Position numbers and translations under genes: made by a program. Of a stretch of DNA of 64,000 nucleotides, positions 1 to 64,000 are shown in pieces. This stretch comes from Planctomycetaceae bacterium UBA7805 (GTDB lineage Bacteria; Planctomycetota; Planctomycetia; Pirellulales; UBA7805). Where the stretch lies: NCBI GenBank assembly GCA_002480485.1, contig DLCF01000082.1, positions 5,330-69,329 on the forward strand. The letters are read 5' to 3'. The notes under the pieces were generated by a model. That model was not told where the DNA came from. It did no database searches and worked only from the letters and a program-made list of their open reading frames with translations. Position 1 is the stretch's first letter, and every line of letters begins with the position of its first letter.

Positions 1-1192
1 CCACAAGTTCTTTTTGTTCACCGTCGGCGAGATCATAGCGACGACGAATTAATGGATTACGACGGGACGCGAGTAATGTCTCCCCTCTCGGTCCCGCGGT
101 CCGCAATAAATCCTGGCTTCCGGCCGAAAAAACAACCGGGCCAAAAATAAAATGTTGCGGGTATGTTCCTTTCAGTGGTTTTACCAACCATTGCGGATCA
201 AGCACCAAGGGCAGTTGAATATCCATCTCTTTGCCATTACGAAAGATCGTTAGTGGTATGACACCTTCTTTTTGAAAGCGAGGAATGAGGTACTGGAAAG
301 AGAGGCGTAGGTTGTCTTCAACCTGCACATTTCCCTCTTGGTCGAGCGGTACATCACCAATTCGGGTGACGACATCCCAGTTTTTCAAGGGATAATTTTT
401 CTGCTCGGAAAATATTCTACGAATCATTACTCCACCGGTCTCGTCCGGCAGTTGCAAACGTTTCCGTAGCGCCGGATTGCGGACCGTTTGCATCTCGTCC
501 AGCATCTTGTATTTTCCGTTATACTCTCCATCGTCCAGATCATTTAAAAACAGACGAACTTCTTCACTGGGAATCAGATAACCAATGTTTTCTGCGCTTG
601 GGATACCACTGAATACCAAACCCACGATCTTCCCGTCCGAAATGGCCGGTCCACCGCTGTTGCCCGGATTGAGCGCAGCATCAATCTGAATACGTAGTCC
701 TGGGGTGAGATCGAAATAGCGCGTAAACTCTATTCGCGAAATGATACCCTCTGTAATAGATAATTGATCTCCGCCAATAGGATAGCCGTATACATTTACG
801 GTTTCCTTCAGCTTGGGGATTCCCTTGGCAAGTTGGAGTGGCGGACGATTTTCAAAGAATGCATCATCGTCAACCTCAAGCAGCGCGAGATCCATCTCAG
901 GTGCAAAACCAACAATTTTAGCGGGCATCCGTTCGGTCGACTGATAACCTTGAACAAGCAGTCGACTAGAATATTGGACGACATGTGCATTGGTCAGGAT
1001 ACGTTTACCGTCGATGATGACCCCGGATCCGGTTGCCTGCCTCAGCGGACCCTTCGTCCAAGGCCTTAAAAAATCAGGAGGTCGACGACTAGAGTGAATT
1101 TTTACAACGGCAGTTCGAACAGGATCGGCCCAGGTGAAAACAGGGCTGAAAAATAAAAGGCTGACCACAAGGCTGCGAAGGAACACGAACAA
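1..1192 (-). CDS. Trypsin-like serine protease, HtrA/DegP-like (S1C), with a PDZ-like C-terminal region; the 3' end runs off the window
   Basis: Absent from the ORF track because it is edge-truncated. My own minus-strand translation shows a stop at 1199-1201, then a TTG (1190-1192) or GTG (1184-1186) start. A signal-like FVFLRSLVVSLLFFSPVFTWA follows, then catalytic contexts TNAHV (His codon 983-985), DLALL and GNSGGP (Ser codon 656-658), then a long PDZ-like region. Confidence 0.85.
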   Translation of the reverse strand, partial: MFVFLRSLVVSLLFFSPVFTWADPVRTAVVKIHSSRRPPDFLRPWTKGPLRQATGSGVIIDGKRILTNAHVVQYSSRLLVQGYQSTERMPAKIVGFAPEMDLALLEVDDDAFFENRPPLQLAKGIPKLKETVNVYGYPIGGDQLSITEGIISRIEFTRYFDLTPGLRIQIDAALNPGNSGGPAISDGKIVGLVFSGIPSAENIGYLIPSEEVRLFLNDLDDGEYNGKYKMLDEMQTVRNPALRKRLQLPDETGGVMIRRIFSEQKNYPLKNWDVVTRIGDVPLDQEGNVQVEDNLRLSFQYLIPRFQKEGVIPLTIFRNGKEMDIQLPLVLDPQWLVKPLKGTYPQHFIFGPVVFSAGSQDLLRTAGPRGETLLASRRNPLIRRRYDLADGEQKELV

Positions 1193-1345
1193 TCTCCATC
1201 AAAAAGAATCGGTTGATGAGGTGCTATTCTAGCCGAAACAGGGCTTCCGGCGGGATGGCGAAAACTACCGAGAAGAGGCCGAAAAGAAATGCAACGTTTG
1301 GATTCAATGCGACCGACGCGACAATATATAGACACCGACTGGAGG

Positions 1346-2788
1346 CTACGCCAGAATCGGCAACACAGCTTTTGCCGGTTCAACCCCCGTCAACCGCATG
1401 TCGAGGCCCTGGTACGGAACGCTAAATCGTTGGTGATTAATACCCAATACATGGAGAATAGTTGCATGCAGATCACGGACGTGGACCACATCTTGTTGGG
1501 CATGATAACCAAATGGATCTGTCGCACCGTGGGTGATGCCCGGTTTAATCCCCCCCCCCGCCATCCAAATTGAGAATCCCTTGATATGATGGTCGCGACC
1601 TACGCTACCTTTTCCTTGAAACATCGGTGTTCGCCCGAATTCACCACCCCAGATGACCAGCGTTTCGTCGAGTAGCCCTCTCTGCTGCAGGTCGGTGACT
1701 AGTGCCCACGCCGGACGATCGGTCAGCCGACAGCAAATGTCCATAAATTTTTGTAAGCCGCCATGATGGTCCCATCCACGGTGATACAAATGAATAAATC
1801 GCACGCCCCGTTCGGCAAGGCGCCGCGCCAGCAGACAGTTTGACGCGAAGGAACCATCGCCTGGTGAGGCTCCGTACATGTCTAATGTTTCCTGAGTCTC
1901 GTCGGATAGATCCATTAATTCCGGAACCGAGACCTGCATCCGGAAGGCCATTTCATAGGCCGCCAGCCGCGCATCGATTTCCGGATCCTGAACATGTTGG
2001 TTGCGATGTTGGTTGAGTCCTTGCACCGCGTCGATTAATTGCCGCTGCGATGCCCTAGTGATTCCTGGCGGATTCCCAACGTAATGCACTGGATCTCCCG
2101 AAGCATGAAATTCCACGCCCTGGAAACGACTTGGTAGAAATCCGGCAGCCCACTGCCGGGACGCGATCGGTTGGGGGCTACGACCGCCGACACTGGTCAT
2201 CACCACAAAACCCGGTAGGTTTTCACTCTCGCTGCCCAGGCCATAGTTGATCCACGATCCCATCGATGGACGACCACTTATTGCGGTGCCCGTGTTCATA
2301 AATGTGTGTGCTGGATCGTGATTGATTTGTTCGGTTACCATAGACCGAACAATACAGATTTTATCGGCTATGCGGGCAGTAAACGGCAGAAAATCACTGA
2401 TCTGCTGTCCGTTTTCTCCGTATCTCCGAAACCGCGTGAGCGGTTGCTGACATTTCAATTCTTGACCCTGAAGTTGGGCAATCGGCTGTCCTTGTGTTAT
2501 TGAATCAGGTATCGATTGCCCGTGCATTTTTTCGAGTTGTTCTTTGTAATCAAAAGTCTCCAGATGGCTCGGACCTCCTGCCATGCAAAGAAAAATCACA
2601 CGCTTGGCTCGCGGAGCAAAATGCGGCAAATTCTGCAAACCGGAGTATTCTGGGGAGGGTGTGATAGCAACTGATTTCTGCGGGGGTAGCAAACCCGCGA
2701 GCGCCACACTGCCGAGCCCCAACGCCGATCGAGAGAGAAATGTCCTTCGTGCCGCAGTCAAATCAATGGTGTTAGCCGGGTGCTTCAT
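1346..2788 (-). CDS. DUF1501 domain protein (sulfatase/alkaline-phosphatase-like fold), Tat signal
   Basis: 480 aa ORF. The N-terminus has a twin-arginine motif (ARRTFLSRSALGLGSVALAG). The conserved DUF1501 C-terminal region reads GRDHH...MAGGGIKPG. It sits directly downstream of a DUF1553 partner gene, the usual pairing. Confidence 0.85.
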   Translation of the reverse strand: MKHPANTIDLTAARRTFLSRSALGLGSVALAGLLPPQKSVAITPSPEYSGLQNLPHFAPRAKRVIFLCMAGGPSHLETFDYKEQLEKMHGQSIPDSITQGQPIAQLQGQELKCQQPLTRFRRYGENGQQISDFLPFTARIADKICIVRSMVTEQINHDPAHTFMNTGTAISGRPSMGSWINYGLGSESENLPGFVVMTSVGGRSPQPIASRQWAAGFLPSRFQGVEFHASGDPVHYVGNPPGITRASQRQLIDAVQGLNQHRNQHVQDPEIDARLAAYEMAFRMQVSVPELMDLSDETQETLDMYGASPGDGSFASNCLLARRLAERGVRFIHLYHRGWDHHGGLQKFMDICCRLTDRPAWALVTDLQQRGLLDETLVIWGGEFGRTPMFQGKGSVGRDHHIKGFSIWMAGGGIKPGITHGATDPFGYHAQQDVVHVRDLHATILHVLGINHQRFSVPYQGLDMRLTGVEPAKAVLPILA

Positions 2789-2794
2789 TTTGAT

Positions 2795-5227
2795 TCAGTT
2801 CCGCGTGATTGTCTCATGCATATTCAGAAGTCCTCGGGCAACGCTCGTCCAAGCCGCCAATTCCACCGGATCAGTCTCTTTGGATGCCCCGCTCCTCAAT
2901 CCGGTTTGCAGCAAAGCCTTCGCCGCCTCTGGATCACGTTGATAAGTGAGGCGATTTTTATCAAGCAACTGCATTAATAGATCGATTTCGGTGGTATCGG
3001 GATCTCGGGAAACAGCCCTCCGGAATGCAAAACGGATACGTTCGCTATCGGAGTTGCCTCCCTCATCGATCATCTTTTGAGCAAACACTCTTGCCGCCTC
3101 GATAAACGTTGGATCATTCAAGAGAACTAGAGCAGCTGAAGGTGTGTTGGATTGTGGGCGTTCAGCAGTACATTCCTCGCGAAGCGGGGCATCAAACGCA
3201 CGCAACATAGGGTGTAAAAATTGGCGTTGCCAATGCACGTATAGTCCCCGCTGCCACTGCCGCGCGTCTTTATCCGAATAATATTTCCGTTCCGGAAAAT
3301 TCAAATGCCGATAATAGCCCTCCGGTTGATAAGGTTTAACACTCACGCCCCCACGTTGTGCTTGCAGTAATCCGCTAATTGCCAGTGCGGCGTCACGAAT
3401 CATTTCAGCTGGAAGTCGAAAACGAGATTGCCTTGCAAAGAATCGACCATCGCCTTGATTCTCAGATCCCAGATCAGGATGAGACGCCAAGCGATAGGTA
3501 TGACTCATTACAAGCTGTTTAATCAGGCGTTTAATATCCCATTCGTTTTTGACAAAATCGAGTGCCAGCGCGTCGAGCAGCGACGCATGACTCGGAGGTA
3601 TTCCCTGTCCACCAAAATCGTCAAGTTGCGGTGCAATACCCTGTCCGAACATAAGGTACCAAATCCGATTAACGAAAACGCGGGCGGTAAGCAATCCGGT
3701 TCCATGGTCTACATCGGTGAGCCAGTGTGCCAAGTCGAGTCTATTTGCGCGGCGACCATCGGTTTGGATTGCCCCGAGAAATTCCGGAACGGCGGGTGGG
3801 ACAATTTCACCCGTGTCATCGAGCCAATTGCCCCGAGGTAAAATACGAATCTCACGCGGCGAGACTGCCGAAGTGATCATTGTTTTGCGAGTCTGACTCT
3901 GAATATATTTTCGCTCAGCCAGCAGGCTATTGATTGTCTCTTTCTGTTGCGGATCCTCGCTATCAAGCGATTGCAGAGATTTTTCGATCAAGTCAATCCG
4001 CTGGCGATCACCTGGGGTGTACACATAGATTTCTGGTTCTCGCTTCGTGGGTACGGTGTTGGATCCCGCGAACGTTTTGTCTTCATCGATATCGGCAAAG
4101 AAAGCAACCATCGAGTAAAAGTCACGCATGGTATAAGGATCAAATTTATGGTCGTGACATTGACAACAACCCATCGTCGCGCCCATCCAGACACTTGAAA
4201 TATTACGCACTCGATCTGCCGCGTAGATTGCCAGGTACTCTTTTTTTTGCACGCCTCCCTCATGCGAGGTTTGCAGCAGCCGGTTATATCCAGATGCAAC
4301 TTTTAAACGCAGCCGCTCGGCTGGATCCCTCGCTTCATGTTGTGCAAGGAGATCCCCTGCCAATTGCTCGTGGGTGAATTGGTCGAGTGGTAAGTTCTCG
4401 TTAAAGCAGTTGACCACATAGTCCCTGTAAGGAGAAATATTGTGATCCTGGTCACCATGGTACCCGACCGTATCCGCATAGCGGACCAAATCTAACCAAT
4501 ACATTGCCATCCGCTCACCATAGTGAGGTGAAGCGAGTAAGCGGTCGACAAGCCTTTCGTAGCGGTCGGATTGTGAGCCTCGAAGAAAATCTTCTACGAC
4601 TTCTGGCTCAGGAGGCAATCCGGTCAGATCGATATGGAGGCGTCGGACGAGTGTAACCGGATCGGCATCTGAAGCGGGAACAATCGATTCCTGATCTAGT
4701 CGTGCTAAAACGTATGGATCAAAAACACTAATTGGCCACTGATTGTCGTGGGTCGATGGTCTCACTGATTTTTTCGGAGTGCGATAAGCCCAATGGTCAT
4801 CCCACTCAGCGCCTTGTTGAATCCAAAGCCTCAATAATTCAATCTCGTCTGCGTCGAGCTGCTTTCCACTTTCCGGCTTGGGCATCTTGAAGTCCGGATC
4901 TGTTTCAATGATGCGCTGCATCACCTCGCTGGCATCCGGGTCGCCCGGCACGATAGCCACCATTCCCGAATCTCCCTCGGAAAAGGCAGATTCTCTGTGA
5001 TCGAGACGCAATCCACCCTCTCGATGAGTGGCATCAGGTCCGTGACAAAAAATACAGTTGTCAGAGAGAATCGGTCGGATCTGACTGTTGAAATCAACTC
5101 TGCTGGGGGTTTCCGCGACAGCAAATTGGCAAGTCAGAACTATCCACTGACAGCACAATAGTGTTTTTTTTGGCACAGACATCTCGGATTTCTTTTTCAG
5201 AGCGTGGGACGAAAAGAAAAAAACCAA
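2795..5227 (-). CDS. Planctomycete cytochrome-c-like (PSCyt1) / DUF1549 / DUF1553 (PSD1) protein
   Basis: 810 aa ORF with CIFCHGPD (a CxxCH motif) near the N-terminus and a second motif, GCCQCHDHKFDP. The likely true start is the ATG at 5182 (MSVPKKTLLCCQWIVLTCQFAVA signal peptide). Confidence 0.85.
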   Translation of the reverse strand: MVFFFSSHALKKKSEMSVPKKTLLCCQWIVLTCQFAVAETPSRVDFNSQIRPILSDNCIFCHGPDATHREGGLRLDHRESAFSEGDSGMVAIVPGDPDASEVMQRIIETDPDFKMPKPESGKQLDADEIELLRLWIQQGAEWDDHWAYRTPKKSVRPSTHDNQWPISVFDPYVLARLDQESIVPASDADPVTLVRRLHIDLTGLPPEPEVVEDFLRGSQSDRYERLVDRLLASPHYGERMAMYWLDLVRYADTVGYHGDQDHNISPYRDYVVNCFNENLPLDQFTHEQLAGDLLAQHEARDPAERLRLKVASGYNRLLQTSHEGGVQKKEYLAIYAADRVRNISSVWMGATMGCCQCHDHKFDPYTMRDFYSMVAFFADIDEDKTFAGSNTVPTKREPEIYVYTPGDRQRIDLIEKSLQSLDSEDPQQKETINSLLAERKYIQSQTRKTMITSAVSPREIRILPRGNWLDDTGEIVPPAVPEFLGAIQTDGRRANRLDLAHWLTDVDHGTGLLTARVFVNRIWYLMFGQGIAPQLDDFGGQGIPPSHASLLDALALDFVKNEWDIKRLIKQLVMSHTYRLASHPDLGSENQGDGRFFARQSRFRLPAEMIRDAALAISGLLQAQRGGVSVKPYQPEGYYRHLNFPERKYYSDKDARQWQRGLYVHWQRQFLHPMLRAFDAPLREECTAERPQSNTPSAALVLLNDPTFIEAARVFAQKMIDEGGNSDSERIRFAFRRAVSRDPDTTEIDLLMQLLDKNRLTYQRDPEAAKALLQTGLRSGASKETDPVELAAWTSVARGLLNMHETITRN

Positions 5228-5283
5228 ATCCGCACCTATTTTATCCTGACGATCGATAAACGGTCAAACAACGCTGAAGTCTT

Positions 5284-8214
5284 TTATGGCTGTGGTTTGT
5301 TCAAAACCAGGGGATCCGACTCGCTTGGAATCACTCGAAGCATCATCGGTTTTGATGTCGGTCGGCCATCAATGATGGCCTCGAAAAAGATGGGTCGCTC
5401 CTGCGCGTGCACCCAAGGCTCACAAGTAATGAAAACGTCCCGCTGATTTTCATTCGCCAGCATTAACACGCCATTAAGTCCAATGTTGTCGACGTAAAGT
5501 CCATGAGGAATATTCCAGGCTGCTTCTTCACGGCCGAAACCTATCACACCCTCATGCCCTTTGCGGGTCACTTCGAGTCGGCACTTGATGGTTTTTCCGG
5601 CCGGCACGAGTAATACGGGCAGACCATCACTCTCGAAAGATTTATTGTCTAGGACTACGCGGATATCGAGTTTAGGTTGACGATCCAATTTTATCGTCCC
5701 CAGGTCACCAAGCTGTTCAACAATCTCCTCGCCATTTACCATGCCACGCGCAGTGACCTTAATTTTTTTCACGTCTTCATCTGACGGGGGAGCTGCATTG
5801 TCGTCGGCCTGGATTAAAGCCGTTGCACGATGTTGGCCTGCCTCGATAGAGAGCGGTCCGGTGACCGAAAAGCCCTTCGGGAGATTTTCAATTTCTATGC
5901 GGACCGGGCCCTCAAAGCCATCAATGCGAGTCAACTTCATATTAACGCGTCGCCCGCCGCCCGGGGGTACCGTGAGATTTCGATTAAATCGAAGATGGAA
6001 GCCTGGTTTTCGAGGTCGGACTTGAAGTTTGTAGGCGTAGTCGGAACCGGAAAAACCTCTGACATCCCGCACACGCACAAGATATTCTCCCCGCTCAGGT
6101 GCAGTGAAAGTCAACCGCGAATCAGCCCCAAACTGTCGACGACTATCATCATCATTTTCGTAGGGAATTGGAAAAACTGGCAGGCCATTCGGCACGATCG
6201 TTGCCTCAGAATGATGTGGCTCTACGATATAGCAAACCTCTCCAAGTGCATGCGAGAGGGGCGTTGTATCGTAATAGCACTGTCGTAATCCGAAATTTGG
6301 ATAGACCTTGAATCCGGAGTCGGGGCCACGGGGATAGTGATACAAACGGACAACCTCTCCGTTGGCATAGAGGTACTGGTTGAGTTGCATTTCTCGCCAG
6401 TTATGAAGTCGAAAATCATCAATTTGATTCGAATTTTTGCCCCTGAAGGTGAAGTAAGAGTCCCGCACTGCTTGCAAGAATACACGGGTAACTGGTTCGC
6501 CCTTTGTGTCAAGAATTTCGATTTTAGAATCCAAGGGAGAGCCACTTCGGGAGGCATCAATTTCGAGTACCCAGCTTTGCCCCTTTCGGGAAAAGAACCG
6601 GAATAAATCGCTGTCCGCTCGGTCATTAGCGGCTGTTTTCTCTATTTTTCCGAGGGCCAAACTCGGTGGATGTATCCAGTTCGCATCCGCAACACGATTA
6701 TTAGGCTCTCGTTCGGTTACCTCTTGTATTTGATCGCTGATGCGATTTTTATCGAGACCTGTTAAATCCTCGTTTGCGGAGGCATCCGCAGTCTCTAAAA
6801 TTTCTGCTCGTTGCTGAACAGTATCGTGGTTTGCGTGTTGCCATAGATTTTCCGCAAGCGGATAGACACCCAAAGATCCATCCATGCGACCCGCCACGAA
6901 GTGTCCCCCTGCAGAATCCACCGCCAGAGCCTCAATCGCATCCGATTGATTTTCGTAAACCACCCGCTGAGTCAACTGTGGCATATCCCATACTTTGAGC
7001 GAATCGTCCAACGCGGCCGAGATGAGTGATCTTCCGTCGGCCGAGTACCGCAGGCGGGTAATCGCGCCTTCGTGTCCAAAACGCGCGTGCAGCATCGGAT
7101 TGATCTTGAGCTTGTCATGCGAGACCAACTTCCAGACTCGGATCCGATTGTCTGCTCCGCCGGCAGCAAATCGAGAACCATCCGGACTGAATGTCACGGT
7201 GTACTGCTCTTTGAGCGGCTCGCTTCGAGTATCGACTCGCCGTCCACTCGGCACATGCCAGACTTTCACTGTGGTATCTCCACTAGCACTAACAAGATTT
7301 TCTGTATCGGGGCTGAACGCTAGGTCAAAAACCGGTCCATTGTGACCGGACAGCGTATGTAGTATCTCTCCACTCTGAAAATCCCACAGGATGATTTTGT
7401 GGTCATAGCTGCCGCTTGCAAGAGTATTTTCATCTTCACTCACAACGGCCACATAGACCGTGTCTCGATGCCCGGCAAAAGTTCTTAGCTTTTGGCCCCT
7501 CTCCACATCCCAAAGTAAAATTTCCCCACTCTCTCCCGGGAGTCCTCCCGCAACCAATAACTTTTTGGAATCCGGAGTGAACCGCATATCATTAATCTTT
7601 CCCGCATGCCCTTCCAGAATTTGAAGCGGTTTTTCAGCAGTAAAATGAAAATGTGCGTTCTTTGCAAACAGCTCAACTCTGTCGTATCGCGCAATCGCCA
7701 GTTGTTTTCCATCAGGGGAGACAGCAATCGCCGTAATCGGTTTTTTCCCAGGGGCGGATGGTAGCTGCGGAATGGCGATTCGACGTTCGTCAATCCCACT
7801 AGGACCGTTGGCCCCGTTATTGATCCAGCGCGACAAAATATCAATCTCTTCTGCGCTAGGACGAGGTTCCCCCTCTGGGGGCATCAGTGGTTCGGCGGTG
7901 CCTTGAATCACGTCGAGCAAGCGACTTTGCTCGGCGGTTGCAGCCAGAAGTGGCCCCTCGGCTCCACCTTTTTTTAAATCTGCATAAGATTCAAGCGATA
8001 ATTCACCTTCCGGTTCTCTTTGGTTATGACAACCGGTGCAATACCTCGCAAAAATCGGCTGCACCGAATGTTGATAGTCTAACTTGTCGACAGGCTCGAT
8101 TTGTTCGGCGGAGAGTCCAACTGTCGCGAATTGAAACGCCAACAACAAGATTGCACTGCCTGACGGCAGGGAATATCGGCGACAAAATAAGTGATTTTTG
8201 AGTCGTGTGATCAT
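5284..8214 (-). CDS. PSCyt1 (CxxCH) + WD40 beta-propeller repeat protein with a large C-terminal beta-rich region
   Basis: 976 aa ORF with a signal peptide and CTGCHNQREPEGELSLESY. It has multiple WD40-like repeats (GHxxxV...SGSxDxxIxLWD / VKVWH / IRVWK / LKVWD). A PPC-like segment reads DSDLFRFFSRKGQSWVLEIDA. Confidence 0.8.
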   Translation of the reverse strand: MITRLKNHLFCRRYSLPSGSAILLLAFQFATVGLSAEQIEPVDKLDYQHSVQPIFARYCTGCHNQREPEGELSLESYADLKKGGAEGPLLAATAEQSRLLDVIQGTAEPLMPPEGEPRPSAEEIDILSRWINNGANGPSGIDERRIAIPQLPSAPGKKPITAIAVSPDGKQLAIARYDRVELFAKNAHFHFTAEKPLQILEGHAGKINDMRFTPDSKKLLVAGGLPGESGEILLWDVERGQKLRTFAGHRDTVYVAVVSEDENTLASGSYDHKIILWDFQSGEILHTLSGHNGPVFDLAFSPDTENLVSASGDTTVKVWHVPSGRRVDTRSEPLKEQYTVTFSPDGSRFAAGGADNRIRVWKLVSHDKLKINPMLHARFGHEGAITRLRYSADGRSLISAALDDSLKVWDMPQLTQRVVYENQSDAIEALAVDSAGGHFVAGRMDGSLGVYPLAENLWQHANHDTVQQRAEILETADASANEDLTGLDKNRISDQIQEVTEREPNNRVADANWIHPPSLALGKIEKTAANDRADSDLFRFFSRKGQSWVLEIDASRSGSPLDSKIEILDTKGEPVTRVFLQAVRDSYFTFRGKNSNQIDDFRLHNWREMQLNQYLYANGEVVRLYHYPRGPDSGFKVYPNFGLRQCYYDTTPLSHALGEVCYIVEPHHSEATIVPNGLPVFPIPYENDDDSRRQFGADSRLTFTAPERGEYLVRVRDVRGFSGSDYAYKLQVRPRKPGFHLRFNRNLTVPPGGGRRVNMKLTRIDGFEGPVRIEIENLPKGFSVTGPLSIEAGQHRATALIQADDNAAPPSDEDVKKIKVTARGMVNGEEIVEQLGDLGTIKLDRQPKLDIRVVLDNKSFESDGLPVLLVPAGKTIKCRLEVTRKGHEGVIGFGREEAAWNIPHGLYVDNIGLNGVLMLANENQRDVFITCEPWVHAQERPIFFEAIIDGRPTSKPMMLRVIPSESDPLVLNKPQP

Positions 8215-8232
8215 ACTAACCCGTTGATTTAC

Positions 8233-10764
8233 CTAATGGTTAAATAAAAACTCACGACTACTCATAATGCCCCAGTATAAATCTTCAATCACCTCGCGCC
8301 GTTCCTCTTTGGATGCCATTTCGAGAACCGGAAGCAGTTGTTTGACCTCCGCATTGGAGGGCTGCCGAGCAAGCGTGGTCAAAAAGGCATCTCGTAGAAT
8401 CTCGTTATTTTTAAATTCTGCTTCAATAACCTTTGCAACACAACTTTTTTCATTCCGCAACCGGTCGTTGACAGTGTTGCCGTTGCTGATATGAAGCACT
8501 TGAACCAGACTCGGCGTGTTAGTCCGCTCGCATTCGCAGGTAATATTCCGTGTGTTCCGCCCGAAGGTTTTAAGAAACGGTGCCAAGACCGCCGAGTCAT
8601 AAAGCTCAATCGCCCGAGTACCCTCGGGATATTCTTTGGTTTCGACGATGCCTGAACCGTCGTATGCAATATGCGTGAAGTTTGCGGGTACTTCGGTGAC
8701 CTGAGCGATGGCATCATGCAGGACCTCCGCCATTAGGCGACGCGGATAATAGCGACTATAAAATCGCCGATCGTCCTTATTTTCCGCAATCGGAAGACTG
8801 CTACGCTGATACGTTTCCGACTGGAGAATCACGCGCATCAAGCCTTTCAAATCGTAATCATGTTCCACCAACCACGTTGCCAGCGCATCGAGTAATTCGG
8901 GATTGCTCGCTGGATTTGAAACGCGGAGATCATCGATCGGATCGACTAAGCCGACACCAAAAAAGTTTGCCCAGACCCGATTAGCGATCGCCCGACTGAA
9001 ATAGGGATTTTCCGGACTGGTTATCCAATCCGCTAATGCTAATCGACGATCTTGTGGATCATCGATCGGCAAAGGTGTTCCATCGAGCGGTGCCGGTGGT
9101 TGGGGTTTTCCCGTACGTGGCTGTACCAGATCTCCCTCCGGGGCCACATACAGGGTGCGCAGCCCATCTCCCGTGCGAGGATCGCCTCCCCAGCCCTTTC
9201 CACGTACGCGAGCGAACAGATTGGCCATCGCGTAATATTGGTCATTGGTCCACTTTTCCAAGGGGTGGTCGTGACATTTTGCACAACCGATGGAAAGTCC
9301 CAGAAAAGCCTGGCTGACATTCTCGCTCATGTCTTCGGGCGTCTGGTGGAGGGAATAAAAATTAGTTGCGCCATCCGTATAGCTATTTCCACTTGCAGTG
9401 ATGATTTTTTGAACCAGCTTATCCCAGGCAATACCATCAGCAACTTGCGATCGAATCCAATCGTAATATGCCTTCACTGCTTTGGGCCGCAGTCGTCTAC
9501 CGTTGACGAGTAATAAATCGGACCATTTGTAGGTCCAATAATCGATAAATTCTTCCCTTTCAAGCAACGACTCGATCACCGCATCGCGTCGACTCTGACT
9601 TTTCTGTAGATCCGATTCACGGTTGCCGGAATCCAAAAAATCACGGGTTTCAGCGAGACTCGGTAAAGTTCCGATGGTATCGAGGTAAGCACGCCTTAAA
9701 AATGCCGCATCCTCCGATCGGGGAGAAGGTGCAAGATTGAGGCTCTGCAGTTTATCGAGCACCAAATTGTCAATAAAATTTCTTTTGGTGGCATGTTGAT
9801 AAACGTCTGGGCTTACTTGATAAGGGTAAGGCGCTTTAATTTCTGATAAGACAATCTGACTGGAGAACCAGACAACAATTGCCCCCTGACCATGGCCGAT
9901 CACCTCGATTTTTCCGTCCGGAGAAACAGTGGCGACTGTGGCGTTGCTTGAGGAGAATTTTGCCCACTCTGTGACATCCTCCTCGCGACCATCGCTATAG
10001 CGTGCAGTGACAATTAGTTGTTGTTGATCTCCCGGTTTGAGGGTTACGACATCTGGCAAAACCTGCACCGCGGTTAATTGGGGGTCGTCAGAACCGGGAG
10101 CCTGTGCACCATCGCTAATCCATTTTCCCAAAAGTTGATAATCATCAGAGTTAATTTCAAGTCGAACGCCTCCCTTGTGGGGTACACTGCCAGTCGGTTT
10201 TGTGAGAATTAAACTACGCCCCGGATCCGCTGGTTCGACTCGTCTCCCACGGGACTGACGGGTGATCCACCAGTAGTCGCTCGCCGGATCATAGCCGCGA
10301 AGTGAGAGTTTTAAGCCGCCCTTTCCCGCCAATGCACCGTGACAAGCGCCCGAGTTGCATCCCCGCTTTGCTAAAATTGGCAGCACATGCCGGCGGAAAT
10401 CCCACGTCAATTCAGATGACGTTCCGCTTACTATGACTTTTGCCAGCGCAGATTTTCCCTTCCAGGTTCCTCGAATCGTCGCTTCACCATCACCGACCGC
10501 TTTGGCACGATTGTCCGAAACCACGACAATATTGGGATCACTTGATGTCCAGGTCACGCCGTCACGAACCTGACCTTCGAAGTTACCCGCTGGTCCGCGT
10601 CTCTCCATGATCAACTGCTGCTCTGCGCCGGGATACATCAACTCAAAGGAGGCAGGCAGGATGGCCACTTGCTCGTCCGCCAACAATGTGTTTGCACAAA
10701 GAAGCACGGGCAAAGACAACACCAGAAAAACAAAAAAGATAGATCGGAACACCATCAATCGCAC
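8233..10764 (-). CDS. Ig-like (BIG2) + DUF1549/DUF1553 protein with cytochrome-c-like motifs
   Basis: 843 aa ORF with a signal peptide and two Ig-like segments (TWTSSDPNIVVVSD..., FSSSNATVATVSPDG). Cys/His motifs are GCNSGACHG and IGCAKCHDHPLEKW. The C-terminal part is DUF1553-like. Confidence 0.8.
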   Translation of the reverse strand: MRLMVFRSIFFVFLVLSLPVLLCANTLLADEQVAILPASFELMYPGAEQQLIMERRGPAGNFEGQVRDGVTWTSSDPNIVVVSDNRAKAVGDGEATIRGTWKGKSALAKVIVSGTSSELTWDFRRHVLPILAKRGCNSGACHGALAGKGGLKLSLRGYDPASDYWWITRQSRGRRVEPADPGRSLILTKPTGSVPHKGGVRLEINSDDYQLLGKWISDGAQAPGSDDPQLTAVQVLPDVVTLKPGDQQQLIVTARYSDGREEDVTEWAKFSSSNATVATVSPDGKIEVIGHGQGAIVVWFSSQIVLSEIKAPYPYQVSPDVYQHATKRNFIDNLVLDKLQSLNLAPSPRSEDAAFLRRAYLDTIGTLPSLAETRDFLDSGNRESDLQKSQSRRDAVIESLLEREEFIDYWTYKWSDLLLVNGRRLRPKAVKAYYDWIRSQVADGIAWDKLVQKIITASGNSYTDGATNFYSLHQTPEDMSENVSQAFLGLSIGCAKCHDHPLEKWTNDQYYAMANLFARVRGKGWGGDPRTGDGLRTLYVAPEGDLVQPRTGKPQPPAPLDGTPLPIDDPQDRRLALADWITSPENPYFSRAIANRVWANFFGVGLVDPIDDLRVSNPASNPELLDALATWLVEHDYDLKGLMRVILQSETYQRSSLPIAENKDDRRFYSRYYPRRLMAEVLHDAIAQVTEVPANFTHIAYDGSGIVETKEYPEGTRAIELYDSAVLAPFLKTFGRNTRNITCECERTNTPSLVQVLHISNGNTVNDRLRNEKSCVAKVIEAEFKNNEILRDAFLTTLARQPSNAEVKQLLPVLEMASKEERREVIEDLYWGIMSSREFLFNH

Positions 10765-10781
10765 CTGTTTCCGGCCGTCAA

Positions 10782-12200
10782 TTAAAAAAGTTCTTTGATT
10801 TCGTGACGACCGAAATCAACAATCGGAAATGGTCGACCCGCCGGTCCTGGTAATTCCGTTTCCAAGTCGAATCCCATCCCGCGAAAGACGGTTCCCACAA
10901 TTTCCGGAGGGTCGGTTGGTCGATCCGCTGGAACACCACCGATAGGATCACTTTGTCCGACCACACGACCACCCTGAACACCCCCACCGGCAAAATAACA
11001 GGTGAAACATTGAGGCCAGTGATCGCGCCCACCTGCCGGATTTACTTTCGGAGTCCGCCCGAATTCAGCAACACAGGCAACCATCGTTTTATCGAGCATG
11101 CCGCGTTGATCTAAATCTTCGATCAGGGCCGAATAAGCTTGGTCGTACATGGGTGCCACGATGTTTTTCATGCCTTCGATGGAGGTAAACGGCTTCGAGC
11201 CATGGATGTCCCAAGTGATTTCATCAAACACGGTGAGAAAAGTGTTGATTGTTACGAATCGAACTCCTGCTTCAATTAATCGTCGGGCAAGTAAACAACA
11301 CTGTCCAAATCGATTACGACCGTAACGATCGCGAACTTGCGGCTTTTCTTTTGACAAATCGAAAGCCTCTTTCGCTTGTGGGCTAGTCATTAAACGATAG
11401 GCGGCCTCGAAATTGCCATCCAAAAGTTTGGCATCCGCACTCTGCTCGAAATGATCGAGGGTGGCATCAACCACGTCGCGCATTTTTTGCCGACGATTCA
11501 AACGCGCTGTTCCGATTTCGGGCGGAGGTAAGAGATCTGGCACCTGAAAATCTGGTTTTGATGGATCGGCAGATAGCACAAATGGATCGTGCGATTTACC
11601 GAGAAAACCTCCCGCCTGCCCATTTGGCAGATTCCCCCCGCCGCGCCCCATCAACTCAGGAAGTACCACGTGTGCGGGTAAATCCGTACGGCGACCACGA
11701 AGATAGTCAACCACCGATCCGACATGCGGCGTCTCTACACCACCAACAAATTTACGTCCCGTTTGCAGCATCTGCCATCCGGCATCATGAACCGCAGCCG
11801 AAGTATGGTAGCAACTGCGGACAAGTGAAAATTTATCGGCAATCTGTGCATGCTTGGGCAATATCTCAGAGAGGTGAATCTCTGGTGATGCAGTTGAAAT
11901 CGCTTTGAAAGGTCCGCGAATCTCTGCCGGGGCATCCGGCTTGGGGTCGAACGTGTCAAGTTGGCTTGGCGCACCAAGATTAAAAATCATGATTCCCGAG
12001 CGGTCATCATCCACAAGGTGTCCCTGTTCCTTGGCTTGGAGTAATCCTGGCAGGGTTAAACCTGCCGCAGCCAAGGTGCCTACCTGAAGAAAGTCACGGC
12101 GTGTCACACCGTTGCACGTGTGGGCTGAACCGGTTCCTTCAAAACGGAGCATGCGAAAATCCTTGAATTGGTTGAAAAATCGACGCGATCTTCCCAGCAC
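10782..12200 (-). CDS. DUF1501 domain protein, Tat signal
   Basis: 472 aa ORF with TRRDFLQVGTLAAAGLTLPG, GRDHW and FAGGGVQGG. It is a paralogue of 1346-2788 and sits directly downstream of the DUF1553 gene. Confidence 0.85.
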   Translation of the reverse strand: MLGRSRRFFNQFKDFRMLRFEGTGSAHTCNGVTRRDFLQVGTLAAAGLTLPGLLQAKEQGHLVDDDRSGIMIFNLGAPSQLDTFDPKPDAPAEIRGPFKAISTASPEIHLSEILPKHAQIADKFSLVRSCYHTSAAVHDAGWQMLQTGRKFVGGVETPHVGSVVDYLRGRRTDLPAHVVLPELMGRGGGNLPNGQAGGFLGKSHDPFVLSADPSKPDFQVPDLLPPPEIGTARLNRRQKMRDVVDATLDHFEQSADAKLLDGNFEAAYRLMTSPQAKEAFDLSKEKPQVRDRYGRNRFGQCCLLARRLIEAGVRFVTINTFLTVFDEITWDIHGSKPFTSIEGMKNIVAPMYDQAYSALIEDLDQRGMLDKTMVACVAEFGRTPKVNPAGGRDHWPQCFTCYFAGGGVQGGRVVGQSDPIGGVPADRPTDPPEIVGTVFRGMGFDLETELPGPAGRPFPIVDFGRHEIKELF

Positions 12201-12387
12201 TCTAGTTTAGCCGCATCTTCGGCGTGGAACGAGAAAGCTTTACAGTAAAATCAGTGATTCACGGAGGCTGATTCCCCCCCAAATTGCTATGTGGACTGGA
12301 AGGGTGCAATACACAAAGCATTGCTATATATAGAGATACACATCGAGGGCGATTGACAACCGGCCTTTCGGGTGGGATCGGCATGTC

Positions 12388-14304
12388 TCATCGCGCAGAG
12401 AGTGCTTTGACGCTCTCAACGAGTAAAATTACGTTTTGCACCGGAATCTGCGGGAGTATCCCATGTCCTAGGTTGAAGATGTGTCCTGCCCGCTGCGCAG
12501 CTTTTGAAAGAATGTCGCGAGCCGCTTCCCGAATGTGATCCTCTGGTGCGAGTAAAGTCATGGGGTCAAGATTTCCCATGATCCCTCGATCTTCCCCGAT
12601 TGCGGCCCAGGCCGCATCGAGTTCGATCCGCCAATCTACACCGATCACATCGCCCCCGGCCTCAGCCAGCAGAGGATAAAGTGCGGGATTGCCCGTCGCA
12701 AAATGAATCACTGGGATTCCACCCTGTAGACCTTGAATCAGCTGACGCGTGTGTGGCAATACAAATTTTCGGTAATCATCACAGCTCAAGCAACCGACCC
12801 AACTATCAAAAATCTGCACCGCTTGCACTCCCGCAGCAATCTGTGCGTTGAGATAGAGGGTAATACTTTGCACCAATCGATCCATCAAGGATTGCCAAGC
12901 GGCAGGATTGCGATACATGAGTGTTTTCGTATGTAAAAAATTACGAGAACCACCTCCTTCGATGGTGTAGCTGGCCAAAGTAAACGGCGCCCCAGCAAAG
13001 CCGATCAATGGCATCGATTCGGCCATTTGCGCCCGCGTCTGTTGCACAGTATCCATAACGTAATGAAGTGAGTCCACACTCTCCAGAGCGAGGATACGAT
13101 TCACATCTTCTCCTTCGCGAACCGGATTATGAATGATCGGTCCCTCCCCTTGCCCGTATTCGAGCTCCAATCCCATAGGCTCCAGAATTGGCAGGAGATC
13201 TGAAAAGATAATCGCGGCATCAACGTCCAATCGCTCGGCAGCGGTTATCGCAACTTCGGCGCAGAGCGACGGATTTTTGCAGAGTTCTAAAAAACCGGTC
13301 TTTGCCCGCACTTCCCGATATTCTTTCATATAGCGTCCGGCTTGTCGCATCAGCCAGATGGGTGTTCTTGGAACTGGTTCCCTACGACACGCACGAAGAA
13401 AAATACTCTGCTGCCAGGCAGGTTCCCGCTGCTGCTCGGTAACCGCTGTAAGTTGCGACGAGAGAAATTTTGAGAGCTTTTCTTTTTGTGCTTTTACGTC
13501 CGGCGCGCATCGGGTCGCAAGCGCGACAAGTTGACCCATTTTATGTGTATCCGATTCGAGATCGACCGTAATGCGACGTTCTCGTAAAAAATGACTTGTG
13601 GTCGGTCCAATCGAGGCCACCACTACGCTCTGCAAGGCTTCGTGAAGTGCATCAAGTAGACCTTGCTGTTGAGCGAGCGCAAGTAAATTATTAGCTTGGT
13701 TAGCTGACGTAAACAAAGCAACGTCGATTTTTCGATCAAGTATCGCACAAATATTTTCATTGAGTGGTGTTGTATCTATCGGTAGTTCCCAACGGTAGAT
13801 TTGCACTGGAATTACCGTGGCCCCTCGGGCCTCGAGGCCTGCGATGAGGCTCGGGTTCGTGATCCCATATTCTTGCACCCCGACATGAAGTCCTGCCAGA
13901 GGCACATATCGGTCGACCAATTGTAAAATCTCCCGCCATGTGTAAGGCGAATCCGCCTGAAAGGATGGCTTGACCCCCAACCGTCTGAGCGCAGCCACAG
14001 GTTTGGGTCCACGGGCGATGGTTTTCGTATCTGCCAAGGCGGTTAAAAAACGCTCTCGCTTGATATGCCGCTCGACAACCTGCGTTAATGTTTCGACCCC
14101 CACCCCAGTGAGCAGAATCACAACGTCAATCTCCGCGGTGATTAAGCGATGGGCAAAGTCAATTGCCTGCTTATTCTCCTCGATTGGAACCTCGCGCATA
14201 GAAGGACTAACGTGGGGAGTCCCCCCGTGCCGTTCAATGAGCCGCGCCATTTCCTCACCACGCCGGCTCTCAAAGGCAGCTATATGCAATCCAACAGTAG
14301 ACAT
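12388..14304 (-). CDS. hemE: Fusion protein: uroporphyrinogen-III synthase (HemD-like, about aa 1-265) + uroporphyrinogen decarboxylase (HemE, about aa 298-638)
   Basis: 638 aa single ORF. The C-terminal half carries the HemE signature PIWLMRQAGRYMKEYR plus FDSW and GHGI. The N-terminal half has the two-lobed HemD pattern (ILLTGVGV..., ALFTSANQANN..., ASIGPTTS). Confidence 0.8.
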   Translation of the reverse strand: MSTVGLHIAAFESRRGEEMARLIERHGGTPHVSPSMREVPIEENKQAIDFAHRLITAEIDVVILLTGVGVETLTQVVERHIKRERFLTALADTKTIARGPKPVAALRRLGVKPSFQADSPYTWREILQLVDRYVPLAGLHVGVQEYGITNPSLIAGLEARGATVIPVQIYRWELPIDTTPLNENICAILDRKIDVALFTSANQANNLLALAQQQGLLDALHEALQSVVVASIGPTTSHFLRERRITVDLESDTHKMGQLVALATRCAPDVKAQKEKLSKFLSSQLTAVTEQQREPAWQQSIFLRACRREPVPRTPIWLMRQAGRYMKEYREVRAKTGFLELCKNPSLCAEVAITAAERLDVDAAIIFSDLLPILEPMGLELEYGQGEGPIIHNPVREGEDVNRILALESVDSLHYVMDTVQQTRAQMAESMPLIGFAGAPFTLASYTIEGGGSRNFLHTKTLMYRNPAAWQSLMDRLVQSITLYLNAQIAAGVQAVQIFDSWVGCLSCDDYRKFVLPHTRQLIQGLQGGIPVIHFATGNPALYPLLAEAGGDVIGVDWRIELDAAWAAIGEDRGIMGNLDPMTLLAPEDHIREAARDILSKAAQRAGHIFNLGHGILPQIPVQNVILLVESVKALSAR

Positions 14305-14446
14305 TTGCGGGGACCAGGGCGAAGAAAAAGGAATCTTTTATGCTAGTCGGCAGTTGAGGTCCTGAACAGCCGGCTTTCCCTTAGGCAAACAAAGCCTAAT
14401 CGATAGGTCGTAATGTTTCGGCAGTTCGTGCGCAGTCCACGATTCA

Positions 14447-15319
14447 TTAGAAATGTAGTGCGTGACGGATTACCTGAATAGCAATCCCGATCTGTTGGTG
14501 AAAAAACCCCGCCGCCGATTTTGACTTTACACACGAATCCAGTGGCATTTCATAAATCCGCTGTCCATTTTCTGAAAGCCGAAAAATCATCTCAATGTCG
14601 GTTGCGCGCCGACTTGTTGACATACTGATAGCATCCAGCGTAGTTCGCCGAAATGCCTTCAGCGGACTACGAGTATGGCTTAAGTGTTGTCCGGTACTGA
14701 GATTTAAAATTCCAGTTAGTATCCGATTGACCAACCGCATCCATTTAGACTCTTCTTCCGGGGAAGAGAGGATGTGATGCGATCCATAGACGACATCACA
14801 GCACCCAGCCAGAATAGGTTTGACAAGCATCACTACGTCTTTGTTTTTAATCTCCGTAATTTCCTCCAAAACCACGACCACCTTCCCGAATGCTCCTGCA
14901 ATTCCGGTTCTTAAAGTGGCATTGTGCCCACGATGGACATCATGCTGAAGTAGAGAGATCTCAGGATGTTTATCCTGGAACGATTGCACTAAGGAAATCG
15001 TTGCGTCGGTGCTCCGGTCATCCACGATTAGAATTTCTTTCTCCGCTTGAAGCGACAATAAGGTCTCTAAAACCCCAGATATCCAACACTCGGCATTGTA
15101 TGTCGGCACGAGTAGCGACAGCATTGGTTCCGTACAGCTTTGCCGTTCGTGCCGAAGAAGCGCGTCGGCACGTGAGAGCACAACTTCCATGGGTTGTTCT
15201 GTCTTCGAACCCGATCCTCCCGGATGAACGCGATAGTAAGGTCTGATTTCTGTAGCGTTATCAACGCTCTGATCGCGTATGGAATTTTTGGCATCGGTTT
15301 TGGATTCACTTCGTTCCAT
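14447..15319 (-). CDS. Glycosyltransferase family 2
   Basis: LSLLVPTYNAE...ILIVDDRSTDAT matches the GT-A N-terminal motif, and a DxD-like region follows. The start is uncertain, with internal Met candidates. Confidence 0.7.
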   Translation of the reverse strand: MERSESKTDAKNSIRDQSVDNATEIRPYYRVHPGGSGSKTEQPMEVVLSRADALLRHERQSCTEPMLSLLVPTYNAECWISGVLETLLSLQAEKEILIVDDRSTDATISLVQSFQDKHPEISLLQHDVHRGHNATLRTGIAGAFGKVVVVLEEITEIKNKDVVMLVKPILAGCCDVVYGSHHILSSPEEESKWMRLVNRILTGILNLSTGQHLSHTRSPLKAFRRTTLDAISMSTSRRATDIEMIFRLSENGQRIYEMPLDSCVKSKSAAGFFHQQIGIAIQVIRHALHF

Positions 15320-15763
15320 AAATGCTTCTCACCACCTTTTCCGGGAGATAAAAATGAAATGCAACTGCTTTATGTTTCGGTCAGATAGTCTGGCGACATT
15401 GGTAATGGTTCAAGAGAGTTATCTTTTGCGACAACAGCAGTTGTGCAGCCCCTGCGAGGTGTGAAGCTTATGCGTGTTGTAAGTGTGCCCATTTAGGAAA
15501 TTGCATGTTTTGGGCCTCGATGAGGCGTTGGTCGGGCTGGGGTCGTGCAGGTTATACCGATCAATCGGATTGACTAATTGAATTCGAAGTTCGGCGAGTC
15601 GCATTTTGCGGTTATTTCCCGCGCCCCTCGGATGGCAAGTATTGCCAACCGGCGGGTCAGACCGAAAATTGTGCCTAGCGGATGCAATCTTTCAGGGGTA
15701 GGATAGGGATTCATTTCCCGGAAATTGGATCTGACCCTTCTGCAGATTGAGTGAAGACCCCCC

Positions 15764-16363
15764 ATGACCGGGCCGCTGATTGCTTTGATTGCTAAACTGC
15801 TGACCGGAGCCAGTGCCCGCTGGGTCGACTGTCAGCCCGATACGTGCCAACGCGTCTATTTCGCCAATCACACCAGTCATCTGGATTCATTGGTGATCTG
15901 GTCTGCCCTGCCGGGCCCGATACGGTCGGTGACCCGGCCTGTCGCTGCGAAAGATTATTGGGGCAAAACGATGTTACGTCGGTACGTCGCAGGACACTTC
16001 AATGCGTTACTGATTGATCGGAAAGATATTAAGGTTCATCAATCCCCGGTCGATCTTTTACTGCGTGAAATAGGCAGTGTGAATTCGTTGATTGTCTTTC
16101 CAGAGGGCCATCGTTCATCGGGTCGCCAGATTGGAGCTTTTAAAAGTGGCTTGTACTATTTGTGTAAAAAGCGTCCGGACCTGGAAGCCGTTCCAGTACA
16201 TCTGGATAACATGAATCGTATTCTACCCCGAGGTGAATTTTTGCCTGTACCCCTTTTGAGTTGCATCACGTTCGGCAGCCCGATGTGGTTGGAAAGCGGC
16301 GAGCAGAAAACCGAATTTCTGGATAGGGCACGGGAAAATCTTTTGCGTTTGAAGGACATCTGA
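15764..16363 (+). CDS. plsC: 1-acyl-sn-glycerol-3-phosphate acyltransferase (LPLAT family)
   Basis: HxxxxD motif NHTSHLDS and FPEGHRS motif. 199 aa. Its stop lies 2 nt before cdsA. Confidence 0.8.
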   Translation: MTGPLIALIAKLLTGASARWVDCQPDTCQRVYFANHTSHLDSLVIWSALPGPIRSVTRPVAAKDYWGKTMLRRYVAGHFNALLIDRKDIKVHQSPVDLLLREIGSVNSLIVFPEGHRSSGRQIGAFKSGLYYLCKKRPDLEAVPVHLDNMNRILPRGEFLPVPLLSCITFGSPMWLESGEQKTEFLDRARENLLRLKDI

Positions 16364-16365
16364 AG

Positions 16366-17370
16366 ATGGTCAGTGACCCGATAACCTGGATTTTTGTAAT
16401 TGGCGTTTTGCTTTTGCTGGGCGTCGCAACAACTGTGGGGCAATTTCTCAAAGGCCAGCCAGAGTCAGGACTGAACCCGGCACTGGTGCAAACTTTTAAC
16501 CGGCGAATACGCGCTTGGTGGTTGCTTTGTTCTCTCGTTGCAGCTGCGCTTTTTTTACCTCGAAGCGTAACGGTTGTCCTGTTTGGCTTACTCGCGTTCT
16601 GGGCTCTACGCGAGTTTATTACCTTGACGCCGACTCGGCTTAGCGATCATCGTACATTGTTTTGGGTTTTCATCCTCTTTACACCCCTGCAATTCGTCCT
16701 TGTGGGGCTTGGCAAATATGACCTGTACAGCACACTTATCCCCGTTTACGGACTCCTCTTTGTAACAGCTCGTGTTGCTTTTTCCGGGGATCCCAAACGG
16801 TTTCTTGAACGAACGGCGAAAATCCAAGCCGGGCTCGTGCTTTGCATCTACTGTCTCAGTTTGGCCCCCGCATTATTATATCTCGATATTTATACAACGG
16901 CTGATATCAGCAAATTGCGAACGGCGACGCCGGGCAGTGATCCCCAGGTCAGCGCGTATGGCAAGAATGCGTTACTACTCTTCTACTTTGTATTCATTGT
17001 TCAAATGGGAGATGCCTTCCAATATCTATGGGGAAAAATTCTCGGCCACCGGGTGATTGCTCCTTCTGTCAGTAGCTCCAGGACATGGGAAGGTATGCTC
17101 GCCGGGTCGGGCAGCGCTGCTTTGTTGGGTGCGGCTCTCTACTGGGCAACTCCTTTTAACGAGTGGCAGGCAGGCTGCATCGCACTGGTTATCGCACTAA
17201 CCGGATTTGCAGGCGGCATGGCAATGTCGGCAATCAAACGCGATCGAGGCGTGCAAGATTACGGAACCCTCGTGGTGGGTCACGGTGGTGTCCTGGATCG
17301 GATCGATTCGCTGTGCTTCGCGGCACCGGTATTCTTTTTGCTGACCAAGACTTTTTTTACGTTGTCTTGA
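16366..17370 (+). CDS. cdsA: Phosphatidate cytidylyltransferase
   Basis: Polytopic membrane protein with the C-terminal CdsA signature SAIKRDRGVQDYGTLVVGHGGVLDRIDS. Confidence 0.85.
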   Translation: MVSDPITWIFVIGVLLLLGVATTVGQFLKGQPESGLNPALVQTFNRRIRAWWLLCSLVAAALFLPRSVTVVLFGLLAFWALREFITLTPTRLSDHRTLFWVFILFTPLQFVLVGLGKYDLYSTLIPVYGLLFVTARVAFSGDPKRFLERTAKIQAGLVLCIYCLSLAPALLYLDIYTTADISKLRTATPGSDPQVSAYGKNALLLFYFVFIVQMGDAFQYLWGKILGHRVIAPSVSSSRTWEGMLAGSGSAALLGAALYWATPFNEWQAGCIALVIALTGFAGGMAMSAIKRDRGVQDYGTLVVGHGGVLDRIDSLCFAAPVFFLLTKTFFTLS

Positions 17371-17435
17371 CAGGTCGTTGTCCTTGGAGTCAAGATTCTC
17401 CGTGAGGCACGCGGCATTTAAACTAGGATCTAGAG

Positions 17436-18506
17436 CTAGCGCAGAATCGTTTGTCTTGCCGGTTGCATTGGCTGTTGACGGGTAGTCTGGTGGGGCTGAT
17501 GATTTTCAGTTGCCGCGACTCCCGAGGCGAATGAACGATTATTTTGGGAATGCGTACCGGCCGCGACCCATCCACCATGAGAGGCGGCCTGCGGATTCAA
17601 TGTCGTTTTTTTTGGCGATCGATGTGCAATTGGGATGCCATTCTGTTTGATATTTTGCGGTCGATGAATGAGATTTGGTTGCGGCCGACTGCGCCTTCGC
17701 TGATTTGTGGCGGTCAAGGTATGGATATTTGGGCCACGACTGTCTCTTTGCGTTTTGGCGGCAATAAGTGATCGATTCGGACTTCCCTGTTTGACCCACT
17801 CCAGCCACTCATTCTGCAAACGTCCAAGATCGGTGACGCCATAAGATACTTGCAGGGCGCGCATCCAGTTTTCATCCTTAAGCCCATCACCGACGAAGTT
17901 GACAAATTTCCGCTCTCCGCCCTCCTCGATCAAGTATCGAGCCAGCGAGTAACCTTCTGCGTACAGTGGCAATACATCTGCGGGATATTCCTTCATGGCC
18001 AACATCTGGCTGAAAGCGATACCCCGTTGGGTCTGCAGAAAAGAAATCAGCATGGTTTCGTGACGTTTTTTTTCCGAAGGATGTTCTACGGTAGTGCAGG
18101 CACCCTCGTCCGCCCAGCGGGGTAGCGGCTGTCGGAAATGGGTAGCGAAAATAGTATGTGTGACTTCATGCGGTAGGACCGAATCCAGAATTCGGATTTC
18201 CGATCCTTGGATGTTCATCTGCCAACCCCCGACTGTATTGTTCTGGAAAACAAAGCTGGTGGCACCGCCGGCGCCCAGGTGCGGTGCGACTTGTGCGGTG
18301 ATCGGGCAGGGACTGCTCCAGGTCGGTAAAGTTTTTCCCAGCCATCTCTGAGCCAACTCACTTCGAAAAGATTCGGCGGCATCGCCGATCTTCTGGGCCA
18401 GCTGTGGCGTTGGAGCAGAGACGATAAAATTTGTCGTCCGATAGGATGCGGCAACACTAGTCAGGGCTGCCGTGAAGATCACGATTCGGAGGATCGAAGC
18501 TTCCAT
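17436..18506 (-). CDS. Secreted HExxH protein (putative MA-clan metallopeptidase-like) with a Q/N/P/R-rich C-terminal tail
   Basis: The internal ATG at 18506 gives a signal peptide, MEASILRIVIFTAALTSVAASY. The motif LPHEVTHTIF is followed by WADEGACT. The last roughly 110 aa are low complexity. The ORF track's longer start (18653) lacks a signal peptide. Confidence 0.55.
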   Translation of the reverse strand: MEASILRIVIFTAALTSVAASYRTTNFIVSAPTPQLAQKIGDAAESFRSELAQRWLGKTLPTWSSPCPITAQVAPHLGAGGATSFVFQNNTVGGWQMNIQGSEIRILDSVLPHEVTHTIFATHFRQPLPRWADEGACTTVEHPSEKKRHETMLISFLQTQRGIAFSQMLAMKEYPADVLPLYAEGYSLARYLIEEGGERKFVNFVGDGLKDENWMRALQVSYGVTDLGRLQNEWLEWVKQGSPNRSLIAAKTQRDSRGPNIHTLTATNQRRRSRPQPNLIHRPQNIKQNGIPIAHRSPKKTTLNPQAASHGGWVAAGTHSQNNRSFASGVAATENHQPHQTTRQQPMQPARQTILR

Positions 18507-18835
18507 GCTCGAGGTCCTTGCGAGGCGGTTGGAAAATTGAAATTGGCCGGGGCGGGAGCGTAGCGGAAGACTTATTTGCCAACCAGTGCAATTCCAGTGC
18601 AATCGACCGGATTCCAGTGTCATGCCAACGCCGGTTGTCCTATGTGCTGGCAACTAACTGCATTCCTCGCACCCCACAGCAACATGCCTAGCATGATGGG
18701 TTAAAGTACAACCCGTTCACTTGAAACGACTTAGCATGGATCAAGGAAATCTTGACACACCCGCCGGCTCTCTTTAGGATCGAAAGCTGTAACCCTCTTA
18801 TTTGTATTCGCTTGCGGCTTCTCTAGGCTGTCTTT

Positions 18836-20332
18836 ATGGACCTGCAAACCGTTCTTCTCATCCTCGGCATCCTTGGGACGATTCTGTTCTTGGTCGCTTT
18901 GGTTATGAGCTACAAATCCTGGCGTTGGCACACGGTGCTGCTGGTGTGGCTTGTATTTGCCGCCTCCTGCGTAGCCATTTGGATGAGCGTGCAAACGCTC
19001 AAAATACATCAAAGCTGGCGGGAATTATTGCTGGTGGATGATCGTGAACGGACGGGTGGTAAACCTATAGCCGGTTTAATTGAAAAAACTGAATCACTAC
19101 GAAAACAAAACCACGAATTGGAATTCGGCGCAGAGGATGGTCGTGGCCGGATCACATCCTACGGGATTGCCCAGCTGGAGTTAAAATTAGCGGTTGCGCT
19201 TCTCGACCGAGGCCGAATGTGGAATGATGCCGCTCCGCTGGATTTCAGCGACGATGTGGTGACCGTCCAATTCGATCGCCCTCAAACCTACCGCCTTGAA
19301 AGCGATCTTCCAGTTTATGCATTCAGTAGCGAGCCCTTTATGAAGGGTGGAAAGTACTTGGGCATGTTTCGTGTGGTTGAGGTCACTGGCAATCAGGCCA
19401 CGGAAGATGAGCAATCTGCTGGTGGTGGTGAGCCGTTGCAAGCGATGCTGCAACCTCAATGGCCCCTCAGTCAGGCAGAGCGAGATATGCTGCGTAAAAG
19501 TGTGGAAGAAGGTGGCTTTTGGATTCTTTACGATAAGATGCCGGTCGACCAGCATCTGGTCTTTGATCGTATGGAAGCGGCAGACCTTGATGTAGAGGAA
19601 GACGCATTTGATGCGATGGATCGGGTGACTCGTTTGCGTAAAATATTGCCCGAGCGGACAGTTCAGGAATTTATAGACGATTACCAATCCGCGCAGCCCG
19701 GACATCCACCGGAGCGTATCGAAGAACTAGTCGAATTCCTTGAGGACTACCCGGATGAAGATGCCAAGGCACGATTTGTCGAAGGTCAGAATGTATGGCT
19801 GCCCCGCGAGGGTGCCGAGGCGGGTCGGACGATTGCCATCCGCGACTCTATTACAGGAGGTACGTTAGAGGTCGAGGCGATCCCCGCAATCGGCACACTA
19901 ATCGATAATGAAGTTGTGGAACGCATCGAGGAAGATGGATCGCCTCGGTATTCGCGCCAGCTGCGGGACTATGCCCATCTTTTTCGCGAACTGTATCATG
20001 AGCGGAAGCGTCAAGATTTTGAAATTGCTGAGACAGTGAGCAAAATTACAGAGGTGCAGACCCTAATTACGGACAAACAAAAGGTGATCGATCTATTTGA
20101 AAAGGAAAAAGGCCGACTCGCTCGGGATCAGCAACAATTCGTTCAGGACCGTAAAATTATCGATCAGCTCGTCTCTCAGATCCGCAGAAAGTACACCGCC
20201 AGCAATCGAAGATTGGTTGAAATCCGCGATGAGACCATCCAGCTCGGTAAGAAACTGACGGAAAAGCAACTAAATGCGGTCAAAGAAATTGATCGCCGCG
20301 CTCCTGACCCCAATGCGACTTCGGGATCCTGA
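18836..20332 (+). CDS. Hypothetical membrane protein: two N-terminal TM helices, an acidic middle region and a C-terminal coiled coil
   Basis: 498 aa ORF. TM segments are VLLILGILGTILFLVALVM and VLLVWLVFAASCVAIWM. The C-terminal 120 aa are heptad-like and K/E/Q-rich. I recognise no family. Confidence 0.6.
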   Translation: MDLQTVLLILGILGTILFLVALVMSYKSWRWHTVLLVWLVFAASCVAIWMSVQTLKIHQSWRELLLVDDRERTGGKPIAGLIEKTESLRKQNHELEFGAEDGRGRITSYGIAQLELKLAVALLDRGRMWNDAAPLDFSDDVVTVQFDRPQTYRLESDLPVYAFSSEPFMKGGKYLGMFRVVEVTGNQATEDEQSAGGGEPLQAMLQPQWPLSQAERDMLRKSVEEGGFWILYDKMPVDQHLVFDRMEAADLDVEEDAFDAMDRVTRLRKILPERTVQEFIDDYQSAQPGHPPERIEELVEFLEDYPDEDAKARFVEGQNVWLPREGAEAGRTIAIRDSITGGTLEVEAIPAIGTLIDNEVVERIEEDGSPRYSRQLRDYAHLFRELYHERKRQDFEIAETVSKITEVQTLITDKQKVIDLFEKEKGRLARDQQQFVQDRKIIDQLVSQIRRKYTASNRRLVEIRDETIQLGKKLTEKQLNAVKEIDRRAPDPNATSGS

Positions 20333-20365
20333 TAAGTCACGCGTGCGGCGGATCCGATTTTTAGC

Positions 20366-20396
20366 TTCCCGCGATCCGCGGGAGCCGCTTTTCTGC
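20366..20396 (+). terminator. Putative intrinsic terminator after the 498 aa gene
   Basis: GC-rich hairpin TCCCGCG-atc-CGCGGGA followed by GCCGCTTTTCTG. Confidence 0.4.
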
Positions 20397-20462
20397 GATA
20401 AGCCATGAAACGCGGATCTTTTTTCATCCGCACAGGAATTCATCACAGACTATAGGTGTTTT

Positions 20463-21338
20463 ATGGGACTCGATAATCGAGATTATTATCAGCAGCCCCC
20501 ATCGGAGTATGATTTTGGCAACTCTTCATCCTACCAGGGTGGTGGCCAAGGCCGGATGATGGTGACTCGGTTGGTTATCATCAATGCCATTGTTTATTTG
20601 TTTGAAATATTATTTGACCAAACGAATATCACAGAAAAGTATTTGGCACTTGATAGCGGGCTTTTCATAAGTAATTGGAAAATTTGGCAAGTTGTCACTT
20701 ATGGATTTGTTCATTCGAGGGGTGACATTTTTCACATTCTGGGCAATATGTTCTGCCTGTGGTTTTTTGGGCGGGAGGTAGAGGGTATCTATGGCAAGCG
20801 TCAATTTCTCGCCTTTTACATTTCCACCATTGCGATTGCTGGATTTTTAGGCCTCTATTCCCAGGAGCTGATCACTGGAACCCGGGTAAGTTTACTGGGC
20901 GCATCAGGAGGCGTTGCCGGTGTCATTATTCTTTACATCTGTCATTTTCCGCAGCGAACTTTATTGTTGTATTTTGTAATTCCTGTACGCGCGTGGGTTC
21001 TAGGTATCATTTTTCTGCTTTATGACTTTGTCGGAACATTCAGCGATACCCACATCGCTCATACGGCACATCTGGTTGGTGCTGCATGTGGCTGGATTTA
21101 TTTCAGGACCGGCTGGGAATTGAGCAGTTTGATACCGAGTCGCAAACACTTTGAGCGGTTTGGACCACGGCGTAACGTGCGACTTCACCAGCCAAAACAG
21201 GATAAGTTGGCCGACGAGGTTGACCGATTACTAGAGAAAATTAATCGGGAGGGCACGGCAAGTCTTTCCAGTAAAGAACGTCGAACGCTGGAGCGAGCGA
21301 GCCAGCAATATAAAGATCGACAAGAGCCTGATCGTTAA
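20463..21338 (+). CDS. Rhomboid family intramembrane serine protease
   Basis: Rhomboid motifs are present: HSRGDIFHILGNMFCLWFFG (HxxxN), GASGGVAG (GxSG catalytic Ser) and AHLVGAACG (catalytic His). Confidence 0.85.
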   Translation: MGLDNRDYYQQPPSEYDFGNSSSYQGGGQGRMMVTRLVIINAIVYLFEILFDQTNITEKYLALDSGLFISNWKIWQVVTYGFVHSRGDIFHILGNMFCLWFFGREVEGIYGKRQFLAFYISTIAIAGFLGLYSQELITGTRVSLLGASGGVAGVIILYICHFPQRTLLLYFVIPVRAWVLGIIFLLYDFVGTFSDTHIAHTAHLVGAACGWIYFRTGWELSSLIPSRKHFERFGPRRNVRLHQPKQDKLADEVDRLLEKINREGTASLSSKERRTLERASQQYKDRQEPDR

Positions 21339-21928
21339 AGCGGCTTTTTCGGTAGCTGCCGGAGGAATGGTGCCCTGGTACGCTCGGGAGGTGGATGTCC
21401 GTATTCTTGCTCCCACTCCTCTCGTTCTTCGTCCGAGGCATAGTACCGCAAATAAATTTCCGGATTTCGCGTTGCATCCGCACAATCCCAGTGCAGGTAG
21501 CTTTGACTATCCTCCATTTTCTTTTCTTCGCTGGGAAGAATATCTCGAAAGATCACCTGATAAAGCTCGCGGTCAGAAAGGTGATCGGTAAATTCGAGCA
21601 CGATTCGTTTTTCGAACAAACGATAAATGGTTTCCCAGAGTACTTGGTGCAGTGTATCAGCACCTTCAAGATCCATGCAAAAATCAGCTGGTCTTGGGAT
21701 CGATAAGGGCGGATCAAACCAAGCTTGGATCGGCAGCACTGGCGCCCGTTCCCAGGCAAGCATAGAGGCCAGGAACTCATTTTCTTTCGCCGTAGACAAT
21801 GATTGAACATTCACGCGACAAATGGACTCGTCTACATAGGGTTCGATCTGGTCACGCAATTCCGCATTTCGGAGTAAGTGATCCACCTCATCAAATTGAA
21901 ATGAATTCGCCTCAGGATTTTCCATCAT
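21335..21928 (-). CDS. Hypothetical acidic protein
   Basis: 197 aa ORF with no recognised motif. It overlaps the rhomboid gene convergently by 4 nt. Confidence 0.5.
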   Translation of the reverse strand: MMENPEANSFQFDEVDHLLRNAELRDQIEPYVDESICRVNVQSLSTAKENEFLASMLAWERAPVLPIQAWFDPPLSIPRPADFCMDLEGADTLHQVLWETIYRLFEKRIVLEFTDHLSDRELYQVIFRDILPSEEKKMEDSQSYLHWDCADATRNPEIYLRYYASDEEREEWEQEYGHPPPERTRAPFLRQLPKKPL

Positions 21929-22172
21929 GAACCCGCTTGTGCCAATGAAATAGTGTAAATCTGCCTGTGTGATACCAGATTTAATTAGACTTCCATCGAC
22001 TCTAACAGCGATTTGTTGCCGTTCAACAGGCGGAGAAGTGAGATTTCAAAAAACAGCAGAAATCACCAATCAATTGATCGATACAACTGAGAAACTTCAC
22101 CGGTAGACTCGCTGTAATCGTCACAGTGTGAAACGGGGGTACAGGTAGCGAGTGGCAGCGGGGTGAGTGATT

Positions 22173-22658
22173 TCAGAGTTCGTTGCTCTTGGCAGGCGCG
22201 ATTGATTCGACGTTCTCGAGATGGTGGTCAAGTTCGCCTATCTTTTCGACCCTACGGGCATGACGCCCTCCATCGAATTCCGTGGAGAGCCAAATTTCAA
22301 CCATATGATCGATAAGCTTCACTCCAAGTAGGTCGGCTGAGAGACATAGTACATTGAGGTCGTTGTGTCGCCTGCTCATTTCGGCAGTCAAGTCGTCGTG
22401 GCATGGCGCGGCCCGCACGCCCGGAAATTTATTCGCTGCAATGGCCATTCCGATTCCGGTTCCACATATCAGTATTCCACGGTCTACCTCGTTTTGACTT
22501 ACGCGCCTCCCGACCTCTGCTGCGATATCAGGGTAATCCACGCTCTCTTCACTTTGGGTACCCACATCAGCCACATCGTGCCCAAGTTGACGCAACAAAT
22601 CAGAGATTTGACGCTTAACATCTACCCCACGGTGATCACTTCCGATCGAAATTCTCAT
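22173..22658 (-). CDS. rpiB: Ribose-5-phosphate isomerase B
   Basis: MRISIGSDHRG...ILICGTGIGMAIAANKFPGVRAA. The start is refined to the ATG at 22656-22658, preceded by GGAGGAAAAGAGCTGT, a strong SD. Confidence 0.9.
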   Translation of the reverse strand: MRISIGSDHRGVDVKRQISDLLRQLGHDVADVGTQSEESVDYPDIAAEVGRRVSQNEVDRGILICGTGIGMAIAANKFPGVRAAPCHDDLTAEMSRRHNDLNVLCLSADLLGVKLIDHMVEIWLSTEFDGGRHARRVEKIGELDHHLENVESIAPAKSNEL

Positions 22659-22701
22659 ACAGCTCTTTTCCTCCAATGGCAAAGCAATCGGTAATTTTCG
22701 G

Positions 22702-23829
22702 TCAGTTGTTCAACGTAATTTTCTCAATACGAGTTTCTAACTCTTTGCGAATTTGCTCCGCGCAGCGTTGATATTCCGCTACCGACTCTCCGATAGGGTC
22801 GGCTACATCTTTCCCATCAAGACGTAGAACTTCTGTTCGAGACGCCGCTTCCGGCCACTGAGATAATAATGCTTCACGATGTCCACGGGTCATCGTCAGA
22901 ATCAGGTCGGCATGACGTACCATTTGCTCAGAAACAGGCTGCGCAGAATGACTTGTCAGGTCGAGATCAATTTTTTTCATCACTTCAATTCCCTGAGGTG
23001 AAGCCTGGCCACCGGCCATTGCTGCGATTCCGGCAGAGGTGATCACCACGCCGTGCTCATCAACTTCGTTGTCATTGCAACCTATTTTTTTTGCAAGAAG
23101 ATTTCTTCCTATCACTTCGCCCATCGGGCTGCGACACGTATTGCCTGTGCATATGATCAAGATCATGACACTTGATAGCCGCTTGAGATGCTGTTCAGTA
23201 ACGACTCCCGCCCTCAAAATGTCATAGCTTGTTTCATGAACTCTAACTACAGATGAGGGTTGACCGAGTCGACTTTTGCCGCCATCAAGTACCAAGTCAA
23301 TTTGGTCACCAAATGCAGACACAACCTCTTCGGCAGTGATTGCCTCTGGCTCACCGGTCTGATTCGCGCTGGTCAAAGCAACCGGCCCGGTCAACATCCG
23401 CAACACATCTAAAATCAGAGGGTGTGCAGGAACCCGGAGCCCTACGGTTCCATTCGGAACAACAGCCTGTTTCACTTTCGTCGGGAGCTGCGCGAGTAGG
23501 CTTTCTGGGTGGTTGTTCTCTGCAACGAGAGTGATGGGTCCAGGCCAACAACGTCGAGAAAGACGACGACCCATCGGGCTTAAATCAGGCGCATAGTCAA
23601 GCGCCTCCTCGGCACTACGTACGGCTAGAGTGAATGGGTGGCCTTGGCCGCGGCCTTTTGCATCAATCAGTCGATCGACGGCACCCTCATCCAGCGCGCT
23701 GGCGGCTAAACCATATACGGTTTCGGTAGGAAACGCGACCAAGCGTCCACCTGCTAGCGCTTCCACTGCTCGATGTACCACATCGCGCGGATCTTGGGTT
23801 GCCCGGGTATCTATGACCACTGGATTCAT
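22702..23829 (-). CDS. Fusion: L-threonylcarbamoyladenylate synthase domain (TsaC/YrdC/YwlC-like, aa 1-210) + low-molecular-weight phosphatase (YwlE-like, aa 221-375)
   Basis: The N-terminal part has YrdC motifs (VAFPTETVYGLAA, LTSANQTGEP). The C-terminal part has the P-loop ILIICTGNTCRSPMGE and the DP general-acid motif VADPIG. Confidence 0.85.
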   Translation of the reverse strand: MNPVVIDTRATQDPRDVVHRAVEALAGGRLVAFPTETVYGLAASALDEGAVDRLIDAKGRGQGHPFTLAVRSAEEALDYAPDLSPMGRRLSRRCWPGPITLVAENNHPESLLAQLPTKVKQAVVPNGTVGLRVPAHPLILDVLRMLTGPVALTSANQTGEPEAITAEEVVSAFGDQIDLVLDGGKSRLGQPSSVVRVHETSYDILRAGVVTEQHLKRLSSVMILIICTGNTCRSPMGEVIGRNLLAKKIGCNDNEVDEHGVVITSAGIAAMAGGQASPQGIEVMKKIDLDLTSHSAQPVSEQMVRHADLILTMTRGHREALLSQWPEAASRTEVLRLDGKDVADPIGESVAEYQRCAEQIRKELETRIEKITLNN

Positions 23830-24159
23830 GGAAGCGTACTTCTACCGTTGGTGAGATTAAAAGTTGGTATAAAAGATACTTGTGGCAACGTTTTGCGCGG
23901 ATGAATGGAGGAAGCTGTCGATCCTTAGCGCAATGAAACGTGCGGAAAACTCTGTCCGAATTGACAAGCAACCGAGCACGCAGCCTAACCACTATCAGCC
24001 TCACCCGTCAAGTAGGAACCCCCTAATAGAGCTATTAAAACGTCATGATGACCAAAGTGCAATGGCGAGTCACTTGCGTGATCCAGCACCTGTACACCGT
24101 TCGGTTCTATGCAAGCAGTTTCTCTTGACTTGGTGCACGGAGACCCGTTTCAATTGGTT

Positions 24160-24720
24160 ATGCGTTCATTTCATGCGTTTGCCCTCCTTTGCCTCGCCTG
24201 CTGTTCGTTAGATGCAGGTGAACCAGACAATCCGCTTGCAGGTTCGCTCCGCGATCCCTGGGGGATTGTCAGTAAGGTGAAGAAAGGCAAGTACACGAAG
24301 GACACGTCCCCAAATTCAGCGGCACGCAGCAGTCCAGCATCATCATTGCTGTCTACGCCCACGGAAACGTCCATGTTCGGCCCTTCATTCAAAGCGTTTC
24401 AATCGCAGCACGCTACGTACCTCGACATTTCATCTTTTGACAATCCCGAAGATGATTCTCTCGCGTCTCGTTACGACCGCGGCGCGAGAGAATGGGATGC
24501 ATTTAAACCCACCGACACCGTATTCCCATCAGGCATAATTTTTTACGGTGACCCAAGCACATTGGCTTCAAACCTGAGCCACCCAGTTACTACAACCGCT
24601 GCAACGCAATGGTCTTTATTGATCAAATACGCGATAGCATTCACAAGTCTTCTGCTGCTCGGGATTTGCTGTGTACTGCGATTTCAGGTGAAATGCACGC
24701 CGGACCACAAGACCCAGTAA
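24160..24720 (+). CDS. Hypothetical secreted protein with a C-terminal TM anchor
   Basis: The internal ATG at 24160 gives a signal peptide, MRSFHAFALLCLACCSLDA. A C-terminal hydrophobic helix (WSLLIKYAIAFTSLLLLGICCVL) is followed by a basic tail. Confidence 0.5.
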   Translation: MRSFHAFALLCLACCSLDAGEPDNPLAGSLRDPWGIVSKVKKGKYTKDTSPNSAARSSPASSLLSTPTETSMFGPSFKAFQSQHATYLDISSFDNPEDDSLASRYDRGAREWDAFKPTDTVFPSGIIFYGDPSTLASNLSHPVTTTAATQWSLLIKYAIAFTSLLLLGICCVLRFQVKCTPDHKTQ

Positions 24721-25016
24721 CGCCAACAAACGGTCGTACCGATTGGGTAAAGCTTACGGTGCCGATCAAAAAATAGAATTTCTTATCCTTCTGATGCCGA
24801 TCCTGATTCAACTGTAGGATTTTACACGAAGTCGAATCTTACTGCTGTGCATTTTCATCTTCCGCGATGGATCGCGACCCACCTCCCCTTTGAGGTCGCC
24901 AGATCTTGTTTCATCGCTCCCTAATAGTTCCTTTTGCGTGCATCTTTTATGTGCTAATCCCGATCGTTGGCAGGGGACAAAACTGCACACCGGGTGGATT
25001 GTGACGACCACCATCT

Positions 25017-26009
25017 ATGGTACGGGGTCCCCGTGCTCTGCCCCCGCTATCGGTACCACAGACGAATTCGGTAACTCGCAAACAACAAATCCCACACCCT
25101 GCGGTGGTGCGGATTGTTGCTCGCGAGGGTAAAACAACATCCCTTGGGTCAGGAACATTGATCCATGTTACTGAGGACTTTGGTTTGGTGATTACCAATT
25201 GGCATGTCGTCCGCGGTGCCGAGGGCCCGGTAGAAGTAATTTTTCCGGACGGATTTCGCTCCGGGGGAACCGTCATGAAACTCGATGACGCCTGGGACTT
25301 AGCGGCAGTTGGAATCTGGCGGCCCAAAGTGGCACCAGTGCCACTGTCAAAAAAAGTACCACTTCGTGGAGATTGGCTTTCGATTGCCGGATACGGTGGA
25401 GGCGACTATCAGTCAGCCAGCGGTCGGTGTACCCAGTATGTTGCCCCTGGACGAAATCAACCATTTGAAATGGTCGAACTTTCCACCGAGGCCCGCCAAG
25501 GAGACTCCGGCGGCCCAATCTTCAACGCCGACGGAGAACTTGCCGGAGTGCTGCTTGGCGCAAAAAGAGGACATACCGTAGGTAGCGTTTGCAGTCGAGT
25601 TGATTTTTTTCTCGCCGATGTCTCTGCCACCCTACAGCGCGAACAATCACAGCGGATCATCGATGATGGGTCGCAGAAGTTCAAAAGGCCCCAGGCAACT
25701 TCCGCACCTTCCTCGAGTGAACCAAATCGGTGGGTGGCTGCGCAGCCTGTTCCAGTCGCCGTGGCCAATCCCCGCCCGTCACTCCGCAGGTCGTCAGGTC
25801 TGCTCCAAAAACCGGATCTCCAAAAACCGAATACAGATATTGTCGACCGCGCACCGCCTGAAGACAGCGGCCTTAAATTTGACTGGCATCATTGTATTTT
25901 TGTGTACATGGGCGACACACCCTTTGACCAAGCCAAAACATTTTTTGCGACTATCGGCGCTTTTTCGATGATTTTTTCGTGCTTGCGACTGTTTAAAATC
26001 GACGCATGA
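25017..26009 (+). CDS. Trypsin-like serine protease with a C-terminal TM helix
   Basis: GSGTLIH...VITNWHVV (His), DLAAV (Asp) and GDSGGPIF (Ser). The C-terminal hydrophobic segment is TFFATIGAFSMIFSCLRLF. No N-terminal signal peptide is visible. Confidence 0.75.
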   Translation: MVRGPRALPPLSVPQTNSVTRKQQIPHPAVVRIVAREGKTTSLGSGTLIHVTEDFGLVITNWHVVRGAEGPVEVIFPDGFRSGGTVMKLDDAWDLAAVGIWRPKVAPVPLSKKVPLRGDWLSIAGYGGGDYQSASGRCTQYVAPGRNQPFEMVELSTEARQGDSGGPIFNADGELAGVLLGAKRGHTVGSVCSRVDFFLADVSATLQREQSQRIIDDGSQKFKRPQATSAPSSSEPNRWVAAQPVPVAVANPRPSLRRSSGLLQKPDLQKPNTDIVDRAPPEDSGLKFDWHHCIFVYMGDTPFDQAKTFFATIGAFSMIFSCLRLFKIDA

Positions 26010-26087
26010 TACCCGCATGCGGATTCACTTAATAAGAATAATCGGTGGACGGGGTCGAACCCATAAGTGGCTACCCGACACATCCGA

Positions 26088-27305
26088 TCAATCTAGCCAG
26101 TCTCCATCCGCCAATCGGTCAGGCACATATTGCTCAGTCACGTAGCTAATGTCTTTGCTGATGAGTGCTTCGACCTCAAGCTTGAAGTCGTTTTTCAGCA
26201 TTAAATTAATCTCCTTTTGCCACGCTTTTTTATGTTCGAACCAGGGATAACCCATAATTTGTCGCGCGCGTTTACGATCATTTTCATTGAGGTCGATCCG
26301 TACACTCGGTGATAGCCCGCAACGCTCATAGTCTTTGCTACGCAAACCAATAAATCTTGCTTTGGGTATCGCCATGCGCTGAGACTCATAGGCGAGATTA
26401 ATTGAACCTTGCTTAATAACGCTGTAGATGTAATATCCCCACGGATCATTATCGAGTAAGCAGAAGATAGGAAGATTTAATTCGTTATGCATGCGATTGA
26501 GTAGCCGCCGAACGCCCCGCGGAGGCTGCCCGGCACCATGCGTTAGAATACAGTTATGTTTTTTCCAGAATTTATCCTCGTTGAATCTCTGCCAAACTGT
26601 ACCTTTCTCCACATGCAGCACGAATTTAGCAGTGCACTTTTTGAAGTTGATCACATTTGGCTCAACGATGGACGGAATACCATATCCCCCCGATCCCATC
26701 CGCGCACAATCGATTAAATCACCGTTATCCTCCAGCGTCAGGTTACCTACCATTTCCCCGCGCTTATCTGCATAGAGATGCAACTCCTCGCGCAGACTTC
26801 CCAGCAGCACCTCAACATCTTCAATCACCGGATCACACTCAGACTGCTCTTCGAAGGTATTCTCCTTAGTACCGTCGATGGTGTGCTTCAGCATGTAGTA
26901 GAGACCACGAATACTCGTATTTTTTCCCTGCTCAATCAACTGTTTGCAACCACTTCCGACAAGCATCGTCTGCATATAACTCTTTGCTTGGGAGAGATTA
27001 AACAACAACCGACGGTTCGTATTTTTTCCCATCTCAATGAAGCGTTTTCGTCGGTTAAACTTCACGTTTGAGAGACTGCGCGTCGGAATATCCAGGTGCG
27101 GGTCCCGTTTTCGCCGCGCAGCGAGCACTACCTGATCAGCCATCGAAACCAGCTCACCCAAAGTTTTGCGATCTTTTGTTGATACCCGCGCCTTGGGTCG
27201 CTTTACTTTTGAGGATCCGGCCACCACTTTCTTGCTTGGCGCACTATTTGACGCCTTTTTCACCTTGGAATTCTTGGACCTGGTCTTCACCGGTTTCTTT
27301 GCCAT
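26088..27305 (-). CDS. top6A: DNA topoisomerase VI subunit A (Spo11/Top6A family)
   Basis: 405 aa ORF. It has the 5Y-CAP region SIRGLYYMLKH, the Toprim Glu in FVLHVEKGTVWQRF and the DxD in CLLDNDPWGYYIY. The ATG start precedes a Lys-rich N-terminal 45 aa. Confidence 0.88.
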   Translation of the reverse strand: MAKKPVKTRSKNSKVKKASNSAPSKKVVAGSSKVKRPKARVSTKDRKTLGELVSMADQVVLAARRKRDPHLDIPTRSLSNVKFNRRKRFIEMGKNTNRRLLFNLSQAKSYMQTMLVGSGCKQLIEQGKNTSIRGLYYMLKHTIDGTKENTFEEQSECDPVIEDVEVLLGSLREELHLYADKRGEMVGNLTLEDNGDLIDCARMGSGGYGIPSIVEPNVINFKKCTAKFVLHVEKGTVWQRFNEDKFWKKHNCILTHGAGQPPRGVRRLLNRMHNELNLPIFCLLDNDPWGYYIYSVIKQGSINLAYESQRMAIPKARFIGLRSKDYERCGLSPSVRIDLNENDRKRARQIMGYPWFEHKKAWQKEINLMLKNDFKLEVEALISKDISYVTEQYVPDRLADGDWLD

Positions 27306-27354
27306 CCGCTATTTCTCTCTAAACGAGGAATTTGTGATCCGAATAATACAGAAT

Positions 27355-29508
27355 TCATTTTGCCGACAACTGGTCAGCAACCTGGTTGGGATCAACAATC
27401 AACACATTTTTTCCCAGGTCAAGCTCTTCCTCGACGGGCCGCCCGCGACTGTCGAGCTTGACATCCGCTTCCGCGGTCTTTTTGGTTGCTATTTTTAAGA
27501 GTTGGTCATACAGATCCTGCCGATTGGCACGATTGATTTCACTCACCGCGCTCGCTACTTCACCCAAATAGCGAAGAAATATATTTCGACGTTCACCCTC
27601 CTGGCGAACACGAATACGGCGACGAAGGTACATGCCCAATTTTCGGCCGACCGCCTGGAGCCCCAATCGCAATTCTTTCTGAATTTCAGGATAGGACGCG
27701 ACCGCTTCTTTCGATTCACTGGTAAAAGGCACCCAGACACTTGCCATGTGAATCATTACTGTTACCGGACCACTGGGCAGAGACCCACGTGATTGACTCA
27801 GGCCATATGGTCTCCAATTCGTGTTCAAAATACTTTGCGTAATCGCACAAGCAGCCGGTTGAAACTGCAGTGGAACGCGATTGGCATACCGCAAGACGTT
27901 CATGGTTTGTCCTTCACCGATGTTTACATTGCGCATCGCGTCATGCAACGCGTCGATTTGTTTCCCGGCGATTTTCCCAGGTGAAAGTCGATTTCCCAGG
28001 TCCGCTTCTTTGAGAATGCGTTCGGACGCCTCGGAACCGATTCCATCGAATGTGTGAATTAAAAATTGTCTCAGGGTTCGCAAATCAGTTTCCGTAAGTA
28101 GCTCATTTAGGGTTTCCCTCGTGATCCGCTGCGCGGCAGTCGTACCACCATAAGCGAGGGCAACTTCAATCTGGAATGGATTTCCCCGGTAAACATTCGG
28201 CGGCCGCGTGGCCGCGGCATAAAATTCACCGGGAACCACCTGGTGCAATCCTTTCAACAGAAGCTCTTCTCCGATGGGAGCAATACAATCAGTTTTCGGC
28301 GCACTGATTTTTGTTCCCTGAATTGCTTCATACAGACGGTCAACTTCACCACGCCCGATTTTTCTTGTGCTCGACCGCACTTTGAGTCCGGCTGCGGCGC
28401 ATATTTTTTTTGCAACCGCAGGGCTGACCCGAGAAAACGAAGACGTTAAAAATTGCGAGAGCGTTCCGGCGTCTGTCGCTTTCAACAGCGCAAGTAATCT
28501 TCCTAATTCAACGCCGTAGGGATGCGGCTTGATTTCTTTCGGTTCATCAGGAAGCGTCTCCGTAGAGCGTTTATAGTGATGAGAACCGCCGTCAGGATCG
28601 AGATAGTGTAGTGTTACGTGAGGATTTGCAATTGCGGTTTGTTCAAGATATTCATCGACACTTCCTCGACCACGTTGATATTTAGCCTCGAGTTCGATTG
28701 TGACCCTTGTTCCACTTACAACTTCTTTTGCTGTAGTGTCTTCAGGATCATCGCCGGATCGGCTGACCCACTCGACACCATGCTTGGTCATCCATGTTTC
28801 TCCTTTTGGTCCGGCTGGAATATCCGCGCCGTTTCCTCGCCCATTAAGGATTTCCGGTTTATTATTTTTTGTGTCGATTTGAATTTCGTAATAATGAATT
28901 GGTTTCCGCTTGGAGGTTTTTGATGAAATTTTAACCGGCTTACCAGTCGTAAGAACTCCGTACATTCCAGCGGCACTGATGCCGATACCCTGCTGGCCAC
29001 GACTCATCCGCAGGCGATGAAATTTAGATCCGTACAGCAGCTTTCCGAAAATAAGCGGAATCTGCTTTTTGAGTATTCCCGGGCCATTATCTTGCACACC
29101 GGCTTTGTAACGGTTGTTGCCAGTCGCTTCGACGTGAACCCAGATTTCCGGTAAGATTCCCGCCTCCTCACAGGCGTCTAGTGAATTGTCCACCGCTTCC
29201 TTGATGGTGGTCAGGAGGGCTTTCCGGGGGTTGTCGAATCCCAACAGATGCCGATTTTTTGCGAAAAATTCACTGACCGAAATGTCTCGCTGACTGGCTG
29301 CCATCGATTGCGCCGTGGCGCGTCGTGACGATCGTTTACGGGCGGACGCTCCATTGGTGTTACTGCTGGCTGCAGATGCCGACCCGTTGTTCGATGAGGT
29401 CTTACGTTTTTTCTTTCGAACAGCGCCATTGGTGGCGACCCGAGAAGTTGAAGCGCTATTTTTTTTTCTTTTTGCCTTCACTTTTGCCAAGCGCCTGTCT
29501 CCTCGCAA
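27355..29508 (-). CDS. top6B: DNA topoisomerase VI subunit B (GHKL ATPase)
   Basis: SVSEFFAKNRHLLGFDNPRKALLTTIKEAVDNSLDA is the Bergerat-fold N-box region. GxxGxG-like SRGQQGIGISAAG follows. The longest ORF starts at TTG 29508. An alternative ATG at 29304 would give an archaeal-length N-terminus. Confidence 0.85.
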   Translation of the reverse strand: MRGDRRLAKVKAKRKKNSASTSRVATNGAVRKKKRKTSSNNGSASAASSNTNGASARKRSSRRATAQSMAASQRDISVSEFFAKNRHLLGFDNPRKALLTTIKEAVDNSLDACEEAGILPEIWVHVEATGNNRYKAGVQDNGPGILKKQIPLIFGKLLYGSKFHRLRMSRGQQGIGISAAGMYGVLTTGKPVKISSKTSKRKPIHYYEIQIDTKNNKPEILNGRGNGADIPAGPKGETWMTKHGVEWVSRSGDDPEDTTAKEVVSGTRVTIELEAKYQRGRGSVDEYLEQTAIANPHVTLHYLDPDGGSHHYKRSTETLPDEPKEIKPHPYGVELGRLLALLKATDAGTLSQFLTSSFSRVSPAVAKKICAAAGLKVRSSTRKIGRGEVDRLYEAIQGTKISAPKTDCIAPIGEELLLKGLHQVVPGEFYAAATRPPNVYRGNPFQIEVALAYGGTTAAQRITRETLNELLTETDLRTLRQFLIHTFDGIGSEASERILKEADLGNRLSPGKIAGKQIDALHDAMRNVNIGEGQTMNVLRYANRVPLQFQPAACAITQSILNTNWRPYGLSQSRGSLPSGPVTVMIHMASVWVPFTSESKEAVASYPEIQKELRLGLQAVGRKLGMYLRRRIRVRQEGERRNIFLRYLGEVASAVSEINRANRQDLYDQLLKIATKKTAEADVKLDSRGRPVEEELDLGKNVLIVDPNQVADQLSAK

Positions 29509-29835
29509 AAAAACGTCTTGATCGAAGCCTTCCGATTAGATCCCTGAGGGACAACTCTGAGGGAAGCCCCGACCGATTGTCGAGTCGGCGGAGCGCACGG
29601 AGTTTGATAAGGTTTGCGGTTGTTGCGGATTATACCGCCCAAGGCATCCGACTCACAGGTGTTTTCCAGCCGATAACCGCTGAAATCCATGCTTTCAACA
29701 TATAAAGATTCACCTGTACAAGCGTAACTGACCGAATCTTTTTGGTAGACGAGACGCAGTCTTTGTCTTCGGCACACGTCCGTTTCTGTCGCCGAGTAGA
29801 ACCGCACTACTGACCCCTTCCGGAGGAGTAAACCG

Positions 29836-30186
29836 ATGCGAAGCCATGTTCAGCGGCTCTCGATGCTCACCCTATTGTTGGTGATCGGTGGCTTGTGTGT
29901 TGAAGCTTCACTTGCGTCCAGGCCTTCCTATGGCCGCTCCAATATACAGTGTGGTTATCCCGTTTCGCAGCAAGACCTTTTCTATAATTACTATGTGGGG
30001 AATTCCTCATGCGGGGTCCCGGCACAGCTTTATCTTTGCCCACAACCGACACCCGCTCTTGTGGGGCACACCTATTACACTTATCAACCGCTGCTTCCCC
30101 ACGAAATGATGTACCGACATGACCGCACCTATTTTCGCATCCATCCAGACGGATCCGCTGTGAAAACAAAAGTCCGCTGGCGATAA
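29836..30186 (+). CDS. Small secreted protein, Tyr/Pro/Cys-rich
   Basis: 116 aa ORF with signal peptide MLTLLLVIGGLCVEASLA and a motif-like stretch LYLCPQPTPALVGHTYYTYQPLLPHEMMYRHDRTYF. Confidence 0.55.
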   Translation: MRSHVQRLSMLTLLLVIGGLCVEASLASRPSYGRSNIQCGYPVSQQDLFYNYYVGNSSCGVPAQLYLCPQPTPALVGHTYYTYQPLLPHEMMYRHDRTYFRIHPDGSAVKTKVRWR

Positions 30187-30257
30187 CCAGTAGACGGATC
30201 CAAGCAGAAAAGATTCACAAAACCAAATTTTATCCCCGCTTGGGGAAATAAAAGACT

Positions 30258-30710
30258 GTGATAGGAAATGAGGATATGAAGTCTACCGCCGCTCTACTCA
30301 TCTTTTTTTGGGCCGGTTTATGTGTTGCTCAAGCACCAAGTGAATTAAGTTCGGTGCCGGGGTGCCCGACGTGCCAGAGCGGCACATGCCTGCCGACCAG
30401 CGGGGCGTACTGGGCGAACTATGGTCATTGCGGACGAAAGTGTCAGACAGCCCTGAGTTATCCCTGGCAGTGCGGCTATTACTACACGCCTTGGGGTGCC
30501 CCAACGACCTTGGTTGTTCCGCCGACCGCCGAGCGACAGTACAGTATGGGCTGGGGCGTTGGAAATACGCGCCTCACACGCATTTATCCGCAGTTCGGCA
30601 GGCCTTATCCGGGTGCAGTCATGGGGCCTGGTGGGCGATTTCTTGCGACCCCATACTGGCCCAGCGATACGGCCCAATTCGGCGTTAATTATGTGCGTGG
30701 TCCGTGGTAG
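30258..30710 (+). CDS. Small secreted protein, Cys/Trp/Tyr/Gly-rich
   Basis: 150 aa ORF. The signal peptide is KSTAALLIFFWAGLCVAQA, so the start may be the ATG at 30276. An N-terminal Cys cluster reads GCPTCQSGTC...HCGRKC...QCGYYYTPWG. Confidence 0.55.
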   Translation: MIGNEDMKSTAALLIFFWAGLCVAQAPSELSSVPGCPTCQSGTCLPTSGAYWANYGHCGRKCQTALSYPWQCGYYYTPWGAPTTLVVPPTAERQYSMGWGVGNTRLTRIYPQFGRPYPGAVMGPGGRFLATPYWPSDTAQFGVNYVRGPW

Positions 30711-30736
30711 CTTGCGGACTTACCACGAATCAGGAC

Positions 30737-33286
30737 CTATTGCCTTTCGGCTTCAGTCTCAGTGCATGTGGCCAATAACGTTTCGAAACGTTCTCGCCAA
30801 AGATCACCCCCTAGTTCGGGATAGAGCACTTGCGTGGTTCGGATTGTCTGCGCGGCCATCCTCACGTTGCCAAGCAGCATTCGCGCCTTGGCTTCTCCAT
30901 ATTTAGCGGCGAACCACTGTTCGGTTTGCGGACGGGAGCGCCTAGTGATCTCTCGATATTTACTTAGTGCTTCTCGTCGAGATGTGGCGTCACTTTGCTC
31001 AAGAAGTAAATCCGCGTACCGTGATTGAATTTTCCCGTCTCCCGAATATTCAGCCGCCAATTTACGGAGCAGAGTCAAAGCCTCTTTCGTCTTACCAAGC
31101 AGGGCAAGCGTTTCGGCTTGTATTAACGTCAGTTGCTTTTTCTCGGGATATGCAGAAAAATCACCCAGAATTTGAAAACACGCCATATTGATCTTTGCCC
31201 GTGTATCAAACGTTTGGTTTGGATCATTTTGGTTACCATTCCGAACCTTAATCTTATGTATATTCAATATCAGATTAATGATGTCTTGAGTGTCACCCGT
31301 GAATGCCTTAAGTACATCAAGCGCTTGCCCGAAACGTCCCAATCCCACCAAGCATTCCACCTGAAGTGCATGAAGCCGCGCATGATTTTTCCGATCATCC
31401 TGAGCAATACTCCCCAGTCCCTGCTTGATCAGTTCGAGTACACCACGATATGGAATCGGTGAATAGTGCATCTGCAGTGCCGCGGCGTCGGCGACCACCG
31501 AGGCCGCCATCGGGCTGCCGGCATTGATAAGCCTCTCGGCGGCATCGCGCATGGATTGAGTCAATGCAGTTGACCGTTTGCTCAACTGGGGATCATTTTT
31601 TTCTGCTAAATCGGCACAATTTCTGAGGCAGCATGTTCCCGCAATTCGGATTGCCTCCGGGTAGACCAAACTACTCGGATCGATTTCAAATAGAATTTCA
31701 CTTGCAGAAGACCATTTTTTTTCGGCGGCTAGCATGCGGCCTAACCAGAGTCGTGCTCGATTCGAAGAGTTATCCGTGGGCCATCGTCGAAGGTGATCCC
31801 TCAATAACTCTTGGTATGGTGAAAACGCTTCCGGTGGACTCCCTTTCAAAGCTTGAGCAATATTGTAAGCGGCCATTAGATGCGCTTCTGCGGCGCCTGA
31901 TTCTTGGGGATAGGTGATCGCGATGCGCCTCAATTTTTTACTTGCCGCCCGATAGTTTTGAATTTCGTATTGGATCATTGCGGATTTAAGGTAAAGCTCA
32001 AACGCTTTCGCGAGGTCTTTTTGATTGTCCGCCTTTCTCGCCGCTTCATCATAGATTCTAGCGGACTCGGTAAATTGTCCTGCTTGATAAAGCCCCTCCG
32101 CGGCCCTCTCTAACAACGCATATCCATGTTGCGATGGGTCAATAGTCATTTGACGTCCGAAGAGTGCTCGTGCTCGCTGCAACCAATACGGATCGTGGAG
32201 ATTCTCAATCAACTCAAGTTGACTTTCAGCACGCGCGTTCCAGTTTTTGGTGTTTTCTATTTTCTCGTTACTAGCAGCTTGAAGCATGACTTGCAGTTCA
32301 CAGAAATCAACTTCCGCCTCCACCTCTGGGCTGTAATTCACCGGTTGATTCAATGCCTTGAGTGCGTCGAGATAACGCCCACTTGCACTGAATTGTCTGG
32401 CCAATTCCAGGCAAATTTGACCTCGCACATCGACCGGTAGATTTTCTGATAGATAGGAGTCTTTCAGTTGCTGAAAAAGATTTTGATCTTTTTTACCTCC
32501 AAGTAATCTTAGACAGGCTAATCGCGAAACTCGGCTATCCCAATCGATGGGGTCATTTTTTGCAGCGAGAGGGGAAAGGATCTCCTTGGCTTGTTGCAGG
32601 GCATGGATGCGATCAGAGCTCCCTGCTTGATAACAGCGTGCCTGCTCCATCCAGCTCTGGGATAAATCTTTTTCTGCCGCCGTTTGGAGACGAAGCAAAG
32701 CACTGTTCGGTAACCGGTTTTCCACAGAAGAGTGCAGAGCCTTATTAATTTTTTTAAGAGTCTTTTCAGCAGTCTTTTGAGCATGCTGCAAATACCGAAT
32801 TGACTCTTTTCTCTTTGGCTTCGGATCCAAGACCCCCGCACTGAGCTGCCGGATGAATTTTCCACGTAGTAGCGCAACGTGTGCGCGTTGCCTCCATACC
32901 ATTGGGTCCAAAACGTTCTCTGGATTATCTTCAAGCCAACGCTCTAAAACATTTTCAGCTTGTTTCCAATGTGCGACACTGGATTGTGGGGAGCATTGCC
33001 TTGCCCAAGCGGTATAGGCACGTGATAAATCCACCACCGTATTAACGCGTGATATGGGATCGAGGGTGTTGACCGCGAGACGTTCCTCGCAAGCTAAAAC
33101 TGCTAGGGGGAAAAGTCGTCTATCCAAGAGTCCGTCGATGAACTTCTCTTCGGCCGCCTGTTGATCTTCCGTTACTAGGGCAGGGCAGTCATTCGGCAGA
33201 ACAGCAACCGACCCCACTGCGATAAACGTGGTGAGCAATCCGATATAGGCGGTGTGCAACGGGGATCTGCTGAATTTTAACGGCAT
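30737..33286 (-). CDS. Large TPR-repeat protein (secreted or periplasmic)
   Basis: All-helical, with repeated A/L/Y TPR-like 34-mers throughout. The start is refined to the ATG at 33284-33286 (MPLKFSRSPLHTAYIGLLTTFIAVGSVAV), which removes the overlap with exbD. The ORF track's maximum is 33457. Confidence 0.7.
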   Translation of the reverse strand: MPLKFSRSPLHTAYIGLLTTFIAVGSVAVLPNDCPALVTEDQQAAEEKFIDGLLDRRLFPLAVLACEERLAVNTLDPISRVNTVVDLSRAYTAWARQCSPQSSVAHWKQAENVLERWLEDNPENVLDPMVWRQRAHVALLRGKFIRQLSAGVLDPKPKRKESIRYLQHAQKTAEKTLKKINKALHSSVENRLPNSALLRLQTAAEKDLSQSWMEQARCYQAGSSDRIHALQQAKEILSPLAAKNDPIDWDSRVSRLACLRLLGGKKDQNLFQQLKDSYLSENLPVDVRGQICLELARQFSASGRYLDALKALNQPVNYSPEVEAEVDFCELQVMLQAASNEKIENTKNWNARAESQLELIENLHDPYWLQRARALFGRQMTIDPSQHGYALLERAAEGLYQAGQFTESARIYDEAARKADNQKDLAKAFELYLKSAMIQYEIQNYRAASKKLRRIAITYPQESGAAEAHLMAAYNIAQALKGSPPEAFSPYQELLRDHLRRWPTDNSSNRARLWLGRMLAAEKKWSSASEILFEIDPSSLVYPEAIRIAGTCCLRNCADLAEKNDPQLSKRSTALTQSMRDAAERLINAGSPMAASVVADAAALQMHYSPIPYRGVLELIKQGLGSIAQDDRKNHARLHALQVECLVGLGRFGQALDVLKAFTGDTQDIINLILNIHKIKVRNGNQNDPNQTFDTRAKINMACFQILGDFSAYPEKKQLTLIQAETLALLGKTKEALTLLRKLAAEYSGDGKIQSRYADLLLEQSDATSRREALSKYREITRRSRPQTEQWFAAKYGEAKARMLLGNVRMAAQTIRTTQVLYPELGGDLWRERFETLLATCTETEAERQ

Positions 33287-33350
33287 AGATTGAAGCGCCT
33301 CTATTTTGATGCTAAGTGTTTTATGGGCATCAACCACAATTCCCATCTTA

Positions 33351-33809
33351 TCATTTGGCGAAAGACGCATCCGCAGCAAATTGAATTTGGGAAAACCCAA
33401 CTTTACGCCCCAAATCGTAAGTGTAGATCGCATCACCCAGAGGCACGTCTGGACCAATGTCGAGGATCAATGGGACCCCCGAATTAATCTTTGAAAGTGC
33501 CAGAAGCTTTCGCTCAACGGTTTGTAATTGCGCACATGGTTGCCCGTTGATGCTCCAGGTCGGAGCGCCGAGTGACCACCTGATACGAATCAGCACCGGA
33601 TCCATTTCTTCAGTCATATCAGATGTCTCTACGATTTCGGTGCCCGGGGGTAATTCGAGTTGAATGCGACTCGGAAGATTTTGCTCCACAATCTGAAAAC
33701 TCGCTGTGCAGATGAAAAAAATTAGCAATAAGAACACCACGTCAATCATTGGTGTCATCGTGACATCCCGGCGCTTCTCCGCTTGCTTATTGAAATCAGG
33801 AATCCGCAT
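33351..33809 (-). CDS. exbD: ExbD/TolR family biopolymer transport protein (copy 2)
   Basis: MTPMIDVVFLLLIFFI is a TM helix with the conserved Asp. 152 aa. Confidence 0.85.
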   Translation of the reverse strand: MRIPDFNKQAEKRRDVTMTPMIDVVFLLLIFFICTASFQIVEQNLPSRIQLELPPGTEIVETSDMTEEMDPVLIRIRWSLGAPTWSINGQPCAQLQTVERKLLALSKINSGVPLILDIGPDVPLGDAIYTYDLGRKVGFSQIQFAADASFAK

Positions 33810-33859
33810 CAGTTTGCTGTTTTTGTTATCCGCACATAAATTGCGATGGACGTGGGCTG

Positions 33860-34300
33860 TTAATTTAGATCATCGATAGGCCGGATTACCGCGAATTGCA
33901 CATTCCAAATATCCAACTCTGCACAACTCACCAGGATGGGCTCGATCGCCCTGTAGGGAATGGAGCGATCTCCTCGAATACGCACTTCGAGCTTCCCCTG
34001 AGCTCGTTTCAATTCGCTCTGCAACTGTGTCCTCAGTTTCGCAGGCGGCACAATGCGTGATCCGAAGGAAATTTGAAAACCAGACTGCCGAGATGAAATA
34101 TTAACAGTCAGTGTTCTGTTATCGGCCTGAACATTTTCATCTCCGGTTTCTGCGGCCGGCAGGTCGAGCTCGGCGTGCGCTTCCTGTTTTTGAAGATGAC
34201 TGGAAACAAGAAAAAAGATGATCAACAAAAAGACTACATCAATCATCGGTGTCATGTTCATTTCCAATCGGCCACCACGATTGCTCAGAGGAACACGCAT
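33860..34300 (-). CDS. exbD: ExbD/TolR family biopolymer transport protein (copy 1)
   Basis: MTPMIDVVFLLIIFFLV is a TM helix with the conserved Asp. 146 aa. Confidence 0.85.
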   Translation of the reverse strand: MRVPLSNRGGRLEMNMTPMIDVVFLLIIFFLVSSHLQKQEAHAELDLPAAETGDENVQADNRTLTVNISSRQSGFQISFGSRIVPPAKLRTQLQSELKRAQGKLEVRIRGDRSIPYRAIEPILVSCAELDIWNVQFAVIRPIDDLN

Positions 34301-34321
34301 AAAAAATTCCGAATACGATTT

Positions 34322-35140
34322 TTACGTTTGCGTTGGTGGCGGATTTGAAGCACTCGTACTCGCAGCTTGCTTTCGTTGATTGCGTCGACGTTTCAGTGGC
34401 AAAAACACCTGTTGTGCCAAGTGCGATCCGTCCGCAACCAATTGATCAATGTGATTGCGAAAGATTGCGAATGCGGCCAGGGCGGGAATCGCCACTAACA
34501 GCCCTCCGACGGTGGTAACAAGTGCCTGATAAATTCCGGTGGCAAGATCTGCAGCCCGCGCGCTGCCTTCTGTGCTTGCCACTTCCTGGAAGGCAAAGAT
34601 CATTCCAAAAACTGTACCCAACAGCCCGACCATCGGCGCAATATTCGCAATCACCGACAAATATTCTATTTTTCTCAGCAGCTTGGCCGCCTGTTCTGCC
34701 GTCGCATCCTCCATGGCTTTTTCAACTGCACTCCATCCACTTTCGGCCTCTGTGATTCCTGCCTGCAACACAACGCTCAAGAAGCTCGGTTTCGCTTTGC
34801 ACGCGGCATTTGCTCCACTCACATCACCTGCCACAAGACACCGTTGCACGTCTCCGGCAAGTCCTGTCGGAAGAAGAATATTTCGCCGGAGAGATAATAA
34901 GTGCTCGATAATGAGGGCTACAAGGCTGATAGAAAGACCAAGCAGTAGCATGACAATCAGAAATCCGGTTACACCGCCTGAAAAAACGATCTCAAAAAAT
35001 CCATCCTGCCCCCGCATCGCTTCGGCCTCTCTGTCAGATGTGCTATCAGCGGCGATTGCGTTCGTCCATAACACTAGATGAAGTGAGGCGGCAAAGAGAA
35101 ACCGCCCTCCAGTCATAAAAACGTCATGCATAATTATCAT
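34322..35140 (-). CDS. exbB: MotA/TolQ/ExbB proton-channel family protein with an N-terminal signal peptide and extension
   Basis: The C-terminal MotA_ExbB core reads LSVIANIAPMVGLLGTVFGMIFAF...ATGIYQALVTTVGGLLVAIPA. 272 aa. Confidence 0.85.
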   Translation of the reverse strand: MIIMHDVFMTGGRFLFAASLHLVLWTNAIAADSTSDREAEAMRGQDGFFEIVFSGGVTGFLIVMLLLGLSISLVALIIEHLLSLRRNILLPTGLAGDVQRCLVAGDVSGANAACKAKPSFLSVVLQAGITEAESGWSAVEKAMEDATAEQAAKLLRKIEYLSVIANIAPMVGLLGTVFGMIFAFQEVASTEGSARAADLATGIYQALVTTVGGLLVAIPALAAFAIFRNHIDQLVADGSHLAQQVFLPLKRRRNQRKQAASTSASNPPPTQT

Positions 35141-35150
35141 TTTAGGGCAC

Positions 35151-36302
35151 TTAGTCGAGGTCTTCTTTTCTTTGCTTGGCCTCGGCCGCTGCCGTGCTTT
35201 GAGGATAAGTGTTGATCAGTTCGGTATAAATTTTTTTTGCCTCGGTTGGAAGGCGAGCTTCAACGCTTACTTTCCAAGCCGTGAGTAATGCCTCGGCGGC
35301 AAGGTTTGGGTTAGCATCATCAAGAATTGCCACGCGCATCGCAGCGACCGCGGCCTTACGATTCTCTCCGGTGCGCTCGTAAAGCCTGCTCAAAATATAA
35401 TAGGGCCCCCCCTGTAGCGACAGGGGAAGTTGTTCGACTGTTTTGCGACATAGCTCAATCTTATCCGCCGAGGCATATGGTAACTGCGTGCGCAACCATT
35501 GAGCCCTGGCGAGTGCATTGAGGGGTGGTATTGCTGTCTCGGCTAAGTTGAGAAGTACGCGTTCGGCCTGTTGTGATTTTCGAGTTCCCAGGAGCAGACT
35601 ACTTCCAAGAAGTTGGGCTATCGGCCTTGCTAGATCCTCCATCCACGCCACGGCAGTCGCTTCCGCTTGGGGAGATGGAGTGAATCCCCCGGCCCAGATC
35701 AATGGAATGCAATGCATATATGGAGTTCCCGGATCTTTGTGGAATAATTGTAGAAATGCCTTGCTCGCTTGAAAGTGTTTCCCGTCCGCTCGTAGTGCCA
35801 GAACCAACTCCGAACGGATTTCACATTGCACCCAATTGCGATCTTCGGCCCCACTTTCCAGAAGGCGGTAATAGTTGCTTGCAGCTTTTTCAAACTGCCC
35901 CGCTTTGGTTGCCAGCCGTGCCGCCCGCTGCGCGGGTGTACGCTGAGAGTCAATGCGTATCACCTGCTCGGCGGGAATCACCCGTTTTTGCCCACTTGTC
36001 AACATGATCGTCAAACCTTGGCCGTTGAAATCAACGATTGTTCCTTTCAACTGTCGCACCTGCTGCTGCCGGTAGTGCACCGTATCGCTCGCTACGATAT
36101 CTGCCGATGCAAAACCACCAAAGTGGCCGATTACAAAAGCCATTATCAGCAGGTACATAATCCATTTGATCGTCGGCCTGCATCGGTGGAATGTATACCA
36201 GATGATAATAAGTATCACTCCAAAAAAATTAGTCTGCTGCATTGGTTGGGCTGAGTCGATCGGTATTAAAGAATAGATATTCGCCTCCATTCTCTCTTGC
36301 AA
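35151..36302 (-). CDS. Membrane-anchored or secreted helical-repeat (TPR-like) protein
   Basis: 383 aa maximal ORF that overlaps the vWA gene end. Likely starts are ATG 36242 or ATG 36158 (MYLLIMAFVIGHFGGFASA). The C-terminal two thirds are helical and TPR-like. Confidence 0.6.
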   Translation of the reverse strand: MQERMEANIYSLIPIDSAQPMQQTNFFGVILIIIWYTFHRCRPTIKWIMYLLIMAFVIGHFGGFASADIVASDTVHYRQQQVRQLKGTIVDFNGQGLTIMLTSGQKRVIPAEQVIRIDSQRTPAQRAARLATKAGQFEKAASNYYRLLESGAEDRNWVQCEIRSELVLALRADGKHFQASKAFLQLFHKDPGTPYMHCIPLIWAGGFTPSPQAEATAVAWMEDLARPIAQLLGSSLLLGTRKSQQAERVLLNLAETAIPPLNALARAQWLRTQLPYASADKIELCRKTVEQLPLSLQGGPYYILSRLYERTGENRKAAVAAMRVAILDDANPNLAAEALLTAWKVSVEARLPTEAKKIYTELINTYPQSTAAAEAKQRKEDLD

Positions 36303-37221
36303 TTTTCTTTAGCCAATTATCTCCCACTTCGACATCGCTGCCGAATTGAATGACGTTGATTGTCGCGCGCCCTTTATTTCGCCGTCGTATGCGCGCAAGG
36401 TCTGAATTACTGAGGCTTGGTTCAGTTCCGTCGGTAAGAAAAAAAATACAATCGCCATTGAGCGCGATGGCTTTCAATAATGGATCCAAATGACGAGTTG
36501 CCCCATTGGCAGCAATTTTCCGCAGGTACTCATCGGCCGCTGATTTATTTTTTTCACTCGCAAAAAAGAGTTTTCCGGAAAAGTTTTTATCCTGTGAGGG
36601 ATGAAAAATGTCTAAAAATTCGTTGTAGAAAATAATTTCAAATTGGTTCAATTTTCCAAGATCCTGAAGGCTATTTGTGATCTCACGCTTGGCCGCCTCC
36701 AGGGGACGACCCTCCATGCTTCCGGATCGATCAAAGAGATAAACGAATTTATTTCCGACACCGGTGACGCCGAATACTCCTGTTCTCACCTTTCCACCGT
36801 CGATATTTCTGAGACCATCCCCCTTTCCTTCCAATCCCAGTCGACCTCCGCTATCGTTGTTGGCCACAGCAGGGCCGACACCCGCCGCGGGGTCCGGTAG
36901 AAAGGCGCTGGTGTCCAACGGGGATTCTCCCGCTCCAGGCAGTGCGGCAAAACTGTTCCCGCTCTCGGTGGCACTCGCCATATCGGTAGCTACCGAGATC
37001 TCGGAGTCTTCACCTTCGTAGTATTCCCCTTGCGATGTGACCCGCTTCAGCACAATTCCGGTTGTCCGATCCGGTTCGGTAACCACACCTGGGGGTATAG
37101 AACGAATTCCAATCACTAACAGGATCAAGAGCAAGCCATGAAAGACCATGGATGTAAACCACGCTGGCAGCATGTGTCGGAGTGCCTTCCGGTCGTCCGA
37201 AAGGGGACGCTGATTATGCAT
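36229..37221 (-). CDS. vWA-domain protein with a TonB-like N-terminal signal anchor
   Basis: ATG start. The single TM is LPAWFTSMVFHGLLLILLVIG (S24-x3-H28-G). A disordered linker of about 120 aa rich in P/G/A/S/E follows. The vWA domain has the MIDAS motif VYLFDRSGSMEG (D164-x-S-x-S). Confidence 0.75.
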   Translation of the reverse strand: MHNQRPLSDDRKALRHMLPAWFTSMVFHGLLLILLVIGIRSIPPGVVTEPDRTTGIVLKRVTSQGEYYEGEDSEISVATDMASATESGNSFAALPGAGESPLDTSAFLPDPAAGVGPAVANNDSGGRLGLEGKGDGLRNIDGGKVRTGVFGVTGVGNKFVYLFDRSGSMEGRPLEAAKREITNSLQDLGKLNQFEIIFYNEFLDIFHPSQDKNFSGKLFFASEKNKSAADEYLRKIAANGATRHLDPLLKAIALNGDCIFFLTDGTEPSLSNSDLARIRRRNKGRATINVIQFGSDVEVGDNWLKKIARENGGEYLFFNTDRLSPTNAAD

Positions 37222-37348
37222 GGGATCTGACGTTCGATAAAAATGGGGCGTGAAAAAAAAGATTCACAGGGATATACTTGTTCGGTTCGATAGTTTACCC
37301 GATGTTATCGAGCACGGCACGATTAATCCCGTGAATGCATGTGTAAAC

Positions 37349-37993
37349 ATGCATGATGTGGTGAAAATCATTGCACCAACGCAGGTGACTGCTTTCGCGA
37401 GGTATGATCCGGTGGAAATCATCAAATATCCCCATCCAACGCTTCGATACCAGAGCAAACCGCTCAAGCGGATTGACGCTGCGCTTCGAGAAACAATCAC
37501 CGAAATGTTTCAATTAATGTACGAAGCACAGGGCATCGGCCTCGCTGCTAATCAGGTCGATTTACCCTACCGATTATTCGTATTGAATATTCATGAAGAG
37601 CGGTCAAAAGAGCATGAGATGGTTTTTATAAATCCAGTGATATCCAAACCTAAGGATCCAGATGAAAAAGAAGAAGGATGTTTAAGTCTGCCCGGTGTGT
37701 ATGCTCCGGTTCGACGCCCAGCATCGATTCATCTAACGGCCTTGAATTTATCGGGTGAAACCATTGAGGGCGACTTCGGCGGACTTCTGGCGCGCGCAAT
37801 CCAACACGAAACGGATCACTTAGACGGTATACTATTTATCGACCGTTTAGCCGATCTTGTACAAAAACAACTGCAGGATGAGTTGGATCAGTTTCAGAAA
37901 ACACATGATGCAAATCGATCGCAAAATGTCATTCCACCGGATGAAATCATATTTGATCGACTTGCCGCAATGGAATCTGCCTATTGTGTGTAG
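37349..37993 (+). CDS. def: Peptide deformylase
   Basis: GIGLAANQV, EGCLSLPG and HETDHLDG motifs are present. The ORF track's GTG at 37250 would add about 33 non-conserved residues, so the ATG at 37349 is preferred. The start remains uncertain. Confidence 0.88.
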   Translation: MHDVVKIIAPTQVTAFARYDPVEIIKYPHPTLRYQSKPLKRIDAALRETITEMFQLMYEAQGIGLAANQVDLPYRLFVLNIHEERSKEHEMVFINPVISKPKDPDEKEEGCLSLPGVYAPVRRPASIHLTALNLSGETIEGDFGGLLARAIQHETDHLDGILFIDRLADLVQKQLQDELDQFQKTHDANRSQNVIPPDEIIFDRLAAMESAYCV

Positions 37994-38032
37994 TAAAGAT
38001 TTGTCTGGATTGTTCTTCTCAATGGAAATAGC

Positions 38033-39007
38033 ATGCGCATCGTAATGTTGGGAACCGGTGCGTATGCGGTGCCCTTGCTCGCCGAATTGTATGCGTCGGC
38101 TCATGAAGTGGTCGGCGTATTTACACGTCCGGAGACAAAAAAAAACAAAAAGGGAATCATTTGCCCATCGCCGGTACGGGCACGGGCTGATCAGGAGGCT
38201 GCGAAAGTTTTTTCACCTCCTGACATTAATACGGTATCGTCGCATGCATTGCTTAGTAACTTACAGCCGGACCTTTTCATCGTTTGCGATTACGGGCAAA
38301 TTTTAAGTCCGGAAACATTATCGCTGGCGTCCTACGGAGGCTTGAATTTACACGCTTCGCTCTTACCAAAGTACCGCGGTGCGGCACCTATTCATTGGGC
38401 CATTTATCACGGTGAATCTCAGACTGGTAACACGGTTATTCAAATGAATGCAGGCGTTGACGCCGGACCGATTCTTGCCCAGCAGACTACACAGATTGGG
38501 TCGACTGAAACAACGGTGGATCTCGAATCACGTTTGGCAACTATGGGCAGCGTTCTTATTTTGGAAACGATGGAGCGGATGACACGAGGAACCCTGGATC
38601 CCATAACACAAAATCAAGGAGAAATGACGCGCGCCCCGAAATTACAGAAAAAAGATGGTCAGATAGATTGGACCCGCTCGGCGATTGAAATTTCTAATCA
38701 GATTAGAGCGATGACACCCTGGCCCAAAAGCTTCACCTACTACTGTGCCAACTCCGGACTACCGCTACGAATCATCGTTGATAATGCATCGGTCAGGCCC
38801 GTGAAATCACTGAGCGAACGCGATAACTCGGGGTATCCCGGGCGGGTGCTCATCGATGAACTGGATGATCTGTCTGTGCAAACGGGAGATGGTGTATTGG
38901 CGATAAACCGATTGCAACCCGCAGGTAAACGAATTCTCACTGCGGCAGAATTTCTTCGGGGATATCGAGTGAATGCCGGAAGCCGATTCGCAAATTCATC
39001 GGGATAA
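38033..39007 (+). CDS. fmt: Methionyl-tRNA formyltransferase
   Basis: MRIVMLGTG..., NLHASLLPKYRGAAPIHWAI (SLLP motif) and the C-terminal Fmt domain. It follows def. Confidence 0.9.
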   Translation: MRIVMLGTGAYAVPLLAELYASAHEVVGVFTRPETKKNKKGIICPSPVRARADQEAAKVFSPPDINTVSSHALLSNLQPDLFIVCDYGQILSPETLSLASYGGLNLHASLLPKYRGAAPIHWAIYHGESQTGNTVIQMNAGVDAGPILAQQTTQIGSTETTVDLESRLATMGSVLILETMERMTRGTLDPITQNQGEMTRAPKLQKKDGQIDWTRSAIEISNQIRAMTPWPKSFTYYCANSGLPLRIIVDNASVRPVKSLSERDNSGYPGRVLIDELDDLSVQTGDGVLAINRLQPAGKRILTAAEFLRGYRVNAGSRFANSSG

Positions 39008-39122
39008 TGTTCTGGTGCTCTAGCTAGCGGCGTGATTTTCAGGACTCAAGCTGCTTCCCCTCGCCAATCTCTGAGCAATCATGGTAGGATAAAAATAACT
39101 TTTTGACCGAAGGAATTTTTAA

Positions 39123-40556
39123 TTGACCAAGCAACTCTATATTGAAACGGTTGGCTGCCAGATGAACCTGCTGGACAGCGAGTTGGTGGTAGCCAGCTTG
39201 CGCAAACAGGGATATGCATTGGCGAAAAAAGCAAGTCGTGCCGATGTGATTCTATTTAACACCTGCAGTGTTCGTGAACACGCCGAAGAAAAAATTTATA
39301 GCGCTCTCGGACGACTGAAGCACATAAAGAGACAGCACCCGAAAAAGGTGATTGGGGTAATCGGGTGCATGGCACAAAATCACCAGAGCAAAGTATTTCA
39401 GCGAGCCCCCTTTGTTGATTTGGTCGTTGGTCCAGGCCAGCTCCACCAAATTCCAGATTTAATTCACCGCGTGATGGAGAATGGTGGCCCACAGTTGGAG
39501 GTGAGCCTAGACAGAAAGGGTGAACATCGGAGGACGGTAGAACAGAGCTTTGAAAGCTATGACCCACTCCGGATGCCTGAAATGCGACCATCGCGCTACC
39601 AGGCCTTTGTAAGGATTCAAATCGGCTGTGATAAATTCTGTACGTATTGTATCGTGCCCAAAGTGCGCGGACCGGAGCAAGGGAGAAATCCAGATGAAAT
39701 CCTTGCCGAAGCAAGGCAATTGGCAGACGAAGGTTGTCGGGAAATAGTGCTACTCGGCCAGACTGTGAATAGTTACCGGTATCAGGAGTCTGGAAAAACA
39801 ACCCGTTTGAGTGATCTACTTTATCGATTGAGTGACATTCAGGGAATCGATCGGCTTAAATTTGTGACAAACTATCCGCGTGATATGACGATTGATTTAT
39901 TACATGCGGTGCGCGATCTACCAAAATGTGCCCACTACCTGCATGTGCCTGCACAAAGTGGATCGAATCGAATGCTTCGACAGATGAAACGTGGTTATAC
40001 GGTGGAACAGTATCGCGAGATGCTCTCTAAGATACGGGAGCACATACCGACAGCGGCAGTTACGAGTGATTTTATTGTTGGATTCTGTGGCGAGACAGAA
40101 GATGATTTTGCCTTAACCTGTGATTTAGTTCGAGAGTCTCGATTCAAAAACAGCTTTATTTTTAAATACAGTGAGCGGCCTGGGACCAAAGGTGCAGACC
40201 GATATCCGGATGATATTTCGGATCCAGTAAAGAAAGACCGTAACAACACCCTTCTTGCAATTCAGAATGCAATTAGCGAAGAGATGAATCAACAAAAAAT
40301 CGGTCGAGAGTATGAAGTACTTGTTGAGGGACCAAGTAAATCGTCACGTAAGCAGGAACACCAGGGCAATCGTCTTCAGCTTACCGGTCGGACGATGACC
40401 GATGACATTGTTGTTTTTGACGGAAATCTTCGCCAGCAGGGTCAATTACTACCGATCACAATTTACGATGCGAATGCATTTACGCTGTTTGGTGAAGTAC
40501 GAATGGAACATGTGGGTCCTGAGGTCTATTCCTTGTCGCCTGAATTCACAAATTAG
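39123..40556 (+). CDS. miaB: tRNA-i6A37 methylthiotransferase
   Basis: YIETVGCQMN (UPF0004 domain), the radical-SAM motif GCDKFCTYC and a C-terminal TRAM domain. TTG start. Confidence 0.88.
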   Translation: MTKQLYIETVGCQMNLLDSELVVASLRKQGYALAKKASRADVILFNTCSVREHAEEKIYSALGRLKHIKRQHPKKVIGVIGCMAQNHQSKVFQRAPFVDLVVGPGQLHQIPDLIHRVMENGGPQLEVSLDRKGEHRRTVEQSFESYDPLRMPEMRPSRYQAFVRIQIGCDKFCTYCIVPKVRGPEQGRNPDEILAEARQLADEGCREIVLLGQTVNSYRYQESGKTTRLSDLLYRLSDIQGIDRLKFVTNYPRDMTIDLLHAVRDLPKCAHYLHVPAQSGSNRMLRQMKRGYTVEQYREMLSKIREHIPTAAVTSDFIVGFCGETEDDFALTCDLVRESRFKNSFIFKYSERPGTKGADRYPDDISDPVKKDRNNTLLAIQNAISEEMNQQKIGREYEVLVEGPSKSSRKQEHQGNRLQLTGRTMTDDIVVFDGNLRQQGQLLPITIYDANAFTLFGEVRMEHVGPEVYSLSPEFTN

Positions 40557-40562
40557 CGACTT

Positions 40563-43500
40563 ATGTTCCCAGAAATTTCTATCGAGCAATTGGTTGCCTG
40601 GGGTCTGCGTGATCCGCAACAAGCAAAGCAAGAACTCCAGATTTTGTCTGACTCGGGACTGACACCCTCTTTGGTGACCCAAATCCTTGGCCGTTTTTCG
40701 CAACTGCTGCCCCTCACCTCGGATCCGGATGATGTCTTGCGCGATTATGTCAACCTGATCCAAAAGCTGTCACCCAACGTCAGTTTTTCGGGTGAATCAG
40801 CAGCCAATGACGTATGTCTAAATTTAATCAACCTTTTTTCGATGAGTCAGCCGCTGCGAGTCAGTGTTCTGGAGGATCTGGATATTGTTCCCTTATTAGA
40901 ACATGTGCAAAATGCCAATTGCGATCTGAATGATATGTCCGCTTCGATCAGTGAAGCGATCCAGCAATTCGATAAAAATGACTCGGACCTCGTTGCGCGC
41001 CTTCACCGCTTAAAAAATCAGCGAATCACTCAAATCGGTTTCTTGGAATTGATTTTTTTTCCGTCTCTAGAAATCATTTCGGAAAAATTAACAACGGTTT
41101 GCGAATCGATTATTAGAGCAACCGTACAATTTCTGCTTCAGCGGCATGAGGATCGCTGGGGGAATCCCATAAGATCCGACGGACAAAAATGCCGTTTTGC
41201 GGTGCTGGCACTTAGTCAGTTAGGTGGTCGTGCACTTAGCTACTCCAATGACATCGAGCTGATATGTATCTACGACGAAGAGGGCAAGACCGATGGAGTC
41301 CGATCTAAGTCGAATCAGGTATTTTTCGAGTCTGTCGCAAAAGATTTAGAGAAAATTTTGGGAGGTTTAGTAGATGGCCAGGAAATTTATCGGGTCCATT
41401 ATCCAACTCCGTCGAGCAGCCCCGATAAGCCATTGGTTATGGCAGCCGATGAAGCGATTCGGCACTATGACCTCGTGGGACGCCCTTGGGAGCGACAATC
41501 GCTTGTGAGGGCTCATCCGGTGGCCGGTGATATCGCGTTGGGAAAACAATTTATTGACCGGTTATCAACTTGGATTTATCGACGGTATCTAAGCGTAGCT
41601 GAAATCACCGAGATCAAGGCTTTGAAGCGTCGACTTGAAAATTTGACGCAAAGATCTGGCGATGCAGCCTTTGATGTTATAGCGGGGCATGGCGGAATCC
41701 GAGATGTAGAATTTGTAATTCAGTTCTTGCAACTCTTGAACGGAGCCGATTTACCTGAGGTCCGTAGTTCAAATACCCTTGAGGCGATGGAAAGCCTAAC
41801 GCAAGCTGGATTTCTGAATCACCAAGAGCAAACGATACTCTCGAAAAATTATCGGTTTTTAAAAAATATTGAACACCGTCTGCAGCTAAGCTACGGTACT
41901 CAGACACAATGTTTACCTCGAAGCTCAATCGAACGCGGTAATTTTATCGCACAGCATGCACCTCATTTTTTGACTTTTGATAATCAGGAATCGTCTAAGG
42001 AAGATTCTTTTGAAGCGTCATATGAAAAATGTACCGCGGAAAATCGAGGGGTTCTTAATCACCTCCTCCACGATGCTTTTGTTGATGATCGACCTCTTGA
42101 TTCCGAGGTTGATTTGGTGTTCGATCCTAATCCAGACCAGAATCGCATCGAACAGATACTCGCTCCCTACGGTTTTAAAGATACGTCACTTGCCTACCGC
42201 AATTTAATGCGACTTGCGCGAGAGGAAGTCCCTTTTTTATCAACTCCCCGGTGCCGTTATTTTCTTGCCGCTATCGTGCAAGATTTGCTCAAAGAGTTGT
42301 GTCGATTTCCTGATCCGGATACCACTTTATTCAATCTATGCCGCACCACAGCCTCGCTGGGTGCAAAGGGGGTGCTTTGGGAGCTATTCAGCTTTCATCG
42401 TCCCACGCTTTCGCTCTATACCAGTATGTGTGCGACTAGCCCTTATTTGTCAAATATATTGATTCGCAATCCAGGCATGATTGATGAGTTGATGGACGGG
42501 CTGATGCTTGAAAAAATTCCGGAATTTCATCAACAGGAAGCCGAACTGACGGACCTGTGTAAGGGAGCTGAAGACATCGACCCGATTGTGCACAGCTTTC
42601 ATCATGCCCAAACACTTCGCGTTGGTGTGCGTGATATTGTCGGCCGCGAGGGGATCGAAGCCACCCGCGGTGCACTTTCTGACATTGCCGAAACATGTCT
42701 CCGTGAATGGGCCCGGTTCGAGTACGCAGAACTTGTGAAGCGACTCGGCGAACCCGTGATATCAGTTGGCCCAAGAGCGGGACACATTGCGGAGTTTATC
42801 ATTGTGGCGCTGGGAAGCTTTGCGGGCCGGGAACTATCTTATAATGATAATTTAGATCTGTTATTTCTTTACGAGGCAGATGGCGGCACCCAACATCGTC
42901 GGAGTGAACGTAAAAAGGAACAGGTCACATCGAACCAACACTTTTTCAGTGAGTTGGCCCAACGGATTCTCAAGCGCGCTGCAGAACGGGGACCGCTCGG
43001 CCGAATGTATGTGATAGATACACCAGTGCCGCGCGAAAATCAGGGTGGTCCGCTCGCCAAGTCGCTGAATTGGTTGGAGAGTTATTTTCAGGGCGAGGGT
43101 GTTTTACTCGAGACGCGGCTGCTACTTTTTCGTTCGCGGGTTGTGCTGGGTAATGAGTTGATTGGGCAAAAAGTGATGCACTTATTGCATGACTTGGCCT
43201 TCCGATCTGATCGGCATTCAATCAAAGGTGAAGGCGATCACTTGCATGCGATTCGTGCAGACGAATTTAGCCGCGTTCCTGCTGACGATTTTTATTTAGG
43301 AAGCGGTGGAGTTAGAGACATCGAATTGATTGTAAAGCTGCTGCAAATCTATCACGCTTCAAAAGAGCGATCGATCCGGCAGCCCAACATCGGGGCCGCC
43401 CTCTTAGCACTGCAGGAAGCCAATCTGCTTAACGACGAGGAGTACCGGATTCTGATAAGTAGCTATCGTTTATTCAGCATGCTCGAGTCACGCATGCACT

Positions 43501-43691
43501 GGACAGAGCAAAATTCATGCAACCAACTTCCTGGTGGGGATCTGCTAGAAAAATTAGCAATCCAACTGTCTTTCAGCAATGGCGAGGAACTTGCCCGTGC
43601 GGTCGCCGAAGCTCGGATTCAGGCGGCTGTGGTCACGGATAAAATTTTTATTTCTTCGCTGACGGAAATCGGGCTGCCTATCCGTCAATAG
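40563..43691 (+). CDS. glnE: Bifunctional glutamine synthetase adenylyltransferase / adenylyl-removing enzyme
   Basis: 1042 aa ORF with two nucleotidyltransferase modules: GGRALSYSNDIELICIYDEEG and GSFAGRELSYNDNLDLLFLYEADG. Confidence 0.85.
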   Translation: MFPEISIEQLVAWGLRDPQQAKQELQILSDSGLTPSLVTQILGRFSQLLPLTSDPDDVLRDYVNLIQKLSPNVSFSGESAANDVCLNLINLFSMSQPLRVSVLEDLDIVPLLEHVQNANCDLNDMSASISEAIQQFDKNDSDLVARLHRLKNQRITQIGFLELIFFPSLEIISEKLTTVCESIIRATVQFLLQRHEDRWGNPIRSDGQKCRFAVLALSQLGGRALSYSNDIELICIYDEEGKTDGVRSKSNQVFFESVAKDLEKILGGLVDGQEIYRVHYPTPSSSPDKPLVMAADEAIRHYDLVGRPWERQSLVRAHPVAGDIALGKQFIDRLSTWIYRRYLSVAEITEIKALKRRLENLTQRSGDAAFDVIAGHGGIRDVEFVIQFLQLLNGADLPEVRSSNTLEAMESLTQAGFLNHQEQTILSKNYRFLKNIEHRLQLSYGTQTQCLPRSSIERGNFIAQHAPHFLTFDNQESSKEDSFEASYEKCTAENRGVLNHLLHDAFVDDRPLDSEVDLVFDPNPDQNRIEQILAPYGFKDTSLAYRNLMRLAREEVPFLSTPRCRYFLAAIVQDLLKELCRFPDPDTTLFNLCRTTASLGAKGVLWELFSFHRPTLSLYTSMCATSPYLSNILIRNPGMIDELMDGLMLEKIPEFHQQEAELTDLCKGAEDIDPIVHSFHHAQTLRVGVRDIVGREGIEATRGALSDIAETCLREWARFEYAELVKRLGEPVISVGPRAGHIAEFIIVALGSFAGRELSYNDNLDLLFLYEADGGTQHRRSERKKEQVTSNQHFFSELAQRILKRAAERGPLGRMYVIDTPVPRENQGGPLAKSLNWLESYFQGEGVLLETRLLLFRSRVVLGNELIGQKVMHLLHDLAFRSDRHSIKGEGDHLHAIRADEFSRVPADDFYLGSGGVRDIELIVKLLQIYHASKERSIRQPNIGAALLALQEANLLNDEEYRILISSYRLFSMLESRMHWTEQNSCNQLPGGDLLEKLAIQLSFSNGEELARAVAEARIQAAVVTDKIFISSLTEIGLPIRQ

Positions 43692-43722
43692 AAACGGCGT
43701 TCACCAATGTGAACGCCGTTTC
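43691..43722. terminator. Bidirectional intrinsic terminator between convergent glnE and nrdJ
   Basis: Perfect 14-bp stem GAAACGGCGTTCAC - caat - GTGAACGCCGTTTC, followed by GTATTTCTT. Confidence 0.7.
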
Positions 43723-43750
43723 GTATTTCTTACCTCATGGCAAGTTGCCG

Positions 43751-46744
43751 TTAGGAGCAACCCATACTGTTGCCACAATTATGACAAAGATGGCAATTTC
43801 CGTTTCGAACGGTTATGGATCCACAGTTATCACAACTTGGAGCATCAAGCTCAAAGCTTGTAAATTGCTTCTTTAAAGCTGCTGTCGCATCCAATTCGAG
43901 GGGTTTGAACTGATCCTCAGAGATACGAGAGGAATGGCTGTGATGTCCGTTTGTGTGGGTATGCCCATTACCATTGGTATGCGACGGGTTGAGGGCGGAG
44001 TGCTTGGTCTTTTCTTTCACTCCCTGATTTTGTTCTTGCCCGTCACCCTTCCTGGTGACGGGCGAGGTAGCCGTTTCCTCATCCCCCGCCTTCTCAGAGG
44101 AAGCGTTTTTGGGAGGAATACCAAGATTCAATTCGCGAAAACCGGGGATAAACTGACAACCCATCCAGCGGAAGATATAGTCGACTAGGCTCTTGGCGTA
44201 CCTGATATCTGGATTTTTCGTGAAGCCCATGGGGTCAAATCGGGTGTGTGAAAACTTATTGACCAACACCTCCATAGGCACTCCGTATTGAAGACTCATG
44301 GAGACCGCTGTCCCGAAGGAGTCCATCAGCCCACCAATGGTACTTCCCTCTTTTGCCATCGTGATAAAGACCTCGCCAGGTCGTCCATCTTCATATAGAC
44401 CCACATTCAAATAACCCTCATGTCCGTCGACACTGAATTTGTGAGTTACTGATTGTCGGGTGTCGGGCAACCGCTCCCGTCTAGGTTTCGTTACCTGTTT
44501 CTTTTCGGCTTTGTCACCCTCCGTAGCCGTTGAAAGCGGCTGACTCTGTTTTGAGCCGTCTCGATAGATGGCGAGGGCTTTTAGTCCCAGACGCCAACCC
44601 CAGGTGTATGCTTCAGCCACATCGTCAACGGAGGTTGTCGCTGGCATGTTTACCGTCTTTGAGATCGCTCCCGAGAGGAAGGGCTGTGCGGCAGCCATCA
44701 TCTTCACATGAGCTTTCCAGTCAATTGATCGACCACCACCAGAGGGTTCAAATGCACAGTCGAAGACAGGAAGATCCTTGTCTTTAATCTCCGGAGCCCC
44801 CTCAAGCTTGTCGTTTGCATCAATATATGCCGTGATTGACTCAATCTGCGGCTGATCATAACCAAGTTTTTCCAATGACTGAGGAACCGACTTATTCAGG
44901 ATCTTCAGCATTCCACCGCCCGCCAGTTGCTTATATTTCACCAGGGCAATGTCGGGCTCGATACCTGTTGTATCGCAATCCATAAGGAAACTGATTGTTC
45001 CAGTCGGCGCCAGTACGGTTGCCTGTGCGTTTCGGAAACCGTGCTTCGTTCCATCGTGAATTACGTCTTCCCACACGCTACGTGCCGCAGTTTGCAAGGT
45101 ATCAGGACAGGCCGGATTAATCTGGTCGACCGCCTCCTTGTGCATTTGCATGACCCGCAACATTTCCTCGCGATTGGATTCAAATCCTTCAAACGCTCCG
45201 ACCGCTGAAGCCAACTCGGCACTTGTCCGGTTTGCTGCTCCATGGAGTAGTGCAGTGATGGCACCACAAATCCCGTAGCCGGCATCCGAGTCGTATGCAT
45301 GGCCCGAGGTCATTAGCAGACTTCCTAGGTTCGAATAGCCCAACCCCAGTGGACGGTAGCGGTGACTATTTGCCGCAATTACTGCAGTCGGATAGCTAGC
45401 GTGATCCACAAGAATTTCCTGAGCGACGAAGAAAATGCGACACGCTTGGGTGAATCGATCGGCGTCGAAGGATCCATCTGGCTTGCACATTTTCATCAGA
45501 TTAATACTAGCAAGGTTGCACGCCGTATCGTCGAGGAACATATACTCGCTGCAGGGATTGCTTGCATTAATGCGACCCGAATTAGGGCAGGTATGCCAGC
45601 GATTAATAGTGGTATCGTACTGCACTCCCGGATCACCGCACTTCCAAGCCATCTCAGACATCTTCTGCATGATTTCTCTGGCCTGGTAGGTCGGACCATG
45701 TTTCTGGGAATCAGTCACCCAACGCGTTTTCCATTCCCCATCTTCCACAACCGCATTCATAAAATCATCGGTGACTCGAACCGAGAGATTCGCATTTTGA
45801 AACATGATTGAGCTGTACGCTTCACCATTGAAATTTGATTCGTAGCCACCCTTCTCGATTAAGCAATGCGCTTTTGCTTCCTCTTTAGCCTTACACTCAA
45901 TGAAATCCATAATGTCTGGGTGCCAAACTTTGAGCGACTGCATCTTGGCAGCTCTCCGGGTTTTACCGCCACTCTTGACCACGCCGGCGATCTGGTCATA
46001 TACCCGCATGAACGACAGCGGGCCGGAGGGCCGTCCGCCACCGGCTAGTTTTTCCCGATGAGAGCGGAGTGTCGAAAGATCAGTCCCGGTACCGCTGCCG
46101 AATTTGAAAAGCATAGCCTCACTGGTGGCTAGCGCCATGATGGCTTCCATGTTGTCTGTAACGCTTTGGATGAAGCATGCCGAACCTTGAGGGTATTTGT
46201 AAGGATTGTCAGGCTGTCGCACACTGCTCGACTCGGCATCCCAATGCCAGTTGCACTGAGCACCGGTGACTCCGTATTGGTGGTACAGACCCACGTTGAA
46301 CCAAACCGGCGAGTTGAACGCTCCGTGTTGGTGCAGGCAAAGCCAAGATAGTTCACGATAAAACTGTTCACCATCTTCAGGAGAGGCGAAATATCCGTCT
46401 TGCAGACCCCAATCCGTTATCGTTCGGCTAACACGGTGGATCAATTGCCGAACGCTATTCTCTCGCTCGGTTGTGCCGACCTCACCATAAAAATACTTAC
46501 TAACCACAATGTTTGTGGCCAACTGACTCCAGTCAGCAGGAATCTCGCAGTTGTCCTGCTCAAAGAGCAATTCCCCGCCTTCACCCTTGATCTCTGCACT
46601 ACGTTTTTCCCATTCAACGGTGTCGAAAGGATCGGCAGCATCGACCGGACAGAAGTAAGGTTGAAAAGAAAGTCCGTTCGTCGTTTCCGGGGTTTTTGAA
46701 TCCATCAGATTTTTTGCGGAAACGTCCACGTCGACAGTAGCCAT
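43751..46744 (-). CDS. nrdJ: Class II (adenosylcobalamin-dependent) ribonucleotide reductase
   Basis: 997 aa ORF. It has RNR core motifs (NPCSEYMFLDDTACNLASINL, the active-site Cys/Asn/Glu region) and a monomeric-type long form. The C-terminal Cys cluster is CDNCGS...CHLCHNCG. Confidence 0.88.
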   Translation of the reverse strand: MATVDVDVSAKNLMDSKTPETTNGLSFQPYFCPVDAADPFDTVEWEKRSAEIKGEGGELLFEQDNCEIPADWSQLATNIVVSKYFYGEVGTTERENSVRQLIHRVSRTITDWGLQDGYFASPEDGEQFYRELSWLCLHQHGAFNSPVWFNVGLYHQYGVTGAQCNWHWDAESSSVRQPDNPYKYPQGSACFIQSVTDNMEAIMALATSEAMLFKFGSGTGTDLSTLRSHREKLAGGGRPSGPLSFMRVYDQIAGVVKSGGKTRRAAKMQSLKVWHPDIMDFIECKAKEEAKAHCLIEKGGYESNFNGEAYSSIMFQNANLSVRVTDDFMNAVVEDGEWKTRWVTDSQKHGPTYQAREIMQKMSEMAWKCGDPGVQYDTTINRWHTCPNSGRINASNPCSEYMFLDDTACNLASINLMKMCKPDGSFDADRFTQACRIFFVAQEILVDHASYPTAVIAANSHRYRPLGLGYSNLGSLLMTSGHAYDSDAGYGICGAITALLHGAANRTSAELASAVGAFEGFESNREEMLRVMQMHKEAVDQINPACPDTLQTAARSVWEDVIHDGTKHGFRNAQATVLAPTGTISFLMDCDTTGIEPDIALVKYKQLAGGGMLKILNKSVPQSLEKLGYDQPQIESITAYIDANDKLEGAPEIKDKDLPVFDCAFEPSGGGRSIDWKAHVKMMAAAQPFLSGAISKTVNMPATTSVDDVAEAYTWGWRLGLKALAIYRDGSKQSQPLSTATEGDKAEKKQVTKPRRERLPDTRQSVTHKFSVDGHEGYLNVGLYEDGRPGEVFITMAKEGSTIGGLMDSFGTAVSMSLQYGVPMEVLVNKFSHTRFDPMGFTKNPDIRYAKSLVDYIFRWMGCQFIPGFRELNLGIPPKNASSEKAGDEETATSPVTRKGDGQEQNQGVKEKTKHSALNPSHTNGNGHTHTNGHHSHSSRISEDQFKPLELDATAALKKQFTSFELDAPSCDNCGSITVRNGNCHLCHNCGNSMGCS

Positions 46745-46901
46745 CGCGCGAATCCTTTCGGGCTAGAGGTGCGGGGCATCCATTCCAAGTTAACTATACA
46801 AAAATACACTTATTTCGCGTTCGCTGGGCCCTGATGGCCCTGCCGGAGATCGTTCTCTCGGGGGTCTAACAGTCTTAACCCCCCCGTAAGAGTTAAACAA
46901 T

Positions 46902-46917
46902 CACCAATATATTGTAG
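46902..46917 (-). promoter_or_regulatory. NrdR-box-like palindrome 1 upstream of nrdJ
   Basis: CACCAATATATTGTAG is an imperfect 16-bp palindrome resembling the NrdR consensus acaCwAtATaTwGtgt. It lies about 160 nt upstream of the nrdJ ATG. Confidence 0.6.
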
Positions 46918-46934
46918 TTGACACCCTTTGAACT

Positions 46935-46949
46935 ACAACATCGTGTTGT
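46935..46949 (-). promoter_or_regulatory. NrdR-box-like palindrome 2 upstream of nrdJ
   Basis: ACAACATCGTGTTGT is palindromic. Its centre lies about 32-33 bp from the centre of box 1, the spacing typical of tandem NrdR boxes. Confidence 0.55.
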
Positions 46950-47079
46950 GAGGGCGTGATTGTAGAGCCTTTTTAAGGTCCGTCAATCGTTATTTGCTAA
47001 ATTCTATAAATCATTGATATTAAATGACTTATAGAAATCATCCCTCGCAAGCTCTGCCAGCATAACCGAGCGAATCGGT

Positions 47080-47100
47080 ACCTGCAATCGCAGGTTTTTT
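47080..47100 (+). terminator. Orphan intrinsic-terminator-like hairpin in the nrdJ/rplU gap
   Basis: ACCTGC-aatc-GCAGGT followed by TTTTT, then a further T-rich tract. No plus-strand CDS lies upstream. Confidence 0.4.
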
Positions 47101-47448
47101 CCGAGGTTTTTGTTTTTTACGATGATTTTCCCGGTTAATGTCGGGAAAAATTTGTGAAGAAAAAGTTTATAAAATTTTAAATCTTCTGTAACGATTCTAA
47201 CAGCTGCGGATGGCGGAACACGTCCGGGCTGCGGTTGAAATTTGTCTACAAAGTCGCATCGGGGCGATAGGCCACGACTGTGTTTGCTAGAAGAGCTAGA
47301 AATGCGACAAAACAGAGAAAAATTAGTGCAGGAATGAGCAGCGTTCGCTGCAATCGGTCGAAGCAATCAGACACATTTTCGGGGCTTTGGTGACTCAGCA
47401 ATCGAGTAGATGTAAATCGGCTGAGATAAATCCGCCCATACCGGTGAT

Positions 47449-47760
47449 TTAGACCGAAATCTTGTCGATTCGGATTTCGGTGTAAAGCTGCCGATGCCCG
47501 GTTTTTCTGCGGGAATTCTTACGCCGCCGTAGCTTTTGCACGACCAGTTTTGGCCCTTGGACGACGCCGATAACTTCCGCCTCTACCGTGGCTCCGGCCA
47601 CGGTGGGCGTTCCCACCTCAACCCCATTCTCACTGCTAACGCAAAGCACACGATCAAAGGTCACGCGGTCGCCCGCGTGATTATCCCGATAATCGATCGC
47701 TACCTGCTGACCTTCTTGCACTTTGAATTGTTTTCCACTGTCGGCGATGATTGCGTACAT
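47449..47760 (-). CDS. rplU: 50S ribosomal protein L21
   Basis: MYAIIADSGKQFKVQEGQQV...KLRRRKNSRRKTGHRQ. The start is refined to the ATG at 47758-47760. Confidence 0.9.
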   Translation of the reverse strand: MYAIIADSGKQFKVQEGQQVAIDYRDNHAGDRVTFDRVLCVSSENGVEVGTPTVAGATVEAEVIGVVQGPKLVVQKLRRRKNSRRKTGHRQLYTEIRIDKISV

Positions 47761-47937
47761 CAAAAAACTTCCTTTCAACGGTCAGCAGATTGGCATAACC
47801 ACGGCAAAAAGAGCATCATTTAAAAACTTGATAGCCTTCCAGCGTAACCGCTGTGCCGTGCCACGTCGAGCAGGCCCACTGATTTTTTCGGCTAATTTAG
47901 CCCTTTTATCCTCGAACCACCACTTTAGGACCGGGCC

Positions 47938-49641
47938 TTAAAGACTTGTAAACTGAATGTCCTGATCATGTTTATTTCGACCCACTATTTCGATTTGCTC
48001 AGGGGCAAATCCTTCTTTTCCACGTATTTGCACCGAAATTTCGGCCTCTAGTTCCAACTGGGCAATTTCCCGCCGTTTGCGGTTGTTTAAGTACGTAGCA
48101 ACTTCTTCAGCAACCTGAATGTCAATCTGCACCGCTTCCGGATGGTGGGCGGCACTCATCAGCATCCGTACGGCCTCGATCGCCATACTTTCCGGCGTCT
48201 TTACCACTCCCGAGCCATCGCAACTCGGGCAGTCACGATAGATACTACGCTTTAGTCCAGGCCGAATCCGTTGGCGGGTCATTTCGATCAAACCAAACGG
48301 ACTGGTTCGTAAGATTTTAGTTCTGGCACGGTCCCGCTTAACTGCCTCGCGCAGCACACGTTCAACCCCTCGACGATGCCGCTCTTGTCGCATGTCGATA
48401 AAGTCATTGACGACCACCCCTCCGAGGTCCCGTAATCGCAATTGCCGGGCGATTTCTTTGGCTGCTAACTGATTGATTTGAAACGCGGACTCTTCGGCCG
48501 TCCCATTAGCTCTAAAATTTCCACTGTTTACATCAATTGCTACAAGTGCTTCGGTTTGATCGATGACAATCGAGCCACCCTTCTTGAGCGGAACTTCCCG
48601 CTGGTGGATCATCGATATCTCATCCTCCAAATTGTATTTATTGAAAAGTGGATCCTTGCCACGATGCAGTTGCAGACGACCGACATGGCGGGGCATTACC
48701 ATTTGGAGAAATTCTTTGGCACGGTCAAAAGCATGTGACTCATCCACATGAATCACATCCACCTCACTGCTGAAAATGTCCCGAATCGTGCGGATGATCA
48801 TGTCACTCTCTTCATAGATGTCCACCGGCGCGCGACATTTCTTTACGCGGCGAACAATGACCTTCCATAGCCGTAACAGATAGGCTAAATCTCGGGACAA
48901 TTCTCGCTTCGTTCGCCCAGCTCCCGCGGTACGGATGATAAATCCCAGACCTTTCGGCGGATTTAAATCAAGCAGGATATCACGCAACCGGCGTCGGTCA
49001 TCTTCATCTTCAATTTTTCTTGAGACTCCCACACGACCTAGTGCCGGCATCAATACCAAATACCGACCCGGTATGCTGATATAGGTGGAGAGCGTTGGGC
49101 CCTTATTGCCGATGCCCTCTTTGATGACCTGGACAAGTATCTCGTCGCCCCTCCGCAAAATATCCTGAATGGGTGGTTTTACACGAGGTCGCGCGCCAGG
49201 CCGCACACCACGCCGACCCCGCGGTCGCTTGCCATTGCGTGGGGAATCACCGCTGCCGGTAGTGCTACTATCGTCACCTGCTTCACCACTGTTTTCTGCC
49301 TCAGATTCGTCTCCCCCGCTACCAGTTTCATCAGCGATTTCTTCCCCGCGATAAAATCCGCCACCGCTCTCCATATATTTTGCAGGATCAATCCCTGCTT
49401 GGCGGTAATATTGTGGTTCCACATCGCTGATGTGGAGGAAACCGTTGCGACCTACCCCGAAGTCTACAAATGCTGCCTGAATGGTTGGTTCCAAGTTGAC
49501 CACAACTCCCTTATACACGTTCCCGACGTAATTATCCTGACTTGATCTTTCGATATATAGTTCTTCAAGTACTCCGTCTTCAACGATAGCAATCCGACAC
49601 TCTTCGGGTTGCGAAACATTGATTAACATTTCATTTTTCAT
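47938..49641 (-). CDS. rng: Ribonuclease E/G family endoribonuclease
   Basis: It has an S1 domain (GNVYKGVVVNLEPTIQAAFVDFG), the DNase-I-like region LVAIDVNSG and the Zn-link CPSCDGSG. 567 aa. Confidence 0.85.
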   Translation of the reverse strand: MKNEMLINVSQPEECRIAIVEDGVLEELYIERSSQDNYVGNVYKGVVVNLEPTIQAAFVDFGVGRNGFLHISDVEPQYYRQAGIDPAKYMESGGGFYRGEEIADETGSGGDESEAENSGEAGDDSSTTGSGDSPRNGKRPRGRRGVRPGARPRVKPPIQDILRRGDEILVQVIKEGIGNKGPTLSTYISIPGRYLVLMPALGRVGVSRKIEDEDDRRRLRDILLDLNPPKGLGFIIRTAGAGRTKRELSRDLAYLLRLWKVIVRRVKKCRAPVDIYEESDMIIRTIRDIFSSEVDVIHVDESHAFDRAKEFLQMVMPRHVGRLQLHRGKDPLFNKYNLEDEISMIHQREVPLKKGGSIVIDQTEALVAIDVNSGNFRANGTAEESAFQINQLAAKEIARQLRLRDLGGVVVNDFIDMRQERHRRGVERVLREAVKRDRARTKILRTSPFGLIEMTRQRIRPGLKRSIYRDCPSCDGSGVVKTPESMAIEAVRMLMSAAHHPEAVQIDIQVAEEVATYLNNRKRREIAQLELEAEISVQIRGKEGFAPEQIEIVGRNKHDQDIQFTSL

Positions 49642-49659
49642 TGTCCTTACTTTCTACAT

Positions 49660-50298
49660 TTACAGTTGTACGGCAGTTCTCGTCAGCACCGATCCACGTC
49701 GGGACTCGATGGAGAGATCTAGTAATTCAAGTATGTCTTTCGGTCGGACTCCGGCGTCCTGGGTAGCCTGCAATTGCATCTGCAATTGGCATCCCTCGAG
49801 TCGTAAATTTAGAACGAGCGGTCGAATGTCGATCGTTTGCTCACGACGCGCACGCTCCACGAAATAATTTTTCTCCGCAAGGAAGCGATCAATTTTTACC
49901 GCCACCCGATCTCTAAGATCCGACGGTATCACCACTTCATAGCAGAAGCTCCTGGCTTTGAGTTTTTCGTCACCATCTTTAAGGATTTCAATGTGCTTGA
50001 ATTCCAAACCGCATAGCGATTTTTGATTAAGCCTCTCCTTTAATTGCGCCGGGTCATCTATCGCTATGACCACCAGATCCATCACTTCATTCAAACCGAC
50101 TTGCCCAAAGGATAATGGTTCAGAAAATCGCATCCGAGGACGCGGATGGAACCCTTCACTCATCACCAATTTCAGCCCAGCGCGACGAAATATGCGTTCC
50201 ATTGAACGAATTAAATCTCGATGTCCGAGAAATCGGAGCGATTCATTTTTTGCAAAACGAATACGAATGCGACAGTGTTGGTCTGGTCTAGGATTCAC
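49660..50298 (-). CDS. TIGR03936/DUF2344 family protein (radical-SAM-associated)
   Basis: RIRFAKNESLRFLGHRDLIRSMERIFRRAGLKLVMSEGFHPRPRMRF is the characteristic N-terminal motif of this family. Confidence 0.7.
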   Translation of the reverse strand: MNPRPDQHCRIRIRFAKNESLRFLGHRDLIRSMERIFRRAGLKLVMSEGFHPRPRMRFSEPLSFGQVGLNEVMDLVVIAIDDPAQLKERLNQKSLCGLEFKHIEILKDGDEKLKARSFCYEVVIPSDLRDRVAVKIDRFLAEKNYFVERARREQTIDIRPLVLNLRLEGCQLQMQLQATQDAGVRPKDILELLDLSIESRRGSVLTRTAVQL

Positions 50299-50307
50299 TT
50301 TTGATTA

Positions 50308-52116
50308 TTAAGGCACCAATTCAGGAACCTGCTTGCGGAGTTCTTCTTTTAAATAATTACGAATATCTTGAGAATGTTCCATCGACATTGCACGGCGAGC
50401 AATCCGCTGGCATTGTTTGATATTTACGCTAGATACCACTTTTTTTATTTCCAAAATGGAGGCTGGTGGAACGCTGAAATGCCGTAAACCAAAGCCGAGC
50501 AGAAGCATCGTGTAAAGAATATTACCGCTCATTTGCCCGCAGACATTTACTGGTTTATTGACCCGACCGGCAGCCTGAATAGACATTCGGATCAAGCGCA
50601 GCACAGCCGGTTCACTTGCAGTGTACATTGATGCTACATCTTTATTACTTCGATCCACGGCTAAGGTGTATTGAATCAGGTCATTCGTTCCGATGCTTAC
50701 GAAGTCAACTTCGTCTAGGAACCGCTCTAACATGAGTGCCGTGGCCGGAACCTCGGCCATAATGCCTACTTTAATGTGCCGATCAAAATCAATCTTGCTC
50801 TCTTCTAAATCTTCCATGACATCGGAGAGCAACATTTTTGCCTGCCGTAATTCCTTAAGTGTCGTGATCAACGGAAACATGACCTGAACCTTGCCGAGAG
50901 TGCTGGCTCGTAAGATCGCGCGCAACTGGGTGCGAAAGAGCGGCACATTACGCAGCGTAAGCCGAATACTACGCAGTCCGAGTACGGGATTTTTTTCGTC
51001 TCCCGCATCTGCATCATCCACTAATTTGTCCGCGCCTAAGTCGAGCGTGCGGACACATACCGGCTTGTCTCCCATCGCGAGCAACACTTTCTTATACGCC
51101 TTATAGTGCGTTGATTCGGTTGGCTCTTTTTTGGCATTCAGGTAAAGAAATTCGGTGCGATAGAGGCCAATGCCATCCGCACCACCAGCCTGACACTGAT
51201 CCACTTCGTAGGGAAATTCAATATTTCCATAGAGTTGAATGCGTTCTCCATCAGAGGTCGTGGCCGCCTTCGTTGCGAATGATTTGAGCCGCGCTTCAAC
51301 ACTACGGTGCTCTTCAGCCTCATAGCGATATTTCGCTACGGTTTCCTCATCCGGTTGAAGAATCACGCGGCCCAGATTGCCGTCAATGATGACTAAATCA
51401 CCACCGGATACATCAGTCAGAAAAGGTCCGGTGGCGACCACTGCCGGCAAGCGCATCGCCTCGGCGACAATCGCCGTATGGCTGCCGGGCCCGCCCGCTT
51501 CAGTCACAAAACCCAGGGCATATTTACGATTTAAGTTCGCTGTTTCACTTGGTGTAAGGTTGTGTGCCAGCAAAACCACCGGCGAAGAGAGTTGGCTTAC
51601 ATCTTCTCTACGATCTCGTAAAAGATGTTTTAGAAGTCGCTTTTCTATGTCGAAAATATCCTGTGAACGCTCCTTCATAAACGCATTATCAAGCGATTGA
51701 AAAACCTTTGCGTAGCGACGCATTGTTCGACTGACTGCATATTCGGGAGAATAGTGCTTCTGCCGAATCATGCTCTCTATTTCACGACGCAATCGAGTGT
51801 CGTGCAGCATTTTGAGATGTGCACCAAAAATTGCCCCGTAGTGCTTTCCGAGTTGCTCAGTAACGGTATCCCGATTAGCGGCAATTTCCTGATCCGCACC
51901 TGCGATGGCGTCGGTGAGGCGAGCAATTTCTGCCTGGACCGCATCCCGCGCGACAAATCGCTGTGGGATTCGAAACCCCTCATTGTCAATGACTAAAGCT
52001 TCACCGATGGCAACGCCCGGTGAAACGGCTATTCCTTGCAGTGTCTGCATCAAATCTTGCCAAGCAGAATCGGGCGTGCAAAAAACACGCTCACGCAGCG
52101 GTGTCCCAATAGACAC
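50308..52116 (-). CDS. ptsI: Phosphoenolpyruvate-protein phosphotransferase (PTS Enzyme I)
   Basis: GGPGSHTAIVAEAMRLPAVV (active-site His) and the C-terminal PEP-utilising TIM barrel GTNDLIQYTLAVDR. There is no N-terminal GAF domain. Confidence 0.88.
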   Translation of the reverse strand: MSIGTPLRERVFCTPDSAWQDLMQTLQGIAVSPGVAIGEALVIDNEGFRIPQRFVARDAVQAEIARLTDAIAGADQEIAANRDTVTEQLGKHYGAIFGAHLKMLHDTRLRREIESMIRQKHYSPEYAVSRTMRRYAKVFQSLDNAFMKERSQDIFDIEKRLLKHLLRDRREDVSQLSSPVVLLAHNLTPSETANLNRKYALGFVTEAGGPGSHTAIVAEAMRLPAVVATGPFLTDVSGGDLVIIDGNLGRVILQPDEETVAKYRYEAEEHRSVEARLKSFATKAATTSDGERIQLYGNIEFPYEVDQCQAGGADGIGLYRTEFLYLNAKKEPTESTHYKAYKKVLLAMGDKPVCVRTLDLGADKLVDDADAGDEKNPVLGLRSIRLTLRNVPLFRTQLRAILRASTLGKVQVMFPLITTLKELRQAKMLLSDVMEDLEESKIDFDRHIKVGIMAEVPATALMLERFLDEVDFVSIGTNDLIQYTLAVDRSNKDVASMYTASEPAVLRLIRMSIQAAGRVNKPVNVCGQMSGNILYTMLLLGFGLRHFSVPPASILEIKKVVSSVNIKQCQRIARRAMSMEHSQDIRNYLKEELRKQVPELVP

Positions 52117-52207
52117 CGATCCGTAACTGCCGCCTGCCTGTCGCTGCGTAGAAACCCCTTTTTTGGCATAACGCCAGAATCACAAATGGGCTTCTACTTT
52201 GTTTTAC

Positions 52208-52558
52208 TTATGGTTCCTTGGTTAATTCGTCGACAGAGCTTGTTTCCACAATCTTCGCCAACACCTCAACGGCCGCTTCAGCATCCGGGCCGTGAGCTTC
52301 AATTTCGAGTTGGGTGCCTTGGCTGGCACCTAATGTGGCAATATCGAGCAAGCTTTTTCCATCGACCCGACGATCGCCACTAATGACCTCAATCGTTGAT
52401 TTAAATTCACTCGCCGTTCGCGTGAATACCTCTCCCGGGCGCAAATGCAGGCCCTGAGGATTTTTAACCTCTACAGACTTTTTCGCTTTCAGTTGGTTAT
52501 CACTGTCCACTTCAGAACCTGTCGTCAAGAATGGCGAACTCAAATCACCTGAAGACAA
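52208..52558 (-). CDS. ptsH: HPr family phosphocarrier protein
   Basis: VEVKNPQGLHLRPGEVF (His15 context) and DGKSLLDIATLGA (Ser46 context). An N-terminal extension of about 25 aa may reflect a later non-ATG start. Confidence 0.8.
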   Translation of the reverse strand: MSSGDLSSPFLTTGSEVDSDNQLKAKKSVEVKNPQGLHLRPGEVFTRTASEFKSTIEVISGDRRVDGKSLLDIATLGASQGTQLEIEAHGPDAEAAVEVLAKIVETSSVDELTKEP

Positions 52559-52600
52559 AATACGTTGATTCTTTCCGCTCAGCGGCCAAAAAATGAACCG

Positions 52601-53086
52601 CTAACTTACAAATTGATTGTTATCTGCTTCCTCCAAAAGCTGCCAGATGTCTTCCGCAGTCTTGGACTGTTTGAGAAATCGGCAAAACGTGTCATCCCGT
52701 AACTGTCTTGAAATGTTCTCTAGAGCACGGAGGTGGTCACCTGGACGATCAGGTGGAGAAATTAGTAAAAAGAATAAATGCACTTTTTCTCCGTCCAGGC
52801 TTTTAAAGTCGACACCGTCAATGCTTACTCCAACGGTGCCCACTAGCTTGTCGACACTGGGATGTTTTGTATGGGGCACGGCGACACCGCGACCGATGCC
52901 CGTACTGCCCAACTCCTCTCTTTTGGTGATAGCCTTGATGGTGCTCTCAAGTTCACCTTCTGTGATGGCACCCGCTTCCACCAAAGCGGTGGTCATTTCA
53001 CGAATCACATCCTCTTTACCCACAGCCGATAGATTTGGTCGTATCGCGGTGCTAGTCACGAAGTCAGAAAATTTCATTCCTTCCAA
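52601..53086 (-). CDS. ptsN: PTS IIA-Ntr type protein
   Basis: EELGSTGIGRGVAVPHTKH is the EIIA(Fru/Ntr) active-site His motif. 161 aa. Confidence 0.8.
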   Translation of the reverse strand: MEGMKFSDFVTSTAIRPNLSAVGKEDVIREMTTALVEAGAITEGELESTIKAITKREELGSTGIGRGVAVPHTKHPSVDKLVGTVGVSIDGVDFKSLDGEKVHLFFLLISPPDRPGDHLRALENISRQLRDDTFCRFLKQSKTAEDIWQLLEEADNNQFVS

Positions 53087-53173
53087 TCCTTTTCGTAATT
53101 TCTAATACTTATTTTCAATCCGATTTAATTGAATCGACAAACCCCCACACGCAGCGTGAGCGGGAAGCAATTT

Positions 53174-53533
53174 CTATTGCTGGCGGTCTAGATTTTCAGC
53201 ATCCGTTTCCGAGAGCATTTCCTTTTCTGATTCCGTACGATGACGCTGCTGAATTTTTTCCTTGTACTTGCGGAGTTGACTCTCGATGCGATGCACAACA
53301 CTATCGATGGAGCCCATGAGGTCCGTCCCCCGATCACTGGAGACGAAGTCGTGCTTATGCTCGGCTGAGACTCTCAGGTCAACAGAGGGCATGTGTTCAT
53401 GCTCAAGATCAACCGTCAAATGGATAGAGGTCAAGCGATCAAATATCCGCGTGATTTTAATCACTTTCGCTTCAATTTTTTTTTGACTTGCCTCACTTAA
53501 GTGACCATGACGGGTTGAAATATCAATTTGCAC
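53174..53533 (-). CDS. hpf: Ribosome hibernation promoting factor (RaiA/HPF family)
   Basis: (V/M)QIDISTRHGHLSEASQKKIEAKV...LTVDLEHE. The start is refined to the GTG at 53531-53533, preceded by GGAGGGAGGTGGTTGC (SD). The long ORF-track N-terminus is implausible. Confidence 0.85.
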   Translation of the reverse strand: MQIDISTRHGHLSEASQKKIEAKVIKITRIFDRLTSIHLTVDLEHEHMPSVDLRVSAEHKHDFVSSDRGTDLMGSIDSVVHRIESQLRKYKEKIQQRHRTESEKEMLSETDAENLDRQQ

Positions 53534-53963
53534 GCAACCACCTCCCTCCGCGGTTTCGAGGACACGTCGTCCATGCCCCACACTCCGCCCGTCGTCTCCC
53601 GACTCTTCATTGTAACTTTGGTTCCGTTCGGCAACAAATCCCGAAAATACCGGATTAGGGCATTTATCCTCCTGATAATTGATACTTCTCTGGCACCACG
53701 TAACTCCCTGATCTGGGCCTCTTCGGGTCGTAAATGCCCACACCGCAGCTGGATCCTGCTCCTCTTTTTATCCGCATTCAGCCGCCGTCTCAGGCGGGAT
53801 CGGACCCTTGTAAACCGGCACACCACGTACTAGCCGAGTGACCTGTTTGCATTTAGGATCAGTTAAACTCCGTCGGCCTTCGCCTCCATTTGGTCGAATC
53901 GGGGAAATGCCCTTTTTGCGGTTTAACACTACTCTGACATAACCAAATCAATCGACTAAAAGA

Positions 53964-55241
53964 ATGTCTACTGATTCGTCTAATAATCTTCTTCGCAGTC
54001 ACATAGCCGAACTCCCGCTGGCCGAACTGGCGGCCCGAGAAAAGACACCGTTTTACATTTATGACGAACAAAAAATTATTGAACGCATTCGAGATTTGAA
54101 GGCGTTCGATGTTGTCCGATACGCGCAAAAGGCATGTAGTAATCTTGCTATTCTTAATATTTGCCGTCAGCACGGGGCAGTGGTCGACGCGGTAAGTGCG
54201 GGAGAAATTCTCCGCGCTGAGGCGGCTGGGTTTTCGTCCGCAGGCGATCCCACTCCGATTGTGTACACCGCTGATATTTTTGATCGCTCATCGCTTGAAC
54301 TCGTGCTGGAACGGGGTATCCATACGAATTGCGGATCACCCGATATGCTGATCCAACTGGGTGAGCGAGCGCCTGGCCAAGATGTGACGCTGCGCATCAA
54401 TCCTGGATTCGGCCATGGCCATAGCCAAAAGACTAATACGGGCGGTTCCCAATCGAAACATGGCATCTGGCACAGTGAGTTGGGTGACTGTCTACAGATC
54501 GTCAAAAAGTACGACCTCACAGTGACTGGCCTGCACATGCATATCGGGTCGGGCACCGACCTGGAACACCTTGCCCAAGTCGTGACGGCTATGGAACAGG
54601 CAGCCGGGGTAGTGGGTGCAAGTCTCAAGACGATCAGTGCTGGAGGCGGACTCCCCATCCCGTATGAGGCCAAGGAATCGTATGTTGACCTCGAAGCTTA
54701 TTTTCAACTTTGGGATGCGTCGCGTAAAAGATTGGAGTCCTGTTTTGGGCATCCTCTCGGATTGGAAATTGAACCGGGACGTTATCTAGTCGCGGAGGCC
54801 GGTTTTCTGGTAGCAGAGATCCGTGCGATAAAGAAAATGGATGCGAATTGGTTTTATTTGATTGATGCTGGATTTAATGATCTGGCGCGACCCATTCTGT
54901 ATGGCTCATACCATCCGATGTCGATTTATCACCGCAAGGCAAGATCTGAATCGGTGGCATTACGCGAGGTGATCGTCGGTGGGCCGTTGTGCGAATCGGG
55001 TGACATTTTTACGCAGCAGGAGGGCGGTTTTGTCTGCACTAGAGCCCTCCCTGAGGCTGAAGTGGGTGATCTTCTGGTCATTGAATGTGCCGGCGCCTAC
55101 GGCTCGGTGATGGGCTCGAATTACAATTCGAAGCCGTTAGCAGCCGAGCTTTTAATCCGTGATGGCCAGGTCGTAACCATTCGGGATAGACAAACGTTCG
55201 CTCAAATGACCGCTGGGGAACACAGCCCGATCTCGGGTTGA
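53964..55241 (+). CDS. lysA: Diaminopimelate decarboxylase
   Basis: TPFYIYDE, YAQKACSN (PLP Lys), GLHMHIGSG, EPGRYLVA and CESGD motifs are present. Confidence 0.9.
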   Translation: MSTDSSNNLLRSHIAELPLAELAAREKTPFYIYDEQKIIERIRDLKAFDVVRYAQKACSNLAILNICRQHGAVVDAVSAGEILRAEAAGFSSAGDPTPIVYTADIFDRSSLELVLERGIHTNCGSPDMLIQLGERAPGQDVTLRINPGFGHGHSQKTNTGGSQSKHGIWHSELGDCLQIVKKYDLTVTGLHMHIGSGTDLEHLAQVVTAMEQAAGVVGASLKTISAGGGLPIPYEAKESYVDLEAYFQLWDASRKRLESCFGHPLGLEIEPGRYLVAEAGFLVAEIRAIKKMDANWFYLIDAGFNDLARPILYGSYHPMSIYHRKARSESVALREVIVGGPLCESGDIFTQQEGGFVCTRALPEAEVGDLLVIECAGAYGSVMGSNYNSKPLAAELLIRDGQVVTIRDRQTFAQMTAGEHSPISG

Positions 55242-55260
55242 AACCACACCAAGCTCTGGT

Positions 55261-55815
55261 CTACTTGCCGGCTACGCTTCCAGATAACCAGAGCCTGCTC
55301 AAGCGGTTTGTGGTCCCCGGTGAAATTTCCGCAACCTCTTTCATCTCGACATGGGAATCATAAAAAACAACATTTACTAAATCAAAATGACGGGGGGCCA
55401 CCGATTGATTCCAGTGACCGATGAGTTGCTGTTCCATCAAATTGACAACCATGTCGTCAAAATCAAGAAATGAAATTCTGCTTGCATCTTCATCGTTGAA
55501 AGCAACAATCTGCGGATTGATTCCGTAGCTTGCAGCGGCCGGTGGCTGCCTGTCGTCACTCGGACAGTGTTCAATGATTGCCCCGTCACTCAAACGCGAG
55601 GCCAACAACTGCGGCCAATTTGTCAGATCCAAGACTGATAAAGGGTCATTAGGTTCTCGAATTGCTAGAACCAACTTGACTTGATGTGATTGGCAGGTTA
55701 CCGACCGGGATTCTTCTCTAGAAATCAGCAACGCGGGTAGGATCAGGACCGAAATCAGACCCAGGCAAATGAGTACAACTAAAATCTCAATCGGTGTGAT
55801 TCGAAAATCACTCAC
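55261..55815 (-). CDS. Degenerate prepilin-like / DUF1559-like protein
   Basis: GTG start abutting the upstream stop (TAAGTG). The N-terminal hydrophobic helix is FRITPIEILVVLICLGLISVLILPALLISREESR, and a C-terminal FYDSHVEM resembles the DUF1559 H-x9-DG region. The canonical G/F-x3-E cleavage motif is not intact. Confidence 0.45.
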   Translation of the reverse strand: MSDFRITPIEILVVLICLGLISVLILPALLISREESRSVTCQSHQVKLVLAIREPNDPLSVLDLTNWPQLLASRLSDGAIIEHCPSDDRQPPAAASYGINPQIVAFNDEDASRISFLDFDDMVVNLMEQQLIGHWNQSVAPRHFDLVNVVFYDSHVEMKEVAEISPGTTNRLSRLWLSGSVAGK

Positions 55816-56304
55816 TTAGTCTTTCTCCTGGCGATGGAGCGCGGCATGTGACGCATCATCGATTGGACGATTATCAAATCTTTTTTGTTGCGAAAATTCG
55901 ATCTCCTCCACGTATTTAACATTGGCACATTCATCAATCTCAGTCGCTTGGCATGCTGTATGATCCCGAATAAAAAATCGGACGGGACCGCCTGCCGTGA
56001 CAGGCAGCGGTTGATTTTTATCACGATAAATAAGCATTCCCCGCTCATAGACCGCTTCAAGAGGCAGGCTCGCATGAAAGTCATCGCGCTCGCTATGTAG
56101 CGTGATGTATTTGGCACCAGGTAAGACTTCGGCAACCTCGAGAATTCCGCGCAACCAGATCGCCCCACCACTTCTTTTGGAATCGACTTGGCTGACATCG
56201 TCAATCTGCCAATGCGAATCGATCGCAGCAAGATCTTTCCAGGTGAAGACCTGTTTTCCAACAACATCTCCGGCAATTTTTAGGAGTACGGGTGAATCCA
56301 TCAC
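55816..56304 (-). CDS. Oxidoreductase molybdopterin-binding-domain-like protein (short form)
   Basis: The pattern LLKIAGDVVGKQVFTWKDLAAI...GAIWLRGILEVAEVLPGAKYITLHSERDDFHASLPLEAV...MLIYRDKNQPLPVTAGGPVRFFI matches the YedY/sulfite-oxidase Moco-domain consensus. No Cys ligand is evident. Confidence 0.55.
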   Translation of the reverse strand: MMDSPVLLKIAGDVVGKQVFTWKDLAAIDSHWQIDDVSQVDSKRSGGAIWLRGILEVAEVLPGAKYITLHSERDDFHASLPLEAVYERGMLIYRDKNQPLPVTAGGPVRFFIRDHTACQATEIDECANVKYVEEIEFSQQKRFDNRPIDDASHAALHRQEKD

Positions 56305-56372
56305 ATTGCCCTCGGTGATTTGAGCGATTTCATAAAAGCCTTTTGAGATGTCATTCAGGTATTAAATCAGTG

Positions 56373-56693
56373 TCAGTCACTCGATGGGACTACAGATATT
56401 TCCTCACTCGGGAGCATCATAATTTTACCATCACCGATCCGACCCGTACGGGCAACATCAATTAATTTGCGGACTACCTCCTCAGCGCGGGCATCATCCA
56501 CCCAAAGTGTGATCTCAACTTTCGGCAAGAAAGCGTGCGAATATTCGGTATCACCATACTCATCGAGATAACTCTTTTGTCTTCCGTGCCCCTTAACCTC
56601 TTGAACATTGAGTGCTTCAAGCGGTGCGCGGCGTAAAGCCGTTAAAATTTTTTCGGCCAGATACGGTTTAACGATGGCGATAATTTGTTTCAC
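56373..56693 (-). CDS. glnB: P-II family nitrogen regulatory protein
   Basis: It aligns by eye with GlnB/GlnK: MKQIIAIVKP..., T-loop GHGRQKSYLDEYGDTEYSHAFLPK (Tyr51 equivalent conserved) and RTGRIGDGKIMM. Confidence 0.8.
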   Translation of the reverse strand: MKQIIAIVKPYLAEKILTALRRAPLEALNVQEVKGHGRQKSYLDEYGDTEYSHAFLPKVEITLWVDDARAEEVVRKLIDVARTGRIGDGKIMMLPSEEISVVPSSD

Positions 56694-56735
56694 GTTACTG
56701 GGGTAATATGCGTCTGGCCCGCGCAGGGAAACTGA

Positions 56736-57137
56736 CTAGCTAAAAAAGTTTTCGCCAAACAGATCGATTACTGGCCCAGTCTCGATTTCCACATCCCCTT
56801 CGATGCGAGTCATACAGGCTAACCGCATAGTCTCCTCATTACCGATGTAAGCCAGACAAGGAAGTGGGTCTGGCATAGGGGTCGGGAGCGGCGTTTTAAA
56901 TTTCAGTTTCTCCCGAACAGTGAGTGGGTTTGTATTCTCCATACCTTGTGTCACATTGACGCGACAGGTTCCACACATTCCAAATCCGTGACAGTTAAAT
57001 AGCGCATTGAGTTTCGCACCAAAACCGTTAAAGCCGTCATAAATATTGACGCCTGCTTTTTGAGCTGCCGTGCGTAGGTCGGTTCCGACCGGCACCTCAA
57101 TTTCTTTCTTTTCTTTTGTGAACTTGACAATAGGCAT
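56736..57137 (-). CDS. 2Fe-2S ferredoxin-like protein
   Basis: The beta-grasp N-terminus is MPIVKFTKEKKEIEVPVGTDLRTAAQKAGV. The Cys cluster is CHGFGMCGTCRV plus a distal LACMT. Confidence 0.7.
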   Translation of the reverse strand: MPIVKFTKEKKEIEVPVGTDLRTAAQKAGVNIYDGFNGFGAKLNALFNCHGFGMCGTCRVNVTQGMENTNPLTVREKLKFKTPLPTPMPDPLPCLAYIGNEETMRLACMTRIEGDVEIETGPVIDLFGENFFS

Positions 57138-57235
57138 GGGCGGATATTGGGTAACGATATAAATAGCTAGCGGTTTTTGGAACGATTTAACTATCTTAAT
57201 CTACCCGATGGCGACGTCGTGGGCCAAGACCGCGT

Positions 57236-58894
57236 TCACCGCTTGGGCCGGCGACTCAATTCACGCCACTCACGGGCCCCCAACAGCCATGAAACAAGCA
57301 GGTAGAGTGTCACGCTACAGATCAGGATTATACTCACAATAAAAAATCTGCCTCCGAAAGACAGTGACACCACAGGTGTAATCTGGCGAAGCAGAAAGTA
57401 GCCCACCACGTACATCGTTACCGTTGCCAAACTACTCCGTAATAGTGTGATGATCAGTATGTTTTTGGCTTGCTTGTTTTGTCTATCGATCAATGGCCCA
57501 GCGAAGAGCTGCCACCGAAGCTGCGCTTCTCGGGCGAGTAGCAGTACGAACAAGGTCGCCACAGCAGCGCTGGCGTATGCCAAACCCGTTTCTCCCAATT
57601 GCCAGATGCAGATGAGGTCAACCAGGGCGTTGGTTACAATGACCACCATACCCAGGCGAAAGGGGGTCTGCGAATCTTCCGCCGCGTAAAATCCGCGGAT
57701 GATTATCGGCAGTGTGCTGTAAGCCCAGACTCCGCAACCGTATGCTGCGACCATTTGCGCTGTACGCTGTATGTCGGTGCCGGTGAATGCTCCATGCCGG
57801 AAGAGCAGACTGGTGAGCGGTTCAGCCAGTAGGATCAAACCAGCGGTCGCAGGAATGGCAAAAAATAGATTCGTTCGCAAGGCCTGTATCATTTGTTTGA
57901 CAAACTGTGATCGATCTCCCGTGGTCGCATGACGACTGAGTGCGGGAAAAGTGACTAGACCGATCACGACACCTAGTAGTCCGACTGGAAATTGATAAAG
58001 GCGTTCCGCAAAATAGATTGCTGCAACGGTTCCTTCCTGTAAAGGATAGTTAACAGTTCCTCCGAGCCAAGCGATCGGTGTTTCAGGATTTGATGCAGAA
58101 AAAATCCAGGCGATAGCTGTATCGATCAAAGTGTTGATCGGCAAAATAGCAAGCCCGACAGCCATCGGAATTAGTTCGCGTACAATGCGAAAGATCGCCG
58201 AATAATTATCAATCCAATTCCACTGCCATCGCATACCGAACCGCCTGAGCACCGGAATTTGAACCGCAAACTGTAATATTCCACCAAGTAGAACAGCAAT
58301 CGCAATCAGATACGCTTGTGTCGCGGGCGCGTCATTCCACGCGGGTGCGATTACGACCGCTGTGATGATCCATATAGAATTCAGAAGAACAGGAACGAAT
58401 GCCGGTGTGCTGAAATGATTGAATGCATGCAGCGTTGCAGACGCGACGGAGGCCATAGCGATAAATAGCAAATAGGGAAGCATCACGGCGGAAAGCCCCG
58501 CTACCAGGCGATATTCCGTCTGCCCTTGTGACCCGATCCAAAGTAATCCACAAGAAAGTTCCGCCACCAGGGTCAGTATTGCCATGATCACAAAGACGCA
58601 ACCCAGAAGCGTGCTGACTAACTGCCAAACTGAATGCGAATCTGCTTCCCTTCTGGCTGCAATGGCCGGCAGCATGCTCGCCGACAGGGCACCCTCCCCG
58701 AAGAGTCGACGAAAGATATTGGGGACTCGAAATGCGATTACAAAGGCATCCATGACTCCATTCTCAGTTAGACCGAAGAGTGCGGCGGTTGCCACGTCGC
58801 GAACCATGCCCAGTAGACGACTCACCAGTGTCCAGAAGGCAGTGATTTTGAGGCCGCGAAAAAATGGCGATCGCACGGTTTTAATTCGATTCAT
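57236..58894 (-). CDS. murJ: Lipid II flippase MurJ (MviN)
   Basis: 552 aa polytopic protein. The N-terminal MurJ motif is SRLLGMVRDVATAALFGLTENGVMDAFVIAFRVPNIFRRLFGEGALS. Confidence 0.88.
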   Translation of the reverse strand: MNRIKTVRSPFFRGLKITAFWTLVSRLLGMVRDVATAALFGLTENGVMDAFVIAFRVPNIFRRLFGEGALSASMLPAIAARREADSHSVWQLVSTLLGCVFVIMAILTLVAELSCGLLWIGSQGQTEYRLVAGLSAVMLPYLLFIAMASVASATLHAFNHFSTPAFVPVLLNSIWIITAVVIAPAWNDAPATQAYLIAIAVLLGGILQFAVQIPVLRRFGMRWQWNWIDNYSAIFRIVRELIPMAVGLAILPINTLIDTAIAWIFSASNPETPIAWLGGTVNYPLQEGTVAAIYFAERLYQFPVGLLGVVIGLVTFPALSRHATTGDRSQFVKQMIQALRTNLFFAIPATAGLILLAEPLTSLLFRHGAFTGTDIQRTAQMVAAYGCGVWAYSTLPIIIRGFYAAEDSQTPFRLGMVVIVTNALVDLICIWQLGETGLAYASAAVATLFVLLLAREAQLRWQLFAGPLIDRQNKQAKNILIITLLRSSLATVTMYVVGYFLLRQITPVVSLSFGGRFFIVSIILICSVTLYLLVSWLLGAREWRELSRRPKR

Positions 58895-59155
58895 CTAGAG
58901 TTGATCGGAAGGCCGCGAAATGAACGTTTCTTTCTGGAAGAGCCGGTAATTTTAGCAACCTCAAAATCCGCCGGTCTTGTGAGAGGATCAAGGATCGAAT
59001 AACGTTGAACCGTTCCAGATGGACTTACTCTACCAGATAGTGCAGCTTTTCGATCAGGTCCGGTGAAGATGACGTTCGCGCGGTTGCGGCACATCTCGGA
59101 CCACAGGAGAGTAATAAATACTTCTCTCAACCAAGTGAATAAGAGCAGTAAATTG

Positions 59156-59416
59156 ATGAAAGAACGATCTTCCTACCAACAAAATATTATAAAAAATTAT
59201 TATAAAAATCGTGCTGCGATTTCTCACCAACGACTTAGTGAATTAGTGACAGAGCTTTATCTAGCAGAAGGAAAAAAACGGACAGCTGTTTGGAAACGAA
59301 TTCGTACCGCCCTGGAAAATCTTGAAGTGAAACCCCAACGCATCGAACACTTAGAGCAACAAGATAGCCCCGAGTTGGTTGCCAAGCTGGTAGAAGAACT
59401 AATGGGAAATGGTTGA
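59156..59416 (+). CDS. Small hypothetical helical protein
   Basis: ATG at 59156 (MKERSSYQQNIIKNYYKNR...). 86 aa. No recognised family. Confidence 0.4.
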   Translation: MKERSSYQQNIIKNYYKNRAAISHQRLSELVTELYLAEGKKRTAVWKRIRTALENLEVKPQRIEHLEQQDSPELVAKLVEELMGNG

Positions 59417-59498
59417 TTTACGACCCAAACACAATAGTGCGCTATTGCTACACTGGTCAAATTTTGATTGAAGGTCGCAAGACGAAAGGGAAGGATTA

Positions 59499-60293
59499 AT
59501 GCGACAGTATCTGGACCTGATGCGACATGTGCTTCAACATGGTTGTGCGAAAAATGATCGTACGGGCACGGGCACAAGAAGCATTTTTGGTTATCAGATG
59601 CGATTTGATCTGGCCGATGGATTTCCGCTTTGCACGACTAAAAAATTACATCTGCGATCGATCATTTATGAATTACTTTGGTTTATTCGCGGTGATACGA
59701 ATATCGCTTATCTGAAACAGAATGGGGTTTCCATCTGGGATGAATGGGCAGATGCTGACGGGGAACTCGGTCCCGTTTATGGTCGCCAGTGGCGGAGTTG
59801 GCCCGCTGCAAATGGCCGGTCGATTGACCAACTTGAGGAACTGGTAGAGCAGATAAAAAAAAACCCGGATTCTCGTCGCATGCTGGTTTCCGCCTGGAAT
59901 GTGGCCCAAATTTCTCAGATGGCACTCGCCCCCTGCCACGCACTCTTCCAATTTTATGTAAGTGAAGGCCGCCTCTCTTGCCAGTTGTATCAGCGTAGCG
60001 CTGACATTTTCCTCGGTGTGCCTTTTAACATCGCTTCGTACGCGCTGCTTACGCAAATGCTTGCCCAGGTAACCGACCTCAAAGCTGGTGAATTTATTCA
60101 CACGTTTGGCGATGCTCATCTTTACAACAATCATCTGCAGGAAGCCGAACTCCAGCTTTCCCGTGAGCCGAGACCGCTCCCCCAACTAAAAATCAATTCA
60201 AACGTCAAATCGATATTTGATTTTTGCTTCGAAGATTTTGAACTCACCGGATACGATCCGCACCCGCACATCAAAGCCCCGGTGAGCGTTTGA
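59499..60293 (+). CDS. thyA: Thymidylate synthase
   Basis: [28 protein letters not shown]..., the active-site region [13 protein letters not shown] and DAHLYNNH. Confidence 0.95.
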
Positions 60294-60330
60294 TGCCTCA
60301 CGTGCCATTTTCTTAAAAAGAAATTTTTTA

Positions 60331-60822
60331 ATGATATCGATTATTGTTGCCGCGGCAAAAAATGGTGTGATCGGCTGTAACGGTGAATTACCTTGGCATA
60401 TATCCGCCGATCTGCGACGTTTTAGAAAAATCACCACTGGACATTCGATCATAATGGGTCGAAAAACCTACGTTTCGATCGGTCGTCCGCTGCCCGAACG
60501 GCGGTCGATTGTGTTGAGTCGCGACCCGAATTTCACAGCTGACGGAGTGGAAGTGATCGCTGATTTTAGGGAGGCCTTAAAACGAACCGAGAGGGAAACA
60601 GAAGTTTTTATCATTGGCGGTGGACACCTTTATCAGGAGGCGCTCCCGTTCACCGCACGGATTTATCTTACGGAAGTCTGTGCCGACGTGGCAGGCGATG
60701 TCTATTTTCCCGCAATTGATTGGAGTCAGTGGAGATTAGAGGAGGAAGAATCACAGCAGATTGATCCGAAAAGCCGACTGCCGTTCTGCTTCAAAATATT
60801 TGCCCGCTTATCCGAGACGTAG
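60331..60822 (+). CDS. folA: Dihydrofolate reductase
   Basis: MISIIVAAAKNGVIGCNGELPWHISADLRRFRKITTGHSIIMGRKTY...IIGGGHLY. Confidence 0.92.
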   Translation: MISIIVAAAKNGVIGCNGELPWHISADLRRFRKITTGHSIIMGRKTYVSIGRPLPERRSIVLSRDPNFTADGVEVIADFREALKRTERETEVFIIGGGHLYQEALPFTARIYLTEVCADVAGDVYFPAIDWSQWRLEEEESQQIDPKSRLPFCFKIFARLSET

Positions 60823-60857
60823 CGAATTTACACAAAACGGTGCGGGATCGTAAACCG

Positions 60858-61856
60858 CTAAGCACGATCAATAGTGAATGCAATCACTTCATCTAATTGT
60901 TTTTTTTTCGCGGCCAGCATTACCAGGCGATCGACCCCGAGAGCTACCCCGGTGCAGGGAGGTAGTCCTGCCTTCATTGCCGCGTGCAGTTTCCCGCCGT
61001 CCGGCAGCGGGCGGCGACCCTGCTGCGTCCGTTTTGCATTCGCCTGTGCCGTGCGACGGGCCAACTCATGTGGATCACACAATTCGTGATAACCGTTTGC
61101 AAGTTCAATGCCCTGGTAAAATAATTCAAAACGCTCGGCTACGGGAATTGCTTCAGCACGAACATTGGCTAAAGCCGCCTGCGACGCTGGATAATCGTAA
61201 AGAATGACCGGGGCTTCTAGGCCTAAATGGGGCATCACCATCTCGATGAGAAGAAAGTCGAGCCAGTCATCTATATCATCTCCTAGCTGCGCAGGCGCGG
61301 CCAGTCCGTTGGCGGTTGCGACTTGTGCAAATTGAGCTGCCTCGCAGGTGAACGGATCGAGACCAGTAAATTTCAAAAATGCATCCCTATACCTGCAACG
61401 GATTGCCCTATCGGTGTTCATCAGGGATTGGAAAAGATCCGAGAGAAAATCCATACCCTTCTGCATTGAATCTCCCAATCGGTACCACTCCAGAATTGTA
61501 AATTCTGGATTGTGAAGTGGGCCGCACTCCTCGTCGCGAAAAGCGCGGGTGATTTGAAATAGAGCCTCTCCCCCGGCTGCCAGTAATCGCTTCATGCACA
61601 ACTCCGGGGAGGTTTGCAAAAAAAATTTTTTGCCCTCAATGCCGCAGGACAGGCTGATTGGCTCAATTTCGGCATCCACGACTGTATCGGTGGAAAGCAG
61701 CGGTGTTTCCACTTCAAGAAAATCGTGCTCTTGGAAAAACGCGCGTGTTTGGCGGAGGACTTCTGCTCTCAGACGAATCTCCGACCAGTCCGGGGAGGGT
61801 CTCCAGGCAGTAGCGAGATCGGTTTGATTCATCTGGGAAACACATTCTGGTGGCAT
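60858..61856 (-). CDS. epmA: EF-P (R)-beta-lysine ligase (class II LysRS paralogue)
   Basis: It has the class II aaRS core (FLEVETPLL, YQITRAFRDEE-like QITRAFRDEECG, GVALGVDRLVM). 332 aa. It lies directly downstream of efp. Confidence 0.85.
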   Translation of the reverse strand: MPPECVSQMNQTDLATAWRPSPDWSEIRLRAEVLRQTRAFFQEHDFLEVETPLLSTDTVVDAEIEPISLSCGIEGKKFFLQTSPELCMKRLLAAGGEALFQITRAFRDEECGPLHNPEFTILEWYRLGDSMQKGMDFLSDLFQSLMNTDRAIRCRYRDAFLKFTGLDPFTCEAAQFAQVATANGLAAPAQLGDDIDDWLDFLLIEMVMPHLGLEAPVILYDYPASQAALANVRAEAIPVAERFELFYQGIELANGYHELCDPHELARRTAQANAKRTQQGRRPLPDGGKLHAAMKAGLPPCTGVALGVDRLVMLAAKKKQLDEVIAFTIDRA

Positions 61857-61891
61857 ACCGCATTGGTTTGCGAGTCGCCAACACAGCGTGT

Positions 61892-62461
61892 TTATTCCTT
61901 AACACGTTCGATATATTCACCAGTTCGCGTATCCACCCGGACCAATTCCCCCATTTCAACGAATGACGGACATTGGATTTCTGCACCGGTTTCCACTTTC
62001 ACCGGTTTGGTCACATTCGTTGCCGTATTTCCCTTCGCGCCGGGCTCACAATATTCGATTTTCAGTACCACGTGGTTCGGTGGTGTGACGGTAATAGGGT
62101 TACTCTCAAAAAGTACCATTTGACAGAGTGTACCGTCCTTGAGGTATTTCCAAGCATCTCCAATTTGCTCGGTACTTAGTTCATATTGTTCATAGTTAGA
62201 GGTGTCCATAAACACATATTTGTCACCTTGCCGGTAAAGGTACTGGCCTTCGATTTCTTCAACGTCGGCCGCTTCGACCGATTCGCCACCCTTATAGTTG
62301 CGCTCAAGCACTGTGCCGCGCACTAGATTTCTCATCCTCAGGGTGTAGATCGCATTCCCCTTTCCCGGTTTTCGGAAATTCGACTCGATCACCATATACG
62401 GTTCGCCTTCGATTTGGATCTTTAAACCTTTGCGGAAATCACTCGTGTTGTAGCTTGCCAC
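61892..62461 (-). CDS. efp: Elongation factor P
   Basis: The GTG start at 62459-62461 gives a 189 aa protein, (M)ASYNTSDFRKGLKIQIEGEPYMVIESNFRKPGKGNA, with Lys at position 34 in the PGKG loop. Confidence 0.9.
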   Translation of the reverse strand: MASYNTSDFRKGLKIQIEGEPYMVIESNFRKPGKGNAIYTLRMRNLVRGTVLERNYKGGESVEAADVEEIEGQYLYRQGDKYVFMDTSNYEQYELSTEQIGDAWKYLKDGTLCQMVLFESNPITVTPPNHVVLKIEYCEPGAKGNTATNVTKPVKVETGAEIQCPSFVEMGELVRVDTRTGEYIERVKE

Positions 62462-62504
62462 GATCGCGCCTTTGTTTTTTCTGGGTTGGATATATCCTAG
62501 AGGG

Positions 62505-63539
62505 ATGAACATTGTAACGGCCCCATCGCTGAATGTCGCTACCGATTCCGAATGCCTTGACACAGATCATTGGCAGCAGTCCCTACGGACTGCCATCCGT
62601 ACGCCAGAGGAATTGTGTAAAATCCTTCAGCTTCCCGACGCATACTGCAGCGCGGCTAGGCGAGCTGCAAAAGATTTTCGGCTCTTTGTCCCAAGAGAAT
62701 ACGTTGCCAAAATTCCGCCCGGGGATCCGAAACATCCGCTGCTTCGACAGGTTCTTCCCCTTGCCGACGAAACATCGACAGATGAGGGATTTTCGCGTGA
62801 CCCGGTTGGCGACAGCGAAGCGCTACTTACGTCGGGGCTCCTGCAGAAGTATGAGTCCCGGGCGTTGTTGGTTGTGACCGGCGCCTGTGCCGTGCATTGT
62901 CGCTACTGCTTCCGTCGTTATTTTCCCTACGGCAGTGTTCCGAAAGGCGAAGATAATTGGCAGCCGGCGCTGAACAAAATTGCGGAGGATTCATCGATTG
63001 ACGAAGTTATCCTTAGTGGAGGTGATCCTTGGATGCTGGCCGACTCGCGATTGCAATCATTGACAGAAAAGATTGCTCAGATTTCACATATCCGAAGGTT
63101 GCGAATTCACTCTCGTTTGCCGTCCATGATTCCCTCTCGGGTTACCGATGCTTTGTTGCACACGCTTACCGGGACGAGGTTAACAACCGTTTTGGTCGTT
63201 CACATCAATCACGCGCTTGAAATTGACAAACAAGTAGCGGTTGCCTTGCACAAACTCGTCGGCTCAGGCACGGTAGTTTTAAATCAGTCGGTGCTGCTAA
63301 AAGGTGTGAATGATTCCGCTGCGGCGTTGGAATCGCTCTGTCGGGAGCTGGTCAATTTGCGGGTCATGCCGTATTACCTGCATCAACTCGACCGCGTTGA
63401 GGGGAGCATGCACTTCGAAGTCAGCGATCGCCGAGCGAAGCAAATCATTTCCACATTGCGTAGTCGGTTACCTGGGTACGCGGTGCCACGTCTGGTGCGG
63501 GAACGCGCTGGTGGGACCAGCAAGGAAATTTTAGCGTAG
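62505..63539 (+). CDS. epmB: EF-P beta-lysylation protein (lysine 2,3-aminomutase family)
   Basis: The radical-SAM motif is [11 protein letters not shown]. The C-terminal KAM region is VLLKGVND...MPYYLHQLD. The start is refined to the ATG at 62505 so it no longer overlaps the efp start. Confidence 0.85.
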
Positions 63540-63540
63540 T

Positions 63541-64000
63541 GTGGCGTTTCTATGGGTTGCTGCTGGGAAGTCCATCGCTAATGCTTCGCTGCTTGTGCAG
63601 GACCTCTTTCATGGTACGATTGGCACAAGAATCATTGCGCAAGGGATAAAGAGGATCGATTTGGCTCACCAACAGATTGACATTCGCTGTGGCGATTGCC
63701 TGGAGGGCATGAAAAAGCTCGAGTCCGGTTCGATGGATTTGGCGTTTGCCGATCCTCCCTTTAATATCGGATTTGAATACGATCTGTACGAAGATCAACT
63801 TGATTCAGACAAATATCTCGCCTGGTGCAGTGACTGGATTGCTGAGATCATCCGCCTGCTCAAAGATTCGGGCACCTTCTGGCTAGCAATTGGAGATGAT
63901 TATGCAGCTGAGTTGAAGGTTATGATGCAACGAGAGTTGGGCCTAACCTGTCGCAGTTGGGTGATCTGGTATTACACGTTTGGTGTAAATTGCACGCGGA
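63541..64000 (+). CDS. DNA methyltransferase, beta-class (N6-adenine or N4-cytosine); the 3' end runs off the window
   Basis: My own translation gives ...[36 protein letters not shown]...[11 protein letters not shown], so motif IV (DPPF) lies near the N-terminus. The start is ambiguous (GTG 63541, GTG 63595 or TTG 63661). Confidence 0.75.

Follow-up and report, generated by a model that had tools for sequence, protein, structure and literature searches.

A planctomycete operon encoding an ExbB/ExbD-type motor and a candidate vWA force transducer

Organization of the locus

The window analyzed here was a 64-kb stretch of DNA from Planctomycetaceae bacterium UBA7805. An ORF check of positions 30737-37221 yielded six tightly packed ORFs on the minus strand; a preliminary description of this DNA had listed six co-directional, packed genes, and each was recovered where it had been placed. 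They were arranged in the order vWA protein, 383-aa protein (hereafter H383), ExbB, ExbD1, ExbD2, and large TPR protein (Table 1). The intergenic gaps were 10, 21, 50, and ca. 64 nt, and whether the vWA ORF overlaps the 383-aa ORF or adjoins it is a matter of the start codon chosen. H383 might begin at 36302 or 36290, the called starts, or at 36158, the Met of its signal peptide. For the large TPR protein, the longest ORF is 30737-33457 (906 aa), and publicly deposited annotations of identical Tara Oceans contigs begin the gene at Met 33286 (849 aa). The neighbors of the cluster in the window are def and topoisomerase VI.

Table 1. Genes of the cluster and features of the vWA protein (positions counted from the first letter of the window).
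Feature	Coordinates	Strand	Remarks
vWA force-transducer candidate	36229..37221	-	330 aa; ORF, AlphaFold model, Foldseek vs. PDB
TM helix, residues 17-40, MLPAWFTSMVFHGLLLILLVIGIR	37102..37173	-	S24-x3-H28-x6-L35; coordinates checked by translation
G55-I-V-L58 segment, ca. 15 residues past the TM helix	37048..37059	-	Candidate motor box / D-box-like strand
Leu108-Pro109 in the linker, consensus ..AGVLP..	36895..36900	-	L in 114/117, P in 115/117 homologues
vWA domain, residues 140-325	36247..36804	-	Complete MIDAS; pLDDT above 90
MIDAS D164-R-S166-G-S168	36718-36732	-	Plus T242 and D264
H383, putative periplasmic scaffold protein	35151..36302	-	383 aa; model, Foldseek, weak HMM matches
ExbB/TolQ-like pentamer subunit	34322..35140	-	272 aa; MotA_ExbB match
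ExbD/TolR-like subunit 1 (ExbD1)	33860..34300	-	146 aa; ExbD match
ExbD/TolR-like subunit 2 (ExbD2)	33351..33809	-	152 aa; ExbD match
Large periplasmic TPR/helical-repeat protein	30737..33286	-	849 aa from Met at 33286

Motor subunits

The motor parts, previously thought intact, proved to be so: the ExbB-like protein matched MotA_ExbB (Pfam, E = 2.6e-27), ExbD1 and ExbD2 both matched ExbD (E = 2.7e-21 and 1.7e-16, respectively), and both ExbD copies carry the TM Asp in MTPMIDVVF. In the ExbB-like protein, the Thr motifs LLGTV and ALVTTVGGL are located in TM2 and TM3 and presumably correspond to those of E. coli ExbB. The TolQ model scored this protein at 80 bits and the ExbB model at 50 bits, both below their cut-offs, and its PDB sequence matches were to ExbB and TolQ. 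ExbD1 was also matched by the TolR model (E = 1.8e-13) and, in the PDB, by TolR and ExbD. The TolQ and TolR scores (80 and 51 bits) are to be compared with curated cut-offs of 221 and 127. A signal-peptide-like N-terminal extension is present in the ExbB-like protein and recurs in its homologues; across the family, such N-termini are shared by ExbB, H383, and the large TPR protein.

The two ExbD genes form separate orthologous series across loci. Cross-matches between them were weak (E from 1e-5 to 1e-10) and usually confined to the N-terminal third, with the best few covering ca. 130 residues at 26-31% identity. The periplasmic domain of ExbD2 is divergent, and NCBIfam models matched its TM region only. 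ExbD2 and ExbD1 probably form a heterodimer.

A MotA/ExbB-like motor is also the center of Zorya-type anti-phage defense. When the six proteins were compared to PADLOC models, the ExbB-like protein weakly matched the MotA/ExbB core of ZorA (E = 2.6e-5), but the other five had no match, and domains of a nuclease, a helicase, or the long tail of ZorA were likewise missing. Furthermore, unlike a defense island, the cluster occupies a fixed chromosomal site beside def and fmt across an order-level clade. A defensive function is considered extremely unlikely.

The vWA protein

The first gene encodes a protein with a short cytoplasmic N-terminus, one TM helix, a disordered linker of ca. 80-100 residues, and a C-terminal vWA/MIDAS domain. 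In the AlphaFold model, the TM helix spans residues 17-40 and the disordered region residues 41-137, and they are followed by the vWA domain. Pfam vWA models matched this domain only below their cut-offs (E ca. 3e-4). A Foldseek search of the PDB with the model returned ITIH1 (9e-13) as well as ITIH4, CaV alpha2delta, and CLCA1, and a profile search with the domain returned ITIH4 at 1.4e-13; the vWA fold predicted for the C-terminus was thus confirmed despite the Pfam scores.

The family comprised 233 word-indexed homologues and 1,556 clusters at 50% identity (E ≤ 1e-30). Conservation of motifs was counted over ca. 117 homologues (denominators at individual sites ranged from 112 to 117). The MIDAS, earlier noted as complete on the basis of its DRSGS motif, is indeed so: D164, S166, S168, T242, and D264 were invariant (117/117). 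In the TM helix, S24 was kept in 111/112 homologues, H28 in 115/115, and L35 in 82/117. The Ser/His polar pair is therefore near-invariant in a helix whose adjoining positions vary freely. Compared to the SHLS-type motif, the final Ser is absent, and a hydrophobic residue is found there; the helix MLPAWFTSMVFHGLLLILLVIGIR contains no Asp. TonB and TolA contact their motors through the S-x3-H motif (PMC10907165, PMC12204202). This motif, S-x3-H(-x6-L), is the strongest evidence that the vWA protein is the output arm, and it was absent from the preliminary description.

Two further segments are conserved outside the membrane. Each position of GIVL (residues 55-58) was kept in 97-104 of 117 homologues, and the location of the segment is analogous to that of the TonB D-box, QPISVTMVTPAD (comparison with PMC10907165). 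GIVL is not a strand in the AlphaFold monomer and is without the alternating pattern of the TonB D-box; because the monomer shows no strand, we infer the strand assignment from position. The linker is otherwise variable, but Leu108-Pro109 was kept even in the sub-clade in which the motor genes are not adjacent. This dipeptide, of which the available portion of PMC12204202 makes no mention, may be a site at which the TPR proteins dock.

TPR proteins

The 383-aa protein had been called a helical-repeat protein. Its model (pLDDT 90, pTM 0.86) agrees, featuring a 14-helix TPR-like solenoid; this solenoid is preceded by a signal peptide and a small five-stranded beta domain, the latter being an addition to the earlier account. 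Foldseek returned generic TPR matches only, and HMM searches gave weak TPR and YbgF-like matches. The TPR protein expected at about 850 aa was found to have 849 and to match TPR_19 (3.6e-7), TPR_14 (5e-5), and, below the cut-off, a YbgF-like TPR model (8.6e-8). It has an N-terminal signal or anchor sequence, and no relative was found by PDB sequence search. In three loci (L065, L074, and L075), a single ORF encodes a fusion of H383 to the large TPR protein, which argues that both act together.

Partners of the Ton and Tol systems

Matches to TonB_C, TolA, TolB, Pal/OmpA, or TonB-dependent receptor/Plug were absent from all six cluster proteins (E ≤ 1) and from the other scanned ORFs of the window (at least 200 aa; E ≤ 1e-3 or 1e-5). 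The scan covered all window ORFs of this size but four, among them one at 43751-46744, by eye a ribonucleotide reductase, and two at 61892-63539, the neighbors of 10782-12200 aside. The claim that TonB, Tol-Pal, and a TonB-dependent receptor are missing thus holds for the cluster and the scanned ORFs, the receptor having been sought in a 64-kb window that is a fraction of the genome. HMM, Foldseek, and PDB searches also returned no cryptic TonB_C or TolA domain in the TPR proteins. According to the supplement of PMC12204202, Planctomycetes have no Pal.

Conservation of gene order

Synteny was counted over 52 loci that had at least 7 kb downstream. The motor genes were adjacent to the vWA gene in 41/52 loci, the large TPR gene was adjacent in 35/52, and all six genes were present in 24/52, at a vWA identity of about 39%; the H383 gene followed the vWA gene in 53 of the 65 loci with enough DNA. 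The co-conservation of the vWA, ExbBD, and TPR genes, which the preliminary description had set as a test, was borne out. The gene order recurs across the Pirellulales and relatives. The named genomes with matches were those of Pirellulales, Polystyrenella, and Caulifigura; Blastopirellula marina DSM 3645 (L010) has the arrangement while Polystyrenella longa has a reduced version. The vWA proteins of syntenic genomes are only 36-41% identical to that of the window, so that the same one-strand order in dozens of genomes is far beyond chance. The conserved neighbors across related loci are def, fmt, and miaB.

The vWA gene lacked adjacent motor genes in 11/52 loci, and in Caulifigura-type genomes it occurs alone. 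Such loci, about a fifth of the total, and the solitary family members would be expected if the genes were mere neighbors, i.e., if an ordinary ExbB-ExbD pair served a TonB elsewhere and the vWA and TPR proteins formed a Bat-like (aerotolerance-type) membrane complex having nothing to do with the motor. The pairing of vWA with TPR proteins is likewise a feature of Bat operons, and with 64 kb of the genome seen, a TonB gene could lie elsewhere. However, a TM His/Ser pair matching the TonB/TolA motif is hard to explain otherwise than by motor binding, and loci with unlinked motor genes retain this pair as well; gene order is conserved, with gaps of 10-50 nt. A grouping of the vWA protein with BatA/BatB found no backing: no BatA N-terminal domain, MoxR ATPase (AAA_3), or DUF58 was detected, and the neighbors are def and topoisomerase VI. 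Membership in a Bat operon was rejected on these grounds, and mere proximity is regarded as highly improbable.

Comparison with known systems

The cluster was assigned to the "vWA force transducer" module by features described in PMC12204202 (Mol Biol Evol 2025;42:msaf138). As depicted there (Fig. 4a/b), the class consists of vWA proteins tethered to the inner membrane by a helix bearing the SHLS motif, whose His is essential; a disordered region with a beta-strand motor box comes next, then a linker of ca. 100 residues and the C-terminal vWA domain. In PVC bacteria, Planctomycetes among them, the corresponding genes adjoin those for TPR, TolQ-like, and paired TolR-like proteins. The seed of the family is from Tichowtungia aerotolerans. 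In a published AF3 model of a homologous set, the helix of the transducer sits at the motor's edge, bound via the conserved His. The work on these transducers is purely computational, and by its own account no deletion phenotypes have been reported. The cluster shares with this class the Ser/His helix, the disordered linker with a conserved segment, the vWA head, and the TPR, tolQ-like, and paired tolR-like neighbors. It differs in that the vWA gene leads the operon (the published ones are often "downstream"), the TPR proteins are two distinct ones, which some genomes fuse and of which H383 has a small beta domain, the SHLS motif is without its last Ser, and the linker contains the near-invariant Leu-Pro. 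The preliminary description had taken the arrangement to be undescribed; that part of its interpretation does not stand, as the class is defined in PMC12204202. The other part, that the vWA protein is the output arm of the motor, is supported by the near-invariant S-x3-H of the TM helix, by synteny, and by topology.

A second group in the same paper (Fig. 4c/d), TPH-vWA/TolQ-only, likewise has a membrane-tethered vWA protein encoded beside a TolQ-like gene. TPH-vWA proteins, however, have a helix with an ExbD-like Asp and no Ser/His, and they replace TolR/ExbD, for which these systems have no gene. Membership was rejected, as the helix of the vWA protein described here has Ser/His without Asp, and the operon includes two ExbD genes.

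The Ton system has in common with the cluster an ExbB/ExbD motor with the TM Asp, an N-terminal S-x3-H-x6-L helix, a conserved segment where the D-box would be, and a linker of ca. 100 residues that spans the periplasm. The cluster differs in lacking a TonB C-terminal domain and, among the scanned window ORFs, a TonB-dependent receptor; its transducer head is a MIDAS-type vWA domain, and there are two different ExbD proteins and TPR partners. With such a head, partner binding would be by metal coordination, not by beta-strand addition to a Ton box. Membership in the Ton system was rejected because the six proteins have no TonB_C (E ≤ 1) and the C-terminus has a vWA fold.

The likeness to Tol-Pal consists of motor subunits that score higher as TolQ/TolR than as ExbB/ExbD, the SHLS-type helix, operon TPR proteins with weak CpoB/YbgF-like matches, and a conserved locus of housekeeping-like character. 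Unlike Tol-Pal, the cluster and scanned ORFs have no TolA domain III, TolB, or Pal, on which basis membership was rejected; in addition, the Tol model scores are far below cut-offs, and in size the TPR proteins far exceed CpoB.

The gliding machinery of Myxococcus (Agl-Glt/CglB) likewise links, at the level of function, a TolQR-like proton motor with a vWA/MIDAS domain. CglB, however, is a separate outer-membrane lipoprotein, whereas the vWA domain of the window is fused to the motor-binding helix. In Myxococcus, force is conveyed via the TonB-like GltG and GltJ and via numerous Glt proteins, whereas the cluster has no Glt genes near it.

Proposed mechanism and cellular role

The cluster probably encodes a proton-motive-force-driven trans-envelope machine of the vWA force transducer class, and its motifs support the vWA protein as the best candidate for the force-transmitting subunit of the motor. 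From the domain content, motif conservation, and synteny observed, we infer the following contacts, subunit pairing, and direction of force. The ExbB/TolQ-like protein and an ExbD1/ExbD2 heterodimer would constitute an inner-membrane stator of the 5:2 type, with protons passing via the TM Asp. The TM helix of the vWA protein (S24, H28, L35) would dock outside the ExbB ring, as do those of TonB and TolA, and the GIVL segment just outside the membrane would probably be gripped by the ExbD periplasmic domains. The flexible linker (ca. 80-100 residues) would span the periplasm, and the MIDAS metal would bind a partner, most likely a protein located in the outer membrane or close to it that contributes an acidic side chain. 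The two TPR proteins, both with signal peptides, may serve as periplasmic scaffolds or adaptors within this machine.

As to its role in the cell, a housekeeping Tol-like envelope task, e.g. holding parts of the outer membrane or wall together or in place, is tentatively put forward as the likeliest single possibility. It is suggested by the wide conservation of the module, its location beside housekeeping genes (def and fmt, the conserved neighbors, were counted toward it), the TolQ/TolR leaning of the motor, and the reported lack of Pal in the phylum. These arguments are indirect, and the TolQ, TolR, and YbgF matches all fell far short of the curated cut-offs. The main alternatives are nutrient import and adhesion or gliding.

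For import, on which the preliminary description had speculated, the vWA arm would pull an outer-membrane or surface component and so drive the energy-dependent uptake of polysaccharide or protein into the periplasm. CCCP abolishes the uptake of dextran and GFP into the periplasm of Gemmata and Planctopirus (PMC5394234, PMC12673574), the scanned window ORFs have no TonB_C or TonB-dependent receptor, and the architecture of the vWA protein parallels that of TonB. However, in none of the loci was a gene for cargo binding, a glycoside hydrolase, or an outer-membrane pore linked to the cluster; the only genera with uptake data, Gemmata and Planctopirus, are not among the named matches; and sensitivity to CCCP is not specific to an ExbBD-vWA motor. 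Import is judged rather unlikely.

In the case of adhesion or gliding, the vWA domain would act like the Myxococcus adhesin CglB. vWA/MIDAS domains are adhesion modules, and many Pirellulales attach to surfaces. A role of this kind is suggested in PMC12204202, and Agl-Glt provides a case of a TolQR-like motor coupled to a vWA adhesin (PMC12204202; see also PMC11761067). By contrast, the window comes from a lineage that is planktonic and marine and is found on Tara Oceans contigs, and no Glt-like genes were present among the scanned window ORFs. Gliding is, to our knowledge, not a known trait of Pirellulales. Given the inner-membrane anchor and a linker of ca. 100 residues, the vWA domain could hardly reach past the outer membrane. 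Such a role is distinctly unlikely.

A bolder proposal, itself unlikely, is that the module replaces both Ton and Tol in Pirellulales, with the proton-driven motor pulling, by a MIDAS-carboxylate bond, on an outer-membrane or surface partner that two periplasmic TPR scaffolds hold, and so powering the CCCP-sensitive uptake of macromolecules into the periplasm. The trans-envelope machine favored here would be of the kind proposed from sequence analysis in 2025; in this marine planctomycete operon, a vWA head would take the place of the TonB/TolA head.

Gene organization of the cluster

Six open reading frames (ORFs) were read from the minus strand of the window, head to tail across positions 30737-37221. 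The cluster is real and well conserved, and had been correctly read in the preliminary description. The intergenic gaps are 10, 21, and 50 nt. For the large TPR gene, the most likely start is 33286 (849 aa), the one chosen in public annotations of identical contigs from Tara Oceans; these contigs also identify the host as a marine, uncultured planctomycete. Three other starts differ by gene caller: that of the vWA gene (330 vs. 314 aa), that of H383, the TPR-like protein encoded after it (379 vs. ca. 335 aa, the latter if the signal-peptide Met at 36158 is used), and that of ExbB (269 vs. 231 aa). Promoter and terminator scans gave results no better than those obtained with shuffled sequence.

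Coordinates of the six ORFs of the cluster
ORF	Position	Strand	Length
vWA protein	36229-37221	-	330 aa
H383	35151-36302	-	383 aa
ExbB	34322-35140	-	272 aa
ExbD (first copy, ExbD1)	33860-34300	-	146 aa
ExbD (second copy, ExbD2)	33351-33809	-	152 aa
Large helical-repeat (TPR) ORF	30737-33457	-	906 aa

Motor subunits and the vWA protein

In Pfam, ExbB matched MotA_ExbB at 2.6e-27, and the two ExbD copies matched ExbD at 2.7e-21 and 1.7e-16. With the NCBIfam models, the ExbB protein was closer to TolQ (80 bits) than to ExbB (50 bits), and the ExbD/TolR-like subunit was closer to TolR (51 bits) than to ExbD (28 bits), all of these scores being far under the curated cut-offs. The transmembrane (TM) Asp is present in each ExbD copy, within MTPMIDVVF, and ExbB, compared with E. 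coli ExbB, retains the threonine motifs LLGTV and ALVTTVGGL. Across the loci, each ExbD belongs to an orthologous series of its own, a pattern that fits an ExbD1/ExbD2 heterodimer. Signal-peptide-like N-terminal segments were found family-wide on ExbB, H383, and the large TPR protein.

The AlphaFold model of the vWA protein features a helix (residues 17-40), a disordered stretch (41-137), and a vWA fold (140-325) at pLDDT >90. Pfam vWA matches were sub-threshold only (ca. 3e-4); Foldseek and profile searches matched the domain to ITIH1, ITIH4, CaV alpha2delta, and CLCA1, all of which are MIDAS-type vWA domains. Because the basic residues R11, K12, and R15 precede the helix, the vWA domain is predicted to lie in the periplasm.

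Homologues were aligned, initially 26 sequences and then 117. The MIDAS residues D164, S166, S168, T242, and D264 are conserved in 117/117. In the TM helix, S24 (111/112), H28 (115/115), and L35 (82/117) are conserved among otherwise variable, hydrophobic positions. The resulting S-x3-H-x6-L pattern covers three of the four positions of the SHLS motif, the fourth (Ser) being replaced by a hydrophobic residue; SHLS is described as the motor-binding site of TonB and TolA (PMC10907165; PMC12204202). About 15 residues past the helix, at the position of the ExbD-binding D-box of TonB (QPISVTMVTPAD; PMC10907165), lies a GIVL segment (residues 55-58, each position conserved in 97-104 of the 117) that is devoid of the alternating D-box pattern. 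In these respects, the vWA protein resembles transducers of the TonB/TolA class. The central inference of the preliminary description, that this protein is the output subunit, is sound and is strengthened by the Ser-x3-His helix motif; its claim of intact motor parts is likewise upheld by the domain matches and the TM Asp of both ExbDs.

A Leu-Pro pair (residues 108-109, positions 36895-36900; consensus AGVLP) stands mid-linker and is nearly invariant (114/117 and 115/117) amid variable disorder. It is kept in members lacking adjacent motor genes.

TPR proteins and partner searches

The large TPR protein matched TPR_19 at 3.6e-7 and H383 gave weak TPR matches (Pfam); in NCBIfam, both gave weak YbgF/CpoB-like TPR matches. 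The model of H383 (pLDDT 90, pTM 0.86) comprises a signal peptide, a small five-stranded beta domain, and a 14-helix TPR-like solenoid, for which Foldseek returned generic TPR folds only. A weak match to a Campylobacter flagellar periplasmic scaffold (9hmf_K, 7e-4) was treated as TPR-to-TPR noise. A sequence search of the PDB found no relative of the large TPR protein among solved structures. At three related loci from the genome scan (L065:8976-12464, L074:9006-12482, and L075:7065-10547), where the ExbB and ExbD genes are missing, one ORF of ca. 1,160 aa encodes H383 and the large TPR protein as a fusion, which suggests that the two work as a single unit.

TonB_C, TolA, TolB, Pal, and receptor domains had no match at E<=1 in the six cluster proteins (Pfam, NCBIfam), in agreement with the preliminary description, and none was found in the scanned ORFs of the window (nearly all of those >=200 aa). 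The idea of a cryptic TonB or TolA domain in the TPR proteins was rejected, given that Pfam and NCBIfam (E<=1), the H383 model with Foldseek, and the PDB search of the large TPR protein pointed to nothing beyond generic TPR. A defense-system (Zorya) reading was rejected, as was identity with a Bat operon.

Other genes of the window

The other scanned ORFs are housekeeping and planctomycete hallmark genes (DUF1501, PSCyt/PSD1). Directly downstream of the cluster, 26088-29508 (-) encodes topoisomerase VI A (TOP6A/Spo11 Toprim, 2.3e-60) and B (Topo-VIb transducer, 1.3e-50), an archaeal/eukaryotic-type enzyme that is rare among bacteria. Five packed genes at 1346-12200 (-), a Planctomycetes-typical set, encode DUF1501, PSCyt1-PSCyt2-PSD1, a 976-aa WD40 beta-propeller, Big_2-PSCyt2-PSD1, and DUF1501 proteins, such that the WD40 protein is flanked by two DUF1501/PSD1 pairs. 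Two apparent fusions were noted: uroporphyrinogen-III synthase with uroporphyrinogen decarboxylase (HemD-HemE, 638 aa) at 12388-14304 (-), and Sua5/YrdC with a low-molecular-weight phosphotyrosine phosphatase (375 aa) at 22702-23829 (-). A 150-aa ORF at 30258-30710 (+), convergent with the end of the TPR gene, has a signal peptide, is rich in Cys, Gly, Pro, Tyr, and Trp, and had no Pfam match; it may not be a real gene.

Distribution and synteny

When one genome per species was scanned, relatives were located at no fewer than 539 loci, all in Planctomycetota, among them Pirellulaceae, Thermoguttaceae, Lacipirellulaceae, Blastopirellula marina DSM 3645, Bremerella, and Bythopirellula. The vWA family numbers 1,556 clusters (50% identity, E<=1e-30). 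When the six proteins were compared by tblastn with the best 80 of these loci, gene order and strand were conserved. Arrangements were counted at the 52 loci having at least 7 kb downstream: the six genes were complete and in order at 24, the large TPR gene was non-adjacent at 10, H383 was absent at 4, the motor genes were non-adjacent at 11, and 3 had other partial arrangements. Adjacent motor genes occur at 41/52, and the vWA, ExbBD, and TPR genes are co-conserved, a neighborhood relationship that had been proposed for checking. Median identities were 39% (vWA), 31% (H383), 58% (ExbB), 48% and 42% (the ExbDs), and 27% (TPR). All-against-all ORF clustering across the 80 loci revealed no conserved partner genes beyond the six, the only other recurring neighbors being def, fmt, and miaB.

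A sub-clade without adjacent motor genes keeps the Ser-x3-His helix and Leu-Pro, with GISLE or TGLE in place of GIVL. In L026, L060, L072, L077, and L079, loci of this sub-clade (vWA at ca. 8001-9000), the TPR gene or genes directly follow the vWA gene and motor genes are absent. Caulifigura-type members keep the helix motif with the vWA gene alone. The set is reduced in Polystyrenella longa Pla110 (vWA, H383, ExbB, and one ExbD) and complete in Blastopirellula marina DSM 3645; both are culturable. Inserts between H383 and ExbB at some loci are unrelated cargo, among others leucine-rich-repeat lipoprotein-like and secreted methyltransferase-like genes at L005:10174-12043 and L009:10310-11805, where the cluster is otherwise undisrupted, and an IS200-like transposase in L003 and L011.

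In R. baltica, the genes shared by the responses to all three stresses include RB7557, which encodes a vWA protein of 327 aa, and exbB and exbD (RB12053, RB12055) are induced by high salinity (PMC2754498). RB7557 has the size of the window vWA family, a likeness of size and vWA domain.

Comparison with the published class

The preliminary description had regarded the arrangement as undescribed; however, it was reported in 2025 ([quoted passage not shown], Mol Biol Evol; PMC12204202). That paper describes inner-membrane-tethered proteins composed of an SHLS helix with a motor box, ca. 100 residues of linker, and a C-terminal vWA domain; they occur in Proteobacteria, Planctomycetes, Verrucomicrobia, Bacteroidetes, and Rhodothermaeota. 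In its AF3 model, the helix attaches to the motor by means of a conserved His; by its authors' account, no phenotype is known, and they propose gliding. By these defining features the window cluster is a member of the class. Apart from the motor box, for which the conserved GIVL, of non-D-box pattern, is a candidate, the features compared are all present. Relative to the class as described there, the window vWA gene stands first, the cluster has two TPR proteins, the helix is without the last SHLS Ser, and the linker has the Leu-Pro motif. Assignment to the second family of that paper was rejected; in that family the helix bears an Asp and tolR is lacking.

Novelty is limited because the class was already proposed in 2025, and the class remains a prediction. 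To the published sketch are added motif statistics from ca. 117 planctomycetal members, Leu-Pro as a second conserved linker motif, the two-TPR architecture with its TPR-TPR fusion in some genomes, the sub-clade lacking adjacent motor genes, and culturable carrier strains.

Proposed mechanism and role

The best-supported mechanism combines observed domain content, motifs, and synteny with contacts that are all inferred. A proton-driven motor of the 5:2 type, composed of ExbB and an ExbD1/ExbD2 heterodimer, would hold the vWA protein through its TM helix; the ExbD periplasmic domains would probably grip the GIVL segment, and the motor would pull a partner bound at the MIDAS site, with the two TPR proteins serving as putative periplasmic adaptors.

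A Tol-like housekeeping task at the envelope is the preferred, though tentative, reading of the cellular role, put forward because the module shows wide and stable conservation with housekeeping genes alongside, because the motor subunits lean to TolQ/TolR, and because Pal is reportedly missing from Planctomycetes (PMC12204202, supplement). Macromolecule uptake, the role suggested earlier, is a process that in Gemmata and Planctopirus is CCCP-sensitive and mechanistically unexplained (PMC5394234). However, nothing at the locus points to cargo, and a word-limited search seeded with Polystyrenella matched Polystyrenella, Caulifigura, and Blastopirellula, with no named Planctopirus or Gemmata carrier among the matches listed; we regard uptake as a less likely role. 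Gliding or adhesion would suit a MIDAS-bearing arm less aptly here, as the vWA domain is anchored in the inner membrane by a tether of 100 residues and the lineage is planktonic.

Proton-driven 5:2 motors are known to supply the force for flagella, for TonB-dependent import, for maintenance of the envelope by Tol-Pal, and for gliding. A vWA/MIDAS output arm would add a different mode of load attachment, metal coordination in place of beta-strand addition. Since Pal is reportedly absent and energy-dependent macromolecule uptake is unexplained in planctomycetes, the conserved vWA motor is a candidate for a missing envelope function; the class bears on planctomycete cell biology, and the prediction makes an experiment easy to design.

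Follow-up and report, generated by a model that had tools for sequence, protein, structure and literature searches.

The Agl-Glt gliding machinery of Myxococcus functionally couples a TolQR-type motor to a vWA adhesin, CglB, at the cell envelope. CglB is a separate outer-membrane lipoprotein joined to its motor by TonB-like proteins, whereas the planctomycete protein described here has its vWA domain fused directly to a putative docking anchor. Escherichia coli TonB works with a motor of the ExbB/ExbD type, the same type to which the planctomycete vWA gene is linked. According to cryo-EM, S16 and H20 of the TonB anchor contact S34 and W38 of ExbB, which links to P190 (PMC12215075). The first-pass annotation of this locus had invoked this contact face, and rightly; the TonB anchor that it quoted, with Ser16-x3-His20-Gly, also matches PDB chain 9ddo_F exactly. 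The anchor motif, SHLS, is common equally to TonB and to TolA (S18/H22 in E. coli), and its Leu and second Ser are poorly conserved in Ton proteins (Celia et al.). Beyond the helix, TonB carries a short hydrophobic strand, the D-box, whose function has been documented (PMC10907165), and TolA carries a D-box-like strand, SIDAVMVD.

The combination of such an anchor with a vWA domain was first presented in 'Origin and Evolution of Bacterial Periplasmic Force Transducers' (Mol Biol Evol 2025, PMC12204202). The proteins concerned, named "vWA force transducers" there, have an SHLS helix and a motor box, are encoded beside the same neighbours as in the present cluster and are reported from PVC bacteria, Planctomycetes among them; they were described from sequence analysis only, with an AF3 model of the complex. 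The idea of a vWA transducer is thus not new, and the value of the present analysis lies in its detailed, quantitative account of the planctomycete subfamily. The details found here include an intact MIDAS, a motor that has Ser34 and Pro190 but not Trp38, and a TPR fusion in two genomes. The same source defines a second vWA class, TPH-vWA, which likewise consists of membrane-tethered vWA proteins encoded beside a tolQ-like gene. TPH-vWA proteins lack the SHLS residues, have a pore helix resembling that of ExbD, with its conserved Asp, and stand in for TolR/ExbD; the planctomycete protein, in contrast, has the Ser and the His, lacks the Asp and is accompanied by two ExbD genes. Both exbB and exbD, as well as a vWA protein of 327 aa, appear in a stress transcriptome paper on R. 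baltica, which gives no link between them.

The vWA protein and its gene cluster

The window, that is, the whole stretch of 64,000 nucleotides that was analysed, holds on its minus strand a cluster of six genes in the order vWA, TPR, TolQ/ExbB-like (MotA_ExbB), ExbD, ExbD and large TPR, separated by gaps of -14 to +50 nt (Table 1).

Table 1. Positions in the window of the genes of the cluster and of the features of the vWA protein
Feature	Position	Strand	Remarks
vWA protein, membrane-anchored, 330 aa	36229..37221	-	ORF listing, ATG start; first in cluster; putative force transducer
Transmembrane helix, aa 20-40, AWFTSMVFHGLLLILLVIGIR	37102..37164	-	AF2 helix, pLDDT ~93; N-in, R/K upstream
Ser24-x3-His28	37138..37152	-	Translates to SMVFH; S-H part of the TonB/TolA SHLS motif
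Conserved periplasmic block E-P-x-R-x-x-G-I-V-L-K, aa 49-59	37045..37077	-	Candidate D-box/motor-box strand; from alignment
E66-Y67-[Y/F]68, followed by [E/D]-G-E	37018..37026	-	E 83/116, Y 98/116, Y/F 100/116
Disordered linker, aa 41-143	36793..37101	-	Low AF2 pLDDT, ~40-65; abundant Gly/Ala/Ser and acidic residues
C-terminal vWA domain, aa 144-330	36232..36792	-	pLDDT >90; Foldseek vWA matches; complete MIDAS
DRSGS of the MIDAS site	36718-36732	-	From translation
Small TPR-like protein, ~360 aa	35151..36242	-	Start uncertain; weak TPR and YbgF matches; conserved position
TolQ/ExbB-like motor subunit, 272 aa	34322..35140	-	PF01618, E=3e-27; signal peptide and N-terminal extension
ExbD/TolR paralogue 1, 146 aa	33860..34300	-	PF02472, E=3e-21
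ExbD/TolR paralogue 2, 152 aa	33351..33809	-	PF02472, E=2e-16
Large TPR protein, ~850 aa	30737..33346	-	Start uncertain (M38 or M58 of the ORF); TPR_19 and TPR_14, weak YbgF match

The first-pass annotation covered positions 37060-37221 of the minus strand, which encode residues 1-54 of the 330-aa reading frame, beginning MHNQRPLSDDRKALRHMLPAWFTSMVFHGLLLILLVIG. We found 237 homologues of the protein. Its AF2 model comprises a transmembrane helix, a disordered linker and a vWA domain, in that order. The family consensus places RR directly ahead of P-A-W-L-x-S at the start of the helix, and according to the translation the helix contains no Asp. Pfam matches of the 330-aa protein to vWA were sub-threshold. 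The C-terminal vWA domain named by the first-pass annotation was nevertheless confirmed by the AF2 model, by Foldseek (E=2e-13 to 1e-11 against ITIH1 and the bacterial vWA structure 4fx5) and by an invariant MIDAS, in which the metal ligands of the D-x-S-x-S motif, the Thr and the Asp (D164, S166, S168, T242 and D264) are the same in all 51 sequences. Searches of Pfam and NCBIfam for a TonB_C domain (PF03544 / TIGR01352) in this protein gave no match at E<=0.1.

The segment between helix and vWA domain had been described as a low-complexity linker rich in P/G/A/S/E and compared in position to the Pro-rich spacer of TonB. The disorder and the abundance of Gly, Ala, Ser and acidic residues were borne out, while the likeness to a Pro-rich spacer was not: Pro makes up 7.8% of the linker in the 330-aa protein (family median 8.7%, maximum 14.9%), against 27% in residues 34-70 of E. 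coli TonB. The median length of the linker in the family is 103 residues.

The TolQ/ExbB-like subunit scores 80 bits with the TolQ model and 50 bits with the ExbB model, both below the cut-off. More generally, the motor and TPR proteins of the cluster score nearer to the TolQ, TolR and YbgF models than to those of ExbB and ExbD, all of them below cut-off. Equivalents of ExbB Ser34, Thr148, Thr181 and Pro190 are invariant among the orthologues of the motor subunit (58/58), Thr148 and Thr181 forming the pore ring, and the position of Trp38 is taken by A, V or L in the same 58 sequences. Both ExbD paralogues have the transmembrane Asp in 40/40 orthologues. The small TPR-like protein is probably periplasmic, since its orthologues carry signal peptides; signal peptides are also found on orthologues of the large TPR protein, whose gene is conserved at the end of the cluster. 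Two genomes (L059 and L069) encode the two TPR proteins as a single fusion.

Across Planctomycetota, ExbB and ExbD genes lie downstream of the vWA gene in 50 of the 66 informative loci, 47 of which have the full set. In the remaining 16 loci the vWA and TPR genes are present without motor genes next to them. Neither a MoxR AAA+ ATPase gene nor a DUF58 gene was found in the cluster or its flanks, whether in the window or at three related loci. The operon, with its TolQ/ExbB-like and two ExbD/TolR genes in an order conserved across Planctomycetota, and the G-I-V-L block described below are points in favour of a transducer that did not figure in the argument of the first-pass annotation.

The anchor helix and the adjoining conserved block

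The Ser24-x3-His28 pair noted at first pass lies within the predicted transmembrane helix, as had been stated. In an alignment of 116 homologues (35-99% identity), the Ser is present in 111/112 sequences and the His in 115/115, so that the i/i+4 spacing proposed for the pair holds among orthologues; these are the sole invariant columns of the N-terminal 70 residues. The motif is found within the helix in 80 of the 83 orthologues encoded at the loci surveyed, including those from loci without adjacent motor genes. As a background, 1,138 other proxy genes from the same planctomycete loci gave 1,216 TM-like segments, of which six (0.5%) contain S-x3-H. A chance motif is ruled out by the conservation among orthologues and by this background frequency, in line with the expectation that the motif would be rare in unrelated planctomycete membrane segments. 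Gly29, which had been counted as part of the motif, is rejected as a motif residue; its column is not conserved, Gly being in a minority and A, T, M or F making up most of it. Further along the helix, Leu35 (i+11) is found in 82/116 sequences. Position 39 (i+15) is occupied by I, W, V or L and never mainly by Ser, so the fourth residue of SHLS is missing.

A second conserved element, the G-I-V-L block, follows in the periplasmic segment. Its residues are conserved in 84-90% of the aligned sequences (G55 99/116, I56 104/116, V57 97/116 and L58 101/116). The block starts 15 residues past the helix, as do QPISVTMVTP in TonB and SIDAVMVD in TolA, and spans 15-19. The wider conserved block (37045..37077) reaches beyond the segment to which the first-pass annotation was confined (37060-37221). 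Its position makes the G-I-V-L block a candidate for a strand that the ExbD pair may capture. The AF2 monomer has no predicted strand at this block, and in the hhalign comparison the block and the D-box are not aligned. Both the G-I-V-L block and the E-Y-Y motif that follows it are unfolded in the AF2 monomer, as would be expected if both need a partner.

Comparison with described transducers

Profile comparison with hhalign of the family anchor against 11 TonB/TolA anchors gave a score of 25.6 (P=5e-5, probability 68%), with the Ser and the His each aligned to its counterpart; this was the comparison with TonB N-termini that the first-pass annotation had proposed, and it places the two residues in register. 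After full shuffling of columns the score did not exceed 13.5 (0/120 shuffles reached the real score), and when only the transmembrane columns were shuffled 3/200 reached it. Control comparisons with ExbB/ExbD N-termini scored 10-12. The match appears to rest largely on the Ser and the His inside a hydrophobic helix.

A HMMER profile of the N-terminal module found nothing relevant among all PDB sequences and Pfam, giving a chance match to PsbJ (E=0.7) and scattered transmembrane families. Against 1.84 billion representative proteins the same profile gave 472 matches; the best 150 of the 472 are of family length or shorter, belong to this family or to fragments of it, and provide no bridge to TonB. 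Ten matches of 224-289 aa, a size typical of TonB, are without TonB_C, and three of them show partial vWA matches and so look like truncated members of the family.

With E. coli TonB the family shares an N-in Ser-x3-His anchor followed by hydrophobic residues, with Leu at i+11 in most sequences, and a long linker spanning the periplasm; its G-I-V-L block is a candidate for the short hydrophobic strand 13-18 residues past the helix. It differs from TonB in having a vWA domain instead of TonB_C, two distinct ExbD paralogues, a motor partner without Trp38 and a linker that is not Pro-rich, and no TonB-dependent receptor is encoded near the vWA gene. The likeness to E. coli TolA consists of the SHLS-type anchor and the candidate D-box-like strand. 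With the Tol-Pal system as a whole the cluster shares motor proteins that match TolQ/TolR models best and two TPR proteins that weakly match the YbgF/CpoB model, but it has no TolA domain III, TolB or Pal, and every model score falls far short of its equivalog cut-off.

The published vWA force transducers are closer in architecture. The two paralogous seeds from Tichowtungia aerotolerans, as given in PMC12204202, resemble the planctomycete family in that the transmembrane helix bears S-x3-H, including the key His, and is followed by a predicted motor box, by ~100 residues of domain II and by vWA at the C-terminus. The genomic neighbours of the planctomycete vWA gene match those given there for vWA force transducers. 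The seeds measure 474-476 aa and occur as a pair, whereas the planctomycete cluster has a single vWA copy; their MIDAS is degenerate (D-A-D/N-K and LCSG), in contrast to the invariant DxSxS, T and D of the planctomycete family. The gene order also departs from the published description, in that the planctomycete vWA gene comes first; the last gene of the planctomycete cluster encodes a second TPR protein (~850 aa). An hhalign comparison of the planctomycete family with the seeds, whose sequences came from an OCR table in the same source, was marginal (probability 46%, P=2e-4, over 120 vWA columns).

A proposed mechanism and its alternatives

We consider the vWA protein to be probably a periplasmic force transducer of the TonB/TolA type, in which the C-terminal TonB/TolA domain has been replaced by a metal-dependent vWA adhesion domain. 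The first-pass annotation had reached a similar view, describing a TonB whose receptor-binding domain was exchanged for vWA; this is supported by the conservation and rarity of the motif, by the register of the profiles and by the operon, with the qualification that the motif is as much that of TolA. In the mechanism that we propose, the co-operonic TolQ/ExbB-like protein, probably as a pentamer, would form a proton-driven motor together with a heterodimer of the two ExbD/TolR paralogues. The N-in helix of the vWA protein would dock on the outside of this motor through its Ser24/His28 face and touch the conserved Ser of TM1, which is linked to the Pro of TM3. The two ExbD proteins may then capture the G-I-V-L strand, ~15 residues past the membrane, with their periplasmic domains by beta-strand addition, in the manner of the TonB D-box. 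Motor action would travel along the disordered linker of ~100 residues to the vWA domain, whose MIDAS could grip a partner by an acidic residue; this partner would lie in the outer membrane, the cell wall or the periplasm, and the two secreted TPR proteins would probably take part at this last step. The inferred parts of this scheme are docking on the motor, capture of the D-box, the passing on of force and what the ligand is.

One alternative is that the vWA protein is an ordinary signal-anchored periplasmic adhesin or scaffold, merely co-transcribed with the motor, its Ser and His being kept for self-association of the helix or for a polar contact with a TPR protein, and that the output of the motor lies elsewhere. 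The 16 of 66 loci that hold vWA and TPR genes without adjacent motor genes fit this view, as do the loss of Trp38 from the canonical contact network and the fact that no sequence homology to TonB or TolA was found past the short motif. Yet the motif stands in the TonB/TolA register and is rare elsewhere, and a second conserved block occupies the position of the D-box. A search of the operon for another protein with a TonB/TolA-like anchor through which the motor might act found none, and the TPR orthologues have cleavable signal peptides. Moreover, in an AF3 model of related proteins (PMC12204202) the His is placed at the motor site used by TonB. Given this evidence, we regard an independent adhesin as unlikely.

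Alternatively, the vWA protein might dock on the motor as a static tether or regulator that fixes it to the wall or the outer membrane, much as MotB does through its peptidoglycan-binding domain, with the TPR proteins as the moving output. In all characterised systems, however, an S-x3-H anchor with a D-box-like strand marks a transducer and not a stator anchor (PMC12215075, PMC10907165), and periplasmic domains of the stator type are already supplied here by the ExbD/TolR proteins. Such a tether is therefore improbable, even though the linker is flexible and Gly/Ser-rich, with no stiff polyproline rod, vWA domains are commonly stable adhesion modules, and both TPR proteins are conserved in the cluster as much as the vWA protein and fused in two genomes. 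BatA-E operons combine vWA and TPR proteins, a combination that the present cluster recalls, but a Bat-type or MoxR-associated system resembling the aerotolerance operons, with ExbBD genes as unrelated neighbours, is so remote that we rule it out, MoxR and DUF58 genes not being nearby in the window flanks or in three related loci and the motor genes being interleaved between vWA and TPR genes in 50/66 loci.

If the vWA protein is a transducer, it would be a third kind of motor arm, one that ends in a metal-dependent adhesion domain, and would widen what such motors can do. Planctomycetes have been reported to lack Pal, and most of them TonB and TonB-dependent receptors as well, which leaves motors without a canonical transducer. 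On the same grounds, canonical TonB and its receptors being missing from most of the Planctomycetia genomes examined, the six-gene cluster could be the main proton-driven machine across the envelope in Planctomycetia. We advance this tentatively, as a possible but doubtful extension, in which the cluster might act much as Tol-Pal does, to hold or constrict the outer membrane in the unusual FtsZ-less division, or might serve the uptake of macromolecules, and the motor-transducer interface might have been re-wired, with Trp38 lost from the motor and an invariant Trp on the transducer helix.

The vWA family is present in hundreds of planctomycete species, and its gene adjoins housekeeping genes. 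Together with the reported absence of Pal and the scarcity of TonB, this makes the family a good candidate for an unstudied role of importance to the envelope. Clear targets for mutation are the conserved Ser and His, the G-I-V-L residues and those of the MIDAS; one sub-clade has G-I-S-L-E-A at the position of G-I-V-L.

Anchor helix of the vWA protein

The vWA protein, a putative force transducer, begins MHNQRPLSDDRKALRHMLPAWFTSMVFHGLLLILLVIG, and the first-pass annotation had read it as a TonB whose receptor-binding domain was replaced by a vWA domain, with Ser24 and His28 matching the S-x3-H face of TonB. Translation confirmed both residues, and the E. coli TonB anchor quoted for comparison was correct (residues 1-70 are those of PDB chain 9ddo_F, 0 mismatches). 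The motif recurs in TolA (IIISAVLHV, PDB 9k49_H). A search of 5.8 billion proteins returned 237 homologues of the vWA protein, from Planctomycetota wherever the source names an organism. In a MAFFT alignment of 116 homologues (35-99% identity), Ser24 is present in 111/112 and His28 in 115/115 at i/i+4 spacing, accompanied by Trp21 (103/109), Pro19 (85/109) and Leu35 (i+11; 82/116). Gly29, originally counted as part of the motif, had to be dropped, its column being mostly A, T, M or F. When 36 N-terminal modules were aligned on their own, no column but Ser and His was invariant. Among the orthologues encoded in the fetched loci of relatives (L001-L083), 80/83 have S-x3-H inside the helix; truncation or the motif search itself seems to account for the other three.

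For the background, the loci and the window (together ∼1.4 Mb of planctomycete DNA) supplied 1,138 long ORFs without mutual overlap, the vWA family excluded. S-x3-H occurred in 6 of their 1,216 TM-like segments (0.5%), two of the six being the third helix of ExbB itself. Since Ser and His are nearly invariant and the motif is rare elsewhere, neither poor conservation nor background frequency counts against the annotation.

A HMMER profile of the N-terminal module found nothing relevant in PDB and Pfam, and its 472 matches among 1.84 billion representative proteins all belong to the vWA-transducer family; the ten that are TonB-like in length all lack TonB_C, and three of them give a partial vWA match. 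Profile-profile comparison by hhalign was made with 11 TonB/TolA anchors (those of E. coli TonB and TolA, and nine from various phyla in PMC12204202 SI 1), and aligned 26 columns, with the Ser and His of the two motifs in register (score 25.6, P=4.7e-5, probability 68%). The maximum score from 120 full column shuffles was 13.5, the reversed alignment scored 10.0, and the N-termini of the ExbB, ExbD1 and ExbD2 families scored 10.3-11.8; 200 shuffles within the helix only had a median of 14.9, and three reached 25.6. At the level of sequence, the comparison shows a likeness that is specific yet short, indicating the same design, with common descent not proven.

Coordinates and residue ranges of the features discussed (window positions unless a locus is named)
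Feature	Position	Strand	Residues	Remark
vWA protein ORF	36229-37221	-	330 aa	ATG start (ORF listing)
N-terminal segment	37060-37221	-		5' end of vWA ORF
SMVFH	37138-37152	-	Ser24-His28	
Helix			20-40	AlphaFold2, pLDDT ∼93
Linker, disordered			41-143	AlphaFold2, low pLDDT
GIVL block	37045-37059	-		just outside N-terminal segment
E-Y-[Y/F]-[E/D]-G-E	37018-37026	-	66-71	alignment
Compact alpha/beta domain			144-330	AlphaFold2, pLDDT >90
Motor protein	34322-35140	-		
Peptide deformylase ORF	37250-37993	+	247 aa	from GTG
TPR fusion ORF	L059 10970-14461; L069 7059-10544		36-342; 363-1159	small TPR; large TPR
DUF1501 and PSD1/PSCyt2 pairs	1346-12200	-		
HemD-HemE fusion	12388-14304	-	638 aa	
Sua5/YrdC-phosphatase fusion	22702-23829	-	375 aa	
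Topoisomerase VI subunits A and B	26088-29508	-		adjoining genes

Linker, vWA domain and putative motor contacts

An AlphaFold2 model built from a 51-sequence alignment (mean pLDDT 79) consists of a helix, a disordered linker and a compact domain. Foldseek matches of the domain are vWA folds, among them inter-alpha-inhibitor heavy chain 1 (E=2e-13), Catenulispora vWA protein 4fx5, calcium-channel alpha2-delta, CLCA1, CMG2 and integrin I domains. The MIDAS residues D164, S166, S168, T242 and D264 are invariant in the 51 sequences, and DRSGS was confirmed by translation.

The linker had been likened to the TonB spacer, which holds for position and length (family median 103 residues) but not for composition: it is 16.5% Gly, 10.7% Ala, 9.7% Ser and 7.8% Pro, compared with 27% Pro in TonB residues 34-70. 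Because it has neither a TonB_C domain nor a Pro-rich spacer, the vWA protein lies outside the TonB family; its likeness to TonB/TolA is in the docking module.

Conservation within the linker is confined to two blocks (116-sequence alignment). The first, E-P-x-R-x-x-G-I-V-L-[K/V] (aa 49-59; G, I, V and L each 84-90%), starts 15 residues past the helix, the position of the D-box in TonB (QPISVTMVTP) and of its TolA equivalent (SIDAVMVD). The D-box is captured by the ExbD dimer through beta-strand addition, and an ExbD mutation abolishing this binding abolishes transport too (Loll et al., PMC10907165). One vWA sub-clade, from loci without neighbouring motor genes, has LPWLLSSTLH, and G-I-S-L-E-A where others have GIVLK, which fits the alternating D-box pattern more closely than GIVL does. 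The second block, E-Y-[Y/F]-[E/D]-G-E, seven residues past GIVL, could form the other strand of a hairpin, or supply the MIDAS site with an acidic ligand from within the protein.

On the motor side, the essential transmembrane Asp is kept in both ExbD paralogues (40/40 orthologues). The window's motor protein and 57 orthologues from the fetched loci were aligned to two E. coli references, ExbB and TolQ, whose sequences had been checked against PDB (chains 5sv0_B and 8odt_A). All 58 retain the equivalents of ExbB Thr148 and Thr181 (pore ring), TM3 Pro190 and TM1 Ser34. Trp38 is replaced by A, V or L in 58/58, Glu176 is mostly Gln, and Asn196 is changed to Ala. In the cryo-EM structure Ser34 touches TonB His20, and Trp38 is the other contact residue (PMC12215075). 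The near-invariant Trp21 of the transducer lies three residues ahead of Ser24 on the same helical face, and the interface may have been re-wired, with the Trp moved from the motor to the transducer helix.

Within the reach of sequence analysis, the evidence supports the annotation's interpretation. The description that fits best is a planctomycete member, with its MIDAS intact, of the recently proposed vWA force-transducer class. The protein's helix probably docks on the motor via the Ser/His face; the GIVL strand would be captured by an ExbD1/ExbD2 heterodimer, and the protein, probably together with the TPR proteins, would pull on a ligand of the MIDAS site.

Gene cluster and relatives

All genes of the cluster share one strand, spaced by -14 to +50 nt, in the order vWA, ∼360-aa TPR-like, MotA_ExbB, two ExbD/TolR and ∼850-aa TPR. 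The motor protein matches MotA_ExbB (PF01618, E=3e-27) and the ExbD/TolR pair PF02472 (E=3e-21 and 2e-16). TolQ and TolR models of NCBIfam outscore those of ExbB and ExbD, all far under cut-offs, and both TPR proteins match the YbgF/CpoB model weakly, likewise far under cut-off. Orthologues of both TPR proteins begin with ordinary signal peptides, and no second TonB/TolA-like anchor was found among the cluster genes. Upstream of the vWA gene, and divergent from it, are def, fmt, a MiaB-like gene and glnE. The Pfam domain of the deformylase ORF begins at aa 56, and orthologues have ∼192 aa; the true def start is probably further downstream than the GTG, which would leave the two divergent genes, def and vWA, with a larger promoter region between them.

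Scanning one genome per species gave at least 540 relatives. Among the best 80 loci, 79 are labelled Planctomycetota or a family or genus of it, including Pirellulales, Pirellulaceae, Planctomycetaceae, Thermoguttaceae and Blastopirellula marina DSM 3645. Locus L081 (contig JABMRB010000987.1; protein 40% identical to the query) is labelled Candidatus Nealsonbacteria, and is probably a mis-binned planctomycete contig because its def-vWA arrangement is that of planctomycetes.

ExbB and ExbD lie on the same strand in 50 (76%) of the 66 informative loci, those with at least 4 kb downstream of the vWA gene, and the full gene set in 47/66. Sixteen of the 66 have no adjacent ExbB gene, 15 of these also no ExbD; loci without neighbouring motor genes include L002/L055, L024, L059, L067, L069 and L071-L073, as well as L032, L047, L049 and L077. 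The Ser-His helix is present in 9 of 10 checked among the 16 (L049 being one of the 3/83 exceptions), and 12/16 keep one or both TPR genes. In L059 and L069, small and large TPR are joined in a ∼1,160-aa ORF, which argues for a functional core of vWA and TPR proteins and hints, in Rosetta-stone fashion, at joint action of the two TPR proteins.

Published vWA transducers and other genes in the window

The central idea of a vWA force transducer is already published, and PMC12204202 (Mol Biol Evol 2025) is the only paper on such proteins found in our literature search. In the class it describes, tethered to the inner membrane, an SHLS helix is followed by a predicted motor box, a domain II (∼100 residues) and a C-terminal vWA domain; members are reported from Proteobacteria, Planctomycetes, Verrucomicrobia, Bacteroidetes and Rhodothermaeota. 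The paper's AF3 model places the conserved His at the motor's TonB/TolA site, no phenotype is reported, and function is stated to be unknown. The seeds, two Tichowtungia aerotolerans paralogues of 474-476 aa (supplement), show marginal similarity to the planctomycete family (hhalign probability 46%, P=2e-4), and have D-A-D/N-K and LCSG where the latter has a full MIDAS. Pal is reported absent from Planctomycetes (PMC12204202 supplement), and Speth et al. (2012), examining planctomycete genomes, found TonB and TonB-dependent receptors in just four of them. New here are the quantitative results (near-total Ser-His conservation, 0.5% background, 76% synteny), together with the complete MIDAS, the loss of Trp38 from the motor, the TPR-TPR fusion and the sub-clade that lacks adjacent motor genes.

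Elsewhere in the window, a 976-aa WD40 protein lies between two planctomycete-specific gene pairs, each of DUF1501 with PSD1/PSCyt2; one pair also has PSCyt1, a cytochrome c domain, and the other Big_2. Two genes encode fusions, of HemD (uroporphyrinogen-III synthase) with HemE (uroporphyrinogen decarboxylase), and of Sua5/YrdC with a low-molecular-weight phosphotyrosine phosphatase. Topoisomerase VI, which is typically archaeal or eukaryotic and seldom seen in bacteria, is represented by subunits A (Spo11/Toprim) and B.
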